From positions 35,253 through 99,252 of the forward strand of contig PQAJ01000245.1 of NCBI GenBank assembly GCA_003105185.1: a stretch of DNA of 64,000 nt, in the 5' to 3' direction. How positions within the stretch are numbered: position 1 is the first letter of the stretch; every line of letters begins with the position of its first letter. Shown here one piece after another: positions 1 through 64,000 of this stretch. Origin of the DNA: Holophagae bacterium. GTDB lineage: Bacteria; Acidobacteriota; Thermoanaerobaculia; Thermoanaerobaculales; Sulfomarinibacteraceae. Both the position numbers and the translations under genes were made by a program. Under the pieces are notes generated by a model. That model had not been told where the DNA came from, made no database searches, and saw only the letters and a program-made list of their open reading frames with translations.

Positions 1-153
1 ATCGCCGGGGTCATCCGCGGCGGCGTGGGCACCGCCAGCCTGGTCGCCGGGCGAGATCTGCTGGCCGAAGTCGCGGCCGGCGCGGTCTTCGGCGACCCCT
101 CGAAGCTGACCGCCGGCGGCCCCGGCTGGGACCCGTGGGAAGCCAGCCGCTAG
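1..153 (+). CDS. 3' end of an unidentified CDS entering from upstream of the window
   Basis: Frame 1 is open from base 1 to TAG at 151-153 (..GDPSKLTAGGPGWDPWEASR*). Too short to assign a family. Confidence 0.35.
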   Translation: MAGVIRGGVGTASLVAGRDLLAEVAAGAVFGDPSKLTAGGPGWDPWEASR

Positions 154-157
154 CGAC

Positions 158-1687
158 TCAGTTGCAGGGCACGCCCCCCACCGAGACCGCGTGCGAGGCG
201 GTCTGCGATGTTTCGTCCTTGAACAGCACCGTGAGCGAGACCGTGTAGCACCCCGGCGAGGGGAAGCTCACGGAAACGCCCGCGACCCACGACTCCGTGC
301 GGGATGGCGTGGTCCAGGTCTGCTTCAGCACGTCCCCCACCGGCGCCGAAGCGTCGTAGAAGACCGCCGTCTCGCCCACCTCGGCCGTGGCTGGGCCGCT
401 AATGGCCGCGTAGGGGCCGGTGGGTGTGGCGGTGGGCTCGGGCGTTGGCTCCTCCGTCGGCGTGGCCGTGGGCGCTGGCGTCGGCGCTGGCGTCGGCGTG
501 TTCGCCGGTGCAGCCTGGGTGGCCGGCCGTGTGGTCGGGGTAGCGGTCGCGGGCGGCGTTGTCGCCGTGGCCGTCGGGCTCGCGGCAGGTGAGGCGGCAG
601 CGGTTGGCGAGGCGCTCGCGCCGCCTGCGTTGAGCGGCCCGGCGGTCCGCGTACCGGCGGTGGCTTCCTCCGGCGTGGGTGTCGCCGCAACGGGCGTGTC
701 CTCGGCGGGAGCGGGCGCCGCCAACAGGGGCGAATCGCCGCCACCGTCGCCCCCATTCAGGAAGATGGCGGCAGCCAGCAGGCCGATCCCCGCCACCACG
801 AGCGCGCCCCCGAGGGTGGTCATCAGGCGGGTGCCGCCAATCCCGGTCTTCCGCGCGGTGGCCGCCGGCAGGTAGCCGATGAGCCGCGCGAACCCGGTGA
901 CCGCGGCCTCGAACTCGCGGGGCTGTTCGATGTTGGCGGCGTGGCCGGCCTCGGGCAGGTGCGCTACCCGCACCAGGCCAGCGGGGAAACGCGCGGCGAA
1001 GGCGGCCGCGTTCGGCGCGAAGTCCGCATCGCGGTCGCCCACCACCAGCAGCATCGGCACGCCGAGCTCGCCGTGGCGCTCGTAGGCGTTCACCTCGACC
1101 ACCAGCGACTCCGCCGTCCCCGCCAGGCCCGCTGGCTGGATGCGGTCGAAGTCGCGCGTCAGGAGGTCCTTCGTAATCGGGTCGAGCCGGCGGGAATGGG
1201 CCGGGTAGAGGCGGGTGTTCTTGAGGAAGCCCGTGCCCTCGGATCGCACCCGCGCGGCCATCGCGAGCATCCCCGCGCGTGCAGTCTCGCGCCATTCGGG
1301 CGACCCCGCGGCCGAGCTGGAGTTGATGACCACGAGCCCGGCAAGCCGCTCCGGAACGTCGAGCGCGAACCGCAGCGCCAGCGCGCCCCCGAGCGAGTGC
1401 CCGCAAAGCATGACCTGGTCATAGCCGAGGTGATCGAAGAGGTTGACGAGCCGCCGGACGGCCTGCTCCGGCGCATAAGCCGCCGACGCGATGGGCGCAT
1501 CAGAGGCGCCGTGGCCCAACAGCTCGACCGTGACTACGGTGAAGTGCTCGCGCAGACCGTCCAGGTTCGCTTCGAACGATGCGGAACTTGCCGTGAACCC
1601 GTGGAGGAGGACAAGGGGGGGTGCATCCTGGGGATGCGGGTAGACCTCGTAGCCAATGCGCTGACCAGGTGCGCCGAAAAGCGGCAT
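158..1687 (-). CDS. alpha/beta-fold hydrolase with one TM helix, a Pro/Thr/Ala-rich linker and a C-terminal PKD/Ig-like beta domain
   Basis: 509-aa ORF. It has N-terminal LLHGF and the nucleophile elbow GHSLGG. A TM segment follows (LMTTLGGALVVAGIGLLAAAIFL), then about 110 aa of A/P/T low complexity (TPTPAPTPAPTATPTEEPTPEPTATPTG). The C-terminus is beta-rich (YTVSLTVLFKDETSQTASHAVSVGG). Confidence 0.85.
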   Translation of the reverse strand: MPLFGAPGQRIGYEVYPHPQDAPPLVLLHGFTASSASFEANLDGLREHFTVVTVELLGHGASDAPIASAAYAPEQAVRRLVNLFDHLGYDQVMLCGHSLGGALALRFALDVPERLAGLVVINSSSAAGSPEWRETARAGMLAMAARVRSEGTGFLKNTRLYPAHSRRLDPITKDLLTRDFDRIQPAGLAGTAESLVVEVNAYERHGELGVPMLLVVGDRDADFAPNAAAFAARFPAGLVRVAHLPEAGHAANIEQPREFEAAVTGFARLIGYLPAATARKTGIGGTRLMTTLGGALVVAGIGLLAAAIFLNGGDGGGDSPLLAAPAPAEDTPVAATPTPEEATAGTRTAGPLNAGGASASPTAAASPAASPTATATTPPATATPTTRPATQAAPANTPTPAPTPAPTATPTEEPTPEPTATPTGPYAAISGPATAEVGETAVFYDASAPVGDVLKQTWTTPSRTESWVAGVSVSFPSPGCYTVSLTVLFKDETSQTASHAVSVGGVPCN

Positions 1688-1785
1688 AGGCCGACTGTAG
1701 GTGCGGGACGGGAGAGGCGCAAGACGATCGGGCCTTGTTACACGGCACTGACGCGCATTCCGGCGCGGGTTACGATGGCCAGACT

Positions 1786-2202
1786 ATGGAAATCGACTAC
1801 GCAATCCTGGCCGACCACGCAGAGGTGGTGGGAAACAAGCTCTACCTGATGGGCGGTGGTTGGGACACGATGAACGCAGCCGATGTCCCTGCCCCGGTGC
1901 GCCTGGCGATCGCGAACGGCGTGCGGGTGGAATGGGAAGAGACGAACGTCCCCATCCCGCTGCTCATCACCATCGAAGACGACGACGCCCAGGAGATCGT
2001 CCGGATGGAAGCGCAGCTCAATGTCGGGCGGCCACCTAACCTGCCCGCGGGTGCGACCCAGCTCTCGCAGATGGCCGCGACGGTCCAGGTCTCGCTCCCG
2101 CGCTTTGGTGGCTACCGCGTGCTGGTGGTGGCTGGGACGGGCGAACAGGCAGTCCGGCGCTCGTTGCCGTTCCGGCTCGTACGGCGCCAGCGGCCGGGTT
2201 AA
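1786..2202 (+). CDS. hypothetical protein (138 aa)
   Basis: The ATG at 1786 (MEIDYAILADHAEVVGNKLYLMGGGW..) is preferred over the ORF-track start at 1735. Composition looks coding, but I do not recognise the family. Confidence 0.6.
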   Translation: MEIDYAILADHAEVVGNKLYLMGGGWDTMNAADVPAPVRLAIANGVRVEWEETNVPIPLLITIEDDDAQEIVRMEAQLNVGRPPNLPAGATQLSQMAATVQVSLPRFGGYRVLVVAGTGEQAVRRSLPFRLVRRQRPG

Positions 2203-4328
2203 TCGCCCACGCCGTTCAGTGTATCCACGACCCGGAAGACATCGCCGACTTCGTAGAAATTGACCGCAATGAGGTTCTGGAAGTGGCCCCGTTCGGCTTC
2301 GCACTGGCGCGCCCGTCGCAGGAGGAAGTCGTAGGCGTTGAGCACTTCGGCATCACTCGGGAGCGGCGTCAGCCGGGAAATCCAGTGGTTCAACTGGAAG
2401 AGGGGGCTCCCGGGCAAGCCCCGGTTCGGCCGGCAGCTGAGGTCTGCGACTGTGCGGAACCCATGGGGCGTCTCCTGCGTGAGCTTGAACCCATCGTGGT
2501 ACCAGGGCGGGGCGGGCTCGTTGCCGATGTTCTCCGAGAGGATGAGCAACCGCCGGTCGACCTCGATCATTTGCCGAAGGGTGGGGAGAGGCTTGCCCTC
2601 CTCGAGCGTGTAGACGTAGTCGATCACATGGGTCCGGACGAAGGCCGCCTCCACGTCAAACGGCTCAACGTAATCCTGCAGGAAGATGATCACCACTTCG
2701 TTTGGGTTGCCATCGAGGAACTTTCCCAAACTGGTGAGCGTGCGGTCGAACGACGTGGCTCCCAGCTCGCAGAATGCATGGCACAGGTAGAGCGATTTCC
2801 GGGCGCCGGGCGGGATCGGCCCGATCGCACTGATGAGGTTCTCCGCCGCCTGCGCGGCTTCGGCCCCCAGGCTCGACTCGACCCGCCCGGGGATGCCCAC
2901 GACCTCCGGGTCGGTGCGTACGCCCCGGTTGGTCGCGTAGCCGTAGTACACGTCGATCAGCAGGCCGCGCACGCCGTCATCCAACTGGTCGCCGATGCCC
3001 CGCGTGTGTGAAGCGAAATACCAGCCCGGCTCTTCCGCGGCCGACATCGAGTTGTGCGTTGCGACAAAGGCAACCTCGTCGAGGCGCCGATCGCAGAGTT
3101 CGGCATGGCCGTTACACCGGTCGATCGGCGGCCGGGCGCTGGCCGAATCGGCCCGGAGCGCGTCCCGGTTCACCCAGAAGACGAGCACCATGCCCACGAG
3201 TCCTGCCATCAGCCCGGCGCCGGCGAAGACGCGTGGCAATGCGCGGAAGAATACCGGTGTGGCCGGCCCGGGCGCCTCCTCCCGGGCGCGCGCGATCCCG
3301 AGCGCCCGGAAGACCTCGCTGCCGCCCAGCGAGAGCATCGCCAGTCCCAGAGCCTGGGCGGCAACCCGGAGCGACGGTCCGGGAGCAACCAGGAACAGCA
3401 GCCCGGCCGTGGCCACGCCGGAGGCGAGAACCACCCGCGTAGCACGGCGCTTCCAGGCCGAATCGAGCATGCGGGCGGCCCGCTCCACCCGTTCCCGCGC
3501 TGTAACTCCCTCACGCGTGCTCGCCGCCACGGTGATGATGGCGACCCCGGCCAGCGCCTGGATCCACATCCACCAGACGAGGCCCTCGGCGTAGATCTCC
3601 CAGGTTGCGGCCGAGGCATCGCCGACCACCGGGTTGCCGCCGATGCCCCGCCGGATCATGTCGGCGACCACACCGACCGAAAGCCAGACCGCAACGGACC
3701 CGCCAACGAGGGTGAGCCCGGCCGCCATCGCTGCGCGGCGGCGCGATCGTGCGACCGCGAACGACCCGGCCAGCGACACTGCCGCCCCCGCGATGAAGAC
3801 CCAGCGGACCCCGTCCAGCTGCCGGTCGATCTCAACCACCCGGGTAGCCGCGCCGCGCCTCCCGAGGTCGATGGAACCGACCGAAGAGCCACCCGGCACG
3901 CGGTCGGCAAGTTCTGCATCGTAGGCGCGCAGGGCAGCGACCGCGATGGTCATGACGTCGGAGATGTTGAGGACGATGCTGCGCCGGTCGGTTTCGAAAA
4001 TGGCGTGGTGCAGCTCCCGCGCACCCTGCACGATGATCGCCTCGACCGCCTTGCTGGTCAGCGCCGTATTGACGACGGTCTCCAGCAGAGGCCTCGCGGT
4101 GACCAGGTCCGGCTGCTGGGCGATGGCCTGATCGACGATGACCCGCCGGACCTCCCCGCGGACATCGTCGCGTTCGAGCACACGGACGGCGGTCCCGGCG
4201 AACCGGTCGGCATCGAAGATCGCGTCGGATGCCCACGTCTGGACGACGGCAAGCGTGACCAGCACTCCGGCGACGACGGCCAGGCTAAGAGACAGCACAT
4301 CACCCGAAACCCGCGCCAGCCAGTGCAC
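2199..4328 (-). CDS. polytopic membrane protein with a C-terminal PLC-like phosphodiesterase (PI-PLC X-domain-like) domain
   Basis: 709-aa ORF with several N-terminal hydrophobic helices. The C-terminal half contains THNSMSAAEEPGW..GVRGLLIDVYYG..LCHAFCELG, typical of PLC-like TIM-barrel phosphodiesterases. Confidence 0.8.
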   Translation of the reverse strand: MHWLARVSGDVLSLSLAVVAGVLVTLAVVQTWASDAIFDADRFAGTAVRVLERDDVRGEVRRVIVDQAIAQQPDLVTARPLLETVVNTALTSKAVEAIIVQGARELHHAIFETDRRSIVLNISDVMTIAVAALRAYDAELADRVPGGSSVGSIDLGRRGAATRVVEIDRQLDGVRWVFIAGAAVSLAGSFAVARSRRRAAMAAGLTLVGGSVAVWLSVGVVADMIRRGIGGNPVVGDASAATWEIYAEGLVWWMWIQALAGVAIITVAASTREGVTARERVERAARMLDSAWKRRATRVVLASGVATAGLLFLVAPGPSLRVAAQALGLAMLSLGGSEVFRALGIARAREEAPGPATPVFFRALPRVFAGAGLMAGLVGMVLVFWVNRDALRADSASARPPIDRCNGHAELCDRRLDEVAFVATHNSMSAAEEPGWYFASHTRGIGDQLDDGVRGLLIDVYYGYATNRGVRTDPEVVGIPGRVESSLGAEAAQAAENLISAIGPIPPGARKSLYLCHAFCELGATSFDRTLTSLGKFLDGNPNEVVIIFLQDYVEPFDVEAAFVRTHVIDYVYTLEEGKPLPTLRQMIEVDRRLLILSENIGNEPAPPWYHDGFKLTQETPHGFRTVADLSCRPNRGLPGSPLFQLNHWISRLTPLPSDAEVLNAYDFLLRRARQCEAERGHFQNLIAVNFYEVGDVFRVVDTLNGVGD

Positions 4329-4415
4329 CGCTGCCTCCGGACCGGGTGGAACACCCGCGGCCCAATCCTAGCCCGAACCGCCTCTCGCGGAAATGCGGTC
4401 CGTGGGGGCTGTCAT

Positions 4416-6791
4416 TCAGCCCGGGATCGCGGCCGCTTCCGCCACGGGACTTCGTCCCCGCGTCAGGTACTCATCATCCAGCGAGAGGAACAGCTCCTCT
4501 TCCTGGGCGACATTCAGCCGCAGGACAGCGTGGAGCGCGTAGAGCACCCGCCGCACGTCCGCCAGGTCTTCCCGGTCGGGCCCGGTCGAGGGCATGTCCT
4601 CGTGCAGGGATTGGAACTGGCGGGCCAGGTGGAAGATCTCCTGGTGGGTGCGGCTCATCGCTGCCAGCGGCTCGTCCCCTTTCAGGAGCGCGGCCAGCCG
4701 AGGATAGAGCACCTGCTCGTCTTCCATCTCGTGGGGGATGACGTCATCGACGAGGAACGCGTTCACCGAGCTCATTGCGGCCGATGCCTCGGCCGCGCTC
4801 ATATCCTCGATCCGGTCAGCCAGCGAGCGCAGCTGTTCGAGGGCGGGGATGAAGCGCAGGTGCTCGCGCCGCAGATCTTCCGCCAGTTCGGCGGGCATGC
4901 GCGCCTGGACGCGGCCGTCCCGCCCTCCCCCGAGCGCGCGCAGGGCGCTCAAGATCGCGACCACGTCGATGCCCTCCTGCACGATCGCGCCCGCCACCGG
5001 CGGCAGGTAGCCAAACGCGGCGAAGCCCATCGCCACGACCGAGAGGCTCATCCCCACAACCATGCTCTCGACCGCGATGCGGCGCGTGCGCTGGGCGATC
5101 GTCAGCGCCTCGGAGAGCCGGTCGAGCCGGTCGACCATCAGCACCACATCGGCCGCCTCCGATGCCGACGTCGCCCCCCGCGCTCCCATGGCCACGCCCA
5201 CGTCCGCGGCAGCCAGGGCGGGCGCATCGTTGATGCCGTCGCCGACCATCACGGTCACGCGCGTATCCTTCGAGCGCCGGACCGCGTCGACCTTCTCTTC
5301 GGGCGTCAGTCCCGCCAGCACGTGGTCCATGCCGAGCGCCGCACCAACCGCGTCGGCGATCGTCAGGTGATCGCCCGTGACCATCACCACTTCGTCGACA
5401 CCGGCGCGCTTCAATGCGCGGATGGCCCGGGCAGCCTCCGGACGGATCGGGTCGTGGAGCACCATCGCGCCCGCCATCTCGCCATCCACCTCGACGAAGA
5501 CCGTGGAGCCCCCTTCGCGCAGGATCCCTCGCCGGAACCGCCGGACCGCATCGGAGATGTCGCCCTCGGCCTTGAGCCATGCGAACTTGCCCAGGCGTAC
5601 CCGGTGGCCATCGACGATGCCCTCGATTCCAGCGCCAGGCCGTTCGGTGACGGCGGTCGGGATGGTCAGCGCCAGTCCCTGGTCCCGCGCGGCCCGCACG
5701 AGCGAGACCGCCATCACGTGCGACGAAAGCTGGTCGAGTGAGGCCGCGATTCGCATCAACTCGGGTTCGGACATGTCGCCGAACACGGCCACCCGTTCCA
5801 CCGCTGGCGCCCCCGCGGTCAGCGTGCCCGTCTTATCCATGTACACCGCGCGGGCGCGGGCGAGGACCTCGATGGCGCCGCCACCCTTCACCACGATGCC
5901 CCGGCGGGCGGAGCGCGAGACTCCCGAGACGATGGCGATCGGCGCCGCGAGCAGGAGCGGGCAGGGCGTCGCCACCACCACCACCGCCAGCGCGCGCTCC
6001 GGGGTCCCGGCAAACAGCCAGGCCAGCCCGGCCACCACCAGCGTGAGCGGCAGGAAGAACATCGCATACCGATCGGCCAGCCGGACCAGCGGCGCCTTCG
6101 ACTCCTGGGCGGCGCGCACCAGCCGGATGATGCCCGCGTAGGTGCTCGCCTCGGCGGTCGCGGTCGCCCGGATGCGGAAGGGCGAACCGGCGTTCACCAC
6201 ACCGCTCGCCACGTGCTCGCCCAGGCCCCGCTCCACCAGGCGGCTCTCGCCGGTCAGCGCCGATTCATCCAGCACCGCCACGCCCTCGGCCACGATGCCA
6301 TCGACCGGGACCACGTCAGAATCGCGCACGAACAGCGCGTCGCCGGGCTGGACCTCCTCGATCGGGACGGTCGTAAGGGTGTCGCCGTCAATCCGGACCG
6401 CCGTGCGCGGCGCCCGCCGCAACAATGACGAAAGTTCGCGGCTGGCGCGAGCTTCCGCGTACTCCTCCAGCGCGATCCCGGTCGCGACCATGAGCGCGAT
6501 GACCGCGCCGGTGAGGTACTCGCCCAGGGCCAGCGCCCCGCCCATCGCCAGGAGCGCGATCACATCAACGCCCGCCCGCCGCTGGATGAGCTGGCGGGCA
6601 ATGTCGATGGTCACGGGCACGAGCGTGAGGACTGTCGTGGCCGCCCAGGCGCCATCGGCAACGGTGTCATTCCCCGCTGCCCACGCGACCAGGCCGGTGC
6701 CAAGGCCTATCACCGAAAGAACGAGAAGCCAGTAGCGCTTGGTGAACTCGCCCACGATATGCATCTTCACCTGCGGGACGCGGGTTGTCAC
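4416..6791 (-). CDS. P1B-type heavy-metal P-type ATPase (P1B-5-like, TPCP motif) fused to a C-terminal hemerythrin-like domain
   Basis: Contains DKTGTLT, GDGINDAPAL and TM4 ATPCPLLLAAP, and has no N-terminal HMA domain. The C-terminal roughly 150 aa carry H/E-rich hemerythrin-type motifs (REHLRFIP.., HEMEDEQVLYPRL, HQEIFHLARQF). The start could be 6791 (GTG) or the ATG at 6764. Confidence 0.93.
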   Translation of the reverse strand: MTTRVPQVKMHIVGEFTKRYWLLVLSVIGLGTGLVAWAAGNDTVADGAWAATTVLTLVPVTIDIARQLIQRRAGVDVIALLAMGGALALGEYLTGAVIALMVATGIALEEYAEARASRELSSLLRRAPRTAVRIDGDTLTTVPIEEVQPGDALFVRDSDVVPVDGIVAEGVAVLDESALTGESRLVERGLGEHVASGVVNAGSPFRIRATATAEASTYAGIIRLVRAAQESKAPLVRLADRYAMFFLPLTLVVAGLAWLFAGTPERALAVVVVATPCPLLLAAPIAIVSGVSRSARRGIVVKGGGAIEVLARARAVYMDKTGTLTAGAPAVERVAVFGDMSEPELMRIAASLDQLSSHVMAVSLVRAARDQGLALTIPTAVTERPGAGIEGIVDGHRVRLGKFAWLKAEGDISDAVRRFRRGILREGGSTVFVEVDGEMAGAMVLHDPIRPEAARAIRALKRAGVDEVVMVTGDHLTIADAVGAALGMDHVLAGLTPEEKVDAVRRSKDTRVTVMVGDGINDAPALAAADVGVAMGARGATSASEAADVVLMVDRLDRLSEALTIAQRTRRIAVESMVVGMSLSVVAMGFAAFGYLPPVAGAIVQEGIDVVAILSALRALGGGRDGRVQARMPAELAEDLRREHLRFIPALEQLRSLADRIEDMSAAEASAAMSSVNAFLVDDVIPHEMEDEQVLYPRLAALLKGDEPLAAMSRTHQEIFHLARQFQSLHEDMPSTGPDREDLADVRRVLYALHAVLRLNVAQEEELFLSLDDEYLTRGRSPVAEAAAIPG

Positions 6792-6838
6792 GGTGGCGAT
6801 CCGGCCCGTGAATCCGCCCGGGTGGCCGGGGAACTAAC

Positions 6839-7354
6839 TCAGGGTGTGACTTCGAACGCCCAGCCAACCACCTGCTTCGACTCGGCCAGGGGGTTGTTCG
6901 GGTCTTGCACCGCGATCGCAGCCGTGTGCTTCCCGACCGCCAGCCCGGCTTCGGGCACGAAACAGACCTTGCCCGTTGTGGGGGCTTCACGGGTCGGGAC
7001 GATCCAGAGCAGCTCCTCGGTCACCTCGACCCCGTCGACGGCCATCCGGAACCACTGGGCGTATTGCGGCAGGCCATCGAAGGTGACTTCCGCGCAGATG
7101 CCCTTCGGGTCGCCAAGGTTCGCCGTGCGGGTCGAAGCCTGCGCCACCTTCGCCGCGTGCTCGGGCGAGATGGAGGTGATGTTGCCGCCGAGGACGGGCG
7201 CCGGCCCGAAGTCCGCGGGGATGCCCGCGGTGCCGGTCACACCCGGTGCGCCCGGCGTTGAAGTGGTCGCGGGCGTATCCGGGCCATCGCCACAGGCGGC
7301 GAACAGCAGGGCGGCGCCGGCGAAGGCAACAGGCAGGAGTATCCGCAACTTCAT
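6839..7354 (-). CDS. lipoprotein of unknown function, immediately upstream of the P1B ATPase
   Basis: Signal peptide plus lipobox (MKLRILLPVAFAGAALLFAAC|GDG) followed by a beta-rich mature part. It lies on the same strand 48 nt upstream of the ATPase start. Confidence 0.7.
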   Translation of the reverse strand: MKLRILLPVAFAGAALLFAACGDGPDTPATTSTPGAPGVTGTAGIPADFGPAPVLGGNITSISPEHAAKVAQASTRTANLGDPKGICAEVTFDGLPQYAQWFRMAVDGVEVTEELLWIVPTREAPTTGKVCFVPEAGLAVGKHTAAIAVQDPNNPLAESKQVVGWAFEVTP

Positions 7355-7469
7355 GGTACGCAGCCGAGGCTAGCACCGGCCCGGCGCTGGAGCCAGCATG
7401 TCATCTGCACCTTGGCTTTACGGTCGCCCGGGGCTCAGCCTCTCCCTGAACACCACAGGGGGGACCTCC

Positions 7470-7835
7470 ATGGACGACAACGAAACCGGCGCCGGCGAAC
7501 TGACTGTCGAGGCGCTGCAAGAGCAACTCGCCGCGCGCGAGGCCGAACTGGCCGCCAGCCACGAAGCCGGCCGGGCCGCGGTCGAGCGGCTGAAGGCAGC
7601 GCTCATCGCCACGAATCCCGCCATCGACCCCGCGCTCCTGACCGGCGAGACCGCCGGCGAGGTGGAGGCGAGCTTCGCGGCCGCCACAGCGCTCGTCGAA
7701 CGCGTCCGCGAACAACTCCGCCGCGAAAGCGCCGCCGCGATCCCCGCCGGGGCGCCCGCCCGCGGGCACGCAACCCCGCGGACCGCTATCGAGAAGATCC
7801 GCGAGGGGCTCGCGCGCCAGGCCCCACGCGCTTAG
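7470..7835 (+). CDS. hypothetical coiled-coil protein (121 aa)
   Basis: ATG at 7470 is preceded by GGGGGGA. The sequence MDDNETGAGELTVEALQEQLAAREAELAA.. is helical and Ala/Glu-rich. The 5' part of the ORF-track call (7398) lacks an RBS. Confidence 0.5.
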   Translation: MDDNETGAGELTVEALQEQLAAREAELAASHEAGRAAVERLKAALIATNPAIDPALLTGETAGEVEASFAAATALVERVREQLRRESAAAIPAGAPARGHATPRTAIEKIREGLARQAPRA

Positions 7836-7869
7836 TCCCCAGCGGCGCCACCGGTTCCGGCCGCCCCGA

Positions 7870-8124
7870 TCAGGCGCTCAAGCGGATCGGGCCTGTAGCC
7901 GGTTCCGGGATCGGGTCGCCGTGAACAAGTGCCGACTCGACCCAGACCGCCATGGCCTCGGAGAGGTTTCGGATCGCCTCCTCCGGCGTCTCGCCTGCGG
8001 TAAAGCACCCTGGCAGCTCCGGGATCTCTCCCAGGTACCCCTCGCCCGGTTCGCCGGTGATGACCTGGTGGTAGGGACGGCGGATGATGGCCTGCACCTG
8101 CGCTTCCAGTTCTTCAGCCGTCAT
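7870..8124 (-). CDS. hicB: HicB-family antitoxin (orphan, no adjacent HicA)
   Basis: 84 aa with the motif YHQVITGEPGEGYLGEIPELPGCFTAGETPEEA. It is a close paralog of the HicB at 17538-17792. Confidence 0.8.
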   Translation of the reverse strand: MTAEELEAQVQAIIRRPYHQVITGEPGEGYLGEIPELPGCFTAGETPEEAIRNLSEAMAVWVESALVHGDPIPEPATGPIRLSA

Positions 8125-8186
8125 TCTTCATCCTCCCTCGTGTGCTCCAGGACCATGCTGCCGAGCACTGAGCTGGATCCGCGCGC

Positions 8187-9089
8187 TTAGTCCCGCGTCA
8201 GGTCCGCGATCAGCGTGTGCGGCTTCGGGAAGGCGGCATCGACCCAGACCGCGACGAGCTCCGCGTCTTCCGGCACCTCGAACGTGATGAACCCCCGCTG
8301 GCGCTGGCCCGGCGCCAGCTCGCGGCTGGAGAACTCCGGCTCCTTCTCGCCGAAGCCGAAGTCGTAGATGAAGCCGTCACTGTCCTGGATGGTGAAGTCG
8401 AAGGGGCTGCCCGAGACCTGCCTGTCGAGCGCCTCCTGGGTCACCTCGATGACGACCCAGCGCTTGCCCGGGTCCGGCCCGAAATACTCGCCGGCCTTCG
8501 CCGGGTCCTCGATGCTGTGGACCGTGTAGCGGCTCCCGCCGGCCTCCACCGCCGTCCCTATCGCCGGCCCGGCGCCGGGCGTGGGCACGGGTTGCGGCTC
8601 ATCGTCGCTCGGGGCGGCGTCGTCGCCGCCACCGAGGACGCCGCCGGGGCCCAGGTCGCCGCAGTCGGTCTGGACCCACTTGCCGTCCTCCCACACCCAT
8701 TCGCTCCACTCTTCTTCCTGGCCCTCGTCGAAGCCCTCAATATCCCTGGCCTCGACCACAAGCTTCACCTCGCCGCGATCACCCGAGAAGTTGCGGACCT
8801 CAACGTCCTTCACCTTGATGTCCTTGAGCTTGGCGCCGGTAAAGGCTTCCATGAACGCCTCCGCGAGCGTCATGCCGGCGGCGAACTCCGTGTACGGCGT
8901 CTGCTCGCGGCATTCCTTCGAGTACGCGTCGTAGGCGTCGTGGAGGTCGCCCCCGAAGATGCCCTCGGCGGCGCGACGGACCGCCTTCTCGAGGCCCGCT
9001 TCGGACTTCGCATCGCCGCCGTCACCGCCACCACAGGCAGCAACGAACACGAACGCCAGGGCGGCAAGGATACCGGCGAGCACACGCAT
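8187..9089 (-). CDS. lipoprotein with a C-terminal DUF4352-like domain
   Basis: Lipobox FVFVAAC|GGG. The C-terminal RYTVHSIEDP..KRWVVIEVT..FTIQDSDGFIYD..RGFITFEVPEDA pattern is typical of DUF4352. Confidence 0.8.
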   Translation of the reverse strand: MRVLAGILAALAFVFVAACGGGDGGDAKSEAGLEKAVRRAAEGIFGGDLHDAYDAYSKECREQTPYTEFAAGMTLAEAFMEAFTGAKLKDIKVKDVEVRNFSGDRGEVKLVVEARDIEGFDEGQEEEWSEWVWEDGKWVQTDCGDLGPGGVLGGGDDAAPSDDEPQPVPTPGAGPAIGTAVEAGGSRYTVHSIEDPAKAGEYFGPDPGKRWVVIEVTQEALDRQVSGSPFDFTIQDSDGFIYDFGFGEKEPEFSSRELAPGQRQRGFITFEVPEDAELVAVWVDAAFPKPHTLIADLTRD

Positions 9090-9157
9090 CGGACTTCACC
9101 TCGTTGGAGATGGAGTCTGGGAGAAGGGGCGGTATGGGCGCAAGCTGGGGAAAAGCC

Positions 9158-9697
9158 TCAGAATTCCTGCAGGCTCCATGAGGCCGTGTTGAGCATCACG
9201 CCCATCACCATGATCGCCAGCGTCAGCACCAGCCCCGAGATGCTCAGGAACATCGACTGCTTGCGGATGCTCCGCAGCTCCTCTTCCGTCACGTGCTCAC
9301 CACGGGCCTGCGCTTCGAGCTTGTCGAGCTGCCGCGGCCCGAACCAGAACATGTGCAGCGTGATTACGGCCAGCATCACCATCAGCACTGTCATCTTGAT
9401 GACGAACACCACACCGTAGCGGAGCGACAGGAAGTCCGCGTCGCCCGGCACCGCGTAGTGGTCGCGCCAGTCGATGATGAGATAGGTCCCCGCGACCATG
9501 GTCAGGATCAGCCCGAAGCCACCCAGGTAGCCGAAGCGCCGGGTAATGACCCGCATCGCGGCGATCCGGGTCGGCATGTCGGTAATCTGGCGCGAAGCCG
9601 GTACCCAGGCCACCGCCAGGAAAAACTGCGGCCCCACCCAGAGCGTGATACCCAGGATGTGCAGCCAGATGAACGTGATGTGCAGCGTATCTTCCAC
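9158..9697 (-). CDS. four-TM membrane protein (CopD-like topology, family uncertain)
   Basis: A GTG at 9697 is preceded by GGGGGGA. The hydrophobic product begins VEDTLHITFIWLHILGITLWVGPQFF... The upstream 104 codons of the ORF-track call are Gly/Pro/Arg-rich and overlap the divergent promoter region. Confidence 0.65.
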   Translation of the reverse strand: MEDTLHITFIWLHILGITLWVGPQFFLAVAWVPASRQITDMPTRIAAMRVITRRFGYLGGFGLILTMVAGTYLIIDWRDHYAVPGDADFLSLRYGVVFVIKMTVLMVMLAVITLHMFWFGPRQLDKLEAQARGEHVTEEELRSIRKQSMFLSISGLVLTLAIMVMGVMLNTASWSLQEF

Positions 9698-9994
9698 GGT
9701 CCCCCCGGTTCGGCCGGTGCGGCCCACCCGGATCGATTGAACCGTACCCGGGCCCACCGGTGAAGCGGGCGGCCTCGATAGGGGCGATTGATGTGCAGGG
9801 CAACCAGTGCCTGGCTGGGACCGTCTCGTCGCGGTCGCCTTGGGCCTACCGTGGCCTGCCCCACCAGGAGGGTCCACCGGGGCACCCCCTGGCTCTGGCT
9901 GGTGCTCGTGGTGGCCGCCCTGGCCCATCGTCGCCTGCGCGTGGGGCGTGGCAAGCGCCACTCGTCTACCCCACCGGCCGCCGCGCGCGCTCCC

Positions 9995-10000
9995 TATAAT
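9995..10000 (+). promoter_or_regulatory. TATAAT -10 element 7 nt upstream of an ATG (candidate leaderless promoter)
   Basis: tcccTATAATcccgttcATG. The ATG at 10008 has no Shine-Dalgarno sequence. Confidence 0.3.
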
Positions 10001-10007
10001 CCCGTTC

Positions 10008-10904
10008 ATGACTACCTACGAACACCTCCTGATTGACCGCGTCGGCACGGATGGCCGCGTCGCCCGCCTCACCCTCAACCGCCCGGAGAAGATGAACGCG
10101 CTCTCCCAGGAGCTGCTCTTCGAATTCAACGACGCCCTCCACGAACTCGAAGCCGACGACTCGGCCCGCACGATCATCGTGCGCGGCGCCGGGCGCACCT
10201 TCAGCGCGGGATACGACCTGGCTCCCGCCCGGGGTGGCGCCGATGCCGTCGTGCGCCGCTACCGCGCGGTCGACGACCAGCGCCGGCGGCTGCTCATGGG
10301 CATCCGCACCGGCATGCAGCAGATCACCGACATCCACATGTACTTCTGGAACATGGCGAAGGTGACCGTCGCCCAGGTCCACGGCTACGCCTTCGCGGGC
10401 GGCGCCGAACTCGCGATGATGGCCGACCTCGTGGTCGCTGCCGAGGACGCCCAGATAGGCCACCCCGGCCTGCGCGGGCTCGGCACGAGCCGCACCGGCG
10501 TCATCTGGCCGCTCGTCATCGGCATGCGCAAGGCCAAGGAGCTCTACTACACCGGCGACGCTATCTCCGGCGCCGAGGCCGAACGCATCGGTATGATCAA
10601 CTACGCCTGGCCGAAGGACGACCTCGAAGCCAACACGATCGGCCTGGCCGACCGCCTCGCCATCATGCCCGCCGACCACCTCGCCGTCCTCAAGCTCAAC
10701 ATGAACCGCTTCTACGAAAACATGGGCATCTACTCGTCGGTCCGCAGCTCGACCGACCTGGACGCGGCCGGCCAGTTCACCAGTTTCAGCTACGGCTGGC
10801 AGGACAAGATGCGCGAAGGCGCCGAAAACGGCACAGGCCTGAAGGGCGCGCTGGACTGGCGCGAGGGCCCCTACCGCAAGGAGACGCCGGGCCTGAAGCG
10901 CTGA
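10008..10904 (+). CDS. enoyl-CoA hydratase/isomerase (crotonase) family protein
   Basis: MTTYEHLLIDRVGTDGRVARLTLNRPEKMNAL.. with FSAGYDL and GYAFAGGAELAMMADL crotonase motifs. The start is moved from 9807 to the ATG at 10008. Confidence 0.9.
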   Translation: MTTYEHLLIDRVGTDGRVARLTLNRPEKMNALSQELLFEFNDALHELEADDSARTIIVRGAGRTFSAGYDLAPARGGADAVVRRYRAVDDQRRRLLMGIRTGMQQITDIHMYFWNMAKVTVAQVHGYAFAGGAELAMMADLVVAAEDAQIGHPGLRGLGTSRTGVIWPLVIGMRKAKELYYTGDAISGAEAERIGMINYAWPKDDLEANTIGLADRLAIMPADHLAVLKLNMNRFYENMGIYSSVRSSTDLDAAGQFTSFSYGWQDKMREGAENGTGLKGALDWREGPYRKETPGLKR

Positions 10905-10930
10905 GCGATGCCCGAATTGATGCATGATAT

Positions 10931-10948
10931 GATGCCTGTGGAGGCATC
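10931..10948. promoter_or_regulatory. inverted repeat GATGCC-N6-GGCATC overlapping the RBS of the mazE-like gene
   Basis: gatgccTGTGGAggcatc encloses GGAGG 8 nt before the ATG at 10952. It could be an operator or an RBS-sequestering hairpin. Confidence 0.3.
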
Positions 10949-10951
10949 CAC

Positions 10952-11257
10952 ATGGTCATCAAGGAAACGCGGCCTTCCGTCGTCCGGACTACCGTTTCCC
11001 TCCCGGCGGACCTCCTGGCGAGGGTTGACGCATTGGTTGCGGTCGGCGGAGCTTCGTCGCGTACTGCGTTCATCATCGAGGCGCTGAGCGCGGACCTGGC
11101 ACGGCGAAAGGAGGAGGAGATCGACCGGACGTTCTACGAACTCGCCAACGATCCTGACCTTGCCGCCGAAGAGCGGGAACTCCATGCAGCCTTTACCGGT
11201 GCCGACCGGGAGAGCTGGTCGGCGATCAACGAAACTGACGGCGGCTGGGACGGGTGA
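10952..11257 (+). CDS. mazE: ribbon-helix-helix (CopG/MazE-like) antitoxin
   Basis: 101 aa. The N-terminal RTTVSLPADLLARVDALV..SRTAFIIEAL is an RHH signature. The stop overlaps the toxin start (GTGA). Confidence 0.8.
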   Translation: MVIKETRPSVVRTTVSLPADLLARVDALVAVGGASSRTAFIIEALSADLARRKEEEIDRTFYELANDPDLAAEERELHAAFTGADRESWSAINETDGGWDG

Positions 11258-11589
11258 ACCGGGGGGATGTGTACCTCGCCCGGCTCGACCCGGTAGAAGG
11301 CTCAGAACAGGCAGGCACGCGGCCCGTTGTCATCGTGTCCCGCGACAGCCTGAACAACACCCGGACACACGTAATTGCCGTGCCCCTCACGCGTACCCGG
11401 GGCTCGCGGCTCCTCCCGAGCCAGGTCGTGATCCCGGAGGGCGACGGTGGATTGCCGTCTGAATCGGTCGCGCGCACAGAACATGTCCGCGTGCTATCGA
11501 AAAAGCGCCTGCTACGCAGGTGGGGCGTCCTGTCGGCCGCTTCGCTGCGCTCCGTGGAAGCGGCCCTGAGAATCACGCTCCAGCTGTAG
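11254..11589 (+). CDS. mazF: MazF/PemK-family type II toxin endoribonuclease
   Basis: 111 aa: RGDVYLARLDPVEGSEQAGTRPVVIVS..AVPLT.. is the canonical MazF/PemK N-terminus. The GTG start overlaps the antitoxin stop. Confidence 0.9.
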   Translation: MNRGDVYLARLDPVEGSEQAGTRPVVIVSRDSLNNTRTHVIAVPLTRTRGSRLLPSQVVIPEGDGGLPSESVARTEHVRVLSKKRLLRRWGVLSAASLRSVEAALRITLQL

Positions 11590-11652
11590 GCCCAGTCGCT
11601 CCGGATTATCCCTCCGGGGGGCTGGCGAGGATATTGCCGCCGGCTTAGGATA

Positions 11653-11664
11653 GAACAGAAGTTC
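11653..11664. promoter_or_regulatory. perfect GAAC-N4-GTTC palindrome (Cheo/SOS-box-like, candidate LexA site)
   Basis: tAGAACAGAAGTTCTt lies 14 nt upstream of the DUF488 ATG (11678), between a possible -10 (TAGGAT) and the RBS (GAGG). Confidence 0.4.
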
Positions 11665-11677
11665 TTGAGGTTCGCGC

Positions 11678-12238
11678 ATGGCGTATCCCCTCTACACCGT
11701 GGGCCACTCTAACCACACCGCAGACGACCTCCTGGACCTGCTGCGGCGCAACGGCATTAGCGTGGTAGTGGATGTGCGTTCGTCGCCGTTCTCCCGCTAT
11801 TGTCCTCAGTTCAACCGTGAGCAGCTGGCCCGGCATTGCGCAGGCAAGCTGCGGTACGTGTGGATGGGGGATTCTCTCGGGGGGCGGCCGGCGGACCCCG
11901 CTTTTTACGACGAGGCTGGCCATGTGCTCTACGCGCCCCTCTCGCGCACAGAGTCGTTTCTCTCGGGGATAGGCGCATTGGAGCGAAATGCGGAGCGCTA
12001 TTCCATTGCGATACTGTGCTCCGAGGCCGACCCGATTGCCTGCCACCGGTCCCTTCTCATCACCCGGGTTCTGCGAGACCGAGGTATGCCGGATGACCGC
12101 ATACGGCATATTCTGGCAAACGGGACGGTTCGCAACGATTCGGAACTACCCGTTCAGGTTCCCATGCTGGAGGATGCGTGGAGATCGCCACTATCGGTTT
12201 TACACGAACCAGCGCTGAATCCTTCTTCGGGCGCATAG
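11678..12238 (+). CDS. DUF488 family protein (copy 1)
   Basis: YTVGHSNHT..VVDVRSSPFSR..ILCSEADPIACHRSLL are DUF488 hallmarks. Confidence 0.85.
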   Translation: MAYPLYTVGHSNHTADDLLDLLRRNGISVVVDVRSSPFSRYCPQFNREQLARHCAGKLRYVWMGDSLGGRPADPAFYDEAGHVLYAPLSRTESFLSGIGALERNAERYSIAILCSEADPIACHRSLLITRVLRDRGMPDDRIRHILANGTVRNDSELPVQVPMLEDAWRSPLSVLHEPALNPSSGA

Positions 12239-12615
12239 CCGAGTCCGGTGTCGCCGAAGTGTGGGATGTCCGGCTGAAAAAGTCATCGCAGCTTGCCGGA
12301 TTTGCGAAGCAGGGGGACCTGAAGTATTTCCTGGAAAGCCTTTGCGGGGTGAGCTATGTCGAGGTGCCCGAACTCGCGCCAGAGGCGGGCCTGCTTAAGG
12401 CGTACCGGGCCAAAAGCATCTGCTGGGATGACTACCAGGACGCCTATCTCAACTTGATCCGGACACGCCGCGTGGAACAGGTCCTGAATGCGCCGCTGAA
12501 CGGGAGCGGCATCGCCCTGCTTTGTAGCGAAGACACGCCGGGGCAGTGCCACCGGAGACTCGCGGCGGAGTACCTCCAACAACACTGGAAAGGCGTCGTG
12601 GTTCGCCACCTTTGA
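12178..12615 (+). CDS. DUF488 family protein (copy 2, divergent paralog)
   Basis: The GTG at 12178 is preceded by GGAGGA. MEIATIGFTRTSAESFF..VWDVRL..LLCSEDTPGQCHRRL. It overlaps the copy 1 tail by 61 nt in another frame. Confidence 0.85.
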   Translation: MEIATIGFTRTSAESFFGRIAESGVAEVWDVRLKKSSQLAGFAKQGDLKYFLESLCGVSYVEVPELAPEAGLLKAYRAKSICWDDYQDAYLNLIRTRRVEQVLNAPLNGSGIALLCSEDTPGQCHRRLAAEYLQQHWKGVVVRHL

Positions 12616-12630
12616 GCGGAGGATACCTCA

Positions 12631-13347
12631 GTGCAGATCCTGGTGACCCACGTGACGCGGATGGCTCACGGGTTTTGCTGCGTAGCCGGCCTGTCCGAGC
12701 GGGAGCACCGCCATGTCCGCCCGGTGGCGGGCCAGCGCTTACATACCGGCCTGCTCGCGCCACCCGGGCCGTTTGATATGGGAGCGGTAGTCGAACTCGG
12801 CCGGACTCACCCGGCAGGTGCGCGGCCGCCCGAGGTGGAGGATGCTCTGTTCGCTCCGGAGAGGGCACGACGGGCCGGCTATGTCTCACCATCCAGGCTG
12901 TGGAGCATCCTGGAGGAAACTGCGGCTGAGTCGCTTTACGACATCTTCGGGCCCAGCCTTGAACACCACCAGAACCGCCGGGCATCGGTTCCACTCCTGG
13001 CGGGCGAGGCATCACTCGGCACCTATCTTCCGATAGCGTCCTGTGCGCTGGCGGTCCGGACCACCGGCGATTCCGCAAGCCTGCGTGTTGTCCTCGCAAG
13101 CGAGGGCCTGGACCTTAGCCTGACCGATGCGCGCTACTACGAAGACGAGTTCCGGGCTCCGGCCATGGATCGCGTCCGCCTTGCCACGAAAGCCATTGAT
13201 GATGGCACCCCCGTCATCCTGGGCGTCGGGCTCACCCGGCCCTTCGCCCCGGCCGATGGGCAGAGCGAGCGGCACTGGTTACAGGTGAACGCCCTGCATC
13301 TCGCTTCGAACCCGGGCCTCCGTCTGCGGGCCGACGACCTCGCCTGA
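12631..13347 (+). CDS. hypothetical protein (238 aa), third gene of the DUF488 cassette
   Basis: The GTG at 12631 has GGAGGA 7 nt upstream and lies 16 nt after the DUF488 copy 2 stop. The N-terminus is MQILVTHVTRMAHGFCCVAG. I do not recognise the family. The antisense 216-aa ORF is Arg/Pro-rich and rejected. Confidence 0.65.
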   Translation: MQILVTHVTRMAHGFCCVAGLSEREHRHVRPVAGQRLHTGLLAPPGPFDMGAVVELGRTHPAGARPPEVEDALFAPERARRAGYVSPSRLWSILEETAAESLYDIFGPSLEHHQNRRASVPLLAGEASLGTYLPIASCALAVRTTGDSASLRVVLASEGLDLSLTDARYYEDEFRAPAMDRVRLATKAIDDGTPVILGVGLTRPFAPADGQSERHWLQVNALHLASNPGLRLRADDLA

Positions 13348-13353
13348 CCTACC

Positions 13354-13560
13354 TCACTCCTCCCCCGCGAGCTTTCCCGCCGCGATCCCCACGAACACCC
13401 CCAATACCGTCTCGATGATGTGCGTCAACGTGGTACTCACGCCCGCATCGCCGCCCACGGCGCCCAGCACCACGAGCCCACCCAGCGAAAGCAGCAGCGC
13501 GGCGCCCAGGACCGCCACGATCGCCGAGACCAGCCGTCCAACTGGCACCTCCTCGCTCAT
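13354..13560 (-). CDS. small two-TM membrane protein (68 aa)
   Basis: The ATG at 13560 gives MSEEVPVGRLVSAIVAVLGAALLLSLGGLVVLGAV.., which is strongly hydrophobic. Confidence 0.5.
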   Translation of the reverse strand: MSEEVPVGRLVSAIVAVLGAALLLSLGGLVVLGAVGGDAGVSTTLTHIIETVLGVFVGIAAGKLAGEE

Positions 13561-13810
13561 CGGAGTCTCACCCTGCCGGTGGCCCGGGAGATGGCCAGCG
13601 GCCGCCCGGGGTGGCGCAGGGCGCACGACACCAGTCCGCCGGTCGCACGCGCAAGCACGGCAACCGCCGCCAGCCAGCGGCTGTGGACCGTGCCCGCATC
13701 AAGGATCGTGAGTGCCATTGCCTGACCTCCCGGGAGTGGTAGTCAGGCAACCGTCGCGTCTTCGCGCGCACAACTCCAAGCACGGCCCGGCACAGCGTCA
13801 GCGGCTGGCA

Positions 13811-13850
13811 CACAGAAAAACGGGCGGCCCCGGTGGGAGGGGCCGCCCGT
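13811..13850 (-). terminator. intrinsic terminator downstream of the 13873-14229 gene
   Basis: On the minus strand: ACGGGCGGCCCC-TCCCACC-GGGGCCGCCCGT (perfect 12-bp stem) followed by TTTTTCTGTG. It begins 23 nt after the stop codon. Confidence 0.75.
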
Positions 13851-13872
13851 TGAGGCCGGAGCGGGGTGCGGG

Positions 13873-14229
13873 CTACTGCAGGCCAGTCCGCATCCGCTCC
13901 TTCTGCATTTCGAGCTCACGTTCCATCCGCTCCCGTTGCTCCGCTACCTCGGTAGAAGAGAACAGGCGGCCAGCAGTCTCATCCACCGGGTCGAGGCCGG
14001 GCTGCTCCAGCCGGTGATCGTCGATCTCGTGCTTCCCCAGGCGAAGGATGGCACGCGGCCCGTCCAGTTCAGCGATGTGGACGCAACTCAGCCAGTAGTC
14101 CGGAGACCAGGGGACGTCGACCTTGAAGTAGTCGCCTCTCACCTCTTTCACGTAGCCGAACTGGTTGCCATCGTTCGTCCAGACCGATGCGCCGACGGCG
14201 GGCCGCCGGATGTCCGATGTCGTACTCAT
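13873..14229 (-). CDS. small conserved protein (DUF2171/PRC-barrel-like by recollection)
   Basis: The ATG at 14229 has AAGGAGGT 7 nt upstream. MSTTSDIRRPAVGASVWTNDGNQFGYVKEVRGDYFKVDVPW... Confidence 0.75.
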   Translation of the reverse strand: MSTTSDIRRPAVGASVWTNDGNQFGYVKEVRGDYFKVDVPWSPDYWLSCVHIAELDGPRAILRLGKHEIDDHRLEQPGLDPVDETAGRLFSSTEVAEQRERMERELEMQKERMRTGLQ

Positions 14230-14378
14230 GGCGATACCTCCTTTGGGGCGCGTAGCGGCCATGGTGGACTTCGCGGCATCTCGGAGGTGCTGCACGAAGG
14301 GGCGAAGGCATTTCATCCGCATAACAGCGCGAAATCTTCACGCTATCCCCGGTGGGCTCACGTCCGGGCCGGCTCGAG

Positions 14379-15713
14379 CTACACTGCCGCCGCGGCGAAT
14401 CGCTCGTTGATTTGTGCCAGCCAGCGCTGGTCCCGCCCGTTCGGGCGCCGCTCGAGCCGGCCTGCCAGCAGGCGCTTTGCCCGCTCCGCGCGCCCCGCCC
14501 GGAGGTTCGCTTCGATCAGCGTCTCTTCGAAGATGTCGCGCTGGGCGTGGCTGCCGCCGAGCCGGATGAACTCCGGCGCAGCCGTTTCGAACAGGTTCGC
14601 CGCCAGGTCCCACTCCCCCGCGGCGAACGCTGAGTACCCCTCGGCCAGCGTCAGCAGCATCGGCCCCGCGTACACCTTCCCCCCGGCCGAGCGGTCGCGC
14701 AGCTGGCCGATGAGCGTGGTCAGACGCGCCTGGTCGTTGGTTGCGCACCACGCGATCATGCAATGCGCATCAGCCCAGACCATGCCTGAACGCGGGAACG
14801 CCCGGGCGGCGAAGTCCGCCACCTCAGCCCACGGCAGGGCGTCCGCTGACCGCTCGGTGAGCGTGCAGCGCCAGAGCAGCGATGCCGCGTCGGCGATCGT
14901 CCCGAGGGCAGCAGAGGTCGACACGCTGGGCTTAATGACCGCGTCGTACAGCTTCAGTACGCGATCCGTGTTGCCGGCCGCCAGTTCGAACAGCGCCAGG
15001 TGCCAGTGGTTGTGGCCATAGAGCTGGTGCGCGGGGTCGTAACCCACCAGCCAGTTCCGCATGAAATCCGCCCCGCCGGACGCATCACCGGTCTCGTAGG
15101 CGATGTGCGCGACCGTGTGCGACGCGTGGCCGTTCCGCTCGTACCCGGCCAACGAGCGCTCCACTGCGTTGCGCGCCTCCTCGTGGCGGAAGAGCTCGTT
15201 GTAGGCGAACCCGATCTGCGAGAGGAACCACCAGTCGTCACCGTAACGTGTGGCCATCGGCTCGAGCAGGGCGAGCTGCTCTTCGTTGCGTTCGAGCCGG
15301 CCGCTGAAACCGATGAGTCCGTAGACCCCGCAGGCCTGGGACAGCACGAATGCGTCCAGCGGGAACTCGGCAACCTGCTCGCGCAGCTTCGCCAGGGCGC
15401 CCACGGGGTCGCCGCCGATGGCGGTGGCGATGCAATCAATGTGCTGCTGTTCGCGGCGGGTGGCCGCCGGCGCGAGCTCCCGCGCCCGGGCGGCGGCCTG
15501 GTTCGCCTCGGCGGGCCTGGCGCGGAACTGGAGCATCCTCGCCTCGGCGACGTACGCGAGGGCGAAACCCGGGTCCTCTTCGCGCGCGGCGGCAAAGCAC
15601 CGTTCCGCCTGTGCCTCGGCCGCCAGCGAGTGGTCGAGCCCGCGCGAGTACAACTCGGCCGCTTTCGCGGAGGAGGTGGTGAGGGCAAGGCCGTAACGGT
15701 CGGTGAAAGCCAT
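14379..15713 (-). CDS. tetratricopeptide-repeat protein (TTC38-like family)
   Basis: The ATG at 15713 gives MAFTDRYGLALTTSSAKAAELYSRGLD.. followed by helical TPR-like repeats to the stop at 14379. The remaining 519 N-terminal codons of the 964-aa ORF-track call are antisense to the glycosyltransferase and are rejected. Confidence 0.85.
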   Translation of the reverse strand: MAFTDRYGLALTTSSAKAAELYSRGLDHSLAAEAQAERCFAAAREEDPGFALAYVAEARMLQFRARPAEANQAAARARELAPAATRREQQHIDCIATAIGGDPVGALAKLREQVAEFPLDAFVLSQACGVYGLIGFSGRLERNEEQLALLEPMATRYGDDWWFLSQIGFAYNELFRHEEARNAVERSLAGYERNGHASHTVAHIAYETGDASGGADFMRNWLVGYDPAHQLYGHNHWHLALFELAAGNTDRVLKLYDAVIKPSVSTSAALGTIADAASLLWRCTLTERSADALPWAEVADFAARAFPRSGMVWADAHCMIAWCATNDQARLTTLIGQLRDRSAGGKVYAGPMLLTLAEGYSAFAAGEWDLAANLFETAAPEFIRLGGSHAQRDIFEETLIEANLRAGRAERAKRLLAGRLERRPNGRDQRWLAQINERFAAAAV

Positions 15714-15902
15714 GGGGGTGCTCCCGGGCAGGGCGATTCTTCGCGCGCAGTCTACGGGAAAGCCAGCCGTTCTGATCCTCAGGGAGCGCGGGAGGTTTCG
15801 CGCTTGACCCTGCTGGAACTCCATGTCCGATTCGCGCCGGCGCAAGCCGCTCCAGCCCCTGTCACTTCTCCCTTCCTCCATCTCCCGGTACGCTTCGGCG
15901 CG

Positions 15903-17318
15903 ATGGGTCCCCGCATCCTCATCCTCGCCCGCGGACACCTTGGCAGTCACATGTCCGCCCCGGGTATTCGCGCCACTGCCCAGGCGCGCGTGCTGGCAGA
16001 GCATGTGCCCGGCGCGCGGGTCACGCTCGCCGGCCCCAACGCCGAATTCGAAGAGCCCGCCGACCGCGCCTACCGCGTCCTTCGCTGGAGCAACCGCAAC
16101 CTCCTCCAGCTCGTCGCTGCCCACGACATCATCATCTCCTCGGGCCTGCCGCCCCATGTGGCCGCCTTCTTCCCCTGGAAGCGCTTCGTGGTCGACCTCT
16201 TTTCGCAGTACGCCATGGAGTGGATGGAGGTTGGCCGCCAGCACCACCACGGCTACAAACGCCACGCCTGGGTGCAGCGGACGCGCACCATCCTCGGTAT
16301 GCAGCTCACCCTGGCCGACTTTGTCCTCACGTGTAACGAGCGCCAGCGCGATAGCTATGTCGGCATGATGGTTTCGCTCGGGCTGATTTCCCCCATCGCC
16401 TACGACAACGACCCGACCCTCCGGCGCTACATCGATTCGGCGCCCCACGGGATCCGCTCTGAGCTGCCCGAACCGGGCCGGAACGTCTTCCGCGGCATTC
16501 ACCCCGGCTTCAGTGAGACCGACAGGGTGATCATCTGGAACGGCGGCATCATCCAGTGGTACGACCCGGCAACCCTCCTCGAAGCCCTCCACATCCTCGG
16601 CCGCAACGATATCAAGCTGCTCTTCCTCGGGGCCGCCTACCCGGGCATCAAGGACCTCGGGACCGGCGTCCGCTTCCAGGATGCGAAGGCCATCGCCGCC
16701 CGCAACGGCCAGCTCGACCGCACCGTCTTCTTCGAAGAGGGCTGGGTCTCCCACGAAACCGCGAAGCGCTACGTCCAGGAAGCCGACATCTCGGTCTGCT
16801 CGTACTTCGATAACCTCGAAACGCGCTACAGCCACCGCACGCGCTTCGTCGACCTCATCTGGGCCGAGCTCCCGTTCATCTGTACCCACGGCGACGTGCT
16901 TGCCGAGGAAGTGGCGAAGAACACCTGGGGGATCGTAGTCCCGGAAGAGGACCCGGAAGCGCTCGCCCGCGCGATCGAAAAGCTGATCGACGACCGGGAG
17001 TTCCATGCACGCTGCAAGGCGAACCTCGCCGCCGCCCGCGCCTCGCTCCAATGGGACGTCACGATGGCGCCGCTCATCCGTTTCTGCGCCGACGAACGGC
17101 CGCCGGTCGCGCCGAAGTGGGAGCGCTTCCCCGGGCTCGTGCAGCGCGTCTTCACCTATGTTCTGCGGCGGGCCGTCTTCCAGGTGCTCGACAACCGCGA
17201 CAAACGAAAGGACCGCGAGCGAGATCGCAGAGAGAAGGCCGCCGAACGGGCGAGAGCCGCGCGACAAGCGCAAACGGCGGAAGGAGGTGAGGCCGGCATG
17301 CCGGCCGCTCGTGGATAG
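15903..17318 (+). CDS. glycosyltransferase (GT-B fold, GT4/GT1-like), paralog 1, with a basic C-terminal tail
   Basis: The ATG at 15903 gives MGPRILILARGHLGSHMSAPGIRA.. It is collinear and clearly homologous to the 17789-19102 product (..MEWMEV.., ..LTLADF.., ..IIWNGGI.., ..E.RY..EADISVC..ETRYSHRTR..D..WA.LP..T.GD). The tail is DKRKDRERDRREKAAERARAARQ. Confidence 0.85.
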   Translation: MGPRILILARGHLGSHMSAPGIRATAQARVLAEHVPGARVTLAGPNAEFEEPADRAYRVLRWSNRNLLQLVAAHDIIISSGLPPHVAAFFPWKRFVVDLFSQYAMEWMEVGRQHHHGYKRHAWVQRTRTILGMQLTLADFVLTCNERQRDSYVGMMVSLGLISPIAYDNDPTLRRYIDSAPHGIRSELPEPGRNVFRGIHPGFSETDRVIIWNGGIIQWYDPATLLEALHILGRNDIKLLFLGAAYPGIKDLGTGVRFQDAKAIAARNGQLDRTVFFEEGWVSHETAKRYVQEADISVCSYFDNLETRYSHRTRFVDLIWAELPFICTHGDVLAEEVAKNTWGIVVPEEDPEALARAIEKLIDDREFHARCKANLAAARASLQWDVTMAPLIRFCADERPPVAPKWERFPGLVQRVFTYVLRRAVFQVLDNRDKRKDRERDRREKAAERARAARQAQTAEGGEAGMPAARG

Positions 17319-17541
17319 GAAGGAGTTCCGGCGCCGGCTCGCAGCCAGGCCCGCCGACGTCCGTTTCGAGGAGCTGGATCGATTGCTACGCCTCTATGAC
17401 TGGGAACTTGATACCATTCGCGGAAGCCACCACGTGTACCAACGGCCTGGCGAACGGCTCCTGGTGATCCCGTTTCGCCGGCCGCGCGTCCTCGCGGTGT
17501 ACGTCCGGAAGGCCCTCGATGCAACCCGAGATGATGAATGA
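17311..17541 (+). CDS. hicA: HicA-family toxin (mRNA interferase)
   Basis: ..FEELDRLLRLYDWELDTIRGSHHVYQRPGERLLVIPFRRP.. carries the GSHH signature. The proposed GTG start at 17311 overlaps the glycosyltransferase stop (17316-17318). The stop overlaps the hicB ATG (ATGA). Confidence 0.7.
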   Translation: MDRKEFRRRLAARPADVRFEELDRLLRLYDWELDTIRGSHHVYQRPGERLLVIPFRRPRVLAVYVRKALDATRDDE

Positions 17542-17792
17542 CGCCTGACGAAATCGAGACCGAAGTCCAGCGCCGGCTAAGAATGCCCTACCACCGTGTC
17601 ATCACAGGCGAGCCCGTCGAGGGCTACCTCGGCGAGGTGCCCGAGTTGCCCGGCTGCCTGACTGCTGGTGAGACGCCGGCCGAAGCGCTGGCCAACCTCG
17701 ACGAGGCGATCGCCGCCTGGCTCGAAGCAGCCCTCAAGAACTCAATACCCATCCCCGATCCCGCGGCGGGCCCGGTCCGGCTGACAGCATGA
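17538..17792 (+). CDS. hicB: HicB-family antitoxin
   Basis: 84 aa with YHRVITGEPVEGYLGEVPELPGCLTAGETPAEA. The stop overlaps the next gene's ATG (ATGA at 17789-17792). Confidence 0.85.
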   Translation: MTPDEIETEVQRRLRMPYHRVITGEPVEGYLGEVPELPGCLTAGETPAEALANLDEAIAAWLEAALKNSIPIPDPAAGPVRLTA

Positions 17793-19102
17793 CCAAGATC
17801 CTCATGCTTTCACGCGCGGCCGTGGGACCGAAGATGGCCTCCCCCGGCATCCGCGCCTACCAGCTCGCCGGCGCCCTCGGGCGCGCACTCCCCGAAGCCG
17901 AAATCACCCTCGGCATCCCCGGCGACCGCGGGACCATCGCCCCACCCGCCCCCAACGTCCGCCTCCAGCACTGGACCTCCAACGCCGAGGCCACCTTCCT
18001 CGCCGGCGCCCATGATGTGACGGTCTCGCGGAATTTCCCCCCCCAGTTCGCGCGCCTCATGGGCAAGACCTTGCTCGCGCTCGATGCTTTCACGCCGCTC
18101 TACGTGGAGTGGATGGAGCTTTCGCGGCGCGACTTTCCGCCCAGGCTCCGCCGCACCTGGATGGCGAGCAATCGCTGGTACCTCAACATGCAGCTCACCC
18201 TCGCCGACTTCATGTTCTGCGCCGATGAGCGCCAGCGGGACATGTGGATCGGGATGCTGATGGCCCTCGCACTCGTCCCGCCCGATATGTACGAGCGCGA
18301 CCCGTCGCTCCGCAAGTTCATCGATATCGTCCCCTACGGCGTCTCCCAGCGCCCCCTCGATGCCCACGGGCCGGTGCTACGTGGCGTGGTGCCCGGGATC
18401 GAGCATGGCGACCGCGTGCTCCTCTGGAACGGCGGCATCACCGAGTGGAACGATGCCGTCACGCTCCTCCGCGCGATGGACCGGCTGGCCGGGGAGCGCC
18501 CGGAGGTGAAGCTCGTCTTCATGGGTGTGAACCACCCCGACTACGCCTTCGGGCCCGACGCGGGCGTGACGAAACAGGCGATCGACCTTGCCCGCGAGCT
18601 CGGCCTCGAGGGCCGCAACGTCTTCTTCCTCTCGGGCTGGGTGCCCTACGAGCGTATAGACGACTACCTGGCCGAGGCCGATGCCAGCGTCTGCCTCGGC
18701 TACGAAAACCTCGAAAGCCGCTTCGCCTTCCGCACGCGCTACGTCGACCTCTTCCGGGCGCGCGTGCCGCTGCTCTGCACGCGCGGTGACGTGCTCGCCG
18801 AGCGCGTCGAGAGCGACCCGCTCGGCATCACCGTGTCCGAGCGCGATGTCGATGGCGTGGTCGCGGGGATCGAGCGCCTGCTCGACGACGCGGCGTTCAC
18901 TGACCGGTGCCGCGAAAGCCTGGGACGCATCGCCGGCGAGCTCGCCTGGGATGTGGCCGCGCAGCCGCTGGTCGATTTCTGCCGGGCGGGCGAAAGCTGG
19001 GCAATGCCGCCGCGACGTCGCCACTTCGATGCCTACACCCGCAGCGCCTGGTACCTCGGCCTCAAGACCATTACCCGGGGCCGGGGGTTCCGCGCCCCCT
19101 GA
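17789..19102 (+). CDS. glycosyltransferase (GT-B fold), paralog 2
   Basis: 437 aa, collinear with paralog 1 (MTKILMLSRAAVGPKMASPGIRA.. / ..VEWMEL.. / ..LLWNGGI.. / ..ESRFAFRTRYVDLF..). Confidence 0.85.
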   Translation: MTKILMLSRAAVGPKMASPGIRAYQLAGALGRALPEAEITLGIPGDRGTIAPPAPNVRLQHWTSNAEATFLAGAHDVTVSRNFPPQFARLMGKTLLALDAFTPLYVEWMELSRRDFPPRLRRTWMASNRWYLNMQLTLADFMFCADERQRDMWIGMLMALALVPPDMYERDPSLRKFIDIVPYGVSQRPLDAHGPVLRGVVPGIEHGDRVLLWNGGITEWNDAVTLLRAMDRLAGERPEVKLVFMGVNHPDYAFGPDAGVTKQAIDLARELGLEGRNVFFLSGWVPYERIDDYLAEADASVCLGYENLESRFAFRTRYVDLFRARVPLLCTRGDVLAERVESDPLGITVSERDVDGVVAGIERLLDDAAFTDRCRESLGRIAGELAWDVAAQPLVDFCRAGESWAMPPRRRHFDAYTRSAWYLGLKTITRGRGFRAP

Positions 19103-19236
19103 CCGCTAACCTGTGTGCCGGTTTCGACGGCCGCTGGCAGCGAGACCACCCGCCACCGGAACGACAGGCGCGGACGCAGCTGGGTGATCTCCCCGGGGGC
19201 TGCCGAGGCGTGAACTGCCAACCGTCACTTGTGTGT

Positions 19237-19259
19237 GATTGTGCGATTGTGGTATTGTG
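19237..19259 (+). repeat. three 8-bp-phased direct repeats (GATTGTG c GATTGTG g TATTGTG), candidate VapB operator/promoter
   Basis: The repeats end 22 nt upstream of the vapB ATG (19281), which is preceded by TAGGAGGTG. Confidence 0.4.
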
Positions 19260-19280
19260 CGCAACATAGGAGGTGCAGCC

Positions 19281-19628
19281 ATGAGCGCGAGACTGACCGT
19301 CGTGCTCGACGACGAAGACCTGTACCGGCGGCTGAAAGTGAAGGCCGCCCTCGATGGCGTCCCGATGAAGGAACTCATCGAGCGGGGGCTGCGGCTGGTG
19401 GTGGATACCGGGGCCGCGCCGGCGGCCGAGGCGAAATCGTTCGACTGGGACGAATACGAAGCCATGCTGAAGCGGCTGGAGGACCAGGACGAGGCGCTCG
19501 GACTGGATTCGGCGGCGCTTCCGGAGGACCTCTCGGATATCAAGCGCTACCTGTACGGCGTTCCGGAGGCCGGGCGCCTCTGGCCGAAGCGGGCTGCGGA
19601 AGAGCCCGCCGAGTATGACGCCCCGTGA
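19281..19628 (+). CDS. vapB: RHH-type antitoxin (VapB-like)
   Basis: MSARLTVVLDDEDLYRRLKVKAALDGVPMKELIERGL is an RHH signature. The stop overlaps the PIN gene start (GTGA). Confidence 0.75.
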   Translation: MSARLTVVLDDEDLYRRLKVKAALDGVPMKELIERGLRLVVDTGAAPAAEAKSFDWDEYEAMLKRLEDQDEALGLDSAALPEDLSDIKRYLYGVPEAGRLWPKRAAEEPAEYDAP

Positions 19629-20041
19629 AGGTCTTCTTCGATGCGAGTGCCCTGGTGCCACTGGTCTACACCCGGGACCAGTGGCACTTCACCGTCCGGC
19701 GGCACCTGGCGCTCCTTGGCCAGGGCCGCCCCTTCACGATGGTCACCAGCAATTGGACGCTTTACGAGGCGCTGACCATCGTGAAGCGGGCCGGCCATCA
19801 TCGCGTGGTCGAGTTGCACCGGTACGCGGCAAAGGCCATGGACATCGTGGCTGTGAACCCGGCAGCCGAATCCGAGGCGCTGCGGCGCTTCGTTGGGTGG
19901 AGCGATAAGACGGCCTCGGTGGTCGACCACGCGAATCTGCTGGCCGCGCTTGCCAGCGGCTGCGACGCCATCCTCACCTTTGACGCGGACTTTCTGCCGA
20001 TCGCCCAGGGCACCGGAATCCGGGTGCTGGGGGCGCGGTGA
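19625..20041 (+). CDS. vapC: PIN-domain toxin (VapC family)
   Basis: MKVFFDASALVPL.. (first acidic residue) .. SVVDHANL.. ILTFDADF.., showing PIN acidic-residue spacing. Confidence 0.85.
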   Translation: MKVFFDASALVPLVYTRDQWHFTVRRHLALLGQGRPFTMVTSNWTLYEALTIVKRAGHHRVVELHRYAAKAMDIVAVNPAAESEALRRFVGWSDKTASVVDHANLLAALASGCDAILTFDADFLPIAQGTGIRVLGAR

Positions 20042-20211
20042 CGCAGTGGTGCCGGCCCGGCCGCTTTCGGGCGACAGACATCCCAGCGCGCCATCCCTGG
20101 CGCGCCTCCTATGGATCCTCTACGCCTCCGCGCCTCTCTGTTCATCCGTCGCCATTCGCGTGAGAGCGGCATGCAGGCGCTCGCTCACGCGCTCGCCTCG
20201 GCTGGATCCTG

Positions 20212-20601
20212 TTAGTCGTCGATGACGGCGTCGACTTCGATTTCAATGAGCATTTCCGGGCTGATGAGCGCGCAGACCTGGACCATCGTTGCGGCCGGGC
20301 GGAGGTCGCGGAAGCATTCGCCGTGCGCGCGCCCGAACTCCTCCCAGAGGGAGATGTCGGTGACGAACATGCGTGTGCGGACCACGTGGCGCATCGCCGC
20401 GCCAGCCTCGGCGAGGGCCGCTTCGATGATTTCGAAACAGCGTTTCGCCTGGAGGTAGCCTTCGCCGGGGCCGAAGACCGAGCCATCCGGGGCGGCGGCG
20501 GTGGTGCCCGCCACGAAGACGTGATTGCCGGTGCGCACGGCCCGCGAGTAGCCGACGACGGCTTCCCAGGGGCCGCCGGAGGAGATGACCCGGCGGTTCA
20601 C
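20212..20601 (-). CDS. RidA/YjgF/Rid-family protein
   Basis: The GTG at 20601 overlaps the ruvB stop (GTGA). ..[34 protein letters not shown] are typical Rid-family motifs. Confidence 0.85.
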
Positions 20602-21650
20602 GGTGGCGCCTCGCCGTCCTCGGCGCTCCAGAGGGTCGGCTGGACCTCGGACTTGCGCGGGGGCTCCATCCCCAGGTGGCGATAGGCGGCGGCAGTGGCG
20701 ACCCGCCCCCGCGGCGTGCGGTTGAGGAAGCCGCACTGCAGGAGGAACGGCTCGTAGACATCCATGATGGTGTCGGACTCCTCGGAGATGGCGGCGGCGA
20801 TCGTCTCAAGGCCGACGGGCCCGCCGTCGAACTTCTCGATGATGCACCGGAGGACGGAGCGGTCGGCGTCATCCAGGCCCAGGTCGTCGACATCGAGCAT
20901 GGCGAGGGCCGCGCGGGCGGCCTCGAGGGTGACGCTCCCGCTGTTGCGCACCTCCGCATAGTCGCGGACGCGGCGGAGCAGGCGGTTGGCGATCCGGGGC
21001 GTGCCTCGCGAGCGCCGGGCGATCTCGAAGGCGGCGTCATCGGGCACACTGACACCCATGAGGCTGGCCGAACGGCGCACGATCACCGTGAGCGTCTCGG
21101 GGTCGTAGAAGTCGAGGCGGAAGACGGACCCGAAGCGGTCCCGCAGGGGCGCGCTGACCATCGCGTAGCGCGTGGTGGCGCCGATGAGGGTGAAGCTGGG
21201 CATCGCAAGGCGCACCGAACGGGCGCCCGGACCCTTGCCGATGACGAGGTCTAGGGCGAAATCCTCCATCGCCGGGTAGAGGATCTCTTCGACCGTGCGC
21301 GAAAGCCGGTGGATCTCGTCGATGAAGAGAAGGTCGTGTTCCTTGAGGTTCGTGAGGATCGCCGCGAGGTCGCCCGGGCGTTCGATGGCGGGGCCGGAGG
21401 TGGTGCGTATGGAGACGCCCATCTCGTTCGCGACGATGTTGGCCAGGGTGGTCTTGCCCAGTCCAGGCGGGCCATAGAGCAGCAGGTGGTCGAGCGCTTC
21501 TCCGCGCTGTTTCGCGGCCTCGACGGCGATGGCGAGGTTGGCCTTGGTGCGGTCCTGGCCGGGGAACTCCCCGAGCGTCTTCGGGCGAAGCGACCGCTCG
21601 GCCTCGTCGTCGACGATGAGGGTGGCAGCCACGAGGCGCTCTTCGGTCAC
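20598..21650 (-). CDS. ruvB: Holliday junction branch-migration helicase RuvB
   Basis: [12 protein letters not shown].., Walker [10 protein letters not shown], and DEIHRL. The preferred start is the GTG at 21650, because the ORF-track start (21668) lies inside the apparent -10/LexA-like region. Confidence 0.95.
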
Positions 21651-21676
21651 AGGCCGAGTATAGCGCACAGATGTTC
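21651..21676 (-). promoter_or_regulatory. ruvB promoter: GAACATCTGTGC (one mismatch to GAAC-N4-GTTC), then TATACT -10, then 6 nt to GTG (leaderless candidate)
   Basis: Minus strand reads cTAGAACATCTGTGCGCTATACTCGGCCT-GTG. Confidence 0.35.
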
Positions 21677-21692
21677 TAGCGCGATGGCAAGA

Positions 21693-21878
21693 TCATTTCC
21701 GCCAGGGCAGAGTCGCCTGGATCGCCGGCCGGGGGCCGGGCAGTTCGTACGGTTTCTGGATGAACCCGGCGAGACCGAGGCCGGCGAACGGCTCAGTGCT
21801 GTCCTGCCCGGTGAAGCCGCTCATGCGGAACAGGTGGCGGCCGCGCGGCCGTTCCAGGTGGGTGGGCGCGGGCACCAT
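21693..21878 (-). pseudogene. remnant of a response-regulator receiver domain (C-terminal third only)
   Basis: ..HLFRMSGFTGQDSTEPFAGLGLAGFIQKPYEL.. matches the SG(Y/F)..A...GA.GF(I/L)QKP(F/Y) end of REC domains. The frame stays open upstream into the permease tail but has no start codon and only a degenerate ITHMVPAP (compare TDvvMPgm). Confidence 0.3.
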
Positions 21879-21901
21879 GTGTGTGATCCCGGCCTCGGGC
21901 G

Positions 21902-24013
21902 TCAGCGCCTCCTGATACGCCGCTCCAGCGGGTCGCGGCGCGAAAACGGCCTCCGCCAGCGGCGGCTGCTGCGGCCCCGTCCGCCAACGCCGAACGGCAC
22001 CGCGGTCACTTCGACGTGGCGGCGCTGGCGGAGCATGTGCGTCAGCCGCTTCAGGCTCTGGTTGACGAGCGGCCGCTGGTACCAGCGGTGGCCTTCGAGC
22101 AGCGGCACCATCACGGTCACTTCGTGCGGGGCGAGCTTCAGCCGGTCATCGATGTAGCGCGAGATGGGATCGCTGACGTTCCGGTAGGGCGAATCGATGA
22201 CCACCAGCGGGATGGCCGGGAACTGCCGGTTCCAGCGGTCTTCGACGGTCGACGGCGTGTCCGGGTCCACCACCACATGCACGGCGGTGACATCGCGCGA
22301 TCGTTCGCAGGCGGCGCCGAGCGTCATCACGGTGGCGAGGTTCACATCCTCGACGGGCACGATCACGGGGACGCGGGATTCGCCGCGGGGTTGGATATCG
22401 AGCTGCGCATCCACGGGGACGAAGAGCGTGCGCTGGAGGCTGCGGTAGAACCCTCCGATGCGCCAGACCACAACACTTGCCAGCGGGATAGCCACCACAA
22501 CGAGCCAGCCGCCCTGGGAGAACTTGGTGACCACGATGATGAGGGTCACAACGCCGGTGACGACCGCCCCAAAGCCGTTGATTATCGCGGAACGTTGCCA
22601 GCCGGGCGGCTTGAGCCGGAACCAGCGCCGGACCAGCCCGGCCTGGGCCAGGGTGAAGCAGAGGAAGACGCCGAAGGCGTACAGCGGGATGAGCCTGGTG
22701 GTGGTCGCGTTGAACGCGACGAGCAACAGCATGGCACCCGCGGCCAGGGCGGCGATGCCGTAGCTGTAGACAAGGCGGTTGCCGCGCTGGTGAAAGATCC
22801 GGGGCAGGTAGCCATCGCGCGCGAGGAGGGCCGCGAGGAGCGGATAGCCGTTGAAGGCAGTGTTCGCCGCCAGGAAGAGGATGCCCGCCGTGAAGCCCTG
22901 GAGCATGTAGTAGAACAGGTTCCGGCCAAAGACCTCCGCGCCAACCTGGGACATGACCGTCTCACGGTCGCCTTCCTGGTAGACAATGCCAAGGTGGCGG
23001 GCCAGCAGCGTGGTACCAAGAAAGAGGAAGCCGAGGAGCAGGCCCATAATCACCATCGTGATGATGGCGTTCCGCCACTCGGGCGGTTTGAAAGCCGACA
23101 CCCCATTTGAGATCGCCTCGACACCGGTCAGCGCGGCACAACCCGCGGAAAACGCCCGCAGCACCAGGAACCACATGAGCACGTTCCCGGTCTGTTCTAT
23201 CTGGCGTTGCGGATCGCCGGTTTCGAGGATGTTGGGGGCATCGCTCAGGAAGACCTTGACCATCCCTCCGAGGATGGTCGCCCCGAGGATGAAGACGAAG
23301 CCGTAGGTGGGGATGGCGAACATCGTGCCGGATTCGCGGACGCCCCGAAGATTGCCAAGGGCGATGAGGCCAACCAGCCCGATTGCGAGGGGCACAGCGA
23401 AATCGTGAGCGCCCGGCGCGGCCGAGACGATCGCTTCGACCGAGGCGGAAATCGAGACCGAGACGGTCAGCGTGTAATCGATGAGGAGCGCCGCGCCAGC
23501 CACGATCCCGGCCATGCGCCCGAGATTCTCCATCGCCACGATGTAGGCCCCGCCGCCGGCAGGGTAGGCGCGGATGAGCTGGCTATAGGAGATGATGACG
23601 ATCGCCAGCAGGGCGGTGATGGCGAGCGCGATCGGGAGGCTGAGGCTGATGCTGGCCGTGCCCGCGATCACCAGGATGAGGATGATCTCCTGGGTGGCAT
23701 AGGCGGTGGAGGAGAGCGCATCCGAGGAGAAGACGGCCAGCGCCACCTTCTTGCTCAGGCGCTGTTCGCCGAGGCGAGCGCTGGAGACCGTGGAACCGAT
23801 GATGCGGTCCTTGAGGTTGAGGAAGCGGCCGCCCCAACCGCTCCGCCGCTCGGCGTACTCGGTTGCCTCGAAGCGGCCTGTCCCGGTCTCGACGATGCCG
23901 GCCCGCGGCAGCTCCACCCGGTAGCGGGAGACGCGGCCCTGTTTATCGGTTGCTGGGGTGTATTGAGGACCGCCGCCAGAAGCTGGCATAAAGGGTAGAC
24001 TACCCCCGGGCAC
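21902..24013 (-). CDS. APC-superfamily permease with a cytoplasmic C-terminal domain (KimA-like architecture)
   Basis: 703 aa with about 12 TM helices after RLGEQRLSKKVALAVFSSDALSSTAYATQE. The soluble C-terminal domain is ..VPVIVPVEDVNLATVMTL... The last roughly 35 residues are Arg-rich and may be read-through into the REC remnant locus. Confidence 0.85.
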   Translation of the reverse strand: MPGGSLPFMPASGGGPQYTPATDKQGRVSRYRVELPRAGIVETGTGRFEATEYAERRSGWGGRFLNLKDRIIGSTVSSARLGEQRLSKKVALAVFSSDALSSTAYATQEIILILVIAGTASISLSLPIALAITALLAIVIISYSQLIRAYPAGGGAYIVAMENLGRMAGIVAGAALLIDYTLTVSVSISASVEAIVSAAPGAHDFAVPLAIGLVGLIALGNLRGVRESGTMFAIPTYGFVFILGATILGGMVKVFLSDAPNILETGDPQRQIEQTGNVLMWFLVLRAFSAGCAALTGVEAISNGVSAFKPPEWRNAIITMVIMGLLLGFLFLGTTLLARHLGIVYQEGDRETVMSQVGAEVFGRNLFYYMLQGFTAGILFLAANTAFNGYPLLAALLARDGYLPRIFHQRGNRLVYSYGIAALAAGAMLLLVAFNATTTRLIPLYAFGVFLCFTLAQAGLVRRWFRLKPPGWQRSAIINGFGAVVTGVVTLIIVVTKFSQGGWLVVVAIPLASVVVWRIGGFYRSLQRTLFVPVDAQLDIQPRGESRVPVIVPVEDVNLATVMTLGAACERSRDVTAVHVVVDPDTPSTVEDRWNRQFPAIPLVVIDSPYRNVSDPISRYIDDRLKLAPHEVTVMVPLLEGHRWYQRPLVNQSLKRLTHMLRQRRHVEVTAVPFGVGGRGRSSRRWRRPFSRRDPLERRIRRR

Positions 24014-24167
24014 GGCGTACCGTCACGTCCCCGGCCGACGCACAATGGAACTGCCAGGCACGGCGAACGACGGCATTCTCGCCTGTGCCCGCCGGAACCG
24101 AAACGTCCACCCGGTACCCTCGTCCAGGCCCAGGCGGGGCTGCGAGCCGGGCCAAAATGGCTCTAGG

Positions 24168-24995
24168 ATGGTCGCGATGCTGATCCTTTGCACAACCGAC
24201 GGCTCCCACCAATCGCTCCACGTGCTCCCACATGCGGCCACGTTTGCCCGCGCGACGGGCATGGAGATCGCGCTCGTTCGTATCTACGAGGACGACGGGC
24301 GGACGGAAGAAAACCCCGACCGCACGCAGTGGCTCCACACCGCCCTTGCTGAACACGGCATCGGCGGGCGGGTCATCGTTGCCGAACGCGGTTCGAACGA
24401 AGACACGGCGACGGCCATCGCGCGGGTTGCCTCCGAGGCGGGCGCGGCGATGATCGCCATGGATTCGCGCGGCGTTGGGGCGATGCGCCACGCGATCTTC
24501 GGCAGCACCGCCATCAGCGTACTCCGCAAGAGCCCCTGCCCGGTCCTCGTTACCGGGCCCGCGGCCGGCCCGCCTTCGACGGCCGACCCGTACCGGCTCG
24601 CGATCACCACCGACGGGAGTGCCGCATCGCGTTCGGCATTCGTCAAGCTCGGCCCGTTGCTCGAATCGTCCTGCATCCCGGTGGAAGTCATCGGCGTCTA
24701 CGTGCCCGCCCTGGCCGATGCTCCGCTGACCATCGAGCTCGAACGGCGCAAGGCCACCTGCCGCGCGGCTGCGGCCATGCTTCCGCAGTGCATCCAGTCC
24801 ACGGTCGGCGTCACGCGGGCCGAGGAGTTCGAGCGTACCGAACACGCGATCGTCCGGGCCGCGCACGAAGCAGGCGCGAGCATCATCGCGATGGGCACGC
24901 ACGGCCGGGGGCGCAGCCTGCACCTCTTCCTTGGGAGTGTTGCGCTCGGCACAGTGGAGCGCTCCGACCTGCCGGTCATTCTCTGCGGGCAATGA
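24168..24995 (+). CDS. tandem universal stress protein (2x UspA domains)
   Basis: Two repeats end in ..IAMDSRGVGAMRHAIFGSTAISVLRKSPCPVLV and ..IAMGTHGRGRSLHLFLGSVALGTVERSDLPVIL. The start is the ATG at 24168 or 24177. Confidence 0.85.
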   Translation: MVAMLILCTTDGSHQSLHVLPHAATFARATGMEIALVRIYEDDGRTEENPDRTQWLHTALAEHGIGGRVIVAERGSNEDTATAIARVASEAGAAMIAMDSRGVGAMRHAIFGSTAISVLRKSPCPVLVTGPAAGPPSTADPYRLAITTDGSAASRSAFVKLGPLLESSCIPVEVIGVYVPALADAPLTIELERRKATCRAAAAMLPQCIQSTVGVTRAEEFERTEHAIVRAAHEAGASIIAMGTHGRGRSLHLFLGSVALGTVERSDLPVILCGQ

Positions 24996-27697
24996 GCCGG
25001 GACCCCGGCAACGGAGGCCAGAGCGCCTTCTCTGCCGCGCGGTGGCATGCACTGACCGAGCAGGACATCCTCGCCGGCCTGGAATCACCGGACACCGGGC
25101 TGGATGCGCGGGAGGCAGCCCGCCGCCTTGAGCGTTACGGCCCAAACGCGCTCCCCGAGGCGGATCCCCCGGGGCTGCCCGAAATATTCGCGCGGCAGTT
25201 CCTGAGCCCGCTCATTTACATCCTCGTGGCCGCCGGCGCCGTCACGGCAGCCCTCCAGGAGTGGATCGACACGGGCATCATCCTGGCCGTGGTCATCCTG
25301 AACGCGATCATCGGGACGATCCAGGAGTCAGGCGCGGAACGGGCGATGCGGGCGCTCTCGGCACTGTTGAGTCACAAAGCGGCCGTCCTCCGGGGCGGGC
25401 AGCCGCTGCACATCGAGAGCCGCCTGCTGGTACCCGGCGACCGGGTGCTCCTGGAGTCGGGCGTGCGGGTCCCCGCGGATATCCGGCTCCTGAGCGCCAA
25501 CAACCTCTTGATTGATGAAGCCCTCCTCACTGGCGAGTCGACAGCCGCATCCAAGCGCACCGGCATCGCCAGCGCCGATGCCCCACTCGCGGAGCAGTTC
25601 AATATGGCTCGGGCCGGCACGATCGTCCGCAGCGGCAGGGCGATGGGAGTCGTCGTCGCAACCGGTTCCGACACGGCCGTCGGCCAGATCGCCGAATCCA
25701 TGCGCCTGGAGCAGACTCCGCAAACGCCGCTCCAGCAGCGGCTGGGACGGCTCGCGCAGATGATCGGCATCGCGGTCGGGCTGACCGCGCTCCTCTCCTT
25801 CGCGATTGGCACCGCCGGGGGGAAGTCCGGCGCCGAGATGCTCAAGGTCGCGGTCGCCCTCGCCGTCTCCGCCACCCCGGAAGGGCTGCCAGTCGCCTTC
25901 ACCATCACCCTCGCCGTCGGCGTCCGAAGGATGGCCAACCGCAAGGCGATCATCCGCCACCTCCCGGCGGTCGAGACCCTCGGCAGCACGACCGTGATCG
26001 GCTCGGACAAGACCGGGACGCTGACCCAGAACGAGATGACGGTCATGGAGGTCTGGACCGTGGCCGGGACCCATCTGCCCGGGAAGGAACCTGTGCCCCC
26101 GGGGAGCCCCCTCGAACGAACGCTCATCGCGGGAATCGTCGCGAACGAAGCCTCCCTCGGCCGCGAAGGCGACGAGTGGGTCCCTGAGGGCGACCCGACA
26201 GAAACGGCCCTGCTCGTGGCGGCCGAGGCGTTCGGGGTGGACCACGAGCGGGTGCGCGCAATCTACCCGCCGGTGTTCGATGTGCCATTCGAACCGGATC
26301 TGCGCTATTCCGGCGCCGTTCGCGAAAGTGCCGGGACCCACCTGTTCTTTGTAAAAGGCGCTCCCGAGCGTGTCCTCGAAATGTGCACGGCCGTCGAGCA
26401 CGGGTCCCACCGCGAGCCGATCGACCGCGCGGCCATCCAGCAGGTAACCGATGCCGCTGCCGCGCGGGGGTTCCGGATCCTGGCGATGGCCCACGGCGAA
26501 ATCGCCCCCGGGGCAGAGCCGCCGCGCGACCCCACTGGCCTCACTTACCTGGGCTTCGAAGCGATGATGGACCCCCCGCGCGATGGGGTGATTGCGGCTG
26601 TGCGGGGATGCCAGCAAGCTGGCATCCGGGTCGTCATGATCACTGGCGACCATGCCTCGACCGCGCTCGCCATATCGCGCCAGGTGGGCATCGCAGCGGG
26701 CGAGGGCGCGCTCGTCGTGGGCCGCGAGATCGAGTCGATGACCGATGAGGAGCTCCAGGAACGGATGCGGTCGGCGACTGTCTGCGCCCGGATGTCCCCC
26801 GACCACAAGCTGCGGGTTGTGCAGGCACTCCAGCGAGAGGGCCATGTCGTCGCGGTGACGGGTGACGGCGTGAACGACGCCCCGGCGTTGCGCGTCGCCG
26901 ACCTGGGCATCGCCATGGGGGGCTCCGGGACTGACGTTGCCCGCGAAGCAGCAGATATGGTCCTCGCCGACGACAACTTCGTCAGCATCTACGCAGCGGT
27001 CAGCGAGGGTCGCATCACATTCGACAACATCCGCAACGTCACGTTTTTCCTGGTCTCGACCGGCGCCGCGGAGATTGCGCTCATCATCACCGCGCTCACG
27101 CTGGACTGGGAGATCCCGCTGCTCGCCGCGCAGCTGCTCTGGTTGAACCTGGTCACCAATGGGCTACAGGACGTAGCCCTGGCGTTCGAGCCGGGAGACC
27201 GGGCCGTGCTGCGCCGGCGGCCGCGCGCGCGGTCCGAGGGCATTCTCTCGCGGCTCCTGTGGGAGCGCGTGCTGCTCACGGCCGCCGTCATGGGAGCGGG
27301 GACGCTGGTGCTGTTCCGCTGGGAGCTGGAGTCGGGCCAGTCCGTCGAATACGCACGGTCGGTGGCTCTGACCGCACTCGTGGTGTTCGAGGTCTTCCAC
27401 GTTGGCAACTCGCGGTCGGAATACGTGTCGGCCTTCCGGAAGAGCGTGTTCTCGAACCGCTTCCTCCTGGTCGCGACGTTCGCCGCGGTCTCGGTGCACC
27501 TGGTCGCGCTCTACCTCCCGGCCACGCAGTACATCCTGCGGGTCGAGCCGATTGGGCTGGACTCGTGGCTGCGGATCGTGCTCGTCGCCTCGTCGATCCT
27601 GGTGGCCGTCGAACTCCACAAACTCGTGAGGCGGGGCGGCCCCCGTTCCCGGGAGGCACACCCCGCCTCAGCGGGTGGACTGGCTTCGGGGCGTTAG
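24992..27697 (+). CDS. P-type ATPase, type II cation transporter (Ca2+/Mg2+-ATPase-like)
   Basis: The ATG at 24992 overlaps the usp stop (ATGA). Contains the N-terminal cation-ATPase motif (LDAREAARRLERYGPNAL), PEGLP, SDKTGTLTQNEM and TGDGVNDAPAL, and 10-TM-type C-terminal helices. Confidence 0.93.
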   Translation: MSRDPGNGGQSAFSAARWHALTEQDILAGLESPDTGLDAREAARRLERYGPNALPEADPPGLPEIFARQFLSPLIYILVAAGAVTAALQEWIDTGIILAVVILNAIIGTIQESGAERAMRALSALLSHKAAVLRGGQPLHIESRLLVPGDRVLLESGVRVPADIRLLSANNLLIDEALLTGESTAASKRTGIASADAPLAEQFNMARAGTIVRSGRAMGVVVATGSDTAVGQIAESMRLEQTPQTPLQQRLGRLAQMIGIAVGLTALLSFAIGTAGGKSGAEMLKVAVALAVSATPEGLPVAFTITLAVGVRRMANRKAIIRHLPAVETLGSTTVIGSDKTGTLTQNEMTVMEVWTVAGTHLPGKEPVPPGSPLERTLIAGIVANEASLGREGDEWVPEGDPTETALLVAAEAFGVDHERVRAIYPPVFDVPFEPDLRYSGAVRESAGTHLFFVKGAPERVLEMCTAVEHGSHREPIDRAAIQQVTDAAAARGFRILAMAHGEIAPGAEPPRDPTGLTYLGFEAMMDPPRDGVIAAVRGCQQAGIRVVMITGDHASTALAISRQVGIAAGEGALVVGREIESMTDEELQERMRSATVCARMSPDHKLRVVQALQREGHVVAVTGDGVNDAPALRVADLGIAMGGSGTDVAREAADMVLADDNFVSIYAAVSEGRITFDNIRNVTFFLVSTGAAEIALIITALTLDWEIPLLAAQLLWLNLVTNGLQDVALAFEPGDRAVLRRRPRARSEGILSRLLWERVLLTAAVMGAGTLVLFRWELESGQSVEYARSVALTALVVFEVFHVGNSRSEYVSAFRKSVFSNRFLLVATFAAVSVHLVALYLPATQYILRVEPIGLDSWLRIVLVASSILVAVELHKLVRRGGPRSREAHPASAGGLASGR

Positions 27698-27882
27698 CGG
27701 CCCTGGATGCCCGGCCGGAGCACGGTACCGCGGTCATCAACGGCACGCGTTCGGCGCCACGGCCAGGGCGCCTGGCGCCGCGGCCTGGGTTCGTAGGCGG
27801 TACCGTTGAGCTGGGCCTTCCGGAGGCCGGCTTCGCGCCGGTACATCTCGTTCCTGGCGTATTGGTAGGTGAGGTTCATCAT
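27694..27882 (-). CDS. small hypothetical protein (62 aa), possible paralog of 27912-28106
   Basis: MMNLTYQYARNEMYRREAGLRKAQLNG.. has weak similarity to the neighbouring small ORF. The RBS is poor and the 3' end overlaps the ATPase stop. Confidence 0.3.
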   Translation of the reverse strand: MMNLTYQYARNEMYRREAGLRKAQLNGTAYEPRPRRQAPWPWRRTRAVDDRGTVLRPGIQGR

Positions 27883-27911
27883 CTCCGTGGACCCTTTCTG
27901 CGGGCTGAGCC

Positions 27912-28106
27912 CTAGCTCGCCTCGCGTGGTATCGCCGGCGAACCGGCGGTGGTTGCGGTGGAGCGGAAGGCTCCAAAGCGGGCCAACCCGCGACGCCTGG
28001 CCCGGGCGGGCCCGGTGGTGAGACCGAGCAGCTGGGCGCGGCGGAAGGCAAGGAGCGCTTCGTTTTGGCGGGCCCGCGCCCACTCCTCCAGGTTGTACAG
28101 TTCCAT
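27912..28106 (-). CDS. small hypothetical protein (64 aa)
   Basis: The ATG at 28106 has GAGGAG 7 nt upstream. MELYNLEEWARARQNEALLAFRRAQLLG... The AT-rich 11-mer shared with the fic promoter lies 34 nt upstream. Confidence 0.45.
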   Translation of the reverse strand: MELYNLEEWARARQNEALLAFRRAQLLGLTTGPARARRRGLARFGAFRSTATTAGSPAIPREAS

Positions 28107-28274
28107 GTCCTTGCTCCTCGTGGCCGCCGGGCCGGGTTGGTTATTCAAGGATGGACTGCCGCCCGGCGTGCTACGTTAAGCGCGTTCACACAGGCCGAAC
28201 TCCATTCGAGATGCGCATCACACAGTGGCTCGAATCGGGGTCTGGTGGTACAAGATCCGCCCAGAGGAGTTCAC

Positions 28275-28967
28275 GTGGCTACGACTGAAACGGCTCCGAA
28301 CGATGTCTACATCCGCGACCTGCCGCTGCTGGCGCGCCTGCCCGATGACGATCTCAAGGCGCTTGCCGCCCGCGGACGCGTGCGGCGCTTCGCCGCCGGG
28401 ACCACCATCTACCACGAGGGCGACCCCGGCGACGCGCTCCACGTCGTGGTCGAAGGCCGGGTGCGGATCAGCCGCATCTCGGGCGCCGGCAACGAGGCAA
28501 CCCTCGCCCTGATGGGGCCCGGCGACTGCCACGGCGAGCTCGCGCTCTTCGACGGCCGGCCGCGGTCGGCCACGGCCACTGCCACCACCCTCACGCGGAC
28601 CTTCGTCGTCTCGCGCGATGACTTCGTGAACTGGGTGCGCGAGCGCCCCGCGGCCTCGCTCGCCCTCCTCGAAACGCTGTCTCTGCGCCTGCGGCGAACG
28701 GACGAGACGGTCACAGACCTGGTCTTCCTGGACCTGCCCCACCGCCTCGCAAAGCACCTGCTCACGCTTGCAGCTTCGCTGTCCGAGGGCGACTCGCGAA
28801 AGAAGCAGCGCATCCAGGTGACCCAGGGCGAGCTGGCTTCGATGCTCGGCGTGAGCCGCGAAAGCGTGAACAAGCAGCTGAACCTGTTCGCGCGGGACGG
28901 CTGGATCACGCTCAGCCGCGGCGCCGTCACGATCGATGACCCGCAGGCGCTCAGGACGTTCGTCTAG
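28275..28967 (+). CDS. Crp/Fnr-family transcriptional regulator
   Basis: The GTG at 28275 has GAGGAG 5 nt upstream. It has a cNMP-binding domain (..GDPGDALHVVVEGRVRI..GELALFDG.PRSATA) and a C-terminal HTH (TQGELASMLGVSRESVNKQL). Confidence 0.9.
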   Translation: MATTETAPNDVYIRDLPLLARLPDDDLKALAARGRVRRFAAGTTIYHEGDPGDALHVVVEGRVRISRISGAGNEATLALMGPGDCHGELALFDGRPRSATATATTLTRTFVVSRDDFVNWVRERPAASLALLETLSLRLRRTDETVTDLVFLDLPHRLAKHLLTLAASLSEGDSRKKQRIQVTQGELASMLGVSRESVNKQLNLFARDGWITLSRGAVTIDDPQALRTFV

Positions 28968-29014
28968 CACTCCCGGCCGGTTCGCCTGCCCGCCTCGCTG
29001 CAGCCGCCCCCCGC

Positions 29015-29020
29015 TACAAT
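29015..29020 (+). promoter_or_regulatory. CGCTACAAT extended -10-like element
   Basis: ccgCTACAATgcc lies 27 nt upstream of the ATG at 29047. The same CGCTACAAT 9-mer recurs at 31483-31491. Confidence 0.3.
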
Positions 29021-29046
29021 GCCCGCACACACACACGGGGTGACCT

Positions 29047-29946
29047 ATGCGATTCGGTTTCTGGCCCGGCCCGAACAACTCCTGGAACGACACCCTTGCC
29101 CTGGCGAAACACGCCGAAGCCGGCGGCTGGCACGGCGTCTGGTACGCCGACCACTTCATGCCCAACGCCGAGGACACCAGCGGCCCCACCTCCGAGTGCT
29201 GGACCACGCTGGCCGCGCTCGCGGCAAGCGTGCCCCGCATCCGCCTCGGCGCGCTGGTCACCGGGAACACTTACCGGCACCCGGCCGTGCTCGCCAAAAT
29301 GGCGGCCAACGTCGACAACATCAGCGGCGGGCGCTGCGTCCTCGGCCTCGGCGCCGGGTGGCAGGAAAACGAACACCGCGCCTACGGCATCAACTTCTCC
29401 ACGCTCGGCGGGCGAATGAACCGGTTCGAGGAAGCCTGCCAGGTGGTCACCGGCCTGTTTTCGAACGAACAGACGACCTTCGCCGGGAAGCACTACCAGC
29501 TGACCGATGCGCCCCTTGCACCCAAGCCCGTGCAGAAGCCGCTGCCGCTGCTCATCGGCGGCGGCGGGGAGCAGCGCACCCTCCGCATCGCGGCGAAGTA
29601 CGCCAACGAGTGGAACGTCTGGGGCACACCGGAGGTGCTGAAGCACAAGGGCGGCATCCTGGACCAGTATTGCCGCGAAATCGGCCGCGACCCGAAGGCC
29701 ATCGCCCATTCAGCCCAGGGCATGCTGATGCTGACCGACGATGCCGCAATGGTTGAGCGCATGAAGGCCGCGGGCCGCCCGGTCATCGGGGGGAACGGAC
29801 CCCAGGTGCGCGCGCTCGTCGAGCAGTACGCCGAGGCCGGCGTGGACGAGCTCATCATCCCGGACTTCAACCTGGGGCGGACCGTCGCCGACAAGACGGC
29901 CGTGATGGACCGGTTCGCCAACGAGGTGATGGCCCACTTCCGGTAG
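29047..29946 (+). CDS. luciferase-like monooxygenase family, F420-dependent oxidoreductase type
   Basis: MRFGFWPGP..W..ADHF..LGLGAGW...E...YG.. is the typical LLM/F420 architecture, 299 aa. Confidence 0.9.
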   Translation: MRFGFWPGPNNSWNDTLALAKHAEAGGWHGVWYADHFMPNAEDTSGPTSECWTTLAALAASVPRIRLGALVTGNTYRHPAVLAKMAANVDNISGGRCVLGLGAGWQENEHRAYGINFSTLGGRMNRFEEACQVVTGLFSNEQTTFAGKHYQLTDAPLAPKPVQKPLPLLIGGGGEQRTLRIAAKYANEWNVWGTPEVLKHKGGILDQYCREIGRDPKAIAHSAQGMLMLTDDAAMVERMKAAGRPVIGGNGPQVRALVEQYAEAGVDELIIPDFNLGRTVADKTAVMDRFANEVMAHFR

Positions 29947-29973
29947 CTCGCCGGGATCGCCTGAAGCGGCGAA

Positions 29974-29993
29974 GCGGCGGGACATCCCGCCGC
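29974..29993. terminator. GC hairpin between convergent genes (possible bidirectional terminator)
   Basis: GCGGCGGG-ACAT-CCCGCCGC, an 8-bp stem with no clear U-tract. Confidence 0.3.
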
Positions 29994-29997
29994 CCGG

Positions 29998-30603
29998 CTA
30001 TCGCGCTTGTTCCTGGACTCCCAGCCCGGTCCCTGCTCCCCGGGGCGGGGTGAGCCCCCGGCGCTCGCAGGTGTGCTCCGACTCGATCCTGAACGTGGTG
30101 TTGAAGCGTGCCCGGTAGTTCTCCATCGCGATCGTGCCGACCAGCTCCACTGTCTCAGCCTCTGAGTAGTGGCGCCGCACCTCCGCGAATATCTCATCGG
30201 TCACGTCCGGAGGAGTCACCGTCATCGCCTCCGCCAGTTCGAGCGCCGCTTTCTCGGCATCGGAGAAGAGGTCACTCGTACGGAACGCATCCAGTTGGGC
30301 GAGTTTCTCATCCGAAGCGCCGGCAATACTGCTCCCGGCAGTATTGGTATCCATTCAGAAGGGGCAGCCGATCATCTCCGCCGCTCTGAGGCAAACAAGG
30401 GAGCGCACCAGCGGGGGGAGGAGCCCGCTCTTCGCTGGCGCTGCACCGAGCGCGCGGCTGGCATGGAGGATGGGCGGGGCATAGGCCTGGATGCCTGCCC
30501 CCGCCGCGGGCTTGCCGAGCCACTTCTCGCCTTGCTCGAGGATCTCCCGCAGTTCGCCTTCGACATCGTCCTTCGTCAGTGGCTGCATCCGCACCAAGGT
30601 CAC
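29998..30603 (-). CDS. AhpD-like / carboxymuconolactone decarboxylase family protein with in-frame UGA (CPF-U): candidate selenoprotein
   Basis: ORFs 30355-30603 and 29998-30354 are contiguous and in the same frame, separated only by TGA at 30355-30357. The combined read is ..LRAAEMIGCPF[U]MDTNTAGS.., which puts the TGA at the second Cys of the family's CxxC. A 9-bp hairpin starts 8 nt downstream. Confidence 0.7.
30324..30346 (-). other. bacterial SECIS-like hairpin
   Basis: mRNA reads UGA AUGGAUAC-CAAUACUGC-CGGGA-GCAGUAUUG. It has a perfect 9-bp stem and a 5-nt G-rich loop that begins 17 nt after the UGA. Confidence 0.55.
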
Positions 30604-30686
30604 GCCTCCCGGGTCGAAAATCCGTACCAGCCGATCATATCACTCCGGCCCGGCCCCACGGACTGGCCGGTGGTTCCCAGCGTCGA

Positions 30687-31295
30687 TCAGGGGATGCGCG
30701 CGACTGCCTTGTTCGCCATGGCCACGAGGGTCCCGGTTTCGACACCCTGCTTCCCCAGGCTGACCGATACCGTCATCCCCTCGTAAAGGACGTTCAGGAC
30801 GTTTCCCACGCGGTAGGCCGACTCACCGATGCCTGCGACGTCCTGGACGCCGGTGCGCAGGGCCTTCTCGTCGTCGAAGAGCTTCTTCGCCGTGTACTTC
30901 TGGGACTTCAGCTGGGCGGTGAAGTCCTGTTCGCGGACCACCGAAACCTGGGCGATCGTGAGCGACGTGTCGCTGGTGGCTCCCCACGTGCAGAGCGTGA
31001 TACCCAAGGGGCCCTGCGCGACGGCCGGGTCGCCGCCGTCCATCTTCTCCCCGGCGAGTTCTTCCAGTTCCGCGGCAGTCAGCAGCTGGCACGGGTCGAA
31101 CTTCGCGCCGCCCTCGCCCGAGGGGGTGTCTTTCGCATCGCCGGCCGTGGTGGCGGTGGCGCCCCCGCCGTCGCTGTCATCCGGCGAAGCGTCGTCGTCC
31201 CCGCCGCCACAGGCCACGGAGAACAGGAGAGCAGCGCTGAGCGCGCCAGGGATGATGATGTGGTGGACAAGAGTTCGGTACGACACGGTGTGCAC
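30687..31295 (-). CDS. lipoprotein (DUF3558-like)
   Basis: Lipobox LLFSVAC|GGGDDD, an acidic linker, then FDPCQLLTAAELEEL.. as in actinobacterial DUF3558 lipoproteins. Confidence 0.75.
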   Translation of the reverse strand: MHTVSYRTLVHHIIIPGALSAALLFSVACGGGDDDASPDDSDGGGATATTAGDAKDTPSGEGGAKFDPCQLLTAAELEELAGEKMDGGDPAVAQGPLGITLCTWGATSDTSLTIAQVSVVREQDFTAQLKSQKYTAKKLFDDEKALRTGVQDVAGIGESAYRVGNVLNVLYEGMTVSVSLGKQGVETGTLVAMANKAVARIP

Positions 31296-31553
31296 TCCAC
31301 GCTGAGGTTCTGGGGATTGGACAGCCGGTGGCGCGAATTCTTACGCCGCGGGCTTCCTGGCGCCAGCGATCCGATCGTGGGGCACGACCGTGTCAGTGTA
31401 GCTCCGCGGCGTGAGGCGCGTGGCACAGCGGGTGTGGGGAGGATCCCCCATGGGCGGGTTGCCGCGCGCTCCCGGGCGTTCCCGCTACAATCACCAGGGG
31501 CGGAGCCAGGAGAACCGTATGGCACCAGCACGACCCCCGGCGGTGAACCGGTG

Positions 31554-31730
31554 ATGCGGCGCGGCCGCGCGCCGATCTGGCTCGAAGTACTGCAGTTCGG
31601 CCTCGGCATCGCGCTCCTTGGCGTCAGCCTCCAGAACGGACGCTGGCTCTTTGTCGTCCTGGCGGCGTTCTACCTGGTGTTGATCAGCTTCCGCGCGGTG
31701 AACAGCCGCCGGAAGCCGCCCGGGGGCTAA
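31554..31730 (+). CDS. small two-TM protein (58 aa), coupled to an 11-codon upstream ORF
   Basis: MRRGRAPIWLEVLQFGLGIALLGVSL..FVVLAAFYLVLISF. A mini-ORF (31519-31554, RBS AGGAGA) ends in a TGA that overlaps this ATG by 1 nt. CGCTACAAT lies upstream at 31483-31491. Confidence 0.35.
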   Translation: MRRGRAPIWLEVLQFGLGIALLGVSLQNGRWLFVVLAAFYLVLISFRAVNSRRKPPGG

Positions 31731-31851
31731 CCGGTAACTATCCCCTGACAGTCTGCCTTAGCCTCGATCTCAGGGTCGCGTAAGTTCCCGTCCTCATAGC
31801 TGGGGCGGGGCTTGTATTGCCTTGAGGTGTTCCACCCACGCATCGGGAGTA

Positions 31852-32253
31852 TCACGACTGGGAGTGGTCTTTCCTCCAGCGGCCGATCGACCCGAGGCAA
31901 CATGTCCCGGACGGATTTAGTACGTCGCATGCACACTCGCCCATCCGAACGCGCTCCCGGACGTAGGGCGTGGGATCTTCCTCCCCGACCGCATCGTCCC
32001 CGGTTACGTCGAAGCAGAAGCAGAGCAGGTCGCTCCTGCCATTGGTCTTGTAGGCCGGGGGGCGACGCAAATCACCTGCCTCAAAGACTCGTGTATCGGA
32101 TGCAAAGTACACGGCCGGGCAGGCGGGAGTTTCGCAAAAGCTGAACTCGCGGCCCTCCAGATCTTTCGCCCACGGCTTTCGCAGATGATGCCGCACAAGC
32201 GCCAGTGGCACCGGCTGGCCGCCCTCGTTGCATTTCGAGCATTCTTCTGGCAT
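31852..32253 (-). CDS. Cys-rich metal/[2Fe-2S]-binding protein (CopZ-type zinc-finger N-terminus plus C.C..NPSG.CCLG C-terminus)
   Basis: The N-terminus CSKC..FSFCETPACPAVYF and the C-terminus ECACDVLNPSGTCCLGSI match my recollection of the putative Fe-S metallochaperone family, which also has selenoprotein members. This copy is all-Cys. Confidence 0.7.
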   Translation of the reverse strand: MPEECSKCNEGGQPVPLALVRHHLRKPWAKDLEGREFSFCETPACPAVYFASDTRVFEAGDLRRPPAYKTNGRSDLLCFCFDVTGDDAVGEEDPTPYVRERVRMGECACDVLNPSGTCCLGSIGRWRKDHSQS

Positions 32254-32309
32254 TCACCCATGGTAGCGTACGGTCGGTGAGGGAATAGTTACCGGCTAAC
32301 CCGCCCGCC

Positions 32310-34112
32310 CTACACGAGCCCCACCGCGTCAGCTTCGATCCCGAGCGCGCGGACCGTCTCGCGGGTGGGGGCGCCGGTCTCGGGATCCCAGCCCTGCTCG
32401 ACGTAGTAATCCGTCACGATTTCGCCGAGCTCCTCGCCGGTCAGCCCCTTGTGCTTCGGGAGGTCCTCCGAGAAGCGCTTCGGGAGGCGGTCGTCGGCCC
32501 GGGTCATCCCTTCGCGCATGTTGAAGAGGCGGGCGAGGGTGAGCCCCCGGTGGGCCGTGGCCACCATCTCGGCCGCGTCGATGCCCCAGCCCGTGACCGC
32601 GTTCAGGATCTGCGCCGTCTGGTCGTCGTCATAGGCGAGGAAGTGGCACATGCCCACCTGGTTGCGGAGGCCGTTCTTGTCGCCGGTCTGGCGCATGTGG
32701 TCGCCGCCGGTTGGCGCCAGCAGGTAGCTGGCGCGCATTGCCGCCATGTGGCGCGGGTCGTGCATGGCCATCTCCATGCCCTTCACGGTCGTCAGGTAGT
32801 CTTCCGAGCCCTGGCCGATCTTCGCCGCGGCACGCTGAGAGCCTTCCGCCAGGAGGTCGCCGATACCCTCGCGCCTGGCGATCATCTGCAGCATCCGGAC
32901 GACCGCGTCGCCATCGCGGAACTCGAGCTTCACGCCGTCCGTGTCCTCGGGCGTGAGGACGCCCTTTTCGTACGCCTCCATCGCCCAGGCGATCGTCGAG
33001 CCCGCGGAGATCGTGTCCATACCCATCATGTTGCAGAGCTCGTTCGACTTGCAGACGGCCACGATGTCGTCGACGCCGAGGTTCGTCCCGAGCGAGGCGA
33101 GCGATTCGTACTCGGGTCCGCCGTACTTCGGGTCGACACGGTAGCGATGCTGTGGGTCAACCGCGATCTTGACGCCCTTGCGCGTCACTCCCGCGTCCTC
33201 CTCGCGCATCTCGATCTGGACCACCTTCTTGCAGCGGACGGAGCAGGCGAAGCACGCGCCCATGTCGATGCGCACCTCTTCCTTGATGGCGATGGCGTCG
33301 ATCTTGTCGGTGCCTTCGAAGGTGCCGAGACGGTAGTTGAGGGTGGGGATGCCGCCGTCCAGGCTCTTGCCCTGCATGGCGCCGCCGGTGCCGTATTCGT
33401 GGAAGCCCCGGTGGACCTGGTCGACCGTGTTGCTGACCCACTTCGAGATGGCGAGCAGCGCCGGCTGGTCGGCGACCCGCACCGGCGTCTTGCCGCGCAC
33501 GGCGATCGCCTTGAGCTTCTTCGAGCCCATTACCGCGCCCAGGCCGCTCCGGCCAGCGAACTCGTTCAGGTCGTTCGCGACGTTGGCGAAGCGGACCAGG
33601 TTCTCGCCCGCGGGCCCGATCTGGGCGACGCGGATGCGGGGGTCGCCAAGCTCGGCGTGGATGGCCTCCTCCACGTCGCCCGTGACCTTGCCCCAGAGGT
33701 GGCTCGCGTCGCGGATCTCGGCCTTGTCCTCGTTGATCCAGAGGTAGACCGGGCGGGCCGACGCGCCATGGACGACGATCGCGTCCCAGCCCGCGCGCTT
33801 GAGTTCGCTGCCCCAGAAGCCCCCGGCCTCGGCCTCGCCAAACCCGCCGGAAAGCGGCGACTTCGCGCCGACACTGTGGCGGCCAGCGCCGGGGACAGGC
33901 GCGCCCGTCAACACCCCGGGGGCGAACACGAGCACGTTGTTCGGCCCGAGCGGGTCGGCCCCGGCCGGCACGAGCTTCAGCAGGTAGTGGCCGATGAACC
34001 CGCGGCCGCCGCCGTACTTCCGGTAGAACGCGTCGCCCGGCTCTTCGACGCTGGTGGTCCCGGTGGCCAGGTCAACGTGGAGGATCTTGTTCCAGTAGCC
34101 GAAGCGTTCCAT
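32310..34112 (-). CDS. aor: aldehyde:ferredoxin oxidoreductase (tungsten/molybdopterin AOR family)
   Basis: 600 aa: MERFGYWNKILHVDLATGT..YGGGRGF.., with the internal C..C...C Fe-S ligand region (GACFACSVRCKK). This is the canonical AOR N-terminus and length. Confidence 0.95.
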   Translation of the reverse strand: MERFGYWNKILHVDLATGTTSVEEPGDAFYRKYGGGRGFIGHYLLKLVPAGADPLGPNNVLVFAPGVLTGAPVPGAGRHSVGAKSPLSGGFGEAEAGGFWGSELKRAGWDAIVVHGASARPVYLWINEDKAEIRDASHLWGKVTGDVEEAIHAELGDPRIRVAQIGPAGENLVRFANVANDLNEFAGRSGLGAVMGSKKLKAIAVRGKTPVRVADQPALLAISKWVSNTVDQVHRGFHEYGTGGAMQGKSLDGGIPTLNYRLGTFEGTDKIDAIAIKEEVRIDMGACFACSVRCKKVVQIEMREEDAGVTRKGVKIAVDPQHRYRVDPKYGGPEYESLASLGTNLGVDDIVAVCKSNELCNMMGMDTISAGSTIAWAMEAYEKGVLTPEDTDGVKLEFRDGDAVVRMLQMIARREGIGDLLAEGSQRAAAKIGQGSEDYLTTVKGMEMAMHDPRHMAAMRASYLLAPTGGDHMRQTGDKNGLRNQVGMCHFLAYDDDQTAQILNAVTGWGIDAAEMVATAHRGLTLARLFNMREGMTRADDRLPKRFSEDLPKHKGLTGEELGEIVTDYYVEQGWDPETGAPTRETVRALGIEADAVGLV

Positions 34113-34148
34113 GAGCTGCCTTTCCCGAGCGATGGTGGGCGAACCGTG

Positions 34149-34412
34149 CTACCCGCCCTCCATGGGGCTGAAGAACACGACATCATCGCCATCGGCGAGC
34201 ACTGAATCGCGCGCGCCCTGGTCGCCGTTGATGCCAATCGTAACGTCTTCCTCCGGCGGCACGCTGGCCGCGGCCATGAGGTCGGCGACGGTCGAGCCGG
34301 GCGGCAGGGTGATGGTTAACGGGCCATCGTGGCCGTTGGGGAGGAGGCGCCGGAGGTCGGCGAACAGCGTGAGACGGACGGCGACGGAGGAGGTCGCCCG
34401 GGTGTGGGGCAT
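34149..34412 (-). CDS. MoaD/ThiS-family sulfur-carrier protein
   Basis: 87 aa ending ..DGDDVVFFSPMEGG* (C-terminal Gly-Gly). It lies 36 nt upstream of aor. Confidence 0.8.
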   Translation of the reverse strand: MPHTRATSSVAVRLTLFADLRRLLPNGHDGPLTITLPPGSTVADLMAAASVPPEEDVTIGINGDQGARDSVLADGDDVVFFSPMEGG

Positions 34413-34451
34413 GGCTCACCGGTAAGAGGAGTGGTGCTTCGAGTATAGCCA

Positions 34452-34457
34452 GCACCG
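34452..34457 (-). promoter_or_regulatory. TATACT -10-like element upstream of moaD-aor
   Basis: Minus strand reads ggcTATACTcgaagc.., 39 nt before the ATG at 34412. The same hexamer is used at ruvB. Confidence 0.3.
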
Positions 34458-34477
34458 GACTACCGGGCAGCCGGTGT

Positions 34478-35698
34478 TCACCGCGTGGTGAGCGCGCGTT
34501 CCAGGGCGCTGAACGCGTCGATGACCTCAGTCGCCTCGAACGCCCGGTTGCGCCGCCCGACGCGGACAGGCCGAAGGATGCCTGCCGCGGTCAGCCGCGC
34601 CACCGCCTGGTTCGCCGCCTGGTAGGTCCGGCCTGTCAGCCCGGCGGCCCCTGCCGCTGTCACGATCGGCGCTCCTGGCAGCATGGCCAGCAGGAGGTCC
34701 GCCGTCGATCCCCGCCGGACCGCTCCAAGCCGGGAACGCCACTCGGCCTCCAGCTCGCGTGCCCGCTCTTCGTAGTCGAGCCCATCCCTCACTGCCCGCG
34801 TGCAGGCTCTCGCGAACACCGCGATCCACTGGTTCAAACCCTGGTGGGCCGCCTGGGACGAGGGGTCGCCGTCGTACCGGGTCGCCATCAGTCCGGCCAC
34901 ATACTGCTCCGCCTGTGCCGCGAGGACGAGAGAGATAGGTGGCAGCACCCGTGACGCCAGGCCGCGCCTGCGCAGGACGACCTGGATGAGCGCCCGGCCG
35001 ATGCGGCCGTTGCCATCGGCGAACGGGTGGATCGTCTCGAACTGGGCGTGCGCGAGGGCCGCCTGCACCACAGGAGAAAGCGCGTCTCCGCTGCAGAACC
35101 GGCAGAGGTCCTCCAGCAACGACTCCACCACATCTGGCGGCGGCGGGACAAACGCAGCGGAGCACGGGTTGTAGCCGCTGCCGCCGATCCAGTTCTGCTC
35201 ATCCCGAATGCGGCCCGCTGTCTCCGAAAGGCGCGTCCCCGAAAGCAACAGGCGGTGCATTTCGAGCAAGTGAGCGGTCGTTATCTCCGGAGCCCCGGAA
35301 ACCGACTGGATCGCCCACTGGACTGCGCTGATGTTCCCGAGGACCTCCTCGGCAGTGACATCGCGGGCCTCGTCGCCGAGTGTGTGCGCTGCCTCGGCCC
35401 GGAGCAGGCGGCGAGCGCCAACTTCCAGCCCCTCAATTCGCGACGATGCGACCGCTTCGGCCCGAAGCAGGAGCCGCGCAAGTGCCTCAGAGTCCACCAG
35501 CGCAGAGGCCGAGCGGTCCAGGTGGCCGATGGCGGCTTCCGCATCGGCGACATCGGCGGCCACATCGCCATCGAGCCTGATCCCGCGCCCCACGAGCGCG
35601 TCGGGCAGATACGCCCGGTACTCGCAGGCGTGGCGATCGCGCCGGGAGGATCCGGCTCCCGGGCTCGCGGGCCATGTCAGGCGCAGGTACTTCGCCAT
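34478..35698 (-). CDS. fic: Fic/DOC-family protein (AMPylase-type) with an N-terminal inhibitory motif and a C-terminal wHTH
   Basis: Fic motif HPFADGNGRIGRAL, N-terminal SSRIEG ((S/T)xxxE(G/N) inhibitory helix), and a C-terminal winged-helix-like ..YQAANQAVARLTAAGIL... Confidence 0.9.
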   Translation of the reverse strand: MAKYLRLTWPASPGAGSSRRDRHACEYRAYLPDALVGRGIRLDGDVAADVADAEAAIGHLDRSASALVDSEALARLLLRAEAVASSRIEGLEVGARRLLRAEAAHTLGDEARDVTAEEVLGNISAVQWAIQSVSGAPEITTAHLLEMHRLLLSGTRLSETAGRIRDEQNWIGGSGYNPCSAAFVPPPPDVVESLLEDLCRFCSGDALSPVVQAALAHAQFETIHPFADGNGRIGRALIQVVLRRRGLASRVLPPISLVLAAQAEQYVAGLMATRYDGDPSSQAAHQGLNQWIAVFARACTRAVRDGLDYEERARELEAEWRSRLGAVRRGSTADLLLAMLPGAPIVTAAGAAGLTGRTYQAANQAVARLTAAGILRPVRVGRRNRAFEATEVIDAFSALERALTTR

Positions 35699-35701
35699 AG
35701 T

Positions 35702-35770
35702 TATTCAAGGTTACCACGTAACCTTGAATATGGTTGCTCTTTATTCAAGGTTATGGGACAACCTTGAATA
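35702..35770. promoter_or_regulatory. two AT-rich palindromic operators upstream of fic
   Basis: TATTCAAGGTTA-ccacg-TAACCTTGAATA (35702-35730) and TATTCAAGGTT-atgggac-AACCTTGAATA (35742-35770). The proximal arm ends 3 nt from the fic ATG. Confidence 0.5.
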
Positions 35771-35805
35771 CACCGGGGCCGCGTTCAAGCTTTCCGCCCC
35801 GCCCC

Positions 35806-36660
35806 CTACCCCGAGTACCCGCGGTTCCAGCGAAAAAACACCCGCGCGAGGACGAAGCTCACGGCGAGCCAGATGCCCAGCACCAGCAGGACCCGTTCGA
35901 CCTGCCACTCGCCCCCGTAGTCATCCACCGCCACCCAATCCGGCAGGAAGACGTAGCGCAGGCCCTGGACCATCCACTTCAGCGGAAAGATGGCCGCAAC
36001 GACCTTCAGGAACGGCGGCACCTGGGAGTACTGGAGAAAGACACCCGAAATGAACTGCAACACCAGGTAGGGCGGCTGCACGATTGCCGCCGCCGATGAC
36101 GAGCTGCGGATCAGCCGCGTGTAGGCGATGCCGAGCAACGAGCAGGCCGACACCCCGAGGAAGAACACGGCCGCAAACACTCCCCACTTCTTTGGGTCGG
36201 TCGGCAGCGAGACCCCGTAGAACACCACGCCGATCGCGAGGATGAGCACCACGATCACGAACGCCGTGAACAGCGCGAGCCCGACCTTGCCGGCGAAGTA
36301 GGCACTCCGTGGCAGGGGCGTGCCCGACAGCCGCCGCAGCAGCCCGTCGTGTTGTTCGACCGCTATGGTCATCGCAAGGCTGGCAAACGTGGCGCTGACG
36401 ATCCCCGAGGCGATCATGCCCGGCACGAAGTACTGCGAGAACTCCACCTTCTTTGCGCCCGGCGGGCCCTCGATCTCCCCGCTGAAAATCGTCGAGAAGA
36501 TGACCACGAACAGGACCGGCAGGAGGAAGGTGAAAAACACCTGGTCCGGCGCCCGGAAGAACGTCTTGATCTCGATCCGTGTGCGTTCGAACGAAAGGCG
36601 GATGAGGCGCCCCGGCGCGTTCGGGCGGAACTCCGCAGGGCTGGCGGGGAGCGCGGTCAT
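35806..36660 (-). CDS. ABC-2-type exporter permease
   Basis: The ATG at 36660 overlaps the ATPase stop (ATGA). Six hydrophobic helices fit an ABC-2 layout. Confidence 0.85.
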   Translation of the reverse strand: MTALPASPAEFRPNAPGRLIRLSFERTRIEIKTFFRAPDQVFFTFLLPVLFVVIFSTIFSGEIEGPPGAKKVEFSQYFVPGMIASGIVSATFASLAMTIAVEQHDGLLRRLSGTPLPRSAYFAGKVGLALFTAFVIVVLILAIGVVFYGVSLPTDPKKWGVFAAVFFLGVSACSLLGIAYTRLIRSSSSAAAIVQPPYLVLQFISGVFLQYSQVPPFLKVVAAIFPLKWMVQGLRYVFLPDWVAVDDYGGEWQVERVLLVLGIWLAVSFVLARVFFRWNRGYSG

Positions 36661-37595
36661 GCGTCGCTTCCTTTGTGGTCGGCCTGACCGTCGGCAGCCT
36701 CGACCATCGCGAGGTAGATGTCCTCCAGGCTCGGGCGGCTCACGGCGAGGGCCGGCAGCTCCGGCTCGCCGTTGGCCTCGGCCCACCGGGCCAGCGCGGT
36801 CACGACCGCCGTGGGCGTCGCAGTGGTGATGGTGACGCGGCCATTCTTGCTAACGGTCTCCGCGCCAGTCTCGGGCAGGGGCCGGCCGGCCAGGTTGCCG
36901 GTCAGCGCGAAGGTCACGCGGGCGAGAGCGCGCTCCCGGCCGCCTATCTCACGGGGCGTGCCGACCTCAACGAGTTGGCCGTTGATGATGACCCCGACGC
37001 GGTCGGCAAGCTGTTCGGCCTCGTCCAGGTAATGGGTGGTGAGCACGATGGTCTTCCCGAGCCGGGCGAACTCGCGGACCACGTCCCACAACTGGCGGCG
37101 GCCCTGCGGGTCGAGCCCGGTCGTCGGCTCATCCAGGAAGACCAGCTCCGGGTCACCGACGATGCCCATCGCGAGGTCTACCCGCCGCTTCTGACCGCCG
37201 GAAAGGTCCTTGCAGCGGCTGGAGCGTTTGTCTGCCAGCCCCACCATGTCCACCACCCGGCGGGGATCGAGGGGGTTCGGGTAGAAGGTGGCGAAGTGGG
37301 AGACGACTTCATCCGGGGTGAGTTGTTCGAAGAAGCCGGCCGATTGGAGGACGATGCCCAGCCGTGAACGCCAGACCAGGTCGCCGCGCTCAGGGTCCAC
37401 GCCCAGGACAGTGGCCTCGCCGCCAGAGCGTGCCCGGAACCCCTCGAGAATCTCGACAAAGGTGGTCTTGCCGGCGCCGTTCGGGCCGAGCAACGCGAAC
37501 ACCTCGCCAGGCTCAATCTCCAGGTCGACACCACGCAGCGCTTCGAAGTCGCCATAGCGCTTGCGGACACCGCGGGCGGAGACGGCAGCGGTCAC
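36657..37595 (-). CDS. ABC transporter ATP-binding protein (DrrA-like)
   Basis: Walker A GPNGAGKTT, signature LSGGQKRR, and Walker B LVFLDEPTTGLD. Confidence 0.93.
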   Translation of the reverse strand: MTAAVSARGVRKRYGDFEALRGVDLEIEPGEVFALLGPNGAGKTTFVEILEGFRARSGGEATVLGVDPERGDLVWRSRLGIVLQSAGFFEQLTPDEVVSHFATFYPNPLDPRRVVDMVGLADKRSSRCKDLSGGQKRRVDLAMGIVGDPELVFLDEPTTGLDPQGRRQLWDVVREFARLGKTIVLTTHYLDEAEQLADRVGVIINGQLVEVGTPREIGGRERALARVTFALTGNLAGRPLPETGAETVSKNGRVTITTATPTAVVTALARWAEANGEPELPALAVSRPSLEDIYLAMVEAADGQADHKGSDA

Positions 37596-37671
37596 GGCTG
37601 CAGGATAGCCGGTCTCGGGGCCACCGTATGTCCATACGGGCCTGGTCCATGGCCTGCGCGCTCCGCCGGGC

Positions 37672-38193
37672 TCAATCGACCAGCGCCTCGATCACCGCAT
37701 CAACGATCGCGTCGGCTTTTGCCCGCATCTCATCGTCGGTCGCGTCCTGGATGGGGTGCGGGACGAAGATGCGCCGCACCTCTGGCAGCCCGAGCGCCTT
37801 CGCCTGCACCTCGGCCGCGTCGCGGAACTCGGTTGAGGCGATGAAGACGGCGGGCTTGCCGTTGATTTCGAACCAGGCCGTGTCGTGCACACTGCACGTT
37901 GTGCAGGATCCTCAGTCAGCGAGCGCTTCGATGACGAAGGCACACTCCTCGGCGACCTTGCGGCGCAGGTCCTCGGGCGCGGGCTTGGTGAAGGTCGGCT
38001 TGCTGTAGTGCCGGAACTCCACCCGCGGCAGCCGCTCCCGCAGGCGCACTTCAAGCCGCGCGATGAGCACATCTCCCCGCGGCTTGGAGATGTTGAGCAG
38101 CGCGACTGTGCCGGTGACTTCCTCCGGCCGGCTGGTAAGCTGCCTCCGGACGGGCACGCGCTCGTCGGTCGGGTCGAGGATGGTGGTGGACAA
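37672..38193 (-). CDS. UGSC-motif protein with in-frame UGA: candidate selenoprotein (173 aa)
   Basis: ORF 37912-38193 (TTG start, GGAGGT 6 nt upstream) ends at TGA 37912-37914. The same frame continues GSCTTCS-VHDTAWFEINGK.. to the stop at 37672, giving ..VIEALAD[U]GSCTTCS... Alternative hairpins follow the UGA. Confidence 0.7.
37884..37898 (-). other. SECIS-like hairpin candidate downstream of the UGSC UGA
   Basis: mRNA reads UGA-N13-CGUGCA-GUG-UGCACG (6-bp stem, loop starting 19 nt after the UGA). Overlapping alternatives are CUGCAC-AAC-GUGCAG and UGCACA-N8-UGUGCA. Confidence 0.4.
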
Positions 38194-38251
38194 GGGGCAC
38201 CTCCGTGGTTGGGGGCATTATGGGGGATGGGGCGTGCGCCGTGTTGGGCGC

Positions 38252-39202
38252 TCAGCCGGTACGGAGGCGCGGATCCAGCAGGTCCCTGAGCGCGTCGCCG
38301 AGCATGTTGAACCCGAAGATCGCCATGCTCAGCGCCAGCCCCGGGAAGATCGCGATCCACGCGTTCTGGCTCATGAAGGTCCGCGCCTCGCGGTTCAGCA
38401 TGCCGCCCCAGGTGGCCGTATCGGGCGAAACACCCAGCCCCAGGAAGCTCAGCGCCGACTCCGAGAGGATGGCCGTGCCGAGGCCGAGCGTCGCCAGTGT
38501 GATCGTCGGCGCCATCACGTTCGGCAGCACATGGAACAGGATGATCCGCGTGTGGGTCGCGCCCGTCGCGCGCGTCGCCTCGACGTAGGCGGTGCTCTTC
38601 ACGCTCAGTGCGGCGCCCCGGATGATCCGCGAGGACCCCACCCCCAGGAGCACACCGATCGTAATCGCCAGGATCACGTTCTGAGTCTGGAACACGCCGC
38701 TCTTCGGCAGTCCGGAAATCTGCGTGTCGGTGAAGATAGCCCCCACTGCGATGATGAAGACCAGACCCGGGAACGCAATGAAAGCATCGATCAGTCGTTG
38801 AGCCAGGATGTCGAAGAGCCCCCCGAAGTAACCGCTCAGTGCGCCCACCACCAGCGATATCAGCGTCGCGATCAATACCGCCACGAAGCCGATGGTCATC
38901 GACACTCGAGCACCGTAGATCACCCGGCTGAAGATGTCCCGTCCAAGATTGTCGGTCCCCATGAAGTTATCCAGGGTTGGTCCACCCAACCGCGGTCCGG
39001 CGCCCAGCTCATTCGGCCCGTACGGAGCAATCAGGGGCGCCGCAATCGCCGCAATGAAATACATGACCACGAGCACCCCACCAATGAGGCCCAGCGGCTT
39101 CTCTCGCACCAGCCGGCGAAGGACATCCACGTAGAACGGCAGCCGGCTTTCCGGCCGATCGATCGGGACCCCGAACGGGGTCGTGACTTGAGTTCCGGCC
39201 AT
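38252..39202 (-). CDS. ABC peptide/nickel-type importer permease (DppC/OppC-like)
   Basis: 316 aa with the N-terminal ..FYVDVLRRLVREKPLGLIGG.. and the EAA-like region ..YVEATRATGATHTRIILFHVLPN... Confidence 0.9.
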   Translation of the reverse strand: MAGTQVTTPFGVPIDRPESRLPFYVDVLRRLVREKPLGLIGGVLVVMYFIAAIAAPLIAPYGPNELGAGPRLGGPTLDNFMGTDNLGRDIFSRVIYGARVSMTIGFVAVLIATLISLVVGALSGYFGGLFDILAQRLIDAFIAFPGLVFIIAVGAIFTDTQISGLPKSGVFQTQNVILAITIGVLLGVGSSRIIRGAALSVKSTAYVEATRATGATHTRIILFHVLPNVMAPTITLATLGLGTAILSESALSFLGLGVSPDTATWGGMLNREARTFMSQNAWIAIFPGLALSMAIFGFNMLGDALRDLLDPRLRTG

Positions 39203-39216
39203 TCCTCACCCCCTCG

Positions 39217-40164
39217 TCATGAGTAGTGGATGCGTGGGTCGAGCCACGCGTAGGTGATATCGACGAGCAAATTCACGACCACAACCGAGACGCCGAGGAT
39301 GAGCACGACGCCCTGGATGGAGGGGTAGTCCCGCTGGAAGATCGCTCCGACCAGGTAGCGGCCGATGCCGGGCATGTTGAAGATGCTTTCCAGGATGATG
39401 GTGCCGCTCAGGGCCACGCCCACTTGCAGTCCGATGATCGTGATCACCGGGATGAACGCGTTCTTCAGCGCGTGCCGCGAAATCACCGAGCGCTCCCGCA
39501 GTCCCTTCGACCATGCCGTCCGGATGTAGTCCTGGCGGAGAACTTCCAGCATCATCGTCCGGGTCATCCGCATCACCGCCCCAGCGAGGCCGACCCCGAG
39601 GAGGAGTGCCGGGAAGAAGAAATAGTAGAGGTGCTCGATCGGCCCGTCGGACCATCCCTTGTAGGTAAGTGGCGGCGCCCAACCCCACTTCGGCGGAAAC
39701 ACAATGAGCAGCGTGGCCGTAAAGAAGTACGGCACCGAGAGCGCGAGGATCGCAAAGCTGCGCGAAAAGTAGTCGCTCATCGTGTCCTGGCGGACCGCGG
39801 AGAGGATCCCGATCGGCAGCGCAATGACCAGGCCGAGCAGGATCGAGTAGAGTCCCAGCTCGGCCGTCACCGGCATGCGGCTCTTGATCTCGGCGGTCAC
39901 CGGCCGCGCTGTCCAGTAAGAGTTCCCCAGGTCGCCCCGCACCACATCGCCCAGGTAGCGAACGAACTGGATTGGCATCGGTTCGTCCAGCCCGAGGTCC
40001 TTCTCAATCTGCGCCCGCTCCGCTTCGCTCGCGTAGGGCCGCTCGGCCAGGATCAACTCCACGATGTCGCCTGGCACCAGCCTGACGATCATGAACGTCG
40101 CAAAGATGACAAGGACGACGGTGGGGACCGCGAGCAGGACTCTGCGGATGATGTACTCCGTCAC
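39217..40164 (-). CDS. ABC peptide/nickel-type importer permease (DppB/OppB-like)
   Basis: The GTG at 40164 has GAGGAG 7 nt upstream. VTEYIIRRVLLAVPTVVLVIF.. and ..YIRTAWSKGLRERSVISRHALKNA... Confidence 0.9.
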   Translation of the reverse strand: MTEYIIRRVLLAVPTVVLVIFATFMIVRLVPGDIVELILAERPYASEAERAQIEKDLGLDEPMPIQFVRYLGDVVRGDLGNSYWTARPVTAEIKSRMPVTAELGLYSILLGLVIALPIGILSAVRQDTMSDYFSRSFAILALSVPYFFTATLLIVFPPKWGWAPPLTYKGWSDGPIEHLYYFFFPALLLGVGLAGAVMRMTRTMMLEVLRQDYIRTAWSKGLRERSVISRHALKNAFIPVITIIGLQVGVALSGTIILESIFNMPGIGRYLVGAIFQRDYPSIQGVVLILGVSVVVVNLLVDITYAWLDPRIHYS

Positions 40165-40236
40165 CTGGACGCTCCTCTCACCACCGGGGGCAGTGCGCTG
40201 CACTGCCCCCGGGTCAGTATTACGGTTTGGCTGGCC

Positions 40237-41931
40237 TCAGGCGTCCAGCCACGCTTCCGCCTTTCGGCCGTCGTAGAGGTCGGTCGGCCAGAACCAGCCC
40301 TTGACCTTCTTATCGGTGAAGTGGTGCAGGTTGGTGGTGAACATGAATGACATCGGGAAGTCCTTTACGATCATCTGTTGCGCCTCAGTGACCAGTTGTT
40401 TGCGCTTCTCGATGTCCAGTTGTTCCGACTGCTTCTTAATGACCTCGAAGATCGCCGGATTATAGTGCTTGAAGAAAGCTGACTTCTCTCCGAAGTACGA
40501 CGCGAGGTTCTCGTCTGGGTCTGGGTTGTTGAGAGGTTGATGATGTGAGAACGTGTACTTATACGAATACGTCTGGTTGTAGTAGGCCGCCAGTTCCATC
40601 GGCTTCAGTTCAAGGTTGACGTTGATCTTCGCCAGCTGCTGCTTCAACACCTCGCCAATCTGGTCGGCCTCGGCGCCCTGCGCCCAGATGGTCTCGCCGC
40701 TGAACTCGCTCACTCCCGCCGCCGACATGAGCTCCTGGGCCTTCTTCAGGTCGAATTCAGCAAGCTCTTCCTTGAGCGCCCACTGGTCGTAAATCGGCAG
40801 GATTGGTCCATGCGCAACGATGCCGTCGCCGTTGTAGACCAGGTCGAGCACCTGCTTCTTGTCGATGGCACGGACCACCGCCTCGCGGAAGCGCGGGTCG
40901 TCGAACGGCTTCGGATACGGCTGGGTGGCGGTCGTCGGCGGCATGCGGAATTGCCGCCAGAACTGCGTCGGCACCGCCTTGTAGTTCACGTCCTTGCGCG
41001 CGTCGCGCACGCGCTGGTTCTGGTTCGAACCGATGACTCCCCCGTCCACCTGCTTATCGATGAACATCGTCGCCTGCGTGTCGCCATCGGTGGAGATCAG
41101 GTATACGAGCTTGTCGACGTACGGCAGGCCGTTCTGCCAGTATTCCGGGTTCTTGTCGAGCTCGAACTTAACGTCCTTCTGCCAGTTCTTCAGGATGAAC
41201 GGCCCTGTGCCCACGGCATGTTCGGTCAGGTCGCCCCACTTCTCGACGGCCTCGCGCGCGATCATGACTGTCCAGGGGCTCGCCAGGTAGCTCAGCATCG
41301 GCGCATACGGCTTCTTCATGGCGATGCTGACGGTGAGGTCGTCCGGCGTGTCGATCTTGTCGATGGCGCCGAGGAAGAAGTACGCGTGCTGGAACTTTCC
41401 GGCCTGATCCGTCATCTGCCGTTCGAGGCTGTACTTCACATCGGCCGACGTGAATGCGCGCCCGTTCACCGGGTCAACGTTCTGGAACTTGATGCCCGGC
41501 TTGAGCTTGATGGTGAAGGTTAGCGGGTCCGGGCTTTCCGGCAGCGACGCCGTTAATTCCGGCTCGATCGTCTTGAGGTCCGGCGTGAACCGCAGGAGCC
41601 GCTCGTTCGTGTTGTTCGTCACCGCCGTGTTGTAGGGGAAGGTATCGAAGTGCGGATCGAGGCTCCGCGGCGAACCACCCATCAGCAAGGTAAGCGTCCC
41701 GCCCGGCTTGGGCGTTTCGGCCTGGCCCCCGGAGGTGGGTGCCGCCGATGGCGAGCCGCTCGGGGTACCAGTGCCGCCACTGGGCTCATCGTCGTCGTCA
41801 TCGTCTCCGCAGCCGATTGCCGCGGCGGTTGCCAGCCCGACACTGCCGGCGCCCACGCTCCGGATGAGCGCGCGCCGCGAGACTCCTCTGTTCGCGAGCT
41901 TTTGCCAGTAGTTGTATTCGCCTCGTGACAT
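40237..41931 (-). CDS. ABC importer substrate-binding lipoprotein, family 5 (Opp/Dpp/Nik type), Tat signal
   Basis: Twin-arginine motif VSRRALIRS, lipobox AAIGC|GDDDDDD, and a 564-aa family-5 SBP-like body. Confidence 0.93.
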   Translation of the reverse strand: MSRGEYNYWQKLANRGVSRRALIRSVGAGSVGLATAAAIGCGDDDDDDEPSGGTGTPSGSPSAAPTSGGQAETPKPGGTLTLLMGGSPRSLDPHFDTFPYNTAVTNNTNERLLRFTPDLKTIEPELTASLPESPDPLTFTIKLKPGIKFQNVDPVNGRAFTSADVKYSLERQMTDQAGKFQHAYFFLGAIDKIDTPDDLTVSIAMKKPYAPMLSYLASPWTVMIAREAVEKWGDLTEHAVGTGPFILKNWQKDVKFELDKNPEYWQNGLPYVDKLVYLISTDGDTQATMFIDKQVDGGVIGSNQNQRVRDARKDVNYKAVPTQFWRQFRMPPTTATQPYPKPFDDPRFREAVVRAIDKKQVLDLVYNGDGIVAHGPILPIYDQWALKEELAEFDLKKAQELMSAAGVSEFSGETIWAQGAEADQIGEVLKQQLAKINVNLELKPMELAAYYNQTYSYKYTFSHHQPLNNPDPDENLASYFGEKSAFFKHYNPAIFEVIKKQSEQLDIEKRKQLVTEAQQMIVKDFPMSFMFTTNLHHFTDKKVKGWFWPTDLYDGRKAEAWLDA

Positions 41932-42099
41932 GCTTTCCCTCCTCGGAAAGTGGCGCCTGCCCCGACTTGGCGGGCAAATCGCAAGCGCCTGAACCGTAAT
42001 AGCCGTCGTGAATAGTTGTCAACGGCGGCACCTATCCTGAGATACGAATGAAATGCTTCTCCGGCTTTATCCAGGCACGTGAAGACGGGGACGCGACAG

Positions 42100-42119
42100 G
42101 GGCGTATGGCCATACGCCC
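42100..42119. repeat. perfect 20-nt palindrome GGGCGTATGG/CCATACGCCC
   Basis: It lies in the 223-bp gap between the 42155 stop and the SBP start (41931). There is no U-tract, so it is either a hairpin or a dimeric-regulator site. Confidence 0.3.
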
Positions 42120-42154
42120 GTACCACCCACGGCATGCCCATCGGCCATTTACCC

Positions 42155-43720
42155 CTACTCCCCGATCGCCACCGTCGTCATCTGGCTCCCCATCGGGCCG
42201 CTCACCCACCCGCCAAGGTACGCCCCGAACTTGCCCGCCTCGCCACCCGCCACCACGAACGTGATCATCTCCTTCGAGCGGAACTTCGGCACCAGCGTCT
42301 CCAGCCCGATCCGTTCCGCCTGCGCCTTCGTCAGCCCTTCGGCACAGAACTCGTCGCGCACGAGCTCCCGTGCCGGCCTCGCCGTCACCTCCTGGATGCG
42401 CTCCCGAACCTGGTCCTTGCTCCAGCCGTCCTTCGCGAAGGTGTCGACGTGCTCCGGCGGCACCACCACCACAATCTCCCCATGGTTGTGCTGCTTCGGG
42501 TGCCCGGCGGTCGCCAGCGCCAGCCCATAGCTCGTCGCGAGCGACTCCGCCCCGCGCGAAAGCTGGTCGATGATGCCGTTCGGCGCCCCGCCCGCATAGA
42601 CTGTGACGGTGCTCTGGTCCCTGCGGAAGCCGCGCTCGACGTGGAGCGGCTCCCAGTTGCTCCGCTCTTCGAACTCCGCGAAACAGTACGTGTACTTCCC
42701 CGGCTGGCCCAGCGCCGCGCGGTCGACCTCACCCGGCCGCCCACCCCCGACGTTCCGCACGACCAGCTGCACCGCCCGCCCGATGGTCGCGTTGGCGCGG
42801 TTCCCCTGGCCCAGGACGTTCATCCGGTAGTTCATCCCAATCCGGTCGCGGATAGGGCCGTTCACGATGATTACGGGCGTCGGGAAGTGGGTCGTCGCGA
42901 GCACGCCGTGCATGTTGAACTGCTCCGTCGTGATCGCCTCGACCGCCGCGATGACCACCGGCAGGTACTCGGGCCTGCAGCCGGCCATCACCGCGTTGAT
43001 CGCGACCTTCTCCACCGTCACCGGCGCCAGGTTCGGCGGGACGATGCCGATGACCTCCTGCGGGTCACGCTTCGTGCCGCCGAGCATCCGCAGCACGCGC
43101 TCGGGCGACGGCGGGATGACCGGCAACCCGTCGGTGAGCCCCTGGTCGAACATGAACTCGAAGATATCGTCCGACTCTCCAACCTCGATCCGCCGCGCGC
43201 GAAGCGGGCTGCCCTCTATCTCCGCGGCGAGGCGCTCGGCGATGCCCGGTTCCACCGACTTCGAGCCGCACCCGGGGCGCGATTCCGGGTACCCGGACCA
43301 GTCGATCACCGGCGGGGGCGCGAGCGTGACCGTGATCAGCCGGTGGAACAGCTTCTGCCAATCGTCGCGCCCGAACCCCACGAACCGCTCCAGCTCCTCG
43401 CCCCCGGGACCGGCAAGGATGACCGTTGGCACCGTGTCGAGGTCGTACCGGTAGGAAACGTGGAGCTTCGAGTCGTCGAGCATCGGCGCGGTCAGGCCGA
43501 ATCGCTCCACCAGCGCGGCGTTCCCCTCGGCGTCCTGGCCGATGCACCACACGTCCATCGCCTCGCCGAACGTCTCGGCTGCGGCCTGGATCAGCGGCAT
43601 CGAAAGGACGCAGGTGGGGCAGTCCTCCTTCACGAAACAGAGGAGCGCGTGGCGGCCAGTGGGGAAGGCGCGCTCGCCTCCAGCGGCGTCGGTTAGCGAA
43701 AAGGCGGGCAGTGTGGGCAT
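42155..43720 (-). CDS. thioredoxin-fold (TlpA/redoxin-like, CPTC) domain fused to a roughly 390-aa domain of unknown function
   Basis: The N-terminus is ..ALLCFVKEDCPTCVLSMP..VPTVIL... The remainder (..DGLPVIPPSPERVLRML..AINAVMAGCRPEYLPVVIAAVEAI..FNMHGVLATTHF..) is not a family I recognise. Confidence 0.8.
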   Translation of the reverse strand: MPTLPAFSLTDAAGGERAFPTGRHALLCFVKEDCPTCVLSMPLIQAAAETFGEAMDVWCIGQDAEGNAALVERFGLTAPMLDDSKLHVSYRYDLDTVPTVILAGPGGEELERFVGFGRDDWQKLFHRLITVTLAPPPVIDWSGYPESRPGCGSKSVEPGIAERLAAEIEGSPLRARRIEVGESDDIFEFMFDQGLTDGLPVIPPSPERVLRMLGGTKRDPQEVIGIVPPNLAPVTVEKVAINAVMAGCRPEYLPVVIAAVEAITTEQFNMHGVLATTHFPTPVIIVNGPIRDRIGMNYRMNVLGQGNRANATIGRAVQLVVRNVGGGRPGEVDRAALGQPGKYTYCFAEFEERSNWEPLHVERGFRRDQSTVTVYAGGAPNGIIDQLSRGAESLATSYGLALATAGHPKQHNHGEIVVVVPPEHVDTFAKDGWSKDQVRERIQEVTARPARELVRDEFCAEGLTKAQAERIGLETLVPKFRSKEMITFVVAGGEAGKFGAYLGGWVSGPMGSQMTTVAIGE

Positions 43721-43743
43721 GCGCGCAGTCTACGGGAGGAGAA

Positions 43744-43764
43744 AGTGCGAAGTGCGAAGTGCGC
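43744..43764. repeat. tandem heptamer AGTGCGA x3 (last copy AGTGCGC)
   Basis: gaaAGTGCGAAGTGCGAAGTGCGCcggg. Related GAAGTGCG copies occur at 44080-44087 and 44094-44101, on the other side of the small ORF. Confidence 0.4.
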
Positions 43765-43865
43765 CGGGCGGGAAACCGTGGTCGAGAGGCTCGTACATCG
43801 TGCCCCATGCTTCATGCCTCAGCCTCCCCCTCGCCAAACGCATCGCTCCGGTATCTAATACACGC

Positions 43866-44072
43866 ATGGAAGACTTTCTCTGGGGCGTCTGGAACGGGCT
43901 GACCGCCTGGCCGCTGCTCATCGTCCACATCTTCGACTGGTGGGAGCGTTACCCCGTCTACAACCTCGGGCGGGATGGCGGCTGGTACCAGTTCGGGTTC
44001 CTGCTCGGCGCGGGGTCGCCCTTCCTGGGCATGGCCGGCGGAAACCGGAGCCGGGGCCGCGACAGGGTCTGA
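43866..44072 (+). CDS. small hydrophobic protein (68 aa)
   Basis: MEDFLWGVWNGLTAWPLLIVHIFDWW..WYQFGFLLGAGSPFLGMAG. The upstream part of the ORF-track call (43542) is antisense to the Trx-fusion gene. Confidence 0.4.
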   Translation: MEDFLWGVWNGLTAWPLLIVHIFDWWERYPVYNLGRDGGWYQFGFLLGAGSPFLGMAGGNRSRGRDRV

Positions 44073-44131
44073 CCGCGGCGAAGTGCGACGGACGAAGTGC
44101 GCCCGGCCAGCGGCCGACGGCCAACGGCTCC

Positions 44132-45016
44132 TCAGGCCCTCCGCGCCCGCACCGCGAACATCTGCGGCATGTTCGGCATGCCGTCCGCCAGGTAGAAGCG
44201 CCCGCCCTCGCGCTGGACCGACCCATCGAACCGCGGGCAGCCGTTCGAGTACTCGTACTCCCGCAACACTTCCAGCCGAAGGCCGGCGTCCAGCAGCGCC
44301 GTGACCACATCGCCAACACCCCAGGCGAACTCGCCGCTCGGGTGGGGATTGGTGAAATCGGTAACGCCCTCTTCGTAGCCCCGGGGCACGAGGCCGTCTT
44401 TCGCGTAGGCCACGTAATCGCCCACGCCGGCATCGAGGATCGGTTCGGCCGAGAAGTACGGCCAGTCGCGCTCGAGCTTCTCGTTGAACATCAGCCCGAA
44501 CGGGTGGAACTCCACCAGCACGAACGTCCCGCCCGGCTTGAGCACCGAAGCGATGCCCCGGCCCCAGGCGTTGATATCGGACAGCCACATGATCGTGCCG
44601 TAGGAGCAGAACACGCGGTCGTACTGCTCGCCGCGCGCGGCGGCCTCCGCAAACCAATCGAAGATGTCGCTCCGGACGAACTTGGCCGGGATCCCCGAAT
44701 CGGCCGAGAGCTGCGTGGCAAACGCAACTGCTTCGTCGCTGATGTCGATGCCGGTGACGCTGGCGCCGAGTTTCGCAAGCGAAAGCGAGTCCTGGCCGGA
44801 ATTGCACTGGAGGTGCGCGAGTGTCTTGCCGGCCAGCTCGCCGAGCAACTCAACTTCCTCCGGAAATAGCGTGCTGCCGCCCTCGCGGAGGAAACGGGCC
44901 TGGTCGCCCTTGTGGCTGTTGTGGGCCCGGGTTGCCGCGTTCCAGGAAAGGCGGTTCGCTTCATGGATGTCCTTGCGCATCCATCTATCGAACACGGTTG
45001 GCCGCCAAGGCGCCAA
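44132..45016 (-). CDS. class I SAM-dependent methyltransferase
   Basis: Motif I region ..KTLAHLQCNSGQDSLSLAKLGASVTGIDISDEAV... 294 aa. Confidence 0.85.
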   Translation of the reverse strand: MAPWRPTVFDRWMRKDIHEANRLSWNAATRAHNSHKGDQARFLREGGSTLFPEEVELLGELAGKTLAHLQCNSGQDSLSLAKLGASVTGIDISDEAVAFATQLSADSGIPAKFVRSDIFDWFAEAAARGEQYDRVFCSYGTIMWLSDINAWGRGIASVLKPGGTFVLVEFHPFGLMFNEKLERDWPYFSAEPILDAGVGDYVAYAKDGLVPRGYEEGVTDFTNPHPSGEFAWGVGDVVTALLDAGLRLEVLREYEYSNGCPRFDGSVQREGGRFYLADGMPNMPQMFAVRARRA

Positions 45017-45126
45017 GTCCTTCCTGACCGGTCATCCGAGGCGCGCCAGTCATGACGCGCTGCCGCGTTGGCACCCCCACGACCGCCCGCCTCGCCGCCT
45101 GCGGTGACGCCGACCCGCTATTCGCC

Positions 45127-45160
45127 GGTGTTCGGGCGAACGGTGTTCGGGCGAACGGTG
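45127..45160. repeat. 15-bp tandem repeat GGTGTTCGGGCGAAC x2 plus a partial third copy
   Basis: ccGGTGTTCGGGCGAACGGTGTTCGGGCGAACGGTGTcccgg. Each unit contains the palindrome GTTC-GGGC-GAAC. It lies 111 nt upstream of the methyltransferase start (45016). Confidence 0.5.
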
Positions 45161-45219
45161 TCCCGGCGCGCCACTACCGGCGCGCCCTGGATACGAAAGA
45201 GCAGCACGGCCCGGCCGCG

Positions 45220-45966
45220 CTACCGGGCGACGAAGCCCCCATCGACGGGGAGCGCCGCGCCCGTGACAAACGACGACTCATCGCTGGCCAGGAAGAGCGC
45301 GAGGGCGGCGACCTCTTCGGAGGTGCCGAAGCGGTTCACCGGCTGGGAAGCGGCGAACTCCGCGCGCGCCTCTTCCGAAGTGCCCGTGAACCGCTCGACC
45401 ATCGGCGTCCAGATGACTCCCGGGCAGATGGCGTTCACGCGGATACCCTGGTCGGCGTATTCCAGTGCCGTGGTCTTCGACATTTGCACGACCGCACCCT
45501 TGGAAGCGCAGTACGCGATGATATTGGGGAAGCCCACGAGCCCGGCGACCGACGACGTATTGATGATGGACCCACCGCCGCCCTTCAGCATCGCCGGGAT
45601 GGCGTATTTCATCCCGAGGAAGACGCTCTTCAGGTTGATCCCGATGACGCGGTCGAAGTCGGCTTCCTCGTAGTCCGCGGTCACGGCCTGCGGGCCTTCG
45701 ATGCCGGCGTTGTTGAAGAGCACGTCCAGCCGGCCATACATCGTGACCGCGCGTTCGACCATCGCCTGGATGTCAGCCGTTTTCGAAACGTCCGTGTTGA
45801 TGCCGATGGCGGACTTGCCGATATCCTGCGCTGTCACCTGTTCGGCGCCGGAGATGTCCGCGCAAACGACCTTCGCGCCTTCAGCGGCGAACATGAGCGA
45901 GGCCGCCCGGCCGATGCCAGAACCGGCGCCGGTGACGATCGCGACCTTACCTTCGAGCCTTCCCAT
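45220..45966 (-). CDS. short-chain dehydrogenase/reductase (SDR) family oxidoreductase
   Basis: The ATG at 45966 has GGAGGA upstream. TGAGSGIG, NNAG, and the catalytic Y..ASK (YCASK). Confidence 0.93.
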   Translation of the reverse strand: MGRLEGKVAIVTGAGSGIGRAASLMFAAEGAKVVCADISGAEQVTAQDIGKSAIGINTDVSKTADIQAMVERAVTMYGRLDVLFNNAGIEGPQAVTADYEEADFDRVIGINLKSVFLGMKYAIPAMLKGGGGSIINTSSVAGLVGFPNIIAYCASKGAVVQMSKTTALEYADQGIRVNAICPGVIWTPMVERFTGTSEEARAEFAASQPVNRFGTSEEVAALALFLASDESSFVTGAALPVDGGFVAR

Positions 45967-46072
45967 AACGGTATCCTCCAAACGGAAATTTGATTCGAGG
46001 ATACCCGGGGAGCGAAGGCCGGCGTCACGGGCGAAGGGCCGCACCATGACCGCCGAAGGTCCCGAGCCCCGT

Positions 46073-46612
46073 TCAGTCCAGTGCCACTGGCTCGTTGAAT
46101 CGTTCGAAGATCAGGTCCGTCTCCTTGGCTCGCAGGTCGCGGAGCGAGAACAGCATCCGCTCCGCGTCAGCGCGGATCGCGTTGAGACCCTGCAGGTCGC
46201 CTTCGACAACACGCTGGACTTCGTCGGTCAGGTCACGCGCCTCCGCCTGGATGCGGGCAAGCTGCGCCGTCAACTGGCGGACCCGCGGCAGGAGCCAGGG
46301 CGCCTCGAACCGGAGTTCGCCGTACAGCCCATGCTCGCCTTCGACCTCGCGACGGTGGGCCTCGATGGCTTCGACGGCTGCATGGAGGCCGGTCGCTACA
46401 TGGCGTGCCCAGGCGCGCTCGCGGGCAGGTTGGGGCCGGCCAAGCGCGGCATGGAGCGCGTGCTCGGCCAGCTCGAGTGTGTCATGGCTTCTGGTCGCTG
46501 CATCGATCGATGCGCGTTGGCTTGGGGAAGTGGTTTCTGTCGACACCTCAGATCTCCAAATTCGCCGCAAAAGCGGCGGCTGTGGGTCCGTGGCCGGCGA
46601 TTGGGCGCCCAT
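46073..46612 (-). CDS. hypothetical helical protein (about 179 aa)
   Basis: The C-terminal 140 aa look like real helical protein (..LELAEHALHAAL..VEAIEAHRREVEGEHGLYGEL..). The start is uncertain, with candidates at 46612 and 46756. Confidence 0.5.
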   Translation of the reverse strand: MGAQSPATDPQPPLLRRIWRSEVSTETTSPSQRASIDAATRSHDTLELAEHALHAALGRPQPARERAWARHVATGLHAAVEAIEAHRREVEGEHGLYGELRFEAPWLLPRVRQLTAQLARIQAEARDLTDEVQRVVEGDLQGLNAIRADAERMLFSLRDLRAKETDLIFERFNEPVALD

Positions 46613-46736
46613 CAGCTGCCGAGCCCCCGGCGCACGGCAACGAAGTGACGATCGGGCGAAGCGGCAGCCATCGGGGCTCCGTCGCTTCCGATACACGGAC
46701 GATCGTAGCAAGACGCGGTCGCCGTCGCCAAGAGGA

Positions 46737-47615
46737 TCAGTCCGCCCTGCCACCATCCCCGCTCACGAATCCAACCCGGCCGAAGTTGTCGATCAGGAGT
46801 TCGGGGATGGGGGCCCGGCCCGCGCCCTTCGAGTTGATCGCGCGCGACATCGGCACCGTCTCCAGGCGGTACCCGAGCCCCGAATACAGGCCCTGGATGA
46901 CCGGGTGGTCGGAGTTCGAGAGCACCGCAGCAACGCCCCGGCGCGAGAGGTCCTCAAACGTGTCGCGCAGCCGAAGCTGGTCGGCCGGGCCGAAATCGGC
47001 CTGGGTGTAACTGGTGAAGCTGGCGGTCGCGCTCAGCGGCTGGTAGGGGGGGTCGAGGTAGACGAAGTCGCCGGGCCGGGCCTCCTCGCAGATCCCGGCA
47101 AAATCCGCGACCCGGAGTTCGGCCCGCTGAAGCGCCGCGGAGCAGGCGGCAAGCAACCCCGCGTCGTGGATGCGCGGGTTCTTGTAGCGCCCATGGGGGA
47201 CGTTGAACCCCCCCGAGGCGTTCACCCGGAACAGCCCGTTGTAGCAGGTGCGGTTCAAGAAGATGAAGCGGGCGGCCCGTTCGGCCGGCGACTGCGGGGC
47301 GCTGGCGCGGACCCGGTAGTACATCGCGCTGCGCTCCTCCCCGTCGCTGGCGGCGTATTCCGCGGCCAGCGCTGCCAGCGCGCCATCCAGCGCCGCGAGC
47401 TCGTCGCGGAGCACGGTGTACGTCTCGATGAGCCCGGCGTTGGCGTCGGCGAGGAGGGCCGGCGTGCCCGGCCGGGCTTCTTCGACCGCAAAGAACACCG
47501 CCCCGGCCCCGGCAAACGGCTCGATGTAGCGGGCCATCGCAGGGGGTGCCGCGGCGAGGATCGTGGAGGCGAGTTTGCCCTTACCGCCGGCCCACTTCAG
47601 AAACGGCCTCGCCAT
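46737..47615 (-). CDS. Dam-like (D12 class) N6-adenine DNA methyltransferase
   Basis: N-terminal FLKWAGGK, FAGAGAV (SAM binding), and catalytic DPPY (VYLDPPYQP). Confidence 0.88.
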   Translation of the reverse strand: MARPFLKWAGGKGKLASTILAAAPPAMARYIEPFAGAGAVFFAVEEARPGTPALLADANAGLIETYTVLRDELAALDGALAALAAEYAASDGEERSAMYYRVRASAPQSPAERAARFIFLNRTCYNGLFRVNASGGFNVPHGRYKNPRIHDAGLLAACSAALQRAELRVADFAGICEEARPGDFVYLDPPYQPLSATASFTSYTQADFGPADQLRLRDTFEDLSRRGVAAVLSNSDHPVIQGLYSGLGYRLETVPMSRAINSKGAGRAPIPELLIDNFGRVGFVSGDGGRAD

Positions 47616-47701
47616 ATGGGGTGATTGTGGCGCAGCACCCGGCCTTGCGCGAACGGCGAAGGGCGGGAGGGCAAAACCAACAGCCGGCGGCCACAGCTCG
47701 T

Positions 47702-48274
47702 CTACTCTGCGAAGATGCTCGCGACAAGCAGGCTGAAGCCTTCCGCGCTGAACCCCGCATCCTCGCTCGTCAGCACGTCGGCTTCGCGGCGCGTCTCCAC
47801 CTCGCCACCGGCCCGGAAGACGGTCACGCTGCGTGTCGCCGGCCGCACGATCCAGACCCGGGCGGCGCCCGCATCGAGGTACTCGCCGGCCTTTGCCAGC
47901 AGGTCCTTTTCCCGGTCGTCGGGCGACATCACCTCCACGGCCAGGTCCGGCGCGCCTTCGACGAATCCCCGGCGGCCAGCCCCCCTGGGACGGCGATCCG
48001 CAGTCACAAACGATACGTCGGGAGCCCGGACGACATCCGGGTCTTCGGCAAGCTTGAATCCAGTTTCGACGCTCACGCGTCCAAGTCGCTGCGCATCCGC
48101 AAAGGCTTTGAGCGCAAAAGCGATGTCAGTCGCAATTTCACCATGTTCCAGTCCGACGGGGCTCACGCAAACCACCCTCCCGCGGTCGAGCTCCATCTTG
48201 CCGCCTTCGATGGGCTCGGGGAGGTGCAGGAACTCCTCCGCCGTCAGTAACCGGGGTACCGCGGGGCTCGCCAT
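47702..48274 (-). CDS. Uma2-family (DUF820) restriction-endonuclease-fold protein
   Basis: LTAEEFLHLPE..ELDRG....SP....H.. then PDVSFV..APDLAVEVMSP.. is the characteristic Uma2 D..(D/E)xK layout. Confidence 0.85.
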   Translation of the reverse strand: MASPAVPRLLTAEEFLHLPEPIEGGKMELDRGRVVCVSPVGLEHGEIATDIAFALKAFADAQRLGRVSVETGFKLAEDPDVVRAPDVSFVTADRRPRGAGRRGFVEGAPDLAVEVMSPDDREKDLLAKAGEYLDAGAARVWIVRPATRSVTVFRAGGEVETRREADVLTSEDAGFSAEGFSLLVASIFAE

Positions 48275-48309
48275 GCCTACATCCTACCGCAGCGAAGCAA
48301 CGGCGCGCG

Positions 48310-49803
48310 TCAGGGCTGTTGGACCTGGAAGCTTCCGAGCCCGGCCGCCTCGAACAGCGGCTGGGCCGCGCGTTCGGTCAGCTCGAACGCCGGGCCGGGA
48401 TACACCCCGATGAACAACACTCCCACCATCAGCACCGCCGCCAGGCACCAGAGTACCGGGCTCACCTTCCACCGGCTTATATCGCCGACCGGGTCGAACA
48501 GGTACATCTGACGGATGATCATCAAGTAGTAGTAGAGGCTGATGAAGCTGTTCAGCACCGCCAGGCCCACCAGCCAGAGCAGTTCGTCGGTCGTCGCGCC
48601 CTGAAACATGAAGAGCTTGGTCGCGAAGCCCGCAAACGGCGGCAGCCCCGCGAACGAGAACAGCGCGATCGTTATCACCAGCGCCAGGAACGGCTGGGTC
48701 TCGGCGAGCCCGCGCAGGCCGGGGATGTCCTCGCGCCCCGTTCGGTTGTAGGCGGCGGTCAGCGCCGCGAACAGCGCCAGCGTTGCCAAGACGTACCCGG
48801 CGATATGGAGGAGGAGCGCCGAAGAGGCATCCTGGCCCACCTTCGCATCGCCGTAGCCGATCGCCGCGATGGTGATGAGCATGTAGCCCACCTGGCCGAT
48901 GGACGAATACGCGACGAGGCGTTTCAGGTTCGATTGCTGGATGGCGACCAGGTTGCCCAGCGTCATCGTGACCGCCGCCAGCACCGCCACCGCCCAGCGC
49001 CATTCGGCCGCGTCGACGATCAACGCCCCCGTGAACAGGCGGAGGATGAGGGCGAAGCCGGCCGCCTTCGAAGCCGTCGAGAGGAACGCCGTGATCGGCA
49101 GGGGCGCGCCCTCGTAGGCGTCTGGCGCCCACATGTGGAACGGAGCCGCCGATACCTTGAAGCCGACGCCGGCGAGGATGAGCATCATGCCGACGATCAC
49201 CGCCGGGTCGGTGCCCGAACCGCGGGCCGTAAGCCCTTCCGCGATGCCCTCGTAATACGTGGTCCCCGTGACGCCGTAGATCAGGCTCATGCCGTAGAGG
49301 AACATCGCGCTCGAAAAGGCGCCGAGGAGGATGTACTTCAGGCTCGCTTCGCTGCTCAGGTTGTCGCGCTTCAGGTACCCGACCAGGATGTAGAGCGAAA
49401 AGCTGAGCAGTTCGAGGGCGATGTAGGCGGTCAGCAACTCGGTCGCGGCGGCCATGTAGACCATGCCGCAGCCGGCCACCAGCAACAGCCCGTAGTACTC
49501 CGCGACCGTCTTCGTCCGCGTGCGCATGTGGGTGGCCGACATCAACGCGACCACGATGACGATGCTCGCGGCGAGCAGCCGGAAGTAGGTGGTGAAGTCG
49601 TCCGAGCGGATGAGGCCCTGGAAGCTGTTCGGGTCCTTGCCGATGAAGAACAGGCCCGAAACGAGCCAGCCGAGCGCGGCGATCGCCGTGATGTAGGCCA
49701 GCCAGTCCTTGCGGAACTTCGGCCAGAAGAGCTCGATGCCGATGATGCCCACGGCCGACCCGGCGGCGATGTATTCGGGGATGAAGATCGTGTAGTCGCG
49801 CAT
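48310..49803 (-). CDS. nuoN: NADH-quinone oxidoreductase subunit N
   Basis: 497-aa polytopic antiporter-like subunit, last in the operon. Its start overlaps the nuoM stop by 1 nt. Confidence 0.93.
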   Translation of the reverse strand: MRDYTIFIPEYIAAGSAVGIIGIELFWPKFRKDWLAYITAIAALGWLVSGLFFIGKDPNSFQGLIRSDDFTTYFRLLAASIVIVVALMSATHMRTRTKTVAEYYGLLLVAGCGMVYMAAATELLTAYIALELLSFSLYILVGYLKRDNLSSEASLKYILLGAFSSAMFLYGMSLIYGVTGTTYYEGIAEGLTARGSGTDPAVIVGMMLILAGVGFKVSAAPFHMWAPDAYEGAPLPITAFLSTASKAAGFALILRLFTGALIVDAAEWRWAVAVLAAVTMTLGNLVAIQQSNLKRLVAYSSIGQVGYMLITIAAIGYGDAKVGQDASSALLLHIAGYVLATLALFAALTAAYNRTGREDIPGLRGLAETQPFLALVITIALFSFAGLPPFAGFATKLFMFQGATTDELLWLVGLAVLNSFISLYYYLMIIRQMYLFDPVGDISRWKVSPVLWCLAAVLMVGVLFIGVYPGPAFELTERAAQPLFEAAGLGSFQVQQP

Positions 49804-51308
49804 CAGCCCGTAACTCCCGGCAGCAGGGTAACGGTCTGCCCGACCCGGTCAGTAAACGGCGCCCACCAGACGCCCATGATGACGATGGAGGCGATGAGCA
49901 TGCCGCCGGAAAGCCGTTCGAGCGGTGTCAGGTCCTTCAGGTCAGACCACCTCACGTCGAATGGTCCGAAAAACACGATGGCGAACAACCGCAGCATGTA
50001 GGCCGCCGCCAGTGCCGCCGCGAAAATGGCCAGCGCGCCGAACACCGGGTACGACCGGAACGTGCCCACGAAGATGTGGAATTCCGCCGTGAACCCGGAG
50101 AAGCCCGGCAACCCGACGTTCGCAAGACCCGCAATGCTGTAGAAGATCACCCAGAGCGGCATCACCTTCGTAATCCCGCCGAAGTCCTTCAGGTCGCGCG
50201 TGTGCGCCTGGTCGTAGAGCGCCCCAATCATGAGGAAGACGAGGGCCGTCATCACTCCGTGGCTGAACATCTGGAGCACCGCTCCAGTCACGCCAATCTG
50301 GTTCATGGTTGCCAGTCCCATGAGCACGTAGCCCATGTGGCTCACTGAGCTGTAGCCGGAAATGAGCTTGAAGTCGCGCTGCGTGAGCGCCGCCGTAGCG
50401 CCGTACACCGCGCCGATGACGCCAAGCACCATGAGGGTCGGCATCCAGAACTCGGCCCCCGCTGGCATCATCTGGATGCCGAGCCGGATGATGCCGAACG
50501 CGCCGAGCTTCATCAGCACGCCCGCGTGCACCATCGAGACCGCTGTCGGTGCGGCCATGTGGCCGTCAGGCGACCACGTGTGGAACGGCCACAGCGCGGC
50601 CAGCACCCCGCAGCCAACCACCATGAACGGGAAGAACACCTTCTGGAACGTGGGGCTCAGCGTGCCGTCGCGGCCGGCGGCCCACAGCTGCTCCATGTCG
50701 AACGTGCCCAGGTTCGCCTCGTGGAAGACGGCGAAGATGCCGATCCAGATGAGCACCGAGCCGCCGACCAGCATCAGCGTCAGCTTGGCCGCGCCATACT
50801 CCTTGCGAGTGGAACCCCACACCCCGATGAGCAGGTAGAGCGGCATGACCGCGAGTTCGTAGAAGAAGAAGAAAAAGAACAGGTCGTACGAAAAAAAGGT
50901 GCCGTAGACGCCCGCGAGCAGCGTCCAGTAGAGGATGTAGAAATCCTTGTTGCGGAAGTCGAGCTTCCAGCTTGCGAGCGCACCGGCGAAGGCAACGATG
51001 CCCGTCAGCAACGCCATCAGCGCCGAGATGCCATCTACCGCCAGGTTGAGCGTGATCCCATCCTTGCCGAGGAAGGCCGTGTTTTCGACCCAGACCCACT
51101 GCAGGCGCATCTGGGCGTCCGAACCGTCGAGCTGGTAAGCCGCAAAGATGTAGATAGAAAGCCCGGCGACGATCGCGCCGGTGACAGCCGAGATGTAGCG
51201 GACCAGCATCTTCTGCTGGCCCGGCGTGAATACCAGGACAAGCGCCGCCAGCAGCGGCACCGCAATGGTGGCGAGGACGACATAGCCCTGGCCCTCGTCG
51301 AAGGTCAT
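49803..51308 (-). CDS. nuoM: NADH-quinone oxidoreductase subunit M
   Basis: 501-aa antiporter-like subunit in the conserved L-M-N order. Confidence 0.93.
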   Translation of the reverse strand: MTFDEGQGYVVLATIAVPLLAALVLVFTPGQQKMLVRYISAVTGAIVAGLSIYIFAAYQLDGSDAQMRLQWVWVENTAFLGKDGITLNLAVDGISALMALLTGIVAFAGALASWKLDFRNKDFYILYWTLLAGVYGTFFSYDLFFFFFFYELAVMPLYLLIGVWGSTRKEYGAAKLTLMLVGGSVLIWIGIFAVFHEANLGTFDMEQLWAAGRDGTLSPTFQKVFFPFMVVGCGVLAALWPFHTWSPDGHMAAPTAVSMVHAGVLMKLGAFGIIRLGIQMMPAGAEFWMPTLMVLGVIGAVYGATAALTQRDFKLISGYSSVSHMGYVLMGLATMNQIGVTGAVLQMFSHGVMTALVFLMIGALYDQAHTRDLKDFGGITKVMPLWVIFYSIAGLANVGLPGFSGFTAEFHIFVGTFRSYPVFGALAIFAAALAAAYMLRLFAIVFFGPFDVRWSDLKDLTPLERLSGGMLIASIVIMGVWWAPFTDRVGQTVTLLPGVTG

Positions 51309-51312
51309 GCGA

Positions 51313-53217
51313 TTAGCCCCTCACCACCAGGCCGATGACCGCAAGCGCGACCACGCCGACGGCAACCGCCATGGCGTAGTTCGGCAAACGGCCGGTCTGG
51401 AGATATTTCAATACACCACCGGAGAACCCGGTTACCTGTGCCGAACCATCGACGCCGGTGTCGTTCACCACGTAGCGGTCGAACCACGAGACCACATAGC
51501 TGAACCCGAGCATCCCCCGGTCGATGCCGGCCTGGTACAGCTCATCGAAGTAGAACTTGTTCCGGATCAGGTCGTAGAGGCCCGGCTGAGCCTCGGCGAG
51601 CTGGGTAGAGCGCTTGATGCTGTTGCCCCAGTACATCCAGCCGGCCAGCAGCAGGCCAGTGGCCCCCATCACAACCGAGGCCGTCGCCCAGGCAAGGTCG
51701 AAGTGGTACCTGTGCGGGCCGTGGTGCGGCAGGAAGATGAACTCCGTGATCCCGCCCGGGAAGCCGAGCGCCTTCCCCACGCCGTGGAAGACCACGAACC
51801 CGGAGACGGCCGCGAGGACCGCCAGGAACATCAGCGGCCCCGTCATCACCAGCGCCGACTCCTGGGTGTGCTCGTGGACGTCCTTGTCCCGGGGTGTGCC
51901 CATGAAGGTCCGGATGAAGAGGCGCGTCGTGTAGAAGGCCGTCATCACCGCCGCAAACGCAAGAATGGCGACCGCCCAGACGCCCCACTTGTCGTTGAGC
52001 ACCACGAAGATCTCATCTTTGCTCCAGAAGCCCGCCAGCGGCGGCAGGCCGGCCAGCGCCAGCGACCCGATGAAGAACGTGGTGCCGGTGATCGGCATCT
52101 TCTTCCAGAGGCCCCCGAGCTTGTCCATCTCCTGGTTGTGGTGCGTCGCGTGGATGACCGAGCCGCTCCCAAGGAAGAGGAGCGCCTTGAAAAACGCGTG
52201 CGTCATCAGGTGGAACATCGCCACCGCGGGGTGCCCCGCGCCGAGCGCGACGAACATGAACCCGAGCTGTCCCACGGTCGAATAGGCGAGCACCTTCTTG
52301 ATGTCCGTCTGGGCGAGCGCCATGAACCCGGTGAGCAGGGCCGTCGTGAGACCCACGATGGTGACCATCAACAGCGCCCCATCGGCCACCTCGAAGAGCG
52401 GCAGCAGGCGGGCGGTGAGGTACACGCCCGCGACGACCATCGTCGCCGCGTGGATGAGGGCGGACACCGGGGTGGGGCCTTCCATCGCGTCCGGCAACCA
52501 CACGTGGAACGGGACCTGGGCGCTCTTGCCCATGCACCCGAGGAAGACGAAGGCCACCGCCGCAAACAGGTAATTCTGGCCGACAGCACCTTCTTCGACG
52601 TGGTGGATGATCTCCTGGATGTTGAAGGTGCCGGTGGCCTTCCAGAGCATGATGATGCCGATGAGCAAGCCGACATCGCCGATGCGCGTCGTGATGAAGG
52701 CCTTCTTCGCAGCCTCCGTCGCGCTCCGCTTCTCCCAGTAGAAGCCGATGAGCAGGAACGAACAGACGCCCACGAGCTCCCACGAGATGTAGACGAGCAG
52801 CAGGTTGTCGGCCATCACCAGCAGCAGCATCGAGGCCACGAAAAGCTGGAGGACGGCGAAGAACCAGTAATAGCGCGGCTCACCCTTCATGTAGCCGATG
52901 GAAAAGATGTTCACCATCAGGGCAACCGTGGTGACGACCGCAAACATGACGATGGTGATCGGGTCGACGTAGATGCCCATCCGCAGGTCGAAGCTCTCGC
53001 CGATGCTGGACCACTCAATGTCGTTGACCACCGGCCCGAGCTTCCCCGGCGTATCGAGGAAGTCGACCAGGACGATAAGGAACAGGAGGAACGACGAGAG
53101 GATCGCGGCGACGCCGAGATAGTCGCCGCCGCGCGGCAGGGCGCGCCCGAACAGCGCGAGTACGAGGAACACACCCGCGGGAATAGCAGCGAGCAGCCAG
53201 GCCTCTTCAGCACCCAT
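51313..53217 (-). CDS. nuoL: NADH-quinone oxidoreductase subunit L
   Basis: 634 aa, antiporter-like with a long C-terminal extension typical of NuoL. Confidence 0.93.
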   Translation of the reverse strand: MGAEEAWLLAAIPAGVFLVLALFGRALPRGGDYLGVAAILSSFLLFLIVLVDFLDTPGKLGPVVNDIEWSSIGESFDLRMGIYVDPITIVMFAVVTTVALMVNIFSIGYMKGEPRYYWFFAVLQLFVASMLLLVMADNLLLVYISWELVGVCSFLLIGFYWEKRSATEAAKKAFITTRIGDVGLLIGIIMLWKATGTFNIQEIIHHVEEGAVGQNYLFAAVAFVFLGCMGKSAQVPFHVWLPDAMEGPTPVSALIHAATMVVAGVYLTARLLPLFEVADGALLMVTIVGLTTALLTGFMALAQTDIKKVLAYSTVGQLGFMFVALGAGHPAVAMFHLMTHAFFKALLFLGSGSVIHATHHNQEMDKLGGLWKKMPITGTTFFIGSLALAGLPPLAGFWSKDEIFVVLNDKWGVWAVAILAFAAVMTAFYTTRLFIRTFMGTPRDKDVHEHTQESALVMTGPLMFLAVLAAVSGFVVFHGVGKALGFPGGITEFIFLPHHGPHRYHFDLAWATASVVMGATGLLLAGWMYWGNSIKRSTQLAEAQPGLYDLIRNKFYFDELYQAGIDRGMLGFSYVVSWFDRYVVNDTGVDGSAQVTGFSGGVLKYLQTGRLPNYAMAVAVGVVALAVIGLVVRG

Positions 53218-53235
53218 GAGTCTTTTCGGCCCCTT

Positions 53236-53544
53236 CTACCACTTCATACTTGCCGCTTCGTCCACGTTGCTCGTGGCGCGGTTGCGGAACAGGCGAATGA
53301 CAATTGCCAGCGCCAATCCAACTTCCGCTGCGGCTACGGTGATGATGAACACGGCGAAAATTGCGCCGAGCACTTTATCCGGATCGAGATAGGCTGCAAA
53401 CGCCACAAAGTTGATGCTCACGGCGTTCAGCATCAATTCGACGCTCATCAGGATGAGCACCGCGTTCCGGCGGGCAAGTACCCCATACACGCCAAGTGAG
53501 AACATGACGGCGCTGAGGACGAGGTAGTTTTCGAGTGGAACCAT
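53236..53544 (-). CDS. nuoK: NADH-quinone oxidoreductase subunit K
   Basis: 102 aa, three TM helices, ..LMSVELMLNAV... Confidence 0.93.
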   Translation of the reverse strand: MVPLENYLVLSAVMFSLGVYGVLARRNAVLILMSVELMLNAVSINFVAFAAYLDPDKVLGAIFAVFIITVAAAEVGLALAIVIRLFRNRATSNVDEAASMKW

Positions 53545-53546
53545 CG

Positions 53547-54047
53547 CTACTCGCCCTCCTCTTGCCGGGCAAGGATGATCGCCCCGATAAGGGCTACCAG
53601 CAAGAGCACGGACGACAGCACAAACGGGACGCCAAAGCCCGTGAACATCCGCTCGCTGATGGTTTCGATGGCGATGTTCGCCGGGCCCTCACCGCTATCA
53701 CCCCAGGCCGTGTCCAGCGCGACCGCCACGAGGATCGTGACCAGCGAGATGCCCAGCAGCAGCGCGAACGGCAGCTGCGGGCCGTTCACCGGCTCCGGCC
53801 GCCCCGCCGCGTCTCTGCGCGTCAGCATCAGCGCGAGCAGAATGAGCACGGTGACCGCCCCGCCGTAAATGAGGAACTGCACCAGCGCCAGGAACTCGAC
53901 CGTCAGGAAGACGTACATCGCGCCGACCCCGGCCATGCTACCGATGAGGAAGATTGCCGCGTGGAGCACCGATCGCGAGAACACCACGCCCGCGGAGGCG
54001 CCGACAATCGCGGCCGCGAAGATCCACCAGAGGACTTCAGTTGCCAT
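53547..54047 (-). CDS. nuoJ: NADH-quinone oxidoreductase subunit J
   Basis: 166-aa hydrophobic protein positioned between I and K. Confidence 0.9.
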   Translation of the reverse strand: MATEVLWWIFAAAIVGASAGVVFSRSVLHAAIFLIGSMAGVGAMYVFLTVEFLALVQFLIYGGAVTVLILLALMLTRRDAAGRPEPVNGPQLPFALLLGISLVTILVAVALDTAWGDSGEGPANIAIETISERMFTGFGVPFVLSSVLLLVALIGAIILARQEEGE

Positions 54048-55649
54048 CTAGCCTGCTCCCTCCGGCACATTGCCGCCCAGTTCCTTGATCGTGGCGAGCA
54101 CATCCTCGGGGATGGCTTCGCCCTTCTCGATCGCTTCCTTCGCCTTGCGCTCGGCGCGCATCCGGCGGGCGCGCACCTTCTCGTACGAGTTCGGGTCGCC
54201 CTTCGGGCCGATGCCGATGCCCGGCGGCGGCACCCAGCCATCCGCGTCCGGGGCAATGCCACCCTCCGCGGGCGCCGCGGCTCCACCACCACCGCCGCCC
54301 AGCGTCGCCCAGATGCTGCCCCCTGGCGCGAGGTCGCTGCCAAGGTCATAGAGCGTCTTCGCGATGTCGTCCGGGATCGCCTCCCCCGCGGCCGTGAGCT
54401 CGTTGAACTTGCGCTCCGCGCGCATCCGCCGGGCCCGCACCTTCTCCGCCGAGTTCGGGTCGCCCTTCGGGCCGTCGCCGACTCCCGGCGGGAAGCGCAT
54501 GCTGCCATCGGGGTTCGTCCCCGTCAGCGGGGCCGCCGGCGCGCCGCCACCTCCCGGGCCCGCGAGCTTCGCCCAGATCGTCCCGCCCGGTGCAAGGTCG
54601 CTCCCGAGGTCGTAGAGGGTCTGCGCCACATCCTCGGGGATCGGCTCTCCGGCAGCGGTGAGTTCGTTGAACTTGCGCTCGGCGCGCATCCGCCGGGCTC
54701 GCACCTTCTCCGGCGAATTCGGGTCGCCCTTGGGGCCGTCGCCAACCCCGGGCGGGAAGCGCATGCTGCCATCGGGGTTCGTCCCCGTGAGCACCACGCC
54801 GGTGCCGCCGGCAGCGGCGCCGCCGCCTGCGGCCGCGGCCTCGCCCGGCTTCATGTTCCGGTACTTCTCAATGGCATCCAGGATCTCCTGAGGGACGGCC
54901 TCGCCGCGGTCCTGGAATTCCTTCGCCTGGCGTTCGGCGCGCATGCGCTTCGCCCGGATCTTCGATTCGGAGAGGATTTCGACCTCTTCGCCCCCGGCGG
55001 CCGCGGCTGGGCCCGCTTTCGCGGCAACCTGCTTCACCTCGGGTTCGCGCTCCTGGATCGCCGCGGGGAGCCCCTGCGCGATGCGGTCGATCTGAGCCTG
55101 CCGGTTTTCCGGGAAGGCGCCAACGAAGGTCGGCTCGGGCGGTTCTTCGCCTTTTACCTGCCGCTCGAGTATCTCGATGTTGTCCTGCGGGCGGAACGGG
55201 TGGATCAGTTCCCCGGTGCGCGAAACCTTTAGCAGCTCGTCGATGTTCATGTGCAGGTCGCGCCGGTCGTACACCGAGTGCTCGTGACCCGTCCAGTTGT
55301 TGTCCATCACGATCGCTTCGAAGGGGCAGACCTCGACGCAGATATTGCAGCGCATGCAGCGCGCGTAGTCGATCCAGAACTTCTCGACGATCTTCCGCCG
55401 GTTGCTCGTGCCCTCGGCGTACTTCGGGTTGTCGATCATGGTCGCGGTCATGCAATCGACCGGGCAGTTGCGGACGCAAACGTTGCAGCCGGTGCAGAAC
55501 GGCTCGTCGTGGTCGAAGTCCCACGTCAGCACCGGGAAGCTGCGCTGGCGCACCGGCAGAACGTGCTTCACGTCCGGGTATTTCACCGTCACCGGCTTGC
55601 GGGTGAAGGTCGAAAAGGTGACGCCGAGACCTTTCAGGATGCCTTTCAT
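54048..55649 (-). CDS. nuoI: NADH-quinone oxidoreductase subunit I (2x[4Fe-4S]) with a roughly 370-aa repeat-containing C-terminal extension
   Basis: The ATG at 55649 overlaps the nuoH stop (ATGA). Residues 1-165 form a canonical NuoI (CTGCNVCVRNCP and CMRCNICVEVCP). Residues 166-533 are an extension with four K(V/I)RA(R/K)RMRAER motifs. The upstream 129 codons of the 662-aa ORF-track call overlap nuoH and are rejected. Confidence 0.9.
   Translation of the reverse strand: MKGILKGLGVTFSTFTRKPVTVKYPDVKHVLPVRQRSFPVLTWDFDHDEPFCTGCNVCVRNCPVDCMTATMIDNPKYAEGTSNRRKIVEKFWIDYARCMRCNICVEVCPFEAIVMDNNWTGHEHSVYDRRDLHMNIDELLKVSRTGELIHPFRPQDNIEILERQVKGEEPPEPTFVGAFPENRQAQIDRIAQGLPAAIQEREPEVKQVAAKAGPAAAAGGEEVEILSESKIRAKRMRAERQAKEFQDRGEAVPQEILDAIEKYRNMKPGEAAAAGGGAAAGGTGVVLTGTNPDGSMRFPPGVGDGPKGDPNSPEKVRARRMRAERKFNELTAAGEPIPEDVAQTLYDLGSDLAPGGTIWAKLAGPGGGGAPAAPLTGTNPDGSMRFPPGVGDGPKGDPNSAEKVRARRMRAERKFNELTAAGEAIPDDIAKTLYDLGSDLAPGGSIWATLGGGGGGAAAPAEGGIAPDADGWVPPPGIGIGPKGDPNSYEKVRARRMRAERKAKEAIEKGEAIPEDVLATIKELGGNVPEGAG
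54051..54974 (-). repeat. in-frame tandem coding repeats inside nuoI
   Basis: Unit A is 54525-54791 (residues 287-375) and unit B is 54258-54524 (residues 376-464). Each is 89 aa, and they are about 90% identical over the first 75 residues by hand alignment. There is a degenerate unit C at 54051-54257 and a partial unit at 54855-54974. Confidence 0.85.
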
Positions 55650-56803
55650 TGGGGAGTCGACCCCAGGGTGCGGTACGTGCCCACCAGGCCCTTGCTGGCC
55701 TTGGCGGTCGAGTGCCGGATGATGAGCGCGATAAGGACCACCGCGCCGATCCCGCTCGTGAGCGCCAGCAGCTCCTGCGGCCAGCCGTACAGCAGGATGA
55801 AGCCGTTCACGATGAGCTGCACAAACGAAAGTTCGAGCAGCACCTTCCAGCTGAAGTTCATGAGCTGGTCGATGCGGAGCCGGGGCACTGTGACGCGCAT
55901 CCACATGATGGCGATGATGAACGCCAGGCTCTTCACGAGCGTAGTCCCGAGCTGGACCGTCCAGTGCGCGTCGACGCCGAACGGCCAGGCCCACCCGCCC
56001 AGGAACACCACCGACCCGAAGACGCTGAAGCCCCACATCGAGGCGTATTCAGTGAGCTGGAACATGCTCCACCGGATGCCCGAGTACTCCACGAAGTAGC
56101 CGCCCACAATTTCCGACTCCGCGACCGGGATGTCGAACGGCGCGCGGTGGAGCTCCGACAGCATCGCCGTGAAGAAGATGAGGAACGCAAGCGGCTGTAG
56201 GACGATGTACGGCCGGTCCTCCTGCAGCGCAGCGATCACGTTCAGGTTGAGCGTGCCGACCCCACCGCCCATGTCGGCCCCCGTGATCATGACCACGCAG
56301 AGCAGGCTGATGACCAGCGGGATCTCGTAACTGATCATCTGGGCCGCGGCGCGCACGCCGCCAAGAAGCGCGTACTTATTCCCCGACCCGAGCCCCGCCA
56401 TCATGATGCCCACGATGTTCAGGCCAAGGATGGCGAACACGTAGAACAACCCGAGCGCCAGGTTCCGGACGCCCCAGTCCTTCGCGAACGGCAGCACCAT
56501 GAGCGTCATCAGCACCGGGATGAACGTCGCGTAGGGCGCCAGTTCGAACACCCAGCGGTCCGCGTTCGTCGGCCGGATGTCTTCCTTGGTCACCAGCTTC
56601 AGCGCGTCGGCGAAGCCCTGGAGGATGCCGCCCGGGCCGGTCTTGCGGGGGCCAAGGCGTTGCTGAAAGCGCGCGACCACCCAGCGCTCACCAACGGTGA
56701 GGTACACCACCACGATGGTCATCACCATGACCACGATGACCACCCGGATGATCGCGTCGACCCAGGACGGGAGGCCGAACAGCGGGTCGGCAAACAACAT
56801 CAC
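55646..56803 (-). CDS. nuoH: NADH-quinone oxidoreductase subunit H
   Basis: 385-aa polytopic protein with ..ERWVVARFQQRLGPRKTGPGGILQGFADALKL... Its start overlaps the nuoD stop. Confidence 0.93.
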   Translation of the reverse strand: MMLFADPLFGLPSWVDAIIRVVIVVMVMTIVVVYLTVGERWVVARFQQRLGPRKTGPGGILQGFADALKLVTKEDIRPTNADRWVFELAPYATFIPVLMTLMVLPFAKDWGVRNLALGLFYVFAILGLNIVGIMMAGLGSGNKYALLGGVRAAAQMISYEIPLVISLLCVVMITGADMGGGVGTLNLNVIAALQEDRPYIVLQPLAFLIFFTAMLSELHRAPFDIPVAESEIVGGYFVEYSGIRWSMFQLTEYASMWGFSVFGSVVFLGGWAWPFGVDAHWTVQLGTTLVKSLAFIIAIMWMRVTVPRLRIDQLMNFSWKVLLELSFVQLIVNGFILLYGWPQELLALTSGIGAVVLIALIIRHSTAKASKGLVGTYRTLGSTPQ

Positions 56804-57942
56804 TTATCCACCTCGCCCAGCACGATATCGAGCGACCCCAGGATGATGATCGCGTCGGCAACGTAGTGCCCCACGACCATCTGCTTCAGCGCCGACAGGT
56901 TACAGAAGGAAGGCGACCGCAGCTTCATGCGGTACGGCTTGTTGCCGCCCTTCGCCATCGCGTACACGCCGTATTCGCCCTTCGTCCCTTCGGTCCGGAC
57001 GTAGCATTCGCCGCTCTCGATGCGGAGCGTCTTCGGCAGGTCGGGGTTGAGCACGAGGCCCTTCGGCATCTGGTCCAGGCACTGCTCGATGATCTTCGTG
57101 CTCTGCCACGCCTCGGCCATCCGCACGATGAAGCGGTCGAAAATGTCGCCCGTCTTCCCCACCGGGATGTCGAACTTCAGGCGGTCGTAGATGCTGTAGG
57201 GCTCGACCTTGCGGATGTCATACGGCAGGCCGGTCGACCGCAAGCAGGCGCCGGAAAGGCCCCAGTCGATCGCCTGCTCCTGGGTCACCGGCGAGAGGCC
57301 GCGGCAACGCTCCACGAAAATCTCGTTGCCCGTCAGCAGCCCATCGAAGTCCTCCAGGCCCTGGCGGATCGAGCCGAGCAGCCACCGCACCCGGTCCTCG
57401 TAGTTCTCCGGCAGGTCCATCTGCAGGCCGCCGGGGCGGAAATACGTCGGGAACATGCGGTCACCCGAGACTTCCTCGAAGAAGTCGTAGATGCGTTCGC
57501 GTTCGCGCCACGCGTAGATGAAGCTCGTGCCAAACGAACCGACATCCGCCCCGAACGCCCCGAAGAACATCAGGTGCGAAAGGATGCGCGAGAGCTCCAC
57601 CATCATCACGCGGATGTACTCCGCCCGCTCCGGTACCTCGAACTGGCCGAGCTTCTCGACCGCCATGCAGTAGGCCATCTCGCAGGCCATCCCCGCCAGG
57701 TAGTCGGTCCGGTCCCACCAGCCCATCGACTGGCGGTAGTCGTGGTTCTCGGTGAGCTTCTCGAGCCCGCGGTGCAGGTAACCGATGTACGGCTCGCAAT
57801 CGACGACCATCTCGCCGTCGACCGTGAGCACCATCCGGAACACCCCGTGGGTGGCCGGGTGCTGCGGCCCCACGTTGATGGTCATATCGACCGTGTTGAA
57901 GTCGTCGGCCGTTACCAGCCGTTCCTCGGGCCAAACAGTCAC
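56800..57942 (-). CDS. nuoD: NADH-quinone oxidoreductase subunit D
   Basis: The GTG at 57942 has GGAGGT 6 nt upstream. ..MTINVGPQHPATHGVFRMVL..YIGYLHRGLEKL... Confidence 0.93.
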   Translation of the reverse strand: MTVWPEERLVTADDFNTVDMTINVGPQHPATHGVFRMVLTVDGEMVVDCEPYIGYLHRGLEKLTENHDYRQSMGWWDRTDYLAGMACEMAYCMAVEKLGQFEVPERAEYIRVMMVELSRILSHLMFFGAFGADVGSFGTSFIYAWRERERIYDFFEEVSGDRMFPTYFRPGGLQMDLPENYEDRVRWLLGSIRQGLEDFDGLLTGNEIFVERCRGLSPVTQEQAIDWGLSGACLRSTGLPYDIRKVEPYSIYDRLKFDIPVGKTGDIFDRFIVRMAEAWQSTKIIEQCLDQMPKGLVLNPDLPKTLRIESGECYVRTEGTKGEYGVYAMAKGGNKPYRMKLRSPSFCNLSALKQMVVGHYVADAIIILGSLDIVLGEVDK

Positions 57943-58003
57943 GCGGCACCTCCGCGGAGAAGCGCACCGGCGCGCGCTGTGGTGGACGGGGGCATGATGC
58001 GCA

Positions 58004-58519
58004 TTAGAACTTGAACCCCGGATCGCGGTCTTCGATACCCTGCGCAATCTCCATCTTCTGGAGCGGGTGCGCCTTGAGCAGCGGGTGGATGCGGACATCC
58101 TCATCCAGCAGCAGGTTCTTCAAATTCGGGTGGCCATCGAACACGAGCCCCAACATCTCCGCCGCCTCGCGCTCATGCCAGTCGGCCGCCGCATACAGCC
58201 CGGTGATCGACGGGATGTGGGGGTTGCCCGGGGGCGTGTGCACGGTCACCTGGATCGAGTGGCGGTGCTTCATCGAATGGAGCTGGTACTTGCAGACCAG
58301 CCCTTCCTCCTGCATGTCGATGCCGACCATGTTGCGGAGGTAGTCGAACGCCAGCTCCCGCCGCTCCTTCAGTCCCTGCATCAGTTCGAGGAGGTGGGCT
58401 GGCTCGACGGTGATGTTCGCGTCCGTGAGCGTCTTGTCCGCGGTGAACGGCACCTTCGGCAGGTGCTTGTGCACCAGCGCCGAGACTCCGGGGTAGGCGG
58501 GGGCGGTTTCGTTCGTCAT
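58004..58519 (-). CDS. nuoC: NADH-quinone oxidoreductase subunit C
   Basis: The ATG at 58519 overlaps the nuoB stop. ..[21 protein letters not shown]... Confidence 0.9.
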
Positions 58520-59076
58520 CCGACCATCCGCTTTTCTTCCATAATCTTCTCCTGCAGGCGCAGGAACCCTTCGAGCAGCGACTCGGGGCGCGGCGGGCAC
58601 CCCGGCACGTACACGTCGACCGGGATGATCTTGTCGACGCCCTGCAGGACCCGGTCGTACTCGGTATAGGGGCCGCCGTTGGTGGCGCAGGCGCCCATGG
58701 AGATGACGTACTTCGGGTTCGGCATCTGCTCGTACAGCAGCTTGATCGCCGGCGCCATCTTCTTGGTCACCGTCCCCGAAACGATCATCACGTCGCTCTG
58801 GCGCGGGCTCGGCCACGGCACGATGCCGAAACGGTCCAGGTCGTGGTTCGCCATGAACGTGCCAATCATCTCGATGGCGCAGCAGGCGAGGCCGAACGTC
58901 ATCGGCCAGAGCGAACTCTTGCGGCTCATCGCGATCACCTGGTCCGCGCCCGTCTGGATGACGCCCGGGAGGACGATCCGGTAGGCAGCGCGAGTCTGCG
59001 GGATCTCGACCGGCTTGAGGCGTTCGGCCTCGGCGCCGAAGTCCGGCACATACGGCGTAATCACGGTATCGCTCAT
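58516..59076 (-). CDS. nuoB: NADH-quinone oxidoreductase subunit B
   Basis: The ATG at 59076 overlaps the nuoA stop. ..[34 protein letters not shown]... Confidence 0.93.
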
Positions 59077-59438
59077 GGCTTCCACTCCAGCACGCCGCGC
59101 TTCCAGGCGTAGACCAGCCCGAGGCTGAGGATCAGGATGAAGGCGATCATGTGATAGAAGACGAAATCGGGCAGCGCCAGGTAGGTCATCGCCCAGGGAA
59201 AGATAAAGACAGTCTCCACGTCGAAAATCAAAAAGAGGATCGCGATCAGGTAGTAGCGGATGTGGACCTGCGACCAGTTGCGCCCGATCGGGAGCATGCC
59301 GCACTCGTAGCTGACGCCTTTGCCCCGCTCCCGCGCGAAGGGAGCCAGCAGGCGGGCGCCGATGAGCGCCGTGAATACCAGGACGAACCCGGCGATCGCG
59401 GCGATCATGACGGCGGACCAGGAGTCGTAGAAGCTCAT
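59073..59438 (-). CDS. nuoA: NADH-quinone oxidoreductase subunit A
   Basis: The ATG at 59438 gives a 121-aa, 3-TM protein with ..[21 protein letters not shown]... Confidence 0.9.
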
Positions 59439-59605
59439 TGCTGGGGCCTCCGGGCGGTGCGGGCAACGAAGAAGCGGAGCCCCGGCACGCGGGGTGACGA
59501 GAAGGCTCTGCAAGTCATTTTCGGGTGCACTCCCGGGAGATGACAGGCGCCTTCTGGGGGCGTCCTGTGGGTTGTGATGAAGCACACAAACGATAACTGC
59601 GAGAT

Positions 59606-59639
59606 GGGGGGAGGGCAAGGGCAGGGAAAGGGGGGCGGG
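59606..59639 (+). other. G-run cluster (G6-A-G3-CAA-G3-CA-G3-AAA-G6-C-G3), a potential G-quadruplex/i-motif in the nuoA-tcmP divergent region
   Basis: gagatGGGGGGaGGGcaaGGGcaGGGaaaGGGGGGcGGGa. Confidence 0.4.
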
Positions 59640-59671
59640 AGCGGCCAGAGGGATTGACACATTTGTTCTGA

Positions 59672-60592
59672 ATGAGCCATATTCGTGCCGCTGCACAACA
59701 AGGAGAGCGGCCATGGCAAAGACGGGGCACAGACTACACCGGGTTAAACCGCCAATTAGCGTGGGCGGATGACGGTCGCCCGGTGCGATCCGTCGGAGGT
59801 TGGACCCGGGACAAGTTGGCGCTCCTGGCGTACTACCTTCCGGCATTCGCGAAGCTCTGCACCGACAAGGTCGGCGGCTGGTACTACCTCGATGGCTTCG
59901 CGGCGAATGGAGTCAACCGCACACAAGAATTCCCTTTAGCGAAGGGGACAGCGCTGATCGGCCTCTCGCAATCACCGCCGCCCACCAAGGCCCTGCTGAT
60001 CGAGCGGAACCACGATGATGTCGAGACGCTCCGCGCTCGAAGCATCCCATTTCTTACAGAGACGCTGGTCTTGGAGGGAGACGCAAACGAACTGATTCCG
60101 AAGCAACTGGCTTTCTTCGACCTCCCCCACCTTCCGGGCTTCTGCGTTCTGGACCCTGAAGGATTGGAACTCGACTGGACGACAATTCAGGCGTGTGCAG
60201 AGCACCGGCGCGGTCGCACGCCGTACGAACTCCTCATCTATTTCTCAACGCCGGGAGCCGCACGCACGGGCGCCGTCCAAGCTGCCGGGTATGTAGAGAA
60301 GACCGAAGCGCGATTGCAGCGGCTCTTTGGTAACGAATCATGGCGTGAGGTGGCGCAGCAGCAAGGCCGCCGGGTACTGGCGCCCGGGGAGGCCAGCAAC
60401 TTGTATCTCTCGATGTATGAATCGCAGCTCAGAAACCTCGGCTACACCACCGTCTTGAGTCGTCCATCGCTTCGTCAGGATGGAGTCCTCGTGTATCACA
60501 TGGTCTTCGCGTCAGCTAACGAGGCGGGCGCAAGCATAATGGCCAGCGCATTCAAGCGTGCGTACGGAAGCCAGGTTCCGCTTCAATTCTAG
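59672..60592 (+). CDS. tcmP: three-Cys-motif partner protein TcmP-like
   Basis: The pattern ..GGWTRDKLALLAYYLPAFAKL..WYYLDGFAANG..LIERN..VLEGDANE..FCVLDPEG.. matches my recollection of the TcmP family, which pairs with DUF5131/Gp37-Gp68 proteins. The start (ATG at 59672) is uncertain. Confidence 0.7.
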   Translation: MSHIRAAAQQGERPWQRRGTDYTGLNRQLAWADDGRPVRSVGGWTRDKLALLAYYLPAFAKLCTDKVGGWYYLDGFAANGVNRTQEFPLAKGTALIGLSQSPPPTKALLIERNHDDVETLRARSIPFLTETLVLEGDANELIPKQLAFFDLPHLPGFCVLDPEGLELDWTTIQACAEHRRGRTPYELLIYFSTPGAARTGAVQAAGYVEKTEARLQRLFGNESWREVAQQQGRRVLAPGEASNLYLSMYESQLRNLGYTTVLSRPSLRQDGVLVYHMVFASANEAGASIMASAFKRAYGSQVPLQF

Positions 60593-61318
60593 CTAAGCCG
60601 GCATGGCGTCCCACGTCCGCCCGTGTAACAACCGCCCCGCCCGGCTCTTGCCAACCCGCCGTCCGTTGCAGTCGTGCGCGCCCCACTGCTTGAAGAAGAA
60701 GGCAACACCTGCATCCTCGCACTGCCGCCGGATCGACTCCGCCCACTCTTCCTTCATCGGTCGCGCCTTTGGACCTGACTCTCCGCCGACGATCACCCAG
60801 CGGATCCCACTCAGATCGAGCCGGAGTGGTCCCAGAAGCGGTTCGCAACTCAGGAACCGCACCGTGGCGGGAGTCTCCCGGAGCGCATCAACGCGGTGCA
60901 CCCAGCGTTGATTCTCGACGGACGTGCCCATCCAGATGTTCTCGGTCCATGTGAGTTCCCGCGTGAGCGCCGCCGCACGCTCGGGGCGCTTGGTGAGCAC
61001 CTGGAAGCTATGCCACCACGCCCGATTCATCGTCTCGAACACGGACGCGATGTACTCGTCGGGTACCTCTTCGTGGAACAGGTCGCTCATCGAGTTCACA
61101 AAGATGAGCCGCCCGCGCTTCCACTGCAGCGGCAGTTCGAGTCGCTCAGGCCGGAGTTGCAGGTCGAAGCCGTTCTCATAGGGGTGGCCCGGCACCCCCC
61201 GGAAGCGTTCCGCGAACGTCTCCGCGTAGCAATGGGCACAACCCGGGCTGACCTTCGTGCAACCCGTGACCGGATTCCAGGTCGCCTGCGTCCACTCGAT
61301 CGCCGAACCGTCGCTCAT
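60593..61318 (-). CDS. phage Gp37/Gp68-family protein (DUF5131) with a three-Cys motif
   Basis: MSDGSAIEWTQATWNPVTGCTKVSPGCAHCYA.. is the canonical DUF5131 N-terminus (C-x6-C-x2-C). RBS GGGAGG. The stop abuts the tcmP stop (TAG|CTA, zero spacer). Confidence 0.88.
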   Translation of the reverse strand: MSDGSAIEWTQATWNPVTGCTKVSPGCAHCYAETFAERFRGVPGHPYENGFDLQLRPERLELPLQWKRGRLIFVNSMSDLFHEEVPDEYIASVFETMNRAWWHSFQVLTKRPERAAALTRELTWTENIWMGTSVENQRWVHRVDALRETPATVRFLSCEPLLGPLRLDLSGIRWVIVGGESGPKARPMKEEWAESIRRQCEDAGVAFFFKQWGAHDCNGRRVGKSRAGRLLHGRTWDAMPA

Positions 61319-61410
61319 GGAGGGCCTCCCATGATGTTCACATTCGCGCCGCCATTATGATCGATCTCTCGACTACCGCTTTCTCTCACACAATGTTCTC
61401 TGGCGGATAA

Positions 61411-61422
61411 GAACATATGTTC
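61411..61422. promoter_or_regulatory. perfect GAAC-N4-GTTC palindrome (SOS-box-like)
   Basis: ataaGAACATATGTTCcacg, 93 nt upstream of the DUF5131 ATG (61318). Confidence 0.4.
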
Positions 61423-61561
61423 CACGCGGGGTCGACACCCCGTGTCGCTTCCCACTGTGCCACCTCCCCCTTGTAGCTCCCACCACCACCCCAAACGCTG
61501 CCCCCATGCGACCAGCCCTCGGCGGCCCGGCAATAGCCGTGCAATCGCCATGTGCACAAGC

Positions 61562-61618
61562 GAACGCACGCCAACGCACGTGCGCCGGCCATGCGTTCCC
61601 GTGCGTTGGAATGCGTCC
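61562..61618. repeat. imperfect long inverted repeat built from five ACGCA/TGCGT units
   Basis: GAACGCACGCCAACGCACG-N19-CGTGCGTTGGAATGCGTCC. The inner 10-nt arms CCAACGCACG/CGTGCGTTGG are perfect. Confidence 0.4.
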
Positions 61619-61744
61619 CCCGTGTGGGCTGGTGCGTCCTGGCGCTGCTCCGAGCCCGCCCTGGTTACGCTCCCTCGCTTAGCCACCCATCACAGTGTGA
61701 CGTCGTTCGCGGTTCCCCTTCGCTGCCACCCCGGACACTGGAAC

Positions 61745-61823
61745 GGCGGCGGCACGGCCCGCGATCCCCGCTTCCCGGATGCTCCTGTCGTCCCGGCTTC
61801 GCGCCGGGAGCCGTGCCGCCGCC
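61745..61823 (+). other. nested stem structure (14-bp outer stem enclosing a 7-bp hairpin) in the putative 5' leader of the hydrolase-cyclase gene
   Basis: GGCGGCGGCACGGC (61745-61758) is perfectly complementary to GCCGTGCCGCCGCC (61810-61823). The inner hairpin is TCCCGGC-ttcgc-GCCGGGA (61791-61809). Confidence 0.35.
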
Positions 61824-61919
61824 CGTCATCGGAACAATTTCCATCCGGCCGTCGTTAGGCCCGCGGAACAGGCCGGTGGCCAGGGTTGTTTACACGGTCC
61901 CGCAAAATTGGGGGCAGCG

Positions 61920-63356
61920 ATGGAGGCGACAATAAGTTACGATTCCGCCGCGAGGTTCTCTCCGCCTCAGCCTTCCACCACGGGCCGTCACATGCTGCCC
62001 CGCATCCAGTACGCCCAGGCGCCCGACCGGGTCTCCATCGCATTTTGGGCGGTCGGCGATGGCGTGCCCTTGCTGGTGATGTACCCACCCGGCTTCAGCA
62101 ACATCCAGTACGAATGGGAGATGCCCGAGTCCTCCCGCGTCTACGAGGCCGCCCGGGGCTGGGCAACCGTGATCCGCTTCGACCACCGCAACAACGGCCT
62201 CTCCGAACGGGGCGTCGCGGATGTCTCCCTCGAGGGGTTCTCGAAGGACCTCGAAGGCGTCCTGAACCGGCTCGACCTGGGCCGCGCCCACATCGTCGCT
62301 GGCACTGATTGCGGGAAGGTCGCCATCCAGTTCGCCGCCCACAACCCCGGGCGCGTTGCCTCGCTCACGCTCTTCCGCACCAACCCTGGCCCCGGCAGTT
62401 CGGCCGCCGCGCCCGAGTGGACCAGCCTGCGGCCCGTGCTCGAAAAGGACTGGCACCTGTTCACCGACCTCCTGGCTACGGCCATCAACGGCCTGGACGA
62501 CGGCGAACAGACCGCCCGGGTCGCCCGCTACATCCGCGAGAGCGTCAATGCCGAGGAATTCGTGGCTGCCAACGATTCGCTCGCCCAGGCCGATGTTCGT
62601 CCCCTGCTGCCTTCCATTCGCTGCCCGGTCCTCGTCCTCCACCGGATGGATTCGCCCTTCTTCGCCATCGAGCGCGCCCGGGGCCTGGTCGGGGCCATCC
62701 CCGATGCGCGCCTCTCGGTGCTGCCGGGGAAGTCGCCGTTCGCCTGGGATGACCCGGTCGTCGAGGCCGTCCGGTCGTTCGTCCTCGAAGTCGCCTCGGC
62801 CGAGAACCGGGCGCGCTTCGGCGTGCGCAGCGGCACCTCGTTCCGGACCATCCTCTTCACCGACATCGAAAAACACAACGAACTCATCCGGCTGCTGGGC
62901 GACCACCTCGGCCGCCAGGTCTTGCGCGAACACGAGCGCATCACCCGTGAGGCCCTGCGCGCACACGGCGGCAGCGAAGTGAAGTCCATGGGCGATGGGT
63001 TCCTCGCGTCGTTCAACTCGACCCAGAAAGCGCTCGAGTGCGCGATCGCGCTGCAACGCTCGCTGGCGGCCGAGAACCTCGGCGCCGGCCTCTCCGGCCC
63101 GCTGAGCGAGGGCCTCCGCGTCCGCGTCGGCATCAACGCCGGCGAACCGATCGCCGAGGACGCCGACCTCTTCGGTACCGCCGTCATCGCCGCCGCCCGG
63201 ATCGCTTCCCTCGCGGCCGGCGGCGAAATCCTCGTCGCCAACGTGGTCCGCGAGCTGGTCGCCGGGAAGGGCTTCCTCTTCAGCGACCGGGGCGAACAGG
63301 CCCTCCGCGGGCTCGAAGACCCGGTCCGCCTCTGGGACCTGCGCTGGCAGGAGTGA
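61920..63356 (+). CDS. alpha/beta-hydrolase domain fused to a class III adenylate/guanylate cyclase domain
   Basis: The N-terminal half is ..VSIAFWAVGDGVPLLVM..HIVAGTDCGKVAIQFAA... The C-terminal half is ..FRTILFTDIEKHNEL..KSMGDGFLASF..VRVGINAGEP..DLFGTAVIAAARI.. (CYC motifs). The start is 61920 or 61992. Confidence 0.85.
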   Translation: MEATISYDSAARFSPPQPSTTGRHMLPRIQYAQAPDRVSIAFWAVGDGVPLLVMYPPGFSNIQYEWEMPESSRVYEAARGWATVIRFDHRNNGLSERGVADVSLEGFSKDLEGVLNRLDLGRAHIVAGTDCGKVAIQFAAHNPGRVASLTLFRTNPGPGSSAAAPEWTSLRPVLEKDWHLFTDLLATAINGLDDGEQTARVARYIRESVNAEEFVAANDSLAQADVRPLLPSIRCPVLVLHRMDSPFFAIERARGLVGAIPDARLSVLPGKSPFAWDDPVVEAVRSFVLEVASAENRARFGVRSGTSFRTILFTDIEKHNELIRLLGDHLGRQVLREHERITREALRAHGGSEVKSMGDGFLASFNSTQKALECAIALQRSLAAENLGAGLSGPLSEGLRVRVGINAGEPIAEDADLFGTAVIAAARIASLAAGGEILVANVVRELVAGKGFLFSDRGEQALRGLEDPVRLWDLRWQE

Positions 63357-63408
63357 CCGGGGGCGCTGACGGCCCCTTACCTGCGTTCTTGGTACCTTCA
63401 TCCCCGAT

Positions 63409-64000
63409 ATGAAACGACTACTCACCGGGCTGGCTGCCGCCAGCCTGTTTGCCGTCCTCTGGCTGGCGCCCACCGCCACCCCGGCCACCGGCGCCCCATG
63501 GGGCATCAACTGGGAGCCCTGCGGCGGGCGGGTCGAATGCGCCACCTTCGATGTGCCCCTCGACTACGCCAACCCCTCCGGGAGCACCATCGAACTGTCC
63601 CTCATCCGCATCCCGGCCAGGGACGCATCGCAGCGCATCGGCGTCCTCATGGCGAACCCGGGCGGACCCGGCGCGTCGGCGATCGAGTTCACCCGCATCT
63701 GGGCGAACCTCCTTTCGAACGACATCCGCAACCGCTTCGACATCGTCGCGTTCGACCCCCGTGGCGTGGGCGAGAGCACGCCCATTGTCTGCCACGACCG
63801 CCTCCAGGAACTGATCGCCTTCGACCCGGACCCCGACAATGACGCGGAGTGGGATGAGGCGAAGCGCATCTCGCGGCTCTTCGCCGAAGACTGCGCGAAG
63901 GAGTACGGCGACATCCTTCCCCACCTGGGCACGAAGAATGTCGCACGCGACATGGACGCGATCCGTGCCGCCCTCGGCGAGGAGAAACTGAACTACGTCG
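63409..64000 (+). CDS. secreted alpha/beta hydrolase (tripeptidyl-aminopeptidase/TAP-like), 5' part, runs off the window
   Basis: Not in the ORF track because it has no stop. The ATG at 63409 gives MKRLLTGLAAASLFAVLWLAPTATPATG (signal peptide), then ..CATFDVPLDYANPSGSTIELSLIRIPA..GVLMANPGGPGASAIEF... Confidence 0.75.
   Translation, partial: MKRLLTGLAAASLFAVLWLAPTATPATGAPWGINWEPCGGRVECATFDVPLDYANPSGSTIELSLIRIPARDASQRIGVLMANPGGPGASAIEFTRIWANLLSNDIRNRFDIVAFDPRGVGESTPIVCHDRLQELIAFDPDPDNDAEWDEAKRISRLFAEDCAKEYGDILPHLGTKNVARDMDAIRAALGEEKLNYV

What the first reader, a model, noticed from the sequence alone, without database searches (positions are those of the whole stretch)
11640..13347. SOS-box-preceded three-gene cassette: two divergent DUF488 paralogs plus an unrecognised 238-aa protein, adjacent to MazEF
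**Seen in the sequence**
- A perfect AGAAC-AGAA-GTTCT palindrome lies 14 nt upstream of DUF488 copy 1.
- Copy 2 (GGAGGA RBS) overlaps the copy 1 tail by 61 nt.
- A third gene follows after 16 nt with its own GGAGGA RBS.
- That third product starts MQILVTHVTRMAHGFCCVAG, and I could not assign it to a family.
- The cassette sits directly downstream of a mazEF module, and the intergenic DNA around it is relatively AT-rich.

**Established knowledge.** DUF488 has no established function.

**Inference.** Tandem non-identical copies (possibly a heterodimer) with a dedicated partner under a candidate LexA operator suggest a DNA-damage-responsive or conflict-related system rather than housekeeping genes.
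Basis: partly seen in the sequence, partly recalled or inferred. Interest (0 to 1): 0.7.

Follow-up and report, generated by a model that had tools for sequence, protein, structure and literature searches.

The report
LexA-boxed DUF488–DUF488–DuOB DNA-processing operon
This is a real three-gene operon, made of two phosphatase-fold DUF488 enzymes and a double-OB-fold DNA-binding protein, that recurs across more than ten bacterial phyla; databases already list it as an untested candidate system, and here it carries a conserved SOS (LexA-type) operator that points to DNA-damage work.

Summary
In detail: three tightly packed genes with a 61-nt overlap and a 15-nt gap, preceded by a perfect AGAAC-N4-GTTCT palindrome and lying downstream of an RHH–MazF pair.

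The "unrecognised" third protein is a Pfam DuOB (Dual OB-containing domain). Copy 2 is the DUF488-N3a subclade. Copies 1 and 2 match PADLOC models PDC-M45B and PDC-M45C, which belong to an untested phage-defence candidate. PDC-M45A is itself a DuOB, and a profile–profile comparison with the window type gives 95% probability. So the cassette is a gene-order-permuted variant, with a divergent DuOB, of a triad already defined by computation.

- **Arrangement.** The order DUF488→N3a→DuOB holds in about 70 of 76 non-redundant genome loci. The 61-nt overlap recurs in 37 of 69.
- **MazEF.** It is a lineage-specific insertion and not part of the cassette.
- **Operator.** GAAC-N4-GTTC is kept at the same promoter-proximal place in all five closest lineages, despite different upstream genes, and nowhere else.
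- **DNA links.** There are DuOB–RecQ fusions, RecQ neighbours, SNF2–DUF488 fusions, and SSB-like "DDLPF" tails on 33 of 120 DuOBs.

Best reading: an SOS-inducible module that processes single-stranded DNA or DNA ends. Defence remains a serious rival.

Novelty: new variant of a known but uncharacterised kind. Interest is moderate.

The parts
11646..11651 (+). Possible -10 hexamer (TAGGAT) directly abutting the operator
   Evidence: Orthologs carry TAGGAT (L005), TAGAAT (L006) and TACCAT (L001) at the same place. L098 differs: it has CCTTAG upstream of the box and TAGACT downstream. The strict sigma-70 scan found no full promoter. This part is inferred.
11652..11665 (.). Candidate LexA operator AGAAC-AGAA-GTTCT (GAAC-N4-GTTC core at 11653-11664)
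   Evidence: It is a perfect palindrome. The core is conserved at -42/-43 nt from the TIGHS codon in L005, L006 and L001, and in the same promoter-proximal place (18 nt before the ATG) in L098. Spacer, flanks and upstream genes all vary. It is absent upstream of the cassette in all other loci. The GAAC-N4-GTTC motif is documented for Firmicutes and Actinobacteria LexA (PMC3323433).
11678..12238 (+). DUF488 paralog 1 (186 aa): invariant N-terminal T-[IV]-G-H-S-N-H and a C114-x-E116...C122-H-R124 motif, plus a roughly 45-aa C-terminal tail that runs into gene 2
   Evidence: Pfam PF04343, E 3.1e-21. PADLOC PDC-M45B, E 9.4e-50. Conservation measured over 72 orthologs.
12178..12615 (+). DUF488 paralog 2, DUF488-N3a subclade (145 aa): motif C115-S-E117...C123-H-R-R126. 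It starts 61 nt inside gene 1.
   Evidence: Pfam PF04343 (5.1e-17) and PF22751 DUF488-N3a (9.9e-12, 45.6 bits against a cutoff of 27). PADLOC PDC-M45C, 3.7e-55. AF2 model pLDDT 89. Best PDB fold matches are Cys-phosphatases PRL-1/2/3, a DUF442 phosphatase and SsoPTP, plus diphthine-synthase-like methylases, at E 0.01-0.1. The 145-aa length and 61-nt overlap recur in 37 of 69 loci.
12631..13347 (+). DuOB protein (238 aa, tandem OB folds). This copy has no SSB-like tail.
   Evidence: Pfam PF22557, 30.1 bits over the full length. 285 homologs by word-indexed search and 1,368 cluster representatives by full HMMER search. AF2 pLDDT 95.4. Best PDB fold matches are tandem-OB DNA binders HIN-200 (AIM2/IFI16/p202), RPA70, Teb1 and LEF-3, at E about 0.02 and TM about 0.3. 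hhalign to the PDC-M45A-type DuOB profile gives 95.4% probability, E 1.7e-8.
10952..11589 (+). RHH antitoxin plus PemK/MazF toxin. This is a neighbour, not a part of the cassette; it is a lineage-specific insertion.
   Evidence: Pfam RHH_1 (4.6e-7) and PemK_toxin (1.8e-26). It is present in L005. It is absent in L001 and L098, where the ECH gene abuts the cassette.

Best explanation
**What it is.** The region is one operon encoding a three-protein nucleic-acid-processing module.
- Two paralogous DUF488 enzymes have the Rossmann-like fold of the Cys-phosphatase/rhodanese kind. One is a classical DUF488 and the other is DUF488-N3a.
- The third protein is a tandem-OB-fold DuOB.
- It is a gene-order-permuted variant, with a divergent DuOB, of the triad catalogued as PADLOC PDC-M45 and as Pfam DuOB plus DUF488-N3a.

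**Proposed working (inferred).**
- In unstressed cells LexA sits on AGAAC-N4-GTTCT, next to the -10 element and over the transcription start, and represses the operon.
- After DNA damage LexA self-cleaves and the operon is transcribed.
- The 61-nt overlap between genes 1 and 2, and the 15-nt gap before gene 3, couple translation so that the three proteins are made together.
- DuOB binds single-stranded DNA at gaps, forks or resected ends and acts as the platform.
- The two DUF488 paralogs, probably as a heteromer, use their Cys/His/Arg site to remove or transfer a phosphate-linked group at a DNA terminus or lesion.
- In other lineages RecQ or SNF2 helicases are attached to, or encoded beside, the module, presumably to supply the single-stranded substrate.

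**Shown:** gene structure, family membership, conservation of the triad, conservation of the operator in one lineage, folds, fusions and neighbours.

**Inferred:** LexA binding, heteromer formation, single-stranded DNA binding, and the chemistry.
For: - **Families.** Searches give the assignments. Profile-profile homology between the window DuOB and the PDC-M45A type has probability 95.4%.
- **Conservation.** The order DUF488→N3a→DuOB holds in nearly all of the 76 non-redundant loci, from Chloroflexota, Actinomycetota (Rubrobacter), Planctomycetota, Acidobacteriota, Verrucomicrobiota, Elusimicrobiota, Armatimonadota, Desulfobacterota, WOR-3, Calditrichota, Dormibacterota and others. No other gene is conserved around it.
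- **Coupling.** The overlap is 61 nt in 37 of 69 loci and 85 or 88 nt in 10 more.
- **Operator.** The perfect GAAC-N4-GTTC core is kept upstream of gene 1 in the window, L005, L006, L001 and L098 (DuOB identity 89-55%). Spacer and flanks differ. The upstream gene also differs: mazF, a divergent hydrolase, or ECH. The background rate is about 1 per 60 kb.
- **DNA link.**
  - DuOB is fused to a full RecQ (DEAD, Helicase_C, RecQ_Zn_bind, RQC, HRDC) in L072 and L076.
  - A SNF2 helicase is fused to paralog 1 in L075 and L081.
  - A separate RecQ lies next to the cassette in 8 loci from two phyla.
  - 33 of 120 DuOB homologs end in a Gly/Ala/Pro-rich linker plus an acidic ...DDLPF or ...EDLPF tip. 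From my own knowledge, this resembles the SSB C-terminal tip that binds RecQ.
  - A related N3a gene sits beside a UvrA paralog on an IncC plasmid.
- **Folds.** DuOB resembles tandem-OB DNA binders. N3a resembles Cys-phosphatases. Both paralogs keep the invariant Cys...Cys-His-Arg motif.
Against: - No experiment exists for any member.
- No lexA gene lies in the window, so the operator-repressor pairing rests on the motif and on published motifs for related phyla.
- The box is missing in all other lineages, including the Rubrobacter loci, whose phylum uses the same LexA motif. Damage control is therefore not a general property of the family.
- Fold matches are weak (Foldseek E about 0.01-0.03, TM 0.3-0.45).
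- The window DuOB lacks the SSB-like tail.
- The canonical triad was nominated because it is embedded in BREX, DISARM or type I RM loci (bioRxiv 10.1101/2024.01.29.577857). One canonical copy sits between a type III CRISPR locus and other defence-like genes. The SNF2 fused to paralog 1 is most like BrxH, HmaA and DrmD. All of this favours a conflict role.
- SOS control is also common for mobile and conflict genes.
Confidence: 0.5

Rival explanations
1. The cassette is an anti-phage or anti-plasmid defence system of the PDC-M45 kind. DuOB senses foreign single-stranded DNA or replication intermediates, and the DUF488 pair modifies or blocks DNA ends. The LexA box merely links it to stress or prophage induction.
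For: - Paralogs 1 and 2 hit PADLOC PDC-M45B and PDC-M45C at E 1e-49 and 4e-55.
- PDC systems were nominated because they are embedded in BREX, DISARM or type I RM loci.
- A canonical copy sits beside a type III CRISPR locus, an AAA plus S8 peptidase pair, and a SNF2-NOV_C helicase.
- The SNF2 fused to paralog 1 resembles BrxH, HmaA and DrmD.
- Toxin-antitoxin pairs, Mrr and DpnI lie near some copies.
- Related triads occur on 19 plasmids.
Against: - PDC-M45 is untested.
- The window subtype has no match in 50,697 phage or 72,556 plasmid records.
- Neighbour clustering found no recurrent defence gene, only RecQ.
- In the window lineage the cassette is syntenic with housekeeping genes (ECH upstream).
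- Elsewhere it lies between gyrA and ruvB.
- The window DuOB hits no PADLOC model.
Confidence: 0.3
2. The module works on RNA rather than DNA, for example by healing RNA or tRNA ends or removing 2'- or 3'-phosphate-linked groups. DuOB would then be an RNA-binding OB protein.
For: - OB folds also bind RNA; the fold search lists Lys-tRNA and Asn-tRNA synthetase anticodon-binding domains.
- From my own recollection of Burroughs & Aravind 2023, not readable here, the wider superfamily includes enzymes that act on RNA.
Against: All specific associations found here are with DNA enzymes or DNA-damage control: RecQ fusions and neighbours, SNF2 fusions, a UvrA paralog, the SSB-like tip and the LexA-type box.
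Confidence: 0.1
3. The palindrome is a real regulatory site but belongs to a regulator other than LexA, or it is only a conserved promoter or 5'-UTR element. The operon would then not be part of the SOS response.
For: - No lexA gene and no canonical SOS gene (recA, uvrA) in the window could be used to cross-check the motif.
- The only other intergenic copy (61411) precedes a DUF5131 gene of unknown role.
- The arms are only 4-5 bp long.
Against: - The core equals the published LexA consensus GAAC-N4-GTTC.
- The conservation pattern, with arms fixed and spacer free, is that of a dimeric operator.
- It is not a terminator.
Confidence: 0.15

Closest known systems
PADLOC phage-defence candidate PDC-M45 (Payne et al. 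2024 preprint, cassette CAS_00153)
   Same: It has the same three protein families. PDC-M45B matches paralog 1 and PDC-M45C matches paralog 2. PDC-M45A is a DuOB and is homologous to the window DuOB.
   Different: - Gene order there is DuOB→DUF488→N3a; here it is DUF488→N3a→DuOB.
- The window DuOB fails all four PDC-M45A models.
- The window subtype is chromosomal and was not found on phages or plasmids.
- The window subtype carries a LexA-type box in its lineage.
- PDC-M45 itself is untested.
Pfam DuOB (PF22557) and DUF488-N3a (PF22751). From my recollection, not readable here, these derive from Burroughs & Aravind 2023 (NAR Genom Bioinform lqad029), which predicted DNA-end processing roles for the RapZ-C/DUF488/DUF4326 clade.
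   Same: Gene 3 and gene 2 pass the gathering thresholds of these models. The fold search for N3a returns Cys-phosphatases and diphthine-synthase-like methylases, which fits that superfamily.
   Different: - The DuOB score is marginal (30.1 against 27).
- Paralog 1 belongs to neither N3a (18 bits against 27) nor N3i; it is a plain PF04343 member.
- What that paper says about this exact operon could not be checked.
Plasmid triad DuOB→DUF488-N3a→mSLOG-DUF4326 (for example Citrobacter pCF1807-5 and Acinetobacter pB8300)
   Same: It shares the DuOB plus N3a core, with a second enzyme from the same wider clade.
   Different: The second enzyme is mSLOG-DUF4326 instead of a DUF488 paralog. The cassette lies on small plasmids next to partition and toxin-antitoxin genes.
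Bacterial SSB and its partner network (RecQ among others)
   Same: It has OB-fold architecture. In 33 of 120 DuOB homologs there is a disordered linker ending in an acidic ...DDLPF tip, like the SSB ...DDDIPF tip (the comparison is from my own knowledge). RecQ is fused or adjacent.
   Different: There are two OB folds in one chain and no sequence similarity to SSB. The closest folds are HIN-200 and RPA, only weakly. The window protein has no tip.
Gram-positive-type SOS box (Cheo box, GAAC-N4-GTTC)
   Same: The core matches exactly, is promoter-proximal and is conserved in orthologs.
   Different: The regulated genes are not canonical SOS genes, and binding is untested.

Membership tests
Pfam DUF488 (PF04343) | Score above the gathering threshold (22.2 bits) | tested here: met
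   Paralog 1 scores 76.7 bits and paralog 2 scores 63.1 bits.
Pfam DUF488-N3a (PF22751, 'active N3 subclade') | Score above the gathering threshold (27 bits) | tested here: met
   Paralog 2 scores 45.6 bits. Paralog 1 scores only 18 bits and so is not a member.
Pfam DuOB (PF22557) | Full-length match above 27 bits, plus homology to canonical members | tested here: met
   30.1 bits, residues 1-220 against model positions 1-208 of 210. hhalign of profile A1 against profile A4 gives 95.4% probability, E 1.7e-8. The AF2 model is all-beta in two halves.
PADLOC PDC-M45 | Components B and C present | tested here: met
   PDC-M45B at 9.4e-50 and PDC-M45C at 3.7e-55.
PADLOC PDC-M45 | Component A detected by a PDC-M45A model | tested here: not met
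   The window DuOB has no PADLOC hit at E up to 10. Only 1 of 38 relatives reaches E 0.07. A canonical A scores 1.3e-78.
PADLOC PDC-M45 | Gene order A>>B>>C (CAS_00153) | tested here: not met
   The order here is B>>C>>DuOB. The canonical order is seen in L092 and L096.
PADLOC PDC-M45 | Anti-phage activity | not testable with these tools
   It is listed only as a candidate. No paper in the library mentions PDC-M45.
LexA (SOS) regulon, Gram-positive-type box | GAAC-N4-GTTC palindrome in the promoter region | tested here: met
   Located at 11653-11664, 13 nt before the ATG and abutting a TAGGAT hexamer.
LexA (SOS) regulon, Gram-positive-type box | Site conserved in orthologous promoters | tested here: met
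   Present in the window, L005, L006, L001 and L098. Absent in more distant lineages.
LexA (SOS) regulon, Gram-positive-type box | Same motif upstream of lexA, recA or uvrA in the same genome; LexA binding; induction by damage | not testable with these tools
   There is no lexA in the window, and the rest of the genome is not available.
Cys-based phosphatase / rhodanese-like superfamily | Shared fold | tested here: inconclusive
   Top Foldseek hits are PRL-3, a DUF442 phosphatase, PRL-2 and SsoPTP, but at E 0.01-0.2 and TM 0.33-0.45.
Cys-based phosphatase / rhodanese-like superfamily | Canonical C-x5-R catalytic loop | tested here: not met
   The motif is C115-S-E-x5-C123-H-R125, so the spacing differs. 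The residues are invariant in 38 homologs.
SSB-like single-stranded-DNA-binding proteins | OB fold that binds single-stranded DNA | tested here: inconclusive
   The tandem-OB resemblance to HIN-200, RPA70, Teb1 and LEF-3 is weak (E about 0.02). Binding was not tested.
SSB-like single-stranded-DNA-binding proteins | Acidic C-terminal tip (...D-D-[LI]-P-F) | tested here: not met
   The window protein ends ...RLRADDLA. The tip is present in 33 of 120 homologs.
MazEF toxin-antitoxin (neighbour) | PemK/MazF toxin with a MazE (AbrB/SpoVT-type) antitoxin | tested here: not met
   The toxin is met (PemK, 1.8e-26). The antitoxin is RHH_1, not MazE.

The most novel reading that the evidence does not exclude
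The chromosomal DUF488→N3a→DuOB subtype may be a previously unrecognised, widespread DNA-repair pathway. In it an SSB-like double-OB platform recruits a heteromeric pair of phosphatase-fold enzymes, and RecQ in some lineages, to clean chemically blocked DNA ends or single-stranded gaps. In one Chloroflexota lineage it has been wired into the SOS regulon. That would give the large DUF488 family its first biochemical function. It would also suggest that the "defence candidate" PDC-M45 is a repair module co-opted by, or from, mobile elements.
Probability: 0.25. Interest if true: 0.75.

Novelty: new variant of a known kind. Interest (0 to 1): 0.5.

Why it matters
**An open question becomes testable.** DUF488 is a large family. 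It includes E. coli YeaO (from my own knowledge), and I found no experimentally established function in the searchable literature. This cassette gives a concrete handle on it:
- a fixed three-protein module;
- a predicted DNA-binding platform;
- helicase partners (RecQ, SNF2);
- in this lineage, a predicted inducing signal (DNA damage).

Together these turn "unknown function" into a short list of experiments.

**A gap in detection.** The PADLOC PDC-M45 definition misses a large sister group. That group has 1,368 DuOB cluster representatives at 50% identity. Its genomic contexts look more like housekeeping or repair than defence. This bears on how "defence candidates" found by guilt-by-embedding should be read.

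Tried and rejected
- **Literature.**
  - The paper I believe defines DuOB and DUF488-N3 (10.1093/nargab/lqad029, PMC10034599) is not held.
  - Searches for DuOB, DUF488, DUF4326 and PDC-M45 gave nothing on function.
  - The Payne preprint supplements give only family numbers for PDC-M45.
- **MazEF as part of the system.** Rejected, because it is absent in L001 and L098.
- **Palindrome as a terminator.** Rejected: no terminator-like site was called there and no T-run follows.
- **A fourth conserved gene.** None was found. Clustering 2,375 flanking ORFs gave only lineage-specific synteny plus RecQ.
- **Alternative operators.** No other palindrome is conserved upstream of the cassette in other phyla.
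- **Single sequence against profile.** hhalign of one PDC-M45A sequence against the window-type DuOB profile failed (probability 0.9%). The profile-profile comparison succeeded.
- **Other checks.** There are no Rfam matches in the window and no LexA homolog in the window.
- **Not possible here.** A three-protein complex model could not be made, because the structure tool takes single chains only.
Full report
**1. What is in the sequence.** Positions 11640-13347 hold three same-strand genes.
- DUF488 paralog 1 is 11678-12238 (186 aa).
- Paralog 2 is 12178-12615 (GTG start, 145 aa). GGAGGA lies 3 nt upstream of its start, and it overlaps paralog 1 by 61 nt.
- The third ORF is 12631-13347 (GTG start, 238 aa). 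GGAGGA lies 6 nt upstream, and a 15-nt gap separates it from paralog 2.
- A perfect palindrome AGAAC-AGAA-GTTCT lies at 11652-11665, 12 nt before the first ATG.
- Upstream is an RHH antitoxin (10952-11257) and a PemK/MazF toxin (11254-11589).
- Downstream, a convergent small ORF begins 6 nt after the stop codon, so the operon ends at 13347.
- The promoter spacer is only mildly AT-richer than the window (61.4% against 66.9% GC).

**2. The third protein is not an orphan.**
- It matches Pfam PF22557 "DuOB, Dual OB-containing domain" over its whole length, just above threshold.
- It has 285 homologs in the word-indexed search and 1,368 cluster representatives at 50% identity in the exhaustive search.
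- An AlphaFold2 model built on 38 homologs is very confident (pLDDT 95.4) and is all-beta in two halves.
- Its best PDB matches are tandem-OB nucleic-acid binders: HIN-200 domains of AIM2, IFI16 and p202, plus RPA70, Teb1 and baculovirus LEF-3. These matches are weak (E about 0.02, TM about 0.3).
- Invariant residues include many basic and aromatic positions: R10, R30, W91, F106, R152, R168, R203 and H215-W-L-Q218.

**3. The two DUF488 copies are distinct, co-inherited paralogs.**
- Paralog 2 belongs to Pfam "DUF488-N3a, active DUF488-N3 subclade". Paralog 1 is a plain PF04343 member.
- Across 72-73 orthologs each keeps its own signature. Paralog 1 has T-[IV]-G-H-S-N-H and C-x-E...C-H-R. Paralog 2 has C-S-E...C-H-R-R.
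- By that criterion both look catalytically competent.
- The paralog 2 model (pLDDT 89) is most similar to Cys-based phosphatases (PRL-1/2/3, a DUF442 phosphatase, SsoPTP) and to diphthine-synthase or tetrapyrrole-type methylases, at weak scores.
- This agrees with my recollection that Burroughs & Aravind (2023) place DUF488 in a rhodanese-phosphatase superfamily. I could not read that paper.

**4. The triad is already catalogued, but in another form.**
- PADLOC-DB models PDC-M45B and PDC-M45C match paralogs 1 and 2 at E 9e-50 and 4e-55.
- PDC systems are untested "phage defence candidates". They were nominated because they are embedded in BREX, DISARM or type I RM loci (bioRxiv 10.1101/2024.01.29.577857).
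- The window DuOB hits no PADLOC model.
- On a Rhodovastum plasmid the canonical cassette runs X→DUF488→N3a, and X is both PDC-M45A (1e-78) and Pfam DuOB (5e-65).
- A profile of the window-type DuOBs aligns to a profile of PDC-M45A-type DuOBs with 95.4% probability (E 1.7e-8, 182 columns). The shared motifs are C[VI]AG, [VI]RP[VI] and VTD.

So the window cassette has the same three families, with the DuOB gene moved from first to last position and diverged beyond PADLOC's reach.

**5. Conservation.** A scan of one genome per species returned 80 loci.
- In nearly all non-redundant loci that are not cut by a contig end, the order DUF488→N3a→DuOB holds. The loci come from Chloroflexota, Rubrobacter and other Actinomycetota, Planctomycetota, Acidobacteriota, Verrucomicrobiota, Elusimicrobiota, Armatimonadota, Nitrospirota, Desulfobacterota, WOR-3, Calditrichota, Dormibacterota, Obscuribacterales and proteobacterial MAGs.
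- Two loci have DuOB divergent from the pair (L063, L067). L019 looks degraded.
- The 61-nt overlap between genes 1 and 2 is the modal state (37 of 69 loci), and 10 more have 85 or 88 nt. This argues for obligatory co-translation and fits a heteromer.
- Clustering 2,375 flanking ORFs found no further universally conserved partner.

**6. MazEF is incidental.** The 59%- and 55%-identical relatives L001 and L098 have the enoyl-CoA hydratase gene directly upstream of the cassette. That gene sits at 9807-10904 in the window. Only the window and its 89% relative L005 have RHH-MazF inserted between them.

**7. The palindrome.**
- GAAC-N4-GTTC is the published LexA motif of Firmicutes and Actinobacteria (PMC3323433). 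From my own knowledge it is also the motif of Dehalococcoides (Fernández de Henestrosa et al. 2002, not checked here).
- It occurs 4 times in the window against 0.9 expected.
- The perfect core sits at -42/-43 nt from the conserved TIGHS codon in the window, L005, L006 and L001. In L098 it lies 18 nt before the ATG.
- These are exactly the five closest lineages (DuOB identity 89-55%).
- The spacers differ (AGAA, ACCA, AAAC, GTCC), as do the flanks and the upstream gene: mazF, a divergent α/β-hydrolase, or ECH.
- In four of the five a -10-like hexamer (TAGGAT, TAGAAT, TACCAT) abuts the box.
- None of about 65 other loci has the box at one mismatch or fewer in the equivalent position. That includes the Rubrobacter loci, whose phylum uses the same LexA motif.
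- The site is not a terminator.

I conclude that the box is a genuine, lineage-specific operator and most probably binds LexA. No lexA gene lies in the window, so the pairing could not be cross-checked.

**8. Functional leads from relatives.** All of these leads point to DNA.
- DuOB is fused to a complete RecQ helicase in L072 and L076.
- A separate RecQ is adjacent to the cassette in 8 loci from Ktedonobacterales and Planctomycetota.
- Paralog 1 carries an N-terminal SNF2 helicase in L075 and L081. That helicase is most like BrxH, HmaA and DrmD.
- 33 of 120 DuOB homologs have a Gly/Ala/Pro-rich C-terminal extension ending ...DDLPF or ...EDLPF. From my own knowledge, this closely resembles the SSB C-terminal tip (...DDDIPF) that recruits RecQ and other genome-maintenance enzymes. 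The window protein lacks the extension.
- N3a homologs lie next to a UvrA paralog on an IncC plasmid.
- On small plasmids the module is DuOB→N3a→mSLOG-DUF4326.

**9. Repair or defence?**
- *For defence:* the PDC-M45 nomination; a canonical copy wedged between a type III CRISPR locus, an AAA plus S8 peptidase pair, and a SNF2-NOV_C helicase; the BrxH-like SNF2 fusion; and toxin-antitoxin pairs, Mrr and DpnI near some copies.
- *For repair, at least for the window subtype:*
  - There is no match in phage or plasmid collections.
  - In the window's own lineage the ECH gene upstream and a 117-149-aa protein downstream are conserved neighbours.
  - In Terracidiphilus the cassette lies between gyrA and ruvB.
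  - The RecQ links and the LexA-type box also point this way.

I rank an SOS-inducible module that processes single-stranded DNA or DNA ends first (about 0.5). Defence is second (about 0.3). An RNA substrate is a minor alternative.

**10. Verdict.**
- The cassette is not a new kind of system. It is a permuted, divergent and apparently chromosomal variant of a triad that exists in databases only as a computational prediction.
- The added value here is fivefold: the link between the two forms, the breadth of the variant, the RecQ, SNF2 and SSB-tip associations, the conserved overlap, and the footprinted LexA-type operator. Some of this may already be in the paper I could not read.
- Interest is moderate (0.5).

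Noticed in passing
window 61410-61423 (box), 60593-61318 (-), 59672-60592 (+): A second perfect box, AGAACATATGTTCC, lies in an intergenic region 93 nt upstream of a DUF5131 (phage Gp37/Gp68 family) gene (Pfam E 1e-105). A convergent 306-aa ORF next to it has no Pfam hit; from memory it resembles the TcmP partner protein, which I did not verify. This may be another member of the same regulon.
   Followed up: partly
window 6184-6195 and 46307-46318: The other two GAAC-N4-GTTC matches fall inside long ORFs and have GC-rich spacers. They are probably chance occurrences.
   Followed up: partly
homologs P0034-P0116: 33 of 120 DuOB homologs carry a 25-40-aa Gly/Ala/Pro-rich C-terminal extension ending in an acidic ...DDLPF or ...EDLPF tip, strongly reminiscent of the bacterial SSB C-terminal tip. 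The window protein lacks it.
   Followed up: partly
L072:1479-4079, L076:2028-4622; L075:2192-5614, L081:2192-5614: These are natural fusions: DuOB with a full-length RecQ (866/864 aa), and a SNF2 helicase (BrxH/HmaA/DrmD-like) with DUF488 paralog 1 (1140 aa). L082 (696 aa) and L071 (387 aa) carry uncharacterised N-terminal extensions on paralog 1.
   Followed up: partly
L090, L093:5983-7646, L094:5995-7683, L095:7681-9696: On small enterobacterial and Acinetobacter plasmids, and in Janthinobacterium, the module is DuOB + DUF488-N3a + an mSLOG-DUF4326 protein. A different enzyme of the same wider clade replaces paralog 1.
   Followed up: partly
L091:4155-7429 (Klebsiella IncC plasmid pKp55): A solo DUF488-N3a gene lies directly downstream of a UvrA paralog. 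N3a homologs occur on 127 plasmids, mostly conjugative enterobacterial ones.
   Followed up: no
L087:8001-11742: A solo DUF488-N3a gene, with no paralog 1 and no DuOB, precedes a 1041-aa NB-ARC/STAND NTPase with a guanylate-cyclase domain.
   Followed up: no
Rubrobacter-type loci (for example L012, L017, L018, L023, L030, L037): In these loci the paralog 2 ORF is only 114-125 aa. It starts after paralog 1 ends (29-nt gap or 4-nt overlap), so it lacks the roughly 25 N-terminal residues present elsewhere. L019 looks like a decayed copy with fragmented paralogs.
   Followed up: no
window 13873-14322 (-): A 149-aa protein with no Pfam hit is conserved just downstream of the cassette in L005 (149 aa) and L006 (117 aa). 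This is lineage-specific synteny of unknown meaning.
   Followed up: no
window 10952-11589: The toxin-antitoxin pair is RHH (CopG-type) plus MazF, not MazE plus MazF. It is an insertion shared only with the 89% relative L005.
   Followed up: yes

What the first reader, a model, noticed from the sequence alone, without database searches (positions are those of the whole stretch)
37672..38193. Second in-frame TGA: a U-G-S-C motif protein (candidate UGSC-family selenoprotein)
**Seen in the sequence**
- A 93-codon ORF (TTG start with a strong GGAGGT RBS) stops at TGA 37912-37914.
- The same frame continues GSCTTCSVHDTAWFEINGKPAVFIAS.. for 79 more codons, giving ..VIEALAD-U-GSC-TTCS...
- Three overlapping hairpin options follow the UGA. 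The best spaced is CGUGCA-GUG-UGCACG, with its loop 19 nt after the UGA.

**Established knowledge.** I recall an NCBI protein family literally named the UGSC family (seleno)protein.

**Inference.** Two independent UGA-at-redox-motif cases within 8 kb argue that this organism decodes Sec. They also argue that both cases are real genes rather than decay.
Basis: partly seen in the sequence, partly recalled or inferred. Interest (0 to 1): 0.7.

Follow-up and report, generated by a model that had tools for sequence, protein, structure and literature searches.

The report
UGSC-family selenoprotein gene, confirmed
The in-frame TGA is a genuine selenocysteine codon in an ordinary member of the long-known "UGSC" selenoprotein family, whose biochemical function is still unknown but which is here shown to pair with a conserved partner gene.

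Summary
A 93-codon ORF (TTG 38193-38191, GGAGGT 5 nt upstream) meets TGA at 37914-37912, and the frame runs on for 79 codons to 37672. The joined 173-aa protein scores 159 bits (cutoff 125) on NCBIfam NF041046 "UGSC family (seleno)protein" and matches Pfam PF24696 end to end. All 80 related genomic loci retrieved, from Chloroflexota, Binatia and Proteobacteria, carry TGA at this codon followed by invariant GSCTTCS[VLM]HD. In 71 full-length family representatives the same column is Cys in 66. A 6-bp hairpin at nt 17-31 after the UGA, with G23-U24 in its loop, pairs in every sequence. It holds the only three frozen synonymous codons in the gene. No Sec machinery lies in the window, but selA and, in most, selB and tRNA-Sec adjoin the orthologous gene in five alphaproteobacterial loci. 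The family has been described since 2007-2008, so this is already known. Modest additions follow. UGSC is the second gene of a conserved two-gene module with a TlpA-like-Trx + unknown-domain protein (57/80 loci adjacent; fused in some organisms). Opp-like transporter genes split that module here. The predicted fold is flavodoxin-like, not thioredoxin-like.

The parts
38199..38204 (-). Shine-Dalgarno-like GGAGGT, 5 nt upstream of the TTG start
   Evidence: Read directly from the sequence
37915..38193 (-). N-terminal 93 codons of the UGSC gene (TTG start 38193-38191), ending ..VIEALAD
   Evidence: the ORF listing and translation. Homologs called as ~95-aa proteins all end at ..EALAD.
37912..37914 (-). 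In-frame TGA = selenocysteine codon (residue U94), first residue of the U-G-S-C motif
   Evidence: TGA sits at this codon in all 80 related loci. Cys occupies the same column in 66 of 71 full-length family representatives.
37884..37898 (-). SECIS-like hairpin CGUGCA-GUG-UGCACG (nt 17-31 counted from the U of UGA; apical loop G23 U24 G25 = 37892-37890)
   Evidence: 414 of 414 cells paired in 69 unique sequences. Third-codon positions 18, 21, 24 and 27 are frozen while their neighbours vary. T99, C100 and S101 are the only 3 of 51 invariant-amino-acid codons with ~0 synonymous entropy. The register matches E. coli G23/U24 (PMC8659212).
37675..37911 (-). C-terminal 79 codons (GSCTTCSVHD...EALVD), translated only if the UGA is read through
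   Evidence: Amino acids are conserved across phyla while synonymous sites vary freely. This part is covered by the NF041046 and PF24696 matches.
37672..37674 (-). True stop codon (also TGA)
   Evidence: Translation
42155..43720 (-). Conserved partner gene: 521-aa protein with an N-terminal ResA/TlpA-like thioredoxin-fold domain (CPTC motif) and a ~340-aa uncharacterised 'X' domain
   Evidence: A homolog lies immediately upstream of UGSC on the same strand in 57 of 80 loci. The Trx domain is confirmed. The X domain has no PDB or Pfam relative. UGSC and X are fused in single proteins.
38252..42018 (-). Three Opp/Dpp-like ABC transporter genes (SBP_bac_5 40237-42018; permeases 39217-40203 and 38252-39202) inserted between partner and UGSC in this lineage
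   Evidence: Pfam. Among the loci, the same arrangement is found only in the closest relative L001.

Best explanation
**What it is.** This is one gene (38193 to 37672, minus strand) encoding a 173-residue selenoprotein of the UGSC family.

**How the UGA is read.** UGA at codon 94 is decoded as selenocysteine. SelB with Sec-tRNA(Sec) is recruited by a short mRNA hairpin inside the coding sequence, at nt 17-31 after the UGA with G23-U24 in the apical loop. The gene's second TGA, 79 codons later, is the real stop.

**Likely function (inferred).** Sec94 and Cys97 form a U-x-x-C redox pair at the start of a helix in a flavodoxin-like alpha/beta domain. The protein most likely acts as a small selenol/thiol redox carrier. 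It would cycle between selenol/thiol and selenenylsulfide forms while exchanging reducing equivalents with its conserved partner, a cytoplasmic TlpA-like thioredoxin domain fused to an uncharacterised catalytic 'X' domain.

**Shown versus inferred.**
- Shown: family membership, conservation of the TGA, Cys homologs, RNA-level constraint on the hairpin, and linkage and fusion with the partner.
- Inferred: actual Sec insertion in this organism, the direction of electron flow, and the substrate.
For: **Family membership**
- NF041046 scores 159 bits against a cutoff of 125, as one stretch covering residues 29-171 across the U.
- PF24696 scores 155 bits over positions 1-171 of 172.

**Conserved TGA and Cys homologs**
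- All 80 loci from at least four phylum-level groups carry TGA followed by invariant GSCTTCS[VLM]HD.
- The U column is Cys in 66 of 71 full-length representatives, and the +3 Cys is kept in 65 of 71. The +6 Cys and the His are not conserved.
- Most database homologs are ~95 aa and end at ..EALAD, which means gene callers truncated them at the TGA.

**Hairpin**
- It pairs in 100% of cells. The only variable pair runs GC/GU/AU.
- Synonymous entropy is ~0 only at codons 99-101 (ACG, TGC, AGT), against 0.38-1.0 at the 48 other invariant-amino-acid codons.
- Divergent Cys-form genes use other codons there and lose the hairpin.
- The register is the same as the E. coli SECIS G23/U24.

**Sec machinery next to orthologs**
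- selA adjoins the module in L062, L063, L066, L067 and L076, and selB in the first four of these.
- tRNA-Sec lies directly upstream of the module in L062, L063 and L066, and selD is present in L063.

**Second TGA gene in the window**
- It matches CMD across its U and carries its own 9-bp hairpin.

**Partner**
- It is adjacent in 57 of 80 loci.
- It is homologous to the upstream genes of Cys-form loci.
- UGSC-X fusions exist.
- TrxR-like and Trx genes lie in Cys-form loci.

**Structure model**
- The Cys-form homolog model has pLDDT 81 and pTM 0.80, with the motif between strand 3 and helix 3.
Against: - No selA, selB, selD or tRNA-Sec lies in the 64-kb window, so Sec decoding in this particular genome is inferred.
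- The hairpin is thermodynamically unremarkable on its own (z = +0.89).
- Covariation statistics are uninformative because the stem hardly varies (121 of 500 shuffles do as well).
- The hairpin lacks the bulged U17 of the E. coli element.
- One near-identical Cys form (TGT, L081) and one more distant Cys form (L084) keep the stem, so the negative control is only partly clean.
- The redox-carrier role and the interaction with the partner rest on gene linkage and fusion alone.
- The structure model is of a 55%-identical homolog built from a 6-sequence alignment. The motif block has low confidence (pLDDT 58), and the PDB fold matches are weak (E >= 7e-4, TM <= 0.48).
- In this window UGSC is separated from its partner by ~4 kb.
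Confidence: 0.92

Rival explanations
1. It is a pseudogene. A nonsense mutation (TGC/TGT to TGA) inactivated a Cys-form UGSC gene, and the downstream frame is decaying remnant sequence.
For: Cys-form relatives exist. TGA is one substitution from TGT or TGC. No Sec machinery is seen in the window.
Against: - The same TGA is present in all 80 loci across distant phyla.
- The downstream 79 codons keep their amino acids while synonymous sites vary freely, which is purifying selection on translation.
- A constrained hairpin follows the TGA.
Confidence: 0.02
2. These are two separate small genes: a 93-aa protein ending at the TGA, and a 72-aa protein starting at the GTG at 37890 (MHDTAWF...). Some gene callers annotate relatives this way.
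For: the ORF listing reports a 72-aa ORF at 37672..37890. The databases hold C-terminal fragments that begin at VHD/MHD.
Against: - The 7 codons between the TGA and the GTG (GSCTTCS) would be non-coding under this model, yet they are invariant at the amino-acid level in 81 sequences.
- Cys-form and fusion homologs are single polypeptides spanning both halves.
- One HMM stretch spans the junction.
Confidence: 0.02
3. The UGA is recoded but not as Sec. It could be read as Cys by a tRNA-Sec-like tRNA with cysteine identity, or as Trp or Gly by near-cognate or suppressor read-through promoted by the hairpin.
For: The genome's tRNA-Sec and selA cannot be inspected. Rare database copies carry TGG, GGA or TGT at this codon.
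Against: - TGA is the commonest ordinary stop codon among the window's high-GC3 ORFs, and it also terminates this same gene.
- Orthologs sit beside canonical selA, selB, selD and tRNA-Sec(TCA).
- The TGG, GGA and TGT copies are single contigs, each one substitution from TGA. They are best explained by ascertainment, since only mutated or mis-sequenced copies get called full length.
Confidence: 0.04

Closest known systems
UGSC-containing protein / UGSC family (seleno)protein (NCBIfam NF041046; Pfam PF24696)
   Same: - It is a full-length match above the curated cutoff.
- It has the same U-G-S-C motif at the same position and the same ~170-aa size.
- Sec forms dominate Cys forms among its close relatives, in line with the GOS counts of 255 Sec to 21 Cys (PMC2398784).
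- The function is unknown here, as in the literature (PMC1976440, PMC13188914).
   Different: Nothing essential differs. This copy comes from an uncultured Chloroflexota (Dehalococcoidia/Tepidiformaceae-like) lineage. It is separated from its usual upstream partner gene by three Opp-like transporter genes.
E. coli fdhF-type bacterial SECIS element
   Same: It is a stem-loop inside the coding sequence just after the UGA. The upper hairpin ends at nt 31, and G23 and U24 sit in the apical loop, the same positions that contact SelB in E. coli (PMC8659212).
   Different: - There is no bulged U17, because C17 pairs with G31.
- The loop has 3 nt (G-U-N).
- The lower stem is weak and not supported comparatively (88.6% of cells paired, no excess over shuffles).
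- No Rfam family matches.
Thioredoxin-fold UxxC/CxxC selenoproteins (Trx-like, Prx-like, SelW-like)
   Same: It has a two-residue U-x-x-C redox motif at the N-terminus of a helix after a beta-strand. It is linked to thioredoxin-type partners.
   Different: The predicted topology is five beta-alpha repeats. The PDB matches are flavodoxin-like (lumazine synthase, flavodoxin, TIR, NQO2) and none has a thioredoxin fold. This disagrees with the literature's guess of a 'likely Trx-like fold' (PMC2398784).
Glycine reductase selenoprotein A (GrdA), a small Sec-containing redox carrier serving a larger enzyme and recharged by the thioredoxin system
   Same: This is an analogy only. Both are small selenoproteins encoded next to a larger partner, with Trx and TrxR genes nearby in some loci.
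   Different: No sequence or fold relationship was detected. GrdA's motif is CxxU rather than UxxC (my own knowledge). No grd or prd genes lie nearby. The substrate is unknown.

Membership tests
UGSC family (seleno)protein (NF041046 / PF24696) | Whole-protein HMM score above the curated cutoff, with a match spanning both sides of the U | tested here: met
   NF041046 scores 159 bits against a cutoff of 125, over residues 29-171. PF24696 scores 155 bits against 25, over residues 4-172 of a 172-position model.
UGSC family (seleno)protein (NF041046 / PF24696) | U/C-G-S-C motif at the conserved position | tested here: met
   The sequence reads ..EALAD-U-GSC-TTC. The column is TGA in all 80 loci and Cys in 66 of 71 full-length representatives. 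The +3 Cys is kept in 65 of 71.
Bacterial selenoprotein gene (general criteria) | In-frame UGA conserved in orthologs, with a conserved coding sequence downstream | tested here: met
   All 80 loci have TGA. Downstream amino acids are conserved while synonymous sites vary.
Bacterial selenoprotein gene (general criteria) | SECIS stem-loop shortly downstream of the UGA with G (and U) in the apical loop | tested here: met
   The hairpin spans nt 17-31 with loop G23 U24 N25. It pairs 100% in 69 unique sequences, and synonymous sites are frozen only there. SelB binding itself cannot be tested with these tools.
Bacterial selenoprotein gene (general criteria) | Genome encodes selA, selB, selC (tRNA-Sec) and selD | not testable with these tools
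   None lies in the 64-kb window: no tRNA, no Rfam hit, and no tblastn hit to E. coli SelA, SelB or SelD. The rest of the genome is not available. Indirect support comes from sel genes and tRNA-Sec that adjoin orthologs in L062, L063, L066, L067 and L076, and from a second Sec-type TGA gene in the window.
Bacterial selenoprotein gene (general criteria) | Selenium actually incorporated at the UGA position | not testable with these tools
   Needs 75Se labelling or mass spectrometry.
E. coli fdhF-type SECIS | G23 and U24 in the apical loop of an upper stem-loop ending at about nt 31 | tested here: met
   G23 and U24 are invariant in 81 of 81 sequences. The E. coli definition is taken from PMC8659212.
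E. coli fdhF-type SECIS | Bulged U17 in the upper stem | tested here: not met
   Position 17 is an invariant C paired with G31. The element works like a bacterial SECIS but is not the E. coli subtype.
Thioredoxin-fold oxidoreductases (the literature's suggestion for UGSC) | Thioredoxin fold (beta-alpha-beta-alpha-beta-beta-alpha core) | tested here: not met

The most novel reading that the evidence does not exclude
UGSC and its partner (TlpA-like Trx domain plus the unannotated ~340-aa X domain) form a widespread, uncharacterised two-component selenium-dependent reductase. UGSC would be the dedicated selenol carrier, playing a role like GrdA in glycine reductase. The X domain would be a new catalytic fold acting on a small organic substrate. 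In this lineage the insertion of Opp-like uptake genes into the operon would tie the system to an imported peptide-like compound.
Probability: 0.2. Interest if true: 0.6.

Novelty: already known. Interest (0 to 1): 0.25.

Why it matters
- **For annotation.** Standard gene callers split or truncate this gene. Most database relatives are stored as ~95-aa fragments ending at ..EALAD. The few 'full-length' entries are biased towards copies in which the TGA has mutated to TGG, GGA or TGT.
- **For biology.** UGSC is one of the most abundant predicted selenoprotein families in environmental metagenomes, yet it has no known function. The tight, cross-phylum pairing and occasional fusion with a TlpA-like/X-domain protein gives a concrete two-protein system to express and assay. 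The non-thioredoxin fold prediction also revises a long-repeated assumption.
- **For this window.** The finding itself is a routine confirmation.

Tried and rejected
1. **Alternative genetic codes.** I guessed that the W and G at the U column in 'full-length' database proteins came from translating TGA under code 4 or 25. This was wrong. The codons are real TGG, GGA and TGT, and ascertainment bias is the better explanation.
2. **Partner as a selenoprotein.** I suspected the 481-aa partner homologs that start at M41 reflected a TGA inside the partner's CxxC motif. The 59 partner genes inspected all have Cys-Cys, so the idea was rejected.
3. **UxxCxxC..H metal site.** The third Cys and the His are not conserved across the family, so a two-residue redox pair is favoured.
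4. **Rival hairpin A** (CUGCAC-AAC-GUGCAG). Its outer pair fails in 29 of 69 sequences, the L034 variant breaks it, and it does not explain the frozen positions 24 and 27.
5. **Lower SECIS stem from the MFE fold.** It has no comparative support.
6. **Covariation statistics.** They are uninformative because the stem is nearly invariant.
8. **X-domain profile.** It found nothing in the PDB or Pfam.
9. **Third conserved neighbour.** None was found.
10. **GOS 'Unknown_1' domain.** It could not be compared with the X domain because the supplement panel is held as an image.

Full report
**1. Observation.**

The feature is on the minus strand.
- The ORF listing gives a 93-aa ORF at 37912..38193 with a TTG start.
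- GGAGGT (38204-38199) lies 5 nt upstream of that start.
- Translating 38193 to 37672 in one frame gives LSTTILDPTDERV...VIEALAD*GSCTTCSVHDTAWFEINGKPAVFIAS...EALVD*. That is 93 codons, TGA (37914-37912), 79 codons, and a terminal TGA.
- The hairpin CGUGCA-GUG-UGCACG occupies 37898-37884.

So the description is accurate.

**2. Family identity.**

With U written as C, the joined 173-aa protein hits NCBIfam NF041046 'UGSC family (seleno)protein'. This model is an equivalog. The score is 159 bits against a curated cutoff of 125, as a single stretch over residues 29-171. It also hits Pfam PF24696 'UGSC' at 155 bits over positions 1-171 of 172. Both matches span the TGA.

**3. Comparative evidence for Sec.**

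*Protein databases.*
- A protein search found 607 homologs. Most are 95-100 aa, cover ~53% of the query and end at ..EALAD, the residue before the TGA. This is the signature of gene callers stopping at a Sec codon.

*Genomic loci.*
- A scan of species-representative genomes returned at least 596 loci.
- The best 80 come from Chloroflexota (Dehalococcoidia/Tepidiformaceae), Binatia, and Gamma-, Alpha- and Deltaproteobacteria. All 80 match residues ~3-173.
- In all 80 the aligned codon is TGA, followed by invariant GSCTTCS[V/L/M]HD.

*Whole family.*
- An exhaustive profile search found 2,906 clusters.
- Among 71 full-length representatives the U column is Cys in 66 and the +3 Cys is kept in 65.
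- The +6 Cys (W 24, C 19, and others) and the His are not conserved.
- The conserved core is therefore a [U/C]-G-S-C two-residue redox motif, not a UxxCxxC-H metal site.

*'Full-length' close relatives.*
- The rare full-length close relatives carry TGT, GGA or TGG at this codon.
- Each is one substitution from TGA, and each still has the hairpin.
- I first attributed W and G to alternative-code translation. That was wrong.
- The simplest explanation is ascertainment: only mutated or mis-sequenced copies are called full length.

**4. The SECIS element.** Numbering starts with the U of UGA as position 1.

*Frozen synonymous sites.*
- Third-codon-position entropy is 1.77, 1.62, 0.97 and 1.69 bits at positions 6, 9, 12 and 15.
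- It drops to 0.10, 0, 0 and 0 at positions 18, 21, 24 and 27.
- It is 0.84 at position 30, where only C or T occur and both pair with G18. It stays at 0.5-1.7 bits at the later third-codon positions.
- Against a gene-wide background of 51 codon columns with an invariant amino acid, 48 have normalised synonymous entropy of 0.38-1.0.
- Only three are ~0, and they are consecutive: T99 = ACG (80/81), C100 = TGC (81/81) and S101 = AGT (81/81).
- The first Ser and the first Cys of the motif vary freely.

*The hairpin.*
- These frozen sites are the stem C17-G31, G18-Y30, U19-A29, G20-C28, C21-G27, A22-U26 and the loop G23-U24-N25.
- The stem pairs in 414 of 414 cells. The single variable pair is GC 54, GU 14 and AU 1, the AU being locus L034.
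- Because the stem is nearly invariant, covariation statistics say nothing (121 of 500 shuffles do as well).
- The single-sequence fold energy is also unremarkable (z = +0.89).
- The evidence is the synonymous-site constraint, not thermodynamics.

*Rival structures.*
- The rival overlapping hairpin is worse. Its outer pair fails in 29 of 69 sequences and is broken by the L034 variant. It also does not explain the frozen positions 24 and 27.
- The lower stem has no comparative support.

*Cys-form controls.*
- Divergent Cys-form genes use other codons here (TCA TGT TCG ACT in L085; TGC TTG GTT in L087) and lose the hairpin.
- One (L084) keeps the stem with loop GCG.
- The near-identical TGT form (L081) keeps everything.
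- The control is therefore supportive but not fully clean.

*Comparison with E. coli.*
- In E. coli the upper SECIS stem-loop spans nt 15-31. G23 and U24 in the apical loop and a bulged U17 are the SelB determinants (PMC8659212).
- The present element has the same register for G23/U24 but no bulged U17.
- No Rfam family matches.

**5. Sec machinery.**
- The window has no tRNA gene and no Rfam hit.
- It has no sel gene among the Pfam-scanned ORFs.
- It has no tblastn hit to E. coli SelA, SelB or SelD.

Indirect support:
- In alphaproteobacterial loci the machinery sits immediately next to the module. selA is present in L062, L063, L066, L067 and L076, and selB in the first four.
- selD is present in L063, and tRNA-Sec (anticodon TCA) in L062, L063 and L066.
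- The window holds a second Sec-type gene. The joined protein matches CMD/AhpD (PF02627) across its U and NF053654 'YciW-related (seleno)protein', though below the cutoff at 119.6 against 310 bits. Its UGA is followed by a 9-bp hairpin with loop CGGGA at nt 21-25 (z = -1.85).
- TGA is otherwise the commonest ordinary stop in the window, and it terminates the UGSC gene itself. This argues against genome-wide reassignment.

**6. Context and likely function.**

*Local genes.*
- All are on the minus strand with short gaps, in this order:
  - a 521-aa protein (43720-42155)
  - an SBP_bac_5 gene
  - two Opp-type permease genes
  - UGSC
  - an ABC ATPase
  - an ABC-2 permease
- No promoter-like or terminator-like site flanks UGSC.

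*The 521-aa partner.*
- It has an N-terminal ResA/TlpA-like thioredoxin domain with a CPTC motif. Support comes from a PDB sequence match (2l5o, E = 2.5e-7) and from Foldseek matches to ResA at TM ~0.8.
- Neither the partner nor UGSC appears to have a signal peptide or membrane anchor. This is my reading of the sequences, with no predictor run.
- The remaining ~340 aa, the 'X' domain, have no Pfam, NCBIfam or PDB relative.
- A homolog of this protein is present in 65 of 80 loci. In 57 it lies immediately upstream of UGSC on the same strand, often 3-12 nt away.
- Among the loci, only the closest relative L001 (92% identity) shares the window's arrangement, with the transporter genes inserted between the two.

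*Family-wide pairing.*
- The genes upstream of Cys-form UGSC genes are homologs of the partner (E = 4e-135 and 8e-76). One of them lacks the Trx domain.
- At least seven cluster representatives are single proteins with a Cys-form UGSC domain fused to the X domain (E from 1e-36 to 1e-74).
- Cys-form loci also carry thioredoxin-reductase-like and thioredoxin genes.
- No third gene is consistently linked. Acyl-CoA dehydrogenase (13 loci), SDR (13), family III CoA-transferase (8) and MFS (7) recur in minorities.

*Structure.*
- An AF2 model of the Cys-form homolog P0005 (pLDDT 81, pTM 0.80) shows five beta-alpha repeats. The motif sits between strand 3 and helix 3.
- PDB matches are weak and flavodoxin-like, not thioredoxin-like.

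*Mechanism.*
- My best mechanistic reading is inference. UGSC is a small selenol/thiol redox carrier whose U94-C97 pair exchanges reducing equivalents with the partner's CPTC domain and/or a catalytic Cys of the X domain.
- The substrate is unknown.

**7. What is known.**
- 'UGSC-containing protein' was reported as a selenoprotein of unknown function in Hyphomonas neptunium and in metagenomes (PMC1976440).
- It was among the most abundant selenoprotein families in GOS, with 255 Sec forms against 21 Cys forms and a UxxC motif. It was more frequent in non-marine samples and described as 'likely Trx-like fold' with a 'UGSC/Unknown_1' fusion (PMC2398784).
- It is listed under NF041046 in recent reviews, still without a function (PMC9312934, PMC13188914).
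- Unknown_1 may be the X domain, but the figure is held only as an image.

**8. Verdict.**
- It is an ordinary member of an already-known family that NCBI's own pipeline names.
- The added value is modest:
  - the anatomy of its SECIS
  - the two-gene module and fusions that define a testable system
  - the split of that module by transporter genes in this lineage
  - a fold prediction at odds with the 'Trx-like' assumption

Noticed in passing
window 29998-30588 (-), TGA at 30355-30357: This is a second candidate selenoprotein gene, CMD/AhpD-like with a C-P-F-U motif. The joined protein matches PF02627 across the U. It also matches NF053654 'YciW-related (seleno)protein', below cutoff at 119.6 against 310 bits. 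A 9-bp hairpin with loop CGGGA at nt 21-25 follows the UGA (z = -1.85).
   Followed up: partly
window 38252-42018 (-); L001 5604-9354: An Opp/Dpp-like substrate-binding protein and two permeases, with no cognate OppD/F ATPase genes next to them, are inserted between the partner gene and UGSC. In 57 other loci those two genes are directly adjacent. Among the loci, the same insertion is seen only in the closest relative L001.
   Followed up: partly
L062 4819-8162; L063 3740-8336; L066 4782-8226; L067 2217-7582; L076 557-1867: In alphaproteobacterial MAGs the Sec machinery lies next to the partner-UGSC pair. selA is in all five loci, selB in four, and selD in L063. tRNA-Sec sits directly upstream in L062, L063 and L066. 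This suggests the pair is a main client of the Sec trait there.
   Followed up: partly
L081 947-1486, L082 10001-10543, L083 333-848: The rare 'full-length' database relatives have TGT, GGA or TGG at the Sec codon and still carry the SECIS hairpin. Each is one substitution from TGA. Protein databases are therefore biased towards mutated or mis-sequenced copies of this family.
   Followed up: yes
proteins P0184, P0204, P0214, P0255, P0265, P0253, P0182: These are single polypeptides of ~485-575 aa with a Cys-form UGSC domain fused N-terminally to the uncharacterised X domain of the partner. In them the UGSC domain takes the place of the Trx domain.
   Followed up: partly
window 42155-43720 (-), partner residues 149-153: An invariant P-G-C-G-S stretch sits in a low-confidence linker between the Trx and X domains of the partner, in an alignment of 53 close homologs. 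It resembles the U/C-G-S-C motif of UGSC. Its significance is unknown.
   Followed up: no
L077 10584-11615: In one Dehalococcoidia locus the only partner-like match (X-domain part, query residues 176-508) lies downstream of UGSC instead of upstream.
   Followed up: no
window 32310-34415 (-): An aldehyde:ferredoxin oxidoreductase (AFOR_N/AFOR_C) gene is directly preceded by a ThiS-like small protein gene, with a Fic-domain gene upstream of both. The order is conserved in L001.
   Followed up: no
window 48310-58119 (-): A NADH:quinone oxidoreductase (complex I) gene cluster is present, with subunits matching Complex1_49kDa, NADHdh, Fer4, Oxidored_q3 and three Proton_antipo_M.
   Followed up: no
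window 4416-6833 (-): A P-type ATPase carries a C-terminal hemerythrin domain (E1-E2_ATPase + Hydrolase + Hemerythrin), which is an uncommon fusion.
   Followed up: no

What the first reader, a model, noticed from the sequence alone, without database searches (positions are those of the whole stretch)
37672..43720. Opp/Dpp-type importer with no ATPase genes, bracketed by a thioredoxin-fold fusion protein and the UGSC selenoprotein candidate
**Seen in the sequence.** The minus-strand gene order is:
1. a Trx-fold (CPTC) protein fused to an unrecognised roughly 390-aa domain
2. a Tat-lipoprotein family-5 substrate-binding protein
3. a DppB-like permease
4. a DppC-like permease
5. the UGSC-motif gene

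The position usually taken by the DppD/F-type ATPase genes is occupied by the UGSC gene. The next ATPase downstream belongs to a separate ABC-2 exporter. A 223-bp gap containing a perfect 20-nt palindrome separates gene 1 from the rest.

**Inference.** This may be a redox-coupled uptake system, for example for a disulfide- or selenium-containing peptide-like substrate. That combination has not been described to my knowledge, but it could equally be coincidental adjacency with the ATPases encoded elsewhere.
Basis: inference. Interest (0 to 1): 0.6.

Follow-up and report, generated by a model that had tools for sequence, protein, structure and literature searches.

The report
Transporter cassette inserted into selenoprotein operon
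The two redox genes that flank this ATPase-less peptide-type importer are normally immediate neighbours, a widespread two-gene selenoprotein operon of unknown function, and the importer genes look like a recent, lineage-specific insertion between them, not part of one redox-coupled uptake machine.

Summary
On the minus strand lie:
- a TlpA/ResA-like (CPTC) domain fused to an unrecognised ~350-aa domain ("X")
- a 223-bp gap holding a perfect 20-nt palindrome
- a family-5 binding protein and two Opp/Dpp-type permeases
- a UGSC-family gene with an in-frame UGA
- a separate DrrA/ABC-2 exporter

No other ABC ATPase lies in the 64 kb.

The proposed redox-coupled importer is not supported.
- **The pair is the conserved unit.** In 65 of 80 UGSC-anchored metagenome loci, and in genomes from several phyla, the X gene sits directly upstream of UGSC (median gap 31 nt). 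X also occurs fused to UGSC.
- **The cassette is an insertion.** It lies between the two genes only in the window's closest relatives. There the junction also carries unrelated cargo.
- **Lack of ATPases is normal for this cassette.** Orthologous cassettes elsewhere also lack them and lie in unrelated contexts. All are under purifying selection, so the ATPases are probably supplied in trans.

UGSC is a genuine selenoprotein gene: 79 of 80 homologues have TGA, followed by a conserved hairpin. X matches no Pfam family, PDB sequence or solved fold. The Trx-X/UGSC operon is the more interesting object. I infer a thiol/selenol redox relay, but this is untested.

The parts
42155..43720 (-). Fusion protein (521 aa): an N-terminal TlpA/ResA-like thioredoxin-fold domain, a linker, and an uncharacterised 'X' domain. 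It has no signal peptide or membrane anchor, so it is predicted to be cytoplasmic.
   Evidence: More than 8000 homologues exist, mostly ~520 aa, from Chloroflexota, named 'TlpA family protein disulfide reductase' or hypothetical. dN/dS against orthologues is 0.07-0.085. The AF2 model has a mean pLDDT of 82.
43325..43720 (-). Thioredoxin-fold domain (residues 1-132), with CPTC at residues 34-37 (nt 43610-43621).
   Evidence: Foldseek against the PDB returns ResA, StoA and TlpA-type oxidoreductases (E 4e-9, target TM 0.8-0.86). Pfam and NCBIfam hits are weak and below their cut-offs. C34 is invariant and C37 nearly invariant among 50 orthologues.
42158..43195 (-). X domain (residues ~176-521), an uncharacterised family. 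Its conserved motifs are TDGLPVxPPT, AVMAGC (Cys248), RANATIGRA and YCxAExEE (Cys346).
   Evidence: There is no Pfam hit even at E = 10, no NCBIfam hit and no PDB sequence or profile hit. The best Foldseek PDB match has E 6e-3 and TM 0.25-0.32. The family holds 5517 50%-identity clusters at E<1e-3, occurring as standalone, Trx-fused, UGSC-fused and tandem forms. Cys248 is conserved in 96% and Cys346 in 83% of 121 representatives plus the window protein.
42100..42119 (.). Perfect 20-nt palindrome in the 223-bp gap. It is probably a hairpin at the 3' end of the fusion gene or at the insertion junction, and it is not conserved.
   Evidence: It is unique in the window and absent from all 136 loci held at that point. 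It has 10-nt arms with no spacer and no U-tract follows it.
40237..41931 (-). Family-5 (Opp/Dpp/Nik/Gsi-type) substrate-binding lipoprotein with a Tat-type signal. Its ligand is unknown.
   Evidence: PF00496 scores E 1e-66. The best NCBIfam models, GsiB (1e-43) and NikA-like (2e-38), fall far below their cut-offs. The SRRALIRS and AAIGC motifs are read from the translation.
40184..40212 (.). Perfect 13-bp stem with a 3-nt loop, lying between the binding-protein gene and the probable true start of the first permease gene.
   Evidence: The repeat is reported. Family models align from residue ~15 of the ORF. The L054 orthologue is called 13 residues shorter.
39217..40203 (-). OppB/DppB-type permease.
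   Evidence: BPD_transp_1 and BPD_transp_1_N both match. The best NCBIfam model is Opp2B, E 1e-93, just below its cut-off.
38252..39202 (-). OppC/DppC-type permease.
   Evidence: BPD_transp_1 and OppC_N both match. The best NCBIfam model is Opp4C, E 7e-75.
37672..38193 (-). UGSC-family selenoprotein gene (173 codons). It has a TTG start preceded by GGAGG, and the Sec codon TGA lies at 37912-37914.
   Evidence: NF041046 scores 159 bits against a cut-off of 125, and PF24696 scores E 2.5e-45. The sequence is shown. TGA occupies the same codon in 23 of 23 genome-derived homologues and 79 of 80 metagenome-derived homologues.
37884..37898 (-). Putative bacterial SECIS hairpin, CGUGCA-GUG-UGCACG, starting 13 nt after the UGA.
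   Evidence: All 76 distinct sequences pair at every position. There are 11 G-C to G-U changes and 1 G-C to A-U change. Synonymous sites inside the hairpin (ACG, TGC, AGT) are frozen, while flanking synonymous sites vary. In the window sequence alone the fold is not unusually stable.
35806..37595 (-). Neighbouring DrrA-like ATPase (36657-37595) and ABC-2 permease (35806-36786). This is a separate exporter that travels with UGSC within this Chloroflexota clade.
   Evidence: The UGSC-DrrA-ABC2 block is conserved in at least 14 loci, and in L012 and L014 it is inverted as a unit.

Best explanation
The locus is two independent things superimposed.

**1. An ancestral two-gene cytoplasmic operon.** It encodes a TlpA-like thioredoxin domain fused to an uncharacterised X domain, followed by the UGSC selenoprotein.
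- I infer that the pair works as a thiol/selenol relay. The Sec-x-x-Cys of UGSC and the CPTC of the fused thioredoxin domain would exchange electrons with the nearly universal Cys248 (and Cys346) of X.
- X is presumably the catalytic or substrate-binding partner.
- The substrate is unknown.

**2. An ordinary three-gene Opp/Dpp-type importer cassette.** It holds a Tat-lipoprotein binding protein and two permeases.
- This lineage of cassettes never carries its own ATPase genes. It is presumably energised by OppD/F-type ATPases encoded elsewhere.
- In the window's clade the cassette was inserted into the plastic junction between the two operon genes. UGSC therefore now lies downstream of the permeases.

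**What is shown and what is inferred.**
- Shown: the conserved adjacency and fusion of X with UGSC, the restricted distribution of the insertion, the ATPase-less state of orthologous cassettes, and purifying selection.
- Inferred: the redox relay, ATPase supply in trans, and the absence of functional coupling.
For: **Direct X-to-UGSC adjacency in distant genomes.** The gap is 9-110 bp in genomes labelled Pseudomonadales (L042), Binataceae (L044), Dehalococcoidia (L040, L051) and Tepidiformales-type (L001, L010, L011, L016, L018, L020, L037).

**UGSC-anchored metagenome scan.**
- 65 of 80 loci have X upstream on the same strand.
- 56 of the 64 loci with more than 600 nt upstream have it.
- The median gap is 31 nt.
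- 36 of 37 full-length cases carry the thioredoxin domain.

**Other architectures tie X to UGSC.**
- Standalone X in Methylomirabilota is also followed directly by UGSC.
- UGSC-X fusion proteins exist. This is probably the 'UGSC/Unknown_1' fusion noted in PMC2398784.

**The cassette lies between the pair only in close relatives.** These are the window, L005, L008 and L009, plus the partial loci L024 and L060.

**The junction is plastic in this clade.**
- Equally close relatives L006 and L007 carry two secreted proteins there instead.
- Other relatives have acyl-CoA dehydrogenase, Usp, PAP2, hydrolase plus PAS, or a toxin-antitoxin pair next to UGSC.

**The cassette stands on its own.**
- Orthologous cassettes (PermC 70-75% identical) in L054, L055 and L056 have no ABC_tran gene within 8 kb and sit in unrelated contexts.
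- dN/dS is 0.03-0.19 for all cassette genes.

**There is precedent for incomplete ABC importers.** Such importers are energised by orphan 'multitask' ATPases (PMC7658222).
Against: - The cassette has stayed co-oriented between the pair through substantial divergence. dS is ~1 between the window and L009.
- A non-orthologous Opp-type cassette (PermB 45%, PermC 34% identical), again without ATPases, sits directly upstream of UGSC in L059.
- In L054 the cassette and UGSC remain 4 kb apart with no X gene in the 17-kb locus.
- Distant X/UGSC paralogues lie beside transporters or binding proteins: TctCBA in L137, an NMT1-type ABC system in L138, and SBP_bac_5 in L140.
- The partner ATPases were never located.
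- Some UGSC domains fused to X lack the redox motif, reading IGAA or IGGS. The family's role is therefore not always redox.
- No transcription data are available.
Confidence: 0.65

Rival explanations
1. Functional recruitment. X/UGSC would be a cytoplasmic redox enzyme pair acting on an imported small molecule, such as a peptide-like disulfide, thiol or selenium compound. In this clade its dedicated uptake system would have been captured into the operon, with the ATPases shared from another locus.
For: - The cassette has been retained, co-oriented, between the pair at dS ~1.
- A second, paralogous Opp-type cassette lies upstream of UGSC in L059.
- The cassette and UGSC are still linked in L054 and L060.
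- X-family paralogues sit next to SBP_bac_5 (L140), TctC (L137, L139) and an NMT1 ABC system (L138).
- The best, though sub-threshold, model for the binding protein is the glutathione-binding GsiB.
Against: - About 88% of informative UGSC loci have X immediately upstream with no transporter.
- Orthologous cassettes in L055 and L056 have no X or UGSC within 8 kb.
- The same junction holds many unrelated genes in sister genomes.
- The L140 binding protein is only 25% identical to the window's.
- No riboswitch or shared regulatory element was found.
Confidence: 0.2
2. The cassette is a decaying remnant of a full opp/dpp operon that lost its ATPase genes and no longer functions.
For: No OppD/F-type gene lies in the 64-kb window.
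Against: - All three genes are intact.
- dN/dS is 0.03-0.19 against orthologues up to 25-38% diverged.
- The same three-gene layout without ATPases recurs in L054, L055 and L056.
Confidence: 0.03
3. The downstream DrrA-like ATPase energises the Opp/Dpp-type permeases, so the importer is in fact complete.
For: It is the only ABC ATPase nearby, 77 bp beyond UGSC on the same strand.
Against: - It is followed by its own ABC-2 permease. The DrrA-ABC2 pair travels with UGSC in many loci that lack the cassette.
- Orthologous cassettes in L054-L056 have no such ATPase nearby.
- DrrA-type nucleotide-binding domains lack the C-terminal oligopeptide-transporter extension of OppD/F. This rests on family knowledge and was not tested here.
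Confidence: 0.03

Closest known systems
Opp/Dpp/Nik/Gsi (peptide/nickel, PepT-family) ABC importers
   Same: It has a family-5 lipoprotein binding protein and two BPD_transp_1 permeases with OppB-N and OppC_N extensions, in the usual A-B-C order.
   Different: No D/F ATPase genes lie in the operon or within the 64 kb, here or in orthologous cassettes. No equivalog model reaches its cut-off, so the substrate cannot be assigned.
Incomplete ABC importers energised by orphan 'multitask' ATPases (MsmX, MsmK, MsiK)
   Same: These are operons with a binding protein and permeases but no ATPase. They remain functional because an ATPase encoded elsewhere serves several systems (PMC7658222).
   Different: The documented cases are carbohydrate (CUT1-type) importers. 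Sharing of OppD/F-type ATPases in this Chloroflexota lineage is inferred, not shown.
UGSC-containing selenoprotein family (NF041046, PF24696; Zhang & Gladyshev 2008, PMC2398784)
   Same: The window gene scores above the curated cut-off. It has the U-G-S-C motif encoded by TGA and a hairpin downstream. The paper also records a fusion of UGSC to an unknown domain, 'Unknown_1'.
   Different: The literature lists the family as functionally uncharacterised. In the papers I could search, I found no description of its near-obligate pairing with the Trx-X fusion gene. I could not verify that 'Unknown_1' is X, because the figure is held only as an image.
TlpA/ResA/StoA thiol-disulfide oxidoreductases
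   Same: The N-terminal 130 residues have the same fold and a CxxC motif.
   Different: Those proteins are membrane-anchored and face outward. This domain starts at residue 1 with no signal or anchor, and it is fused to a 390-residue C-terminal extension (linker plus the ~350-aa X domain). Pfam scores fall below the gathering thresholds.
Thioredoxin-fused, single-cysteine reductases such as PilB-type Trx-MsrA/MsrB (working analogy from my own knowledge)
   Same: A thioredoxin-like module is fused to a domain with one nearly universal cysteine, and an additional redox partner is present.
   Different: There is no sequence or fold relationship to Msr. The substrate and chemistry of X are unknown.

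Membership tests
Opp/Dpp-type (PepT family) ABC importer | Family-5 extracytoplasmic substrate-binding protein | tested here: met
   PF00496 scores E 1e-66. A Tat motif and a lipobox are read from the translation.
Opp/Dpp-type (PepT family) ABC importer | Two OppB/OppC-type membrane permeases | tested here: met
   BPD_transp_1 matches together with BPD_transp_1_N and OppC_N. Opp2B scores 1e-93 and Opp4C scores 7e-75.
Opp/Dpp-type (PepT family) ABC importer | Two OppD/OppF-type ATPases encoded with the permeases | tested here: not met
   No second ABC ATPase lies in the 64 kb. Orthologous cassettes L054-L056 have none either. Whether such genes exist elsewhere in the genome cannot be tested from one window.
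Opp/Dpp-type (PepT family) ABC importer | Assignable substrate, shown by an equivalog-level match | tested here: not met
   The best models, GsiB (150 bits against a cut-off of 594) and NikA-like (132 against 600), are far below their cut-offs.
UGSC family (seleno)protein | Score above the curated family cut-off | tested here: met
   NF041046 scores 159 bits against a cut-off of 125, and PF24696 scores 155 bits against 25.
UGSC family (seleno)protein | In-frame UGA at the U of the UGSC motif | tested here: met
   TGA lies at 37912-37914. The same codon is TGA in 23 of 23 and 79 of 80 homologues.
UGSC family (seleno)protein | SECIS-like stem-loop just downstream of the UGA | tested here: met
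   A 6-bp stem with a GUN loop starts 13 nt after the UGA. It pairs fully in all 76 distinct sequences, and its synonymous sites are frozen. Covariation itself is sparse, with one double change. No Rfam family reached its threshold.
UGSC family (seleno)protein | Selenocysteine machinery (selA, selB, selC, selD) in the genome | not testable with these tools
   The window holds none: there are no tRNAs and no SelB hit. However, selB lies directly upstream of the pair in 9 metagenome loci.
TlpA/ResA thiol-disulfide oxidoreductase | Thioredoxin fold with a CxxC active site | tested here: met
   Foldseek finds ResA at E 4e-9 with target TM 0.8-0.86. The CPTC motif is conserved.
TlpA/ResA thiol-disulfide oxidoreductase | Extracytoplasmic location by way of a signal peptide or membrane anchor | tested here: not met
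   The fold begins at residue 1. No hydrophobic N-terminal segment appears in the translation or in the model.
TlpA/ResA thiol-disulfide oxidoreductase | Family-level sequence score | tested here: not met
   ResA scores 21.6 bits against a cut-off of 170. AhpC-TSA and Redoxin score ~21-22 bits against 26-27.
   Only the pair is conserved. The cassette is confined to the nearest relatives, and both parts occur independently.
   No expression data are available. The consensus promoter and terminator scans were uninformative.

The most novel reading that the evidence does not exclude
Trx-X plus UGSC may be a previously undescribed and very widespread two-component selenoenzyme.
- X would be a new catalytic fold using Cys248.
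- X would be served by a Sec-x-x-Cys partner and a fused thioredoxin module.
- It would act on a small-molecule substrate. The contexts of its paralogues hint at carboxylate or CoA-linked metabolites.
- In this Chloroflexota clade it would have captured an ATPase-less Opp-type uptake cassette for that substrate.
Probability: 0.2. Interest if true: 0.7.

Novelty: new member of a known kind. Interest (0 to 1): 0.35.

Why it matters
**The finding as stated is ordinary.** An importer operon without ATPase genes is a known situation, and its position between two redox genes is best explained by an insertion.

**The by-product is worth keeping.**
- The metagenome surveys cited (PMC2398784, PMC9312934) rank UGSC among the most prominent selenoprotein families in marine and freshwater samples, and its function is still unknown.
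- UGSC is almost always encoded directly after, or fused to, a large uncharacterised domain that has no Pfam model, no PDB sequence match and no convincing solved-fold match.
- This gives a concrete partner and a testable unit, the two-gene operon, for working out what this selenoprotein does.
- It also suggests that the X domain deserves a family model.

Tried and rejected
- **Sequence searches of X.** Searches against Pfam (down to E = 10), NCBIfam and PDB sequences and profiles found nothing.
- **Fold search of X.**
  - The full-length model returned only thioredoxin-domain hits.
  - The X-only model gave no significant PDB match. The best hits were class I fumarate hydratase alpha subunit, cyanuric acid hydrolase and PrpD, with E >= 6e-3 and TM <= 0.32. 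I do not rely on them.
- **UGSC against other families.** I recalled that GrdB/PrdB selenoproteins also carry a UxxC motif. No Pfam hit other than UGSC appeared at E <= 10 apart from noise, and the PDB profile search gave noise only.
- **A third conserved partner gene.**
  - Clustering of flanking ORFs over 127 loci found nothing universal.
  - The recurrent short-chain dehydrogenases are only 27-41% identical to each other. They are paralogues, so I treat their adjacency as chance.
  - Rhodanese, family III CoA-transferase and selB adjacencies are lineage-specific.
- **Regulatory elements.**
  - No Rfam match was found for a riboswitch or other RNA in the 223-bp gap or anywhere in the window.
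  - Promoter and terminator consensus scans found nothing on the relevant strand.
  - The palindrome is not conserved in any related locus.
- **SECIS fold in the window alone.** The single-sequence fold is not more stable than shuffled controls (z = 0.3). The evidence for the element is comparative.
- **The 331-aa ORF at 43812-44807.** It has no family hit and poor codon-position GC. The overlapping 44132-45016 ORF is a SAM methyltransferase and is more likely the real gene.

Full report
**1. What is in the window**

The window is 61-71% G+C. Its homologues come from Chloroflexota metagenome-assembled genomes labelled Dehalococcoidia, Tepidiformaceae or Anaerolineaceae.

- 42155-43720: a 521-aa protein with CPTC at residues 34-37. 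It gives only weak Redoxin, AhpC and ResA hits, and residues ~135-521 match nothing.
- A 223-bp gap.
- 40237-41931: a family-5 binding protein (PF00496, E 1e-66). It carries a twin-arginine motif (SRRALIRS) and a lipobox (AAIGC).
- 39217-40203 and 38252-39202: OppB- and OppC-type permeases.
- 37672-38193: a UGSC-family gene (NF041046, 159 bits against a cut-off of 125) with TGA at 37912-37914.
- 36657-37595 and 35806-36786: a DrrA-like ATPase and an ABC-2 permease, starting 77 bp beyond UGSC.

The 20-nt palindrome lies at 42100-42119 and is unique in the window.

No other ABC ATPase is detectable anywhere in the 64 kb by tblastn. Pfam scans of 20 flanking genes found none either. Those flanking genes are:
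- complex I subunits
- a Dam methylase
- Uma2
- a SAM methyltransferase
- a short-chain dehydrogenase
- Fic
- an aldehyde:ferredoxin oxidoreductase
- a P-type ATPase

**2. The bracketing genes are a conserved pair**

I fetched 47 genome loci with the fusion protein and mapped all the window's proteins onto them.

UGSC follows the fusion gene directly, with a gap of 9-110 bp, in these loci:
- Close relatives at 83-87% identity: L001, L010, L011, L016, L018, L020 and L037.
- Distant genomes at 54-60% identity: contigs labelled Pseudomonadales (L042) and Binataceae (L044), contig L048, and the low-GC Dehalococcoidia L040 and L051.

The reciprocal test used 80 metagenome loci anchored on UGSC. The results:
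- 65 of 80 have the X domain upstream on the same strand.
- 56 of the 64 loci with more than 600 nt upstream have it.
- The median gap is 31 nt, and 52 of the 65 gaps are 60 nt or less.
- 36 of 37 full-length cases include the thioredoxin domain.

Other architectures tie X to UGSC as well:
- In Methylomirabilota, X occurs as a standalone ~350-aa protein, again followed directly by UGSC. Gene callers split UGSC in two at the UGA.
- An exhaustive search with the C-terminal 391 residues found 5517 50%-identity clusters.
- These include UGSC-X fusion proteins of 540-560 aa, with Cys forms CGSC and CGNC. They also include Sec forms truncated at the UGA.

Conserved adjacency and gene fusion together make a strong case that X and UGSC work together. 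A 2008 survey noted a fusion of UGSC to an unknown domain, 'Unknown_1' (PMC2398784). This is probably the same domain, but the figure is held only as an image.

**3. The transporter is an insertion into a plastic junction**

The SBP-PermB-PermC cassette lies between the pair only in the following loci:
- the window
- L005, L008 and L009, where the fusion protein is 91-94% identical to the window's
- partial loci L024 and L060

Equally close relatives L006 and L007 (92-93%) carry two secreted proteins at that position instead. L005 and L009 carry those proteins plus the cassette, and L009 adds a cupredoxin-like membrane protein.

In the same clade, the genes next to UGSC are different again:
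- a toxin-antitoxin pair in L054
- a hydrolase and a PAS protein in L060 and L061, an acyl-CoA dehydrogenase in L057, Usp in L062, PAP2 in L058, and NIPSNAP in L081

In L012 and L014 the UGSC-DrrA-ABC2 block is inverted relative to the fusion gene.

Direct adjacency is the state seen across phyla, so it is the ancestral one. The cassette is one of many cargoes that have entered a variable junction.

**4. The missing ATPases**

Orthologous cassettes (PermC 70-75% and SBP 62-73% identical) occur in L054, L055 and L056. All three are three-gene units with no ABC_tran gene within 8 kb. They sit next to unrelated genes such as Cpn60 and valyl-tRNA synthetase. In L016, a 70%-identical PermC is followed by a non-ATPase gene.

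All cassette genes are under purifying selection. dN/dS is 0.03-0.19, including comparisons where dS is ~1.

The lack of ATPases is therefore a property of this cassette lineage. It is not a consequence of UGSC occupying 'their' position. Supply by ATPases encoded elsewhere is the simplest reading. Such 'multitask' ATPases are documented for incomplete sugar importers (PMC7658222). I could not locate the partner ATPases.

**5. UGSC is a real selenoprotein gene**

- The codon for U is TGA in 23 of 23 distinct genome-derived homologues and 79 of 80 metagenome-derived homologues. This holds even though one of the two scan patterns back-translated a Cys codon at that position.
- A hairpin, CGUGCA-GUN-UGCACG, begins 13 nt after the UGA (window 37884-37898).
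- In 76 distinct sequences every position of the hairpin pairs. There are 11 G-C to G-U changes and one G-C to A-U change.
- Synonymous positions inside the hairpin are frozen: ACG, TGC and the otherwise unusual AGT. Flanking synonymous positions vary freely.
- This matches what I recall of bacterial SECIS elements, with G and U at the start of the apical loop.
- Covariation proper is sparse, and the single-sequence fold is unremarkable.
- No selenocysteine machinery lies in the window. However, selB sits directly upstream of the pair in nine metagenome loci.

**6. What the pair might do**

The N-terminal domain:
- It has a ResA/TlpA-like fold (Foldseek E 4e-9, target TM 0.8-0.86).
- It has no signal peptide or anchor, so it is cytoplasmic, as UGSC also appears to be.

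The X domain:
- It matches no Pfam family even at E = 10 and no PDB sequence or profile.
- The X-only AlphaFold model (pTM 0.78) has no convincing structural neighbour. The best hit has E 6e-3 and TM <= 0.32.
- Across 121 diverse representatives plus the window protein, Cys248 (motif AVMAGC) is conserved in 96% and Cys346 in 83%.

The architecture is a thioredoxin module, a Sec-x-x-Cys partner, and a domain with one nearly universal cysteine. The most likely mechanism is therefore a thiol/selenol relay to a catalytic cysteine in X. This is inference only.

Two cautions apply:
- Some UGSC domains fused to X have lost the redox motif and read IGAA or IGGS.
- Distant paralogues sit in catabolic clusters with family III CoA-transferase, MaoC-type hydratase, TctC/TctCBA, MmgE/PrpD or binding proteins. 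This hints at small-molecule metabolism, not protein disulfide exchange.

**7.

Against a single redox-coupled importer:
- Each half occurs without the other.
- The junction is promiscuous.

For some link:
- The arrangement has been retained through substantial divergence.
- A paralogous, ATPase-less Opp-type cassette lies directly upstream of UGSC in L059.
- A family-5 binding protein, only 25% identical to the window's, lies 14 bp upstream of a tandem X-X protein in L140.

I put recruitment of a substrate importer at about 0.2 and the insertion reading at about 0.65.

**8. Verdict**

- The transporter and the UGSC gene are new members of known kinds.
- The tightly linked Trx-X/UGSC operon is widespread, and its X domain has no family model and no PDB sequence or convincing fold match. 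It is the part worth following up.

Noticed in passing
L100, L107 (246-2228), L109, L111, L115, L124, L126, L128, L131: A selB gene (GTP_EFTU plus SelB winged-helix domains) lies directly upstream of the Trx-X/UGSC pair in nine metagenome loci. This suggests that UGSC is a principal selenoprotein in those organisms.
   Followed up: partly
L010, L011, L013, L015-L018, L020, L026, L037 (upstream of the fusion gene); L039 11863-12696 and L049 12879-13916 (downstream): A two-domain rhodanese gene lies next to the fusion gene in 12 Tepidiformales-type loci, in two arrangements. The rhodaneses of the two groups are only 33% identical. The window has none.
   Followed up: partly
L137 (Actinophytocola sp., 6483-15620) and L139 (2175-9868): Distant X/UGSC paralogues sit in clusters with a GntR- or IclR-type regulator, TctC or TctCBA, a MaoC-type hydratase and a family III CoA-transferase. 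L137 has a UGSC-X fusion without the redox motif, a second UGSC with CGSC, and a 359-aa protein with no Pfam hit. CoA_transf_3 also lies near the pair in L023, L034, L041, L045 and L086.
   Followed up: partly
L140 5278-9154; L138 821-9678: In L140 a family-5 binding protein lies 14 bp upstream of a tandem X-X protein (717 aa). In L138 a UGSC-X fusion (CGNC) lies between an NMT1-type ABC importer, which has its own ATPase, and two PGA_cap genes plus MmgE/PrpD.
   Followed up: no
L059 45-3398: A different Opp-type cassette (PermB 45% and PermC 34% identical to the window's), also without ATPase genes, lies directly upstream of a UGSC gene 79% identical to the window's.
   Followed up: partly
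P0260, P0264 (UGSC-X fusion proteins): In some fusions the U/C-G-S-C motif is replaced by IGGS or IGAA. The UGSC domain is therefore not always redox-active.
   Followed up: no
window 40184-40212: A perfect 13-bp stem with a 3-nt loop lies between the binding-protein gene and the probable true start of the first permease gene. This may be an intercistronic mRNA hairpin.
   Followed up: no
window 37596-37671, compared with L001 12183-13137: In L001 a MerR-family gene and a small ORF lie between UGSC and the DrrA-like ATPase, and most relatives show a similar ~900-bp gap there. The window, L015 and L057 have only 43-77 bp at that position.
   Followed up: no
window 43812-45016: Two overlapping minus-strand ORFs in different frames occupy this stretch. 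ORF 44132-45016 is a SAM methyltransferase (E 4e-13). ORF 43812-44807 (331 aa) has no family hit and was rejected by the codon-position GC filter. Its tblastn 'conservation' in relatives probably reflects DNA conservation.
   Followed up: partly
window 32310-35698 and 45220-56036: The surroundings look like a variable region bordering core genes. They hold Fic (34478-35698), a ThiS-like protein and a tungsten-type aldehyde:ferredoxin oxidoreductase (32310-34412), a short-chain dehydrogenase (45220-46047), a Dam methylase (46737-47615), Uma2 (47702-48274), complex I-type antiporter-like and chain-6 subunits (48310-54047), and a 4Fe-4S ferredoxin-domain protein (54048-56036).
   Followed up: no
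L006 11760-13601, L005 11727-13689, L009 2705-5548: Two secreted proteins occupy the junction between the fusion gene and UGSC in sister genomes. One is ~375-400 aa with Gly-rich and Asp-rich, thrombospondin-type-3-like repeats. The other is ~210-240 aa. L009 adds a cupredoxin-like membrane protein.
   Followed up: no
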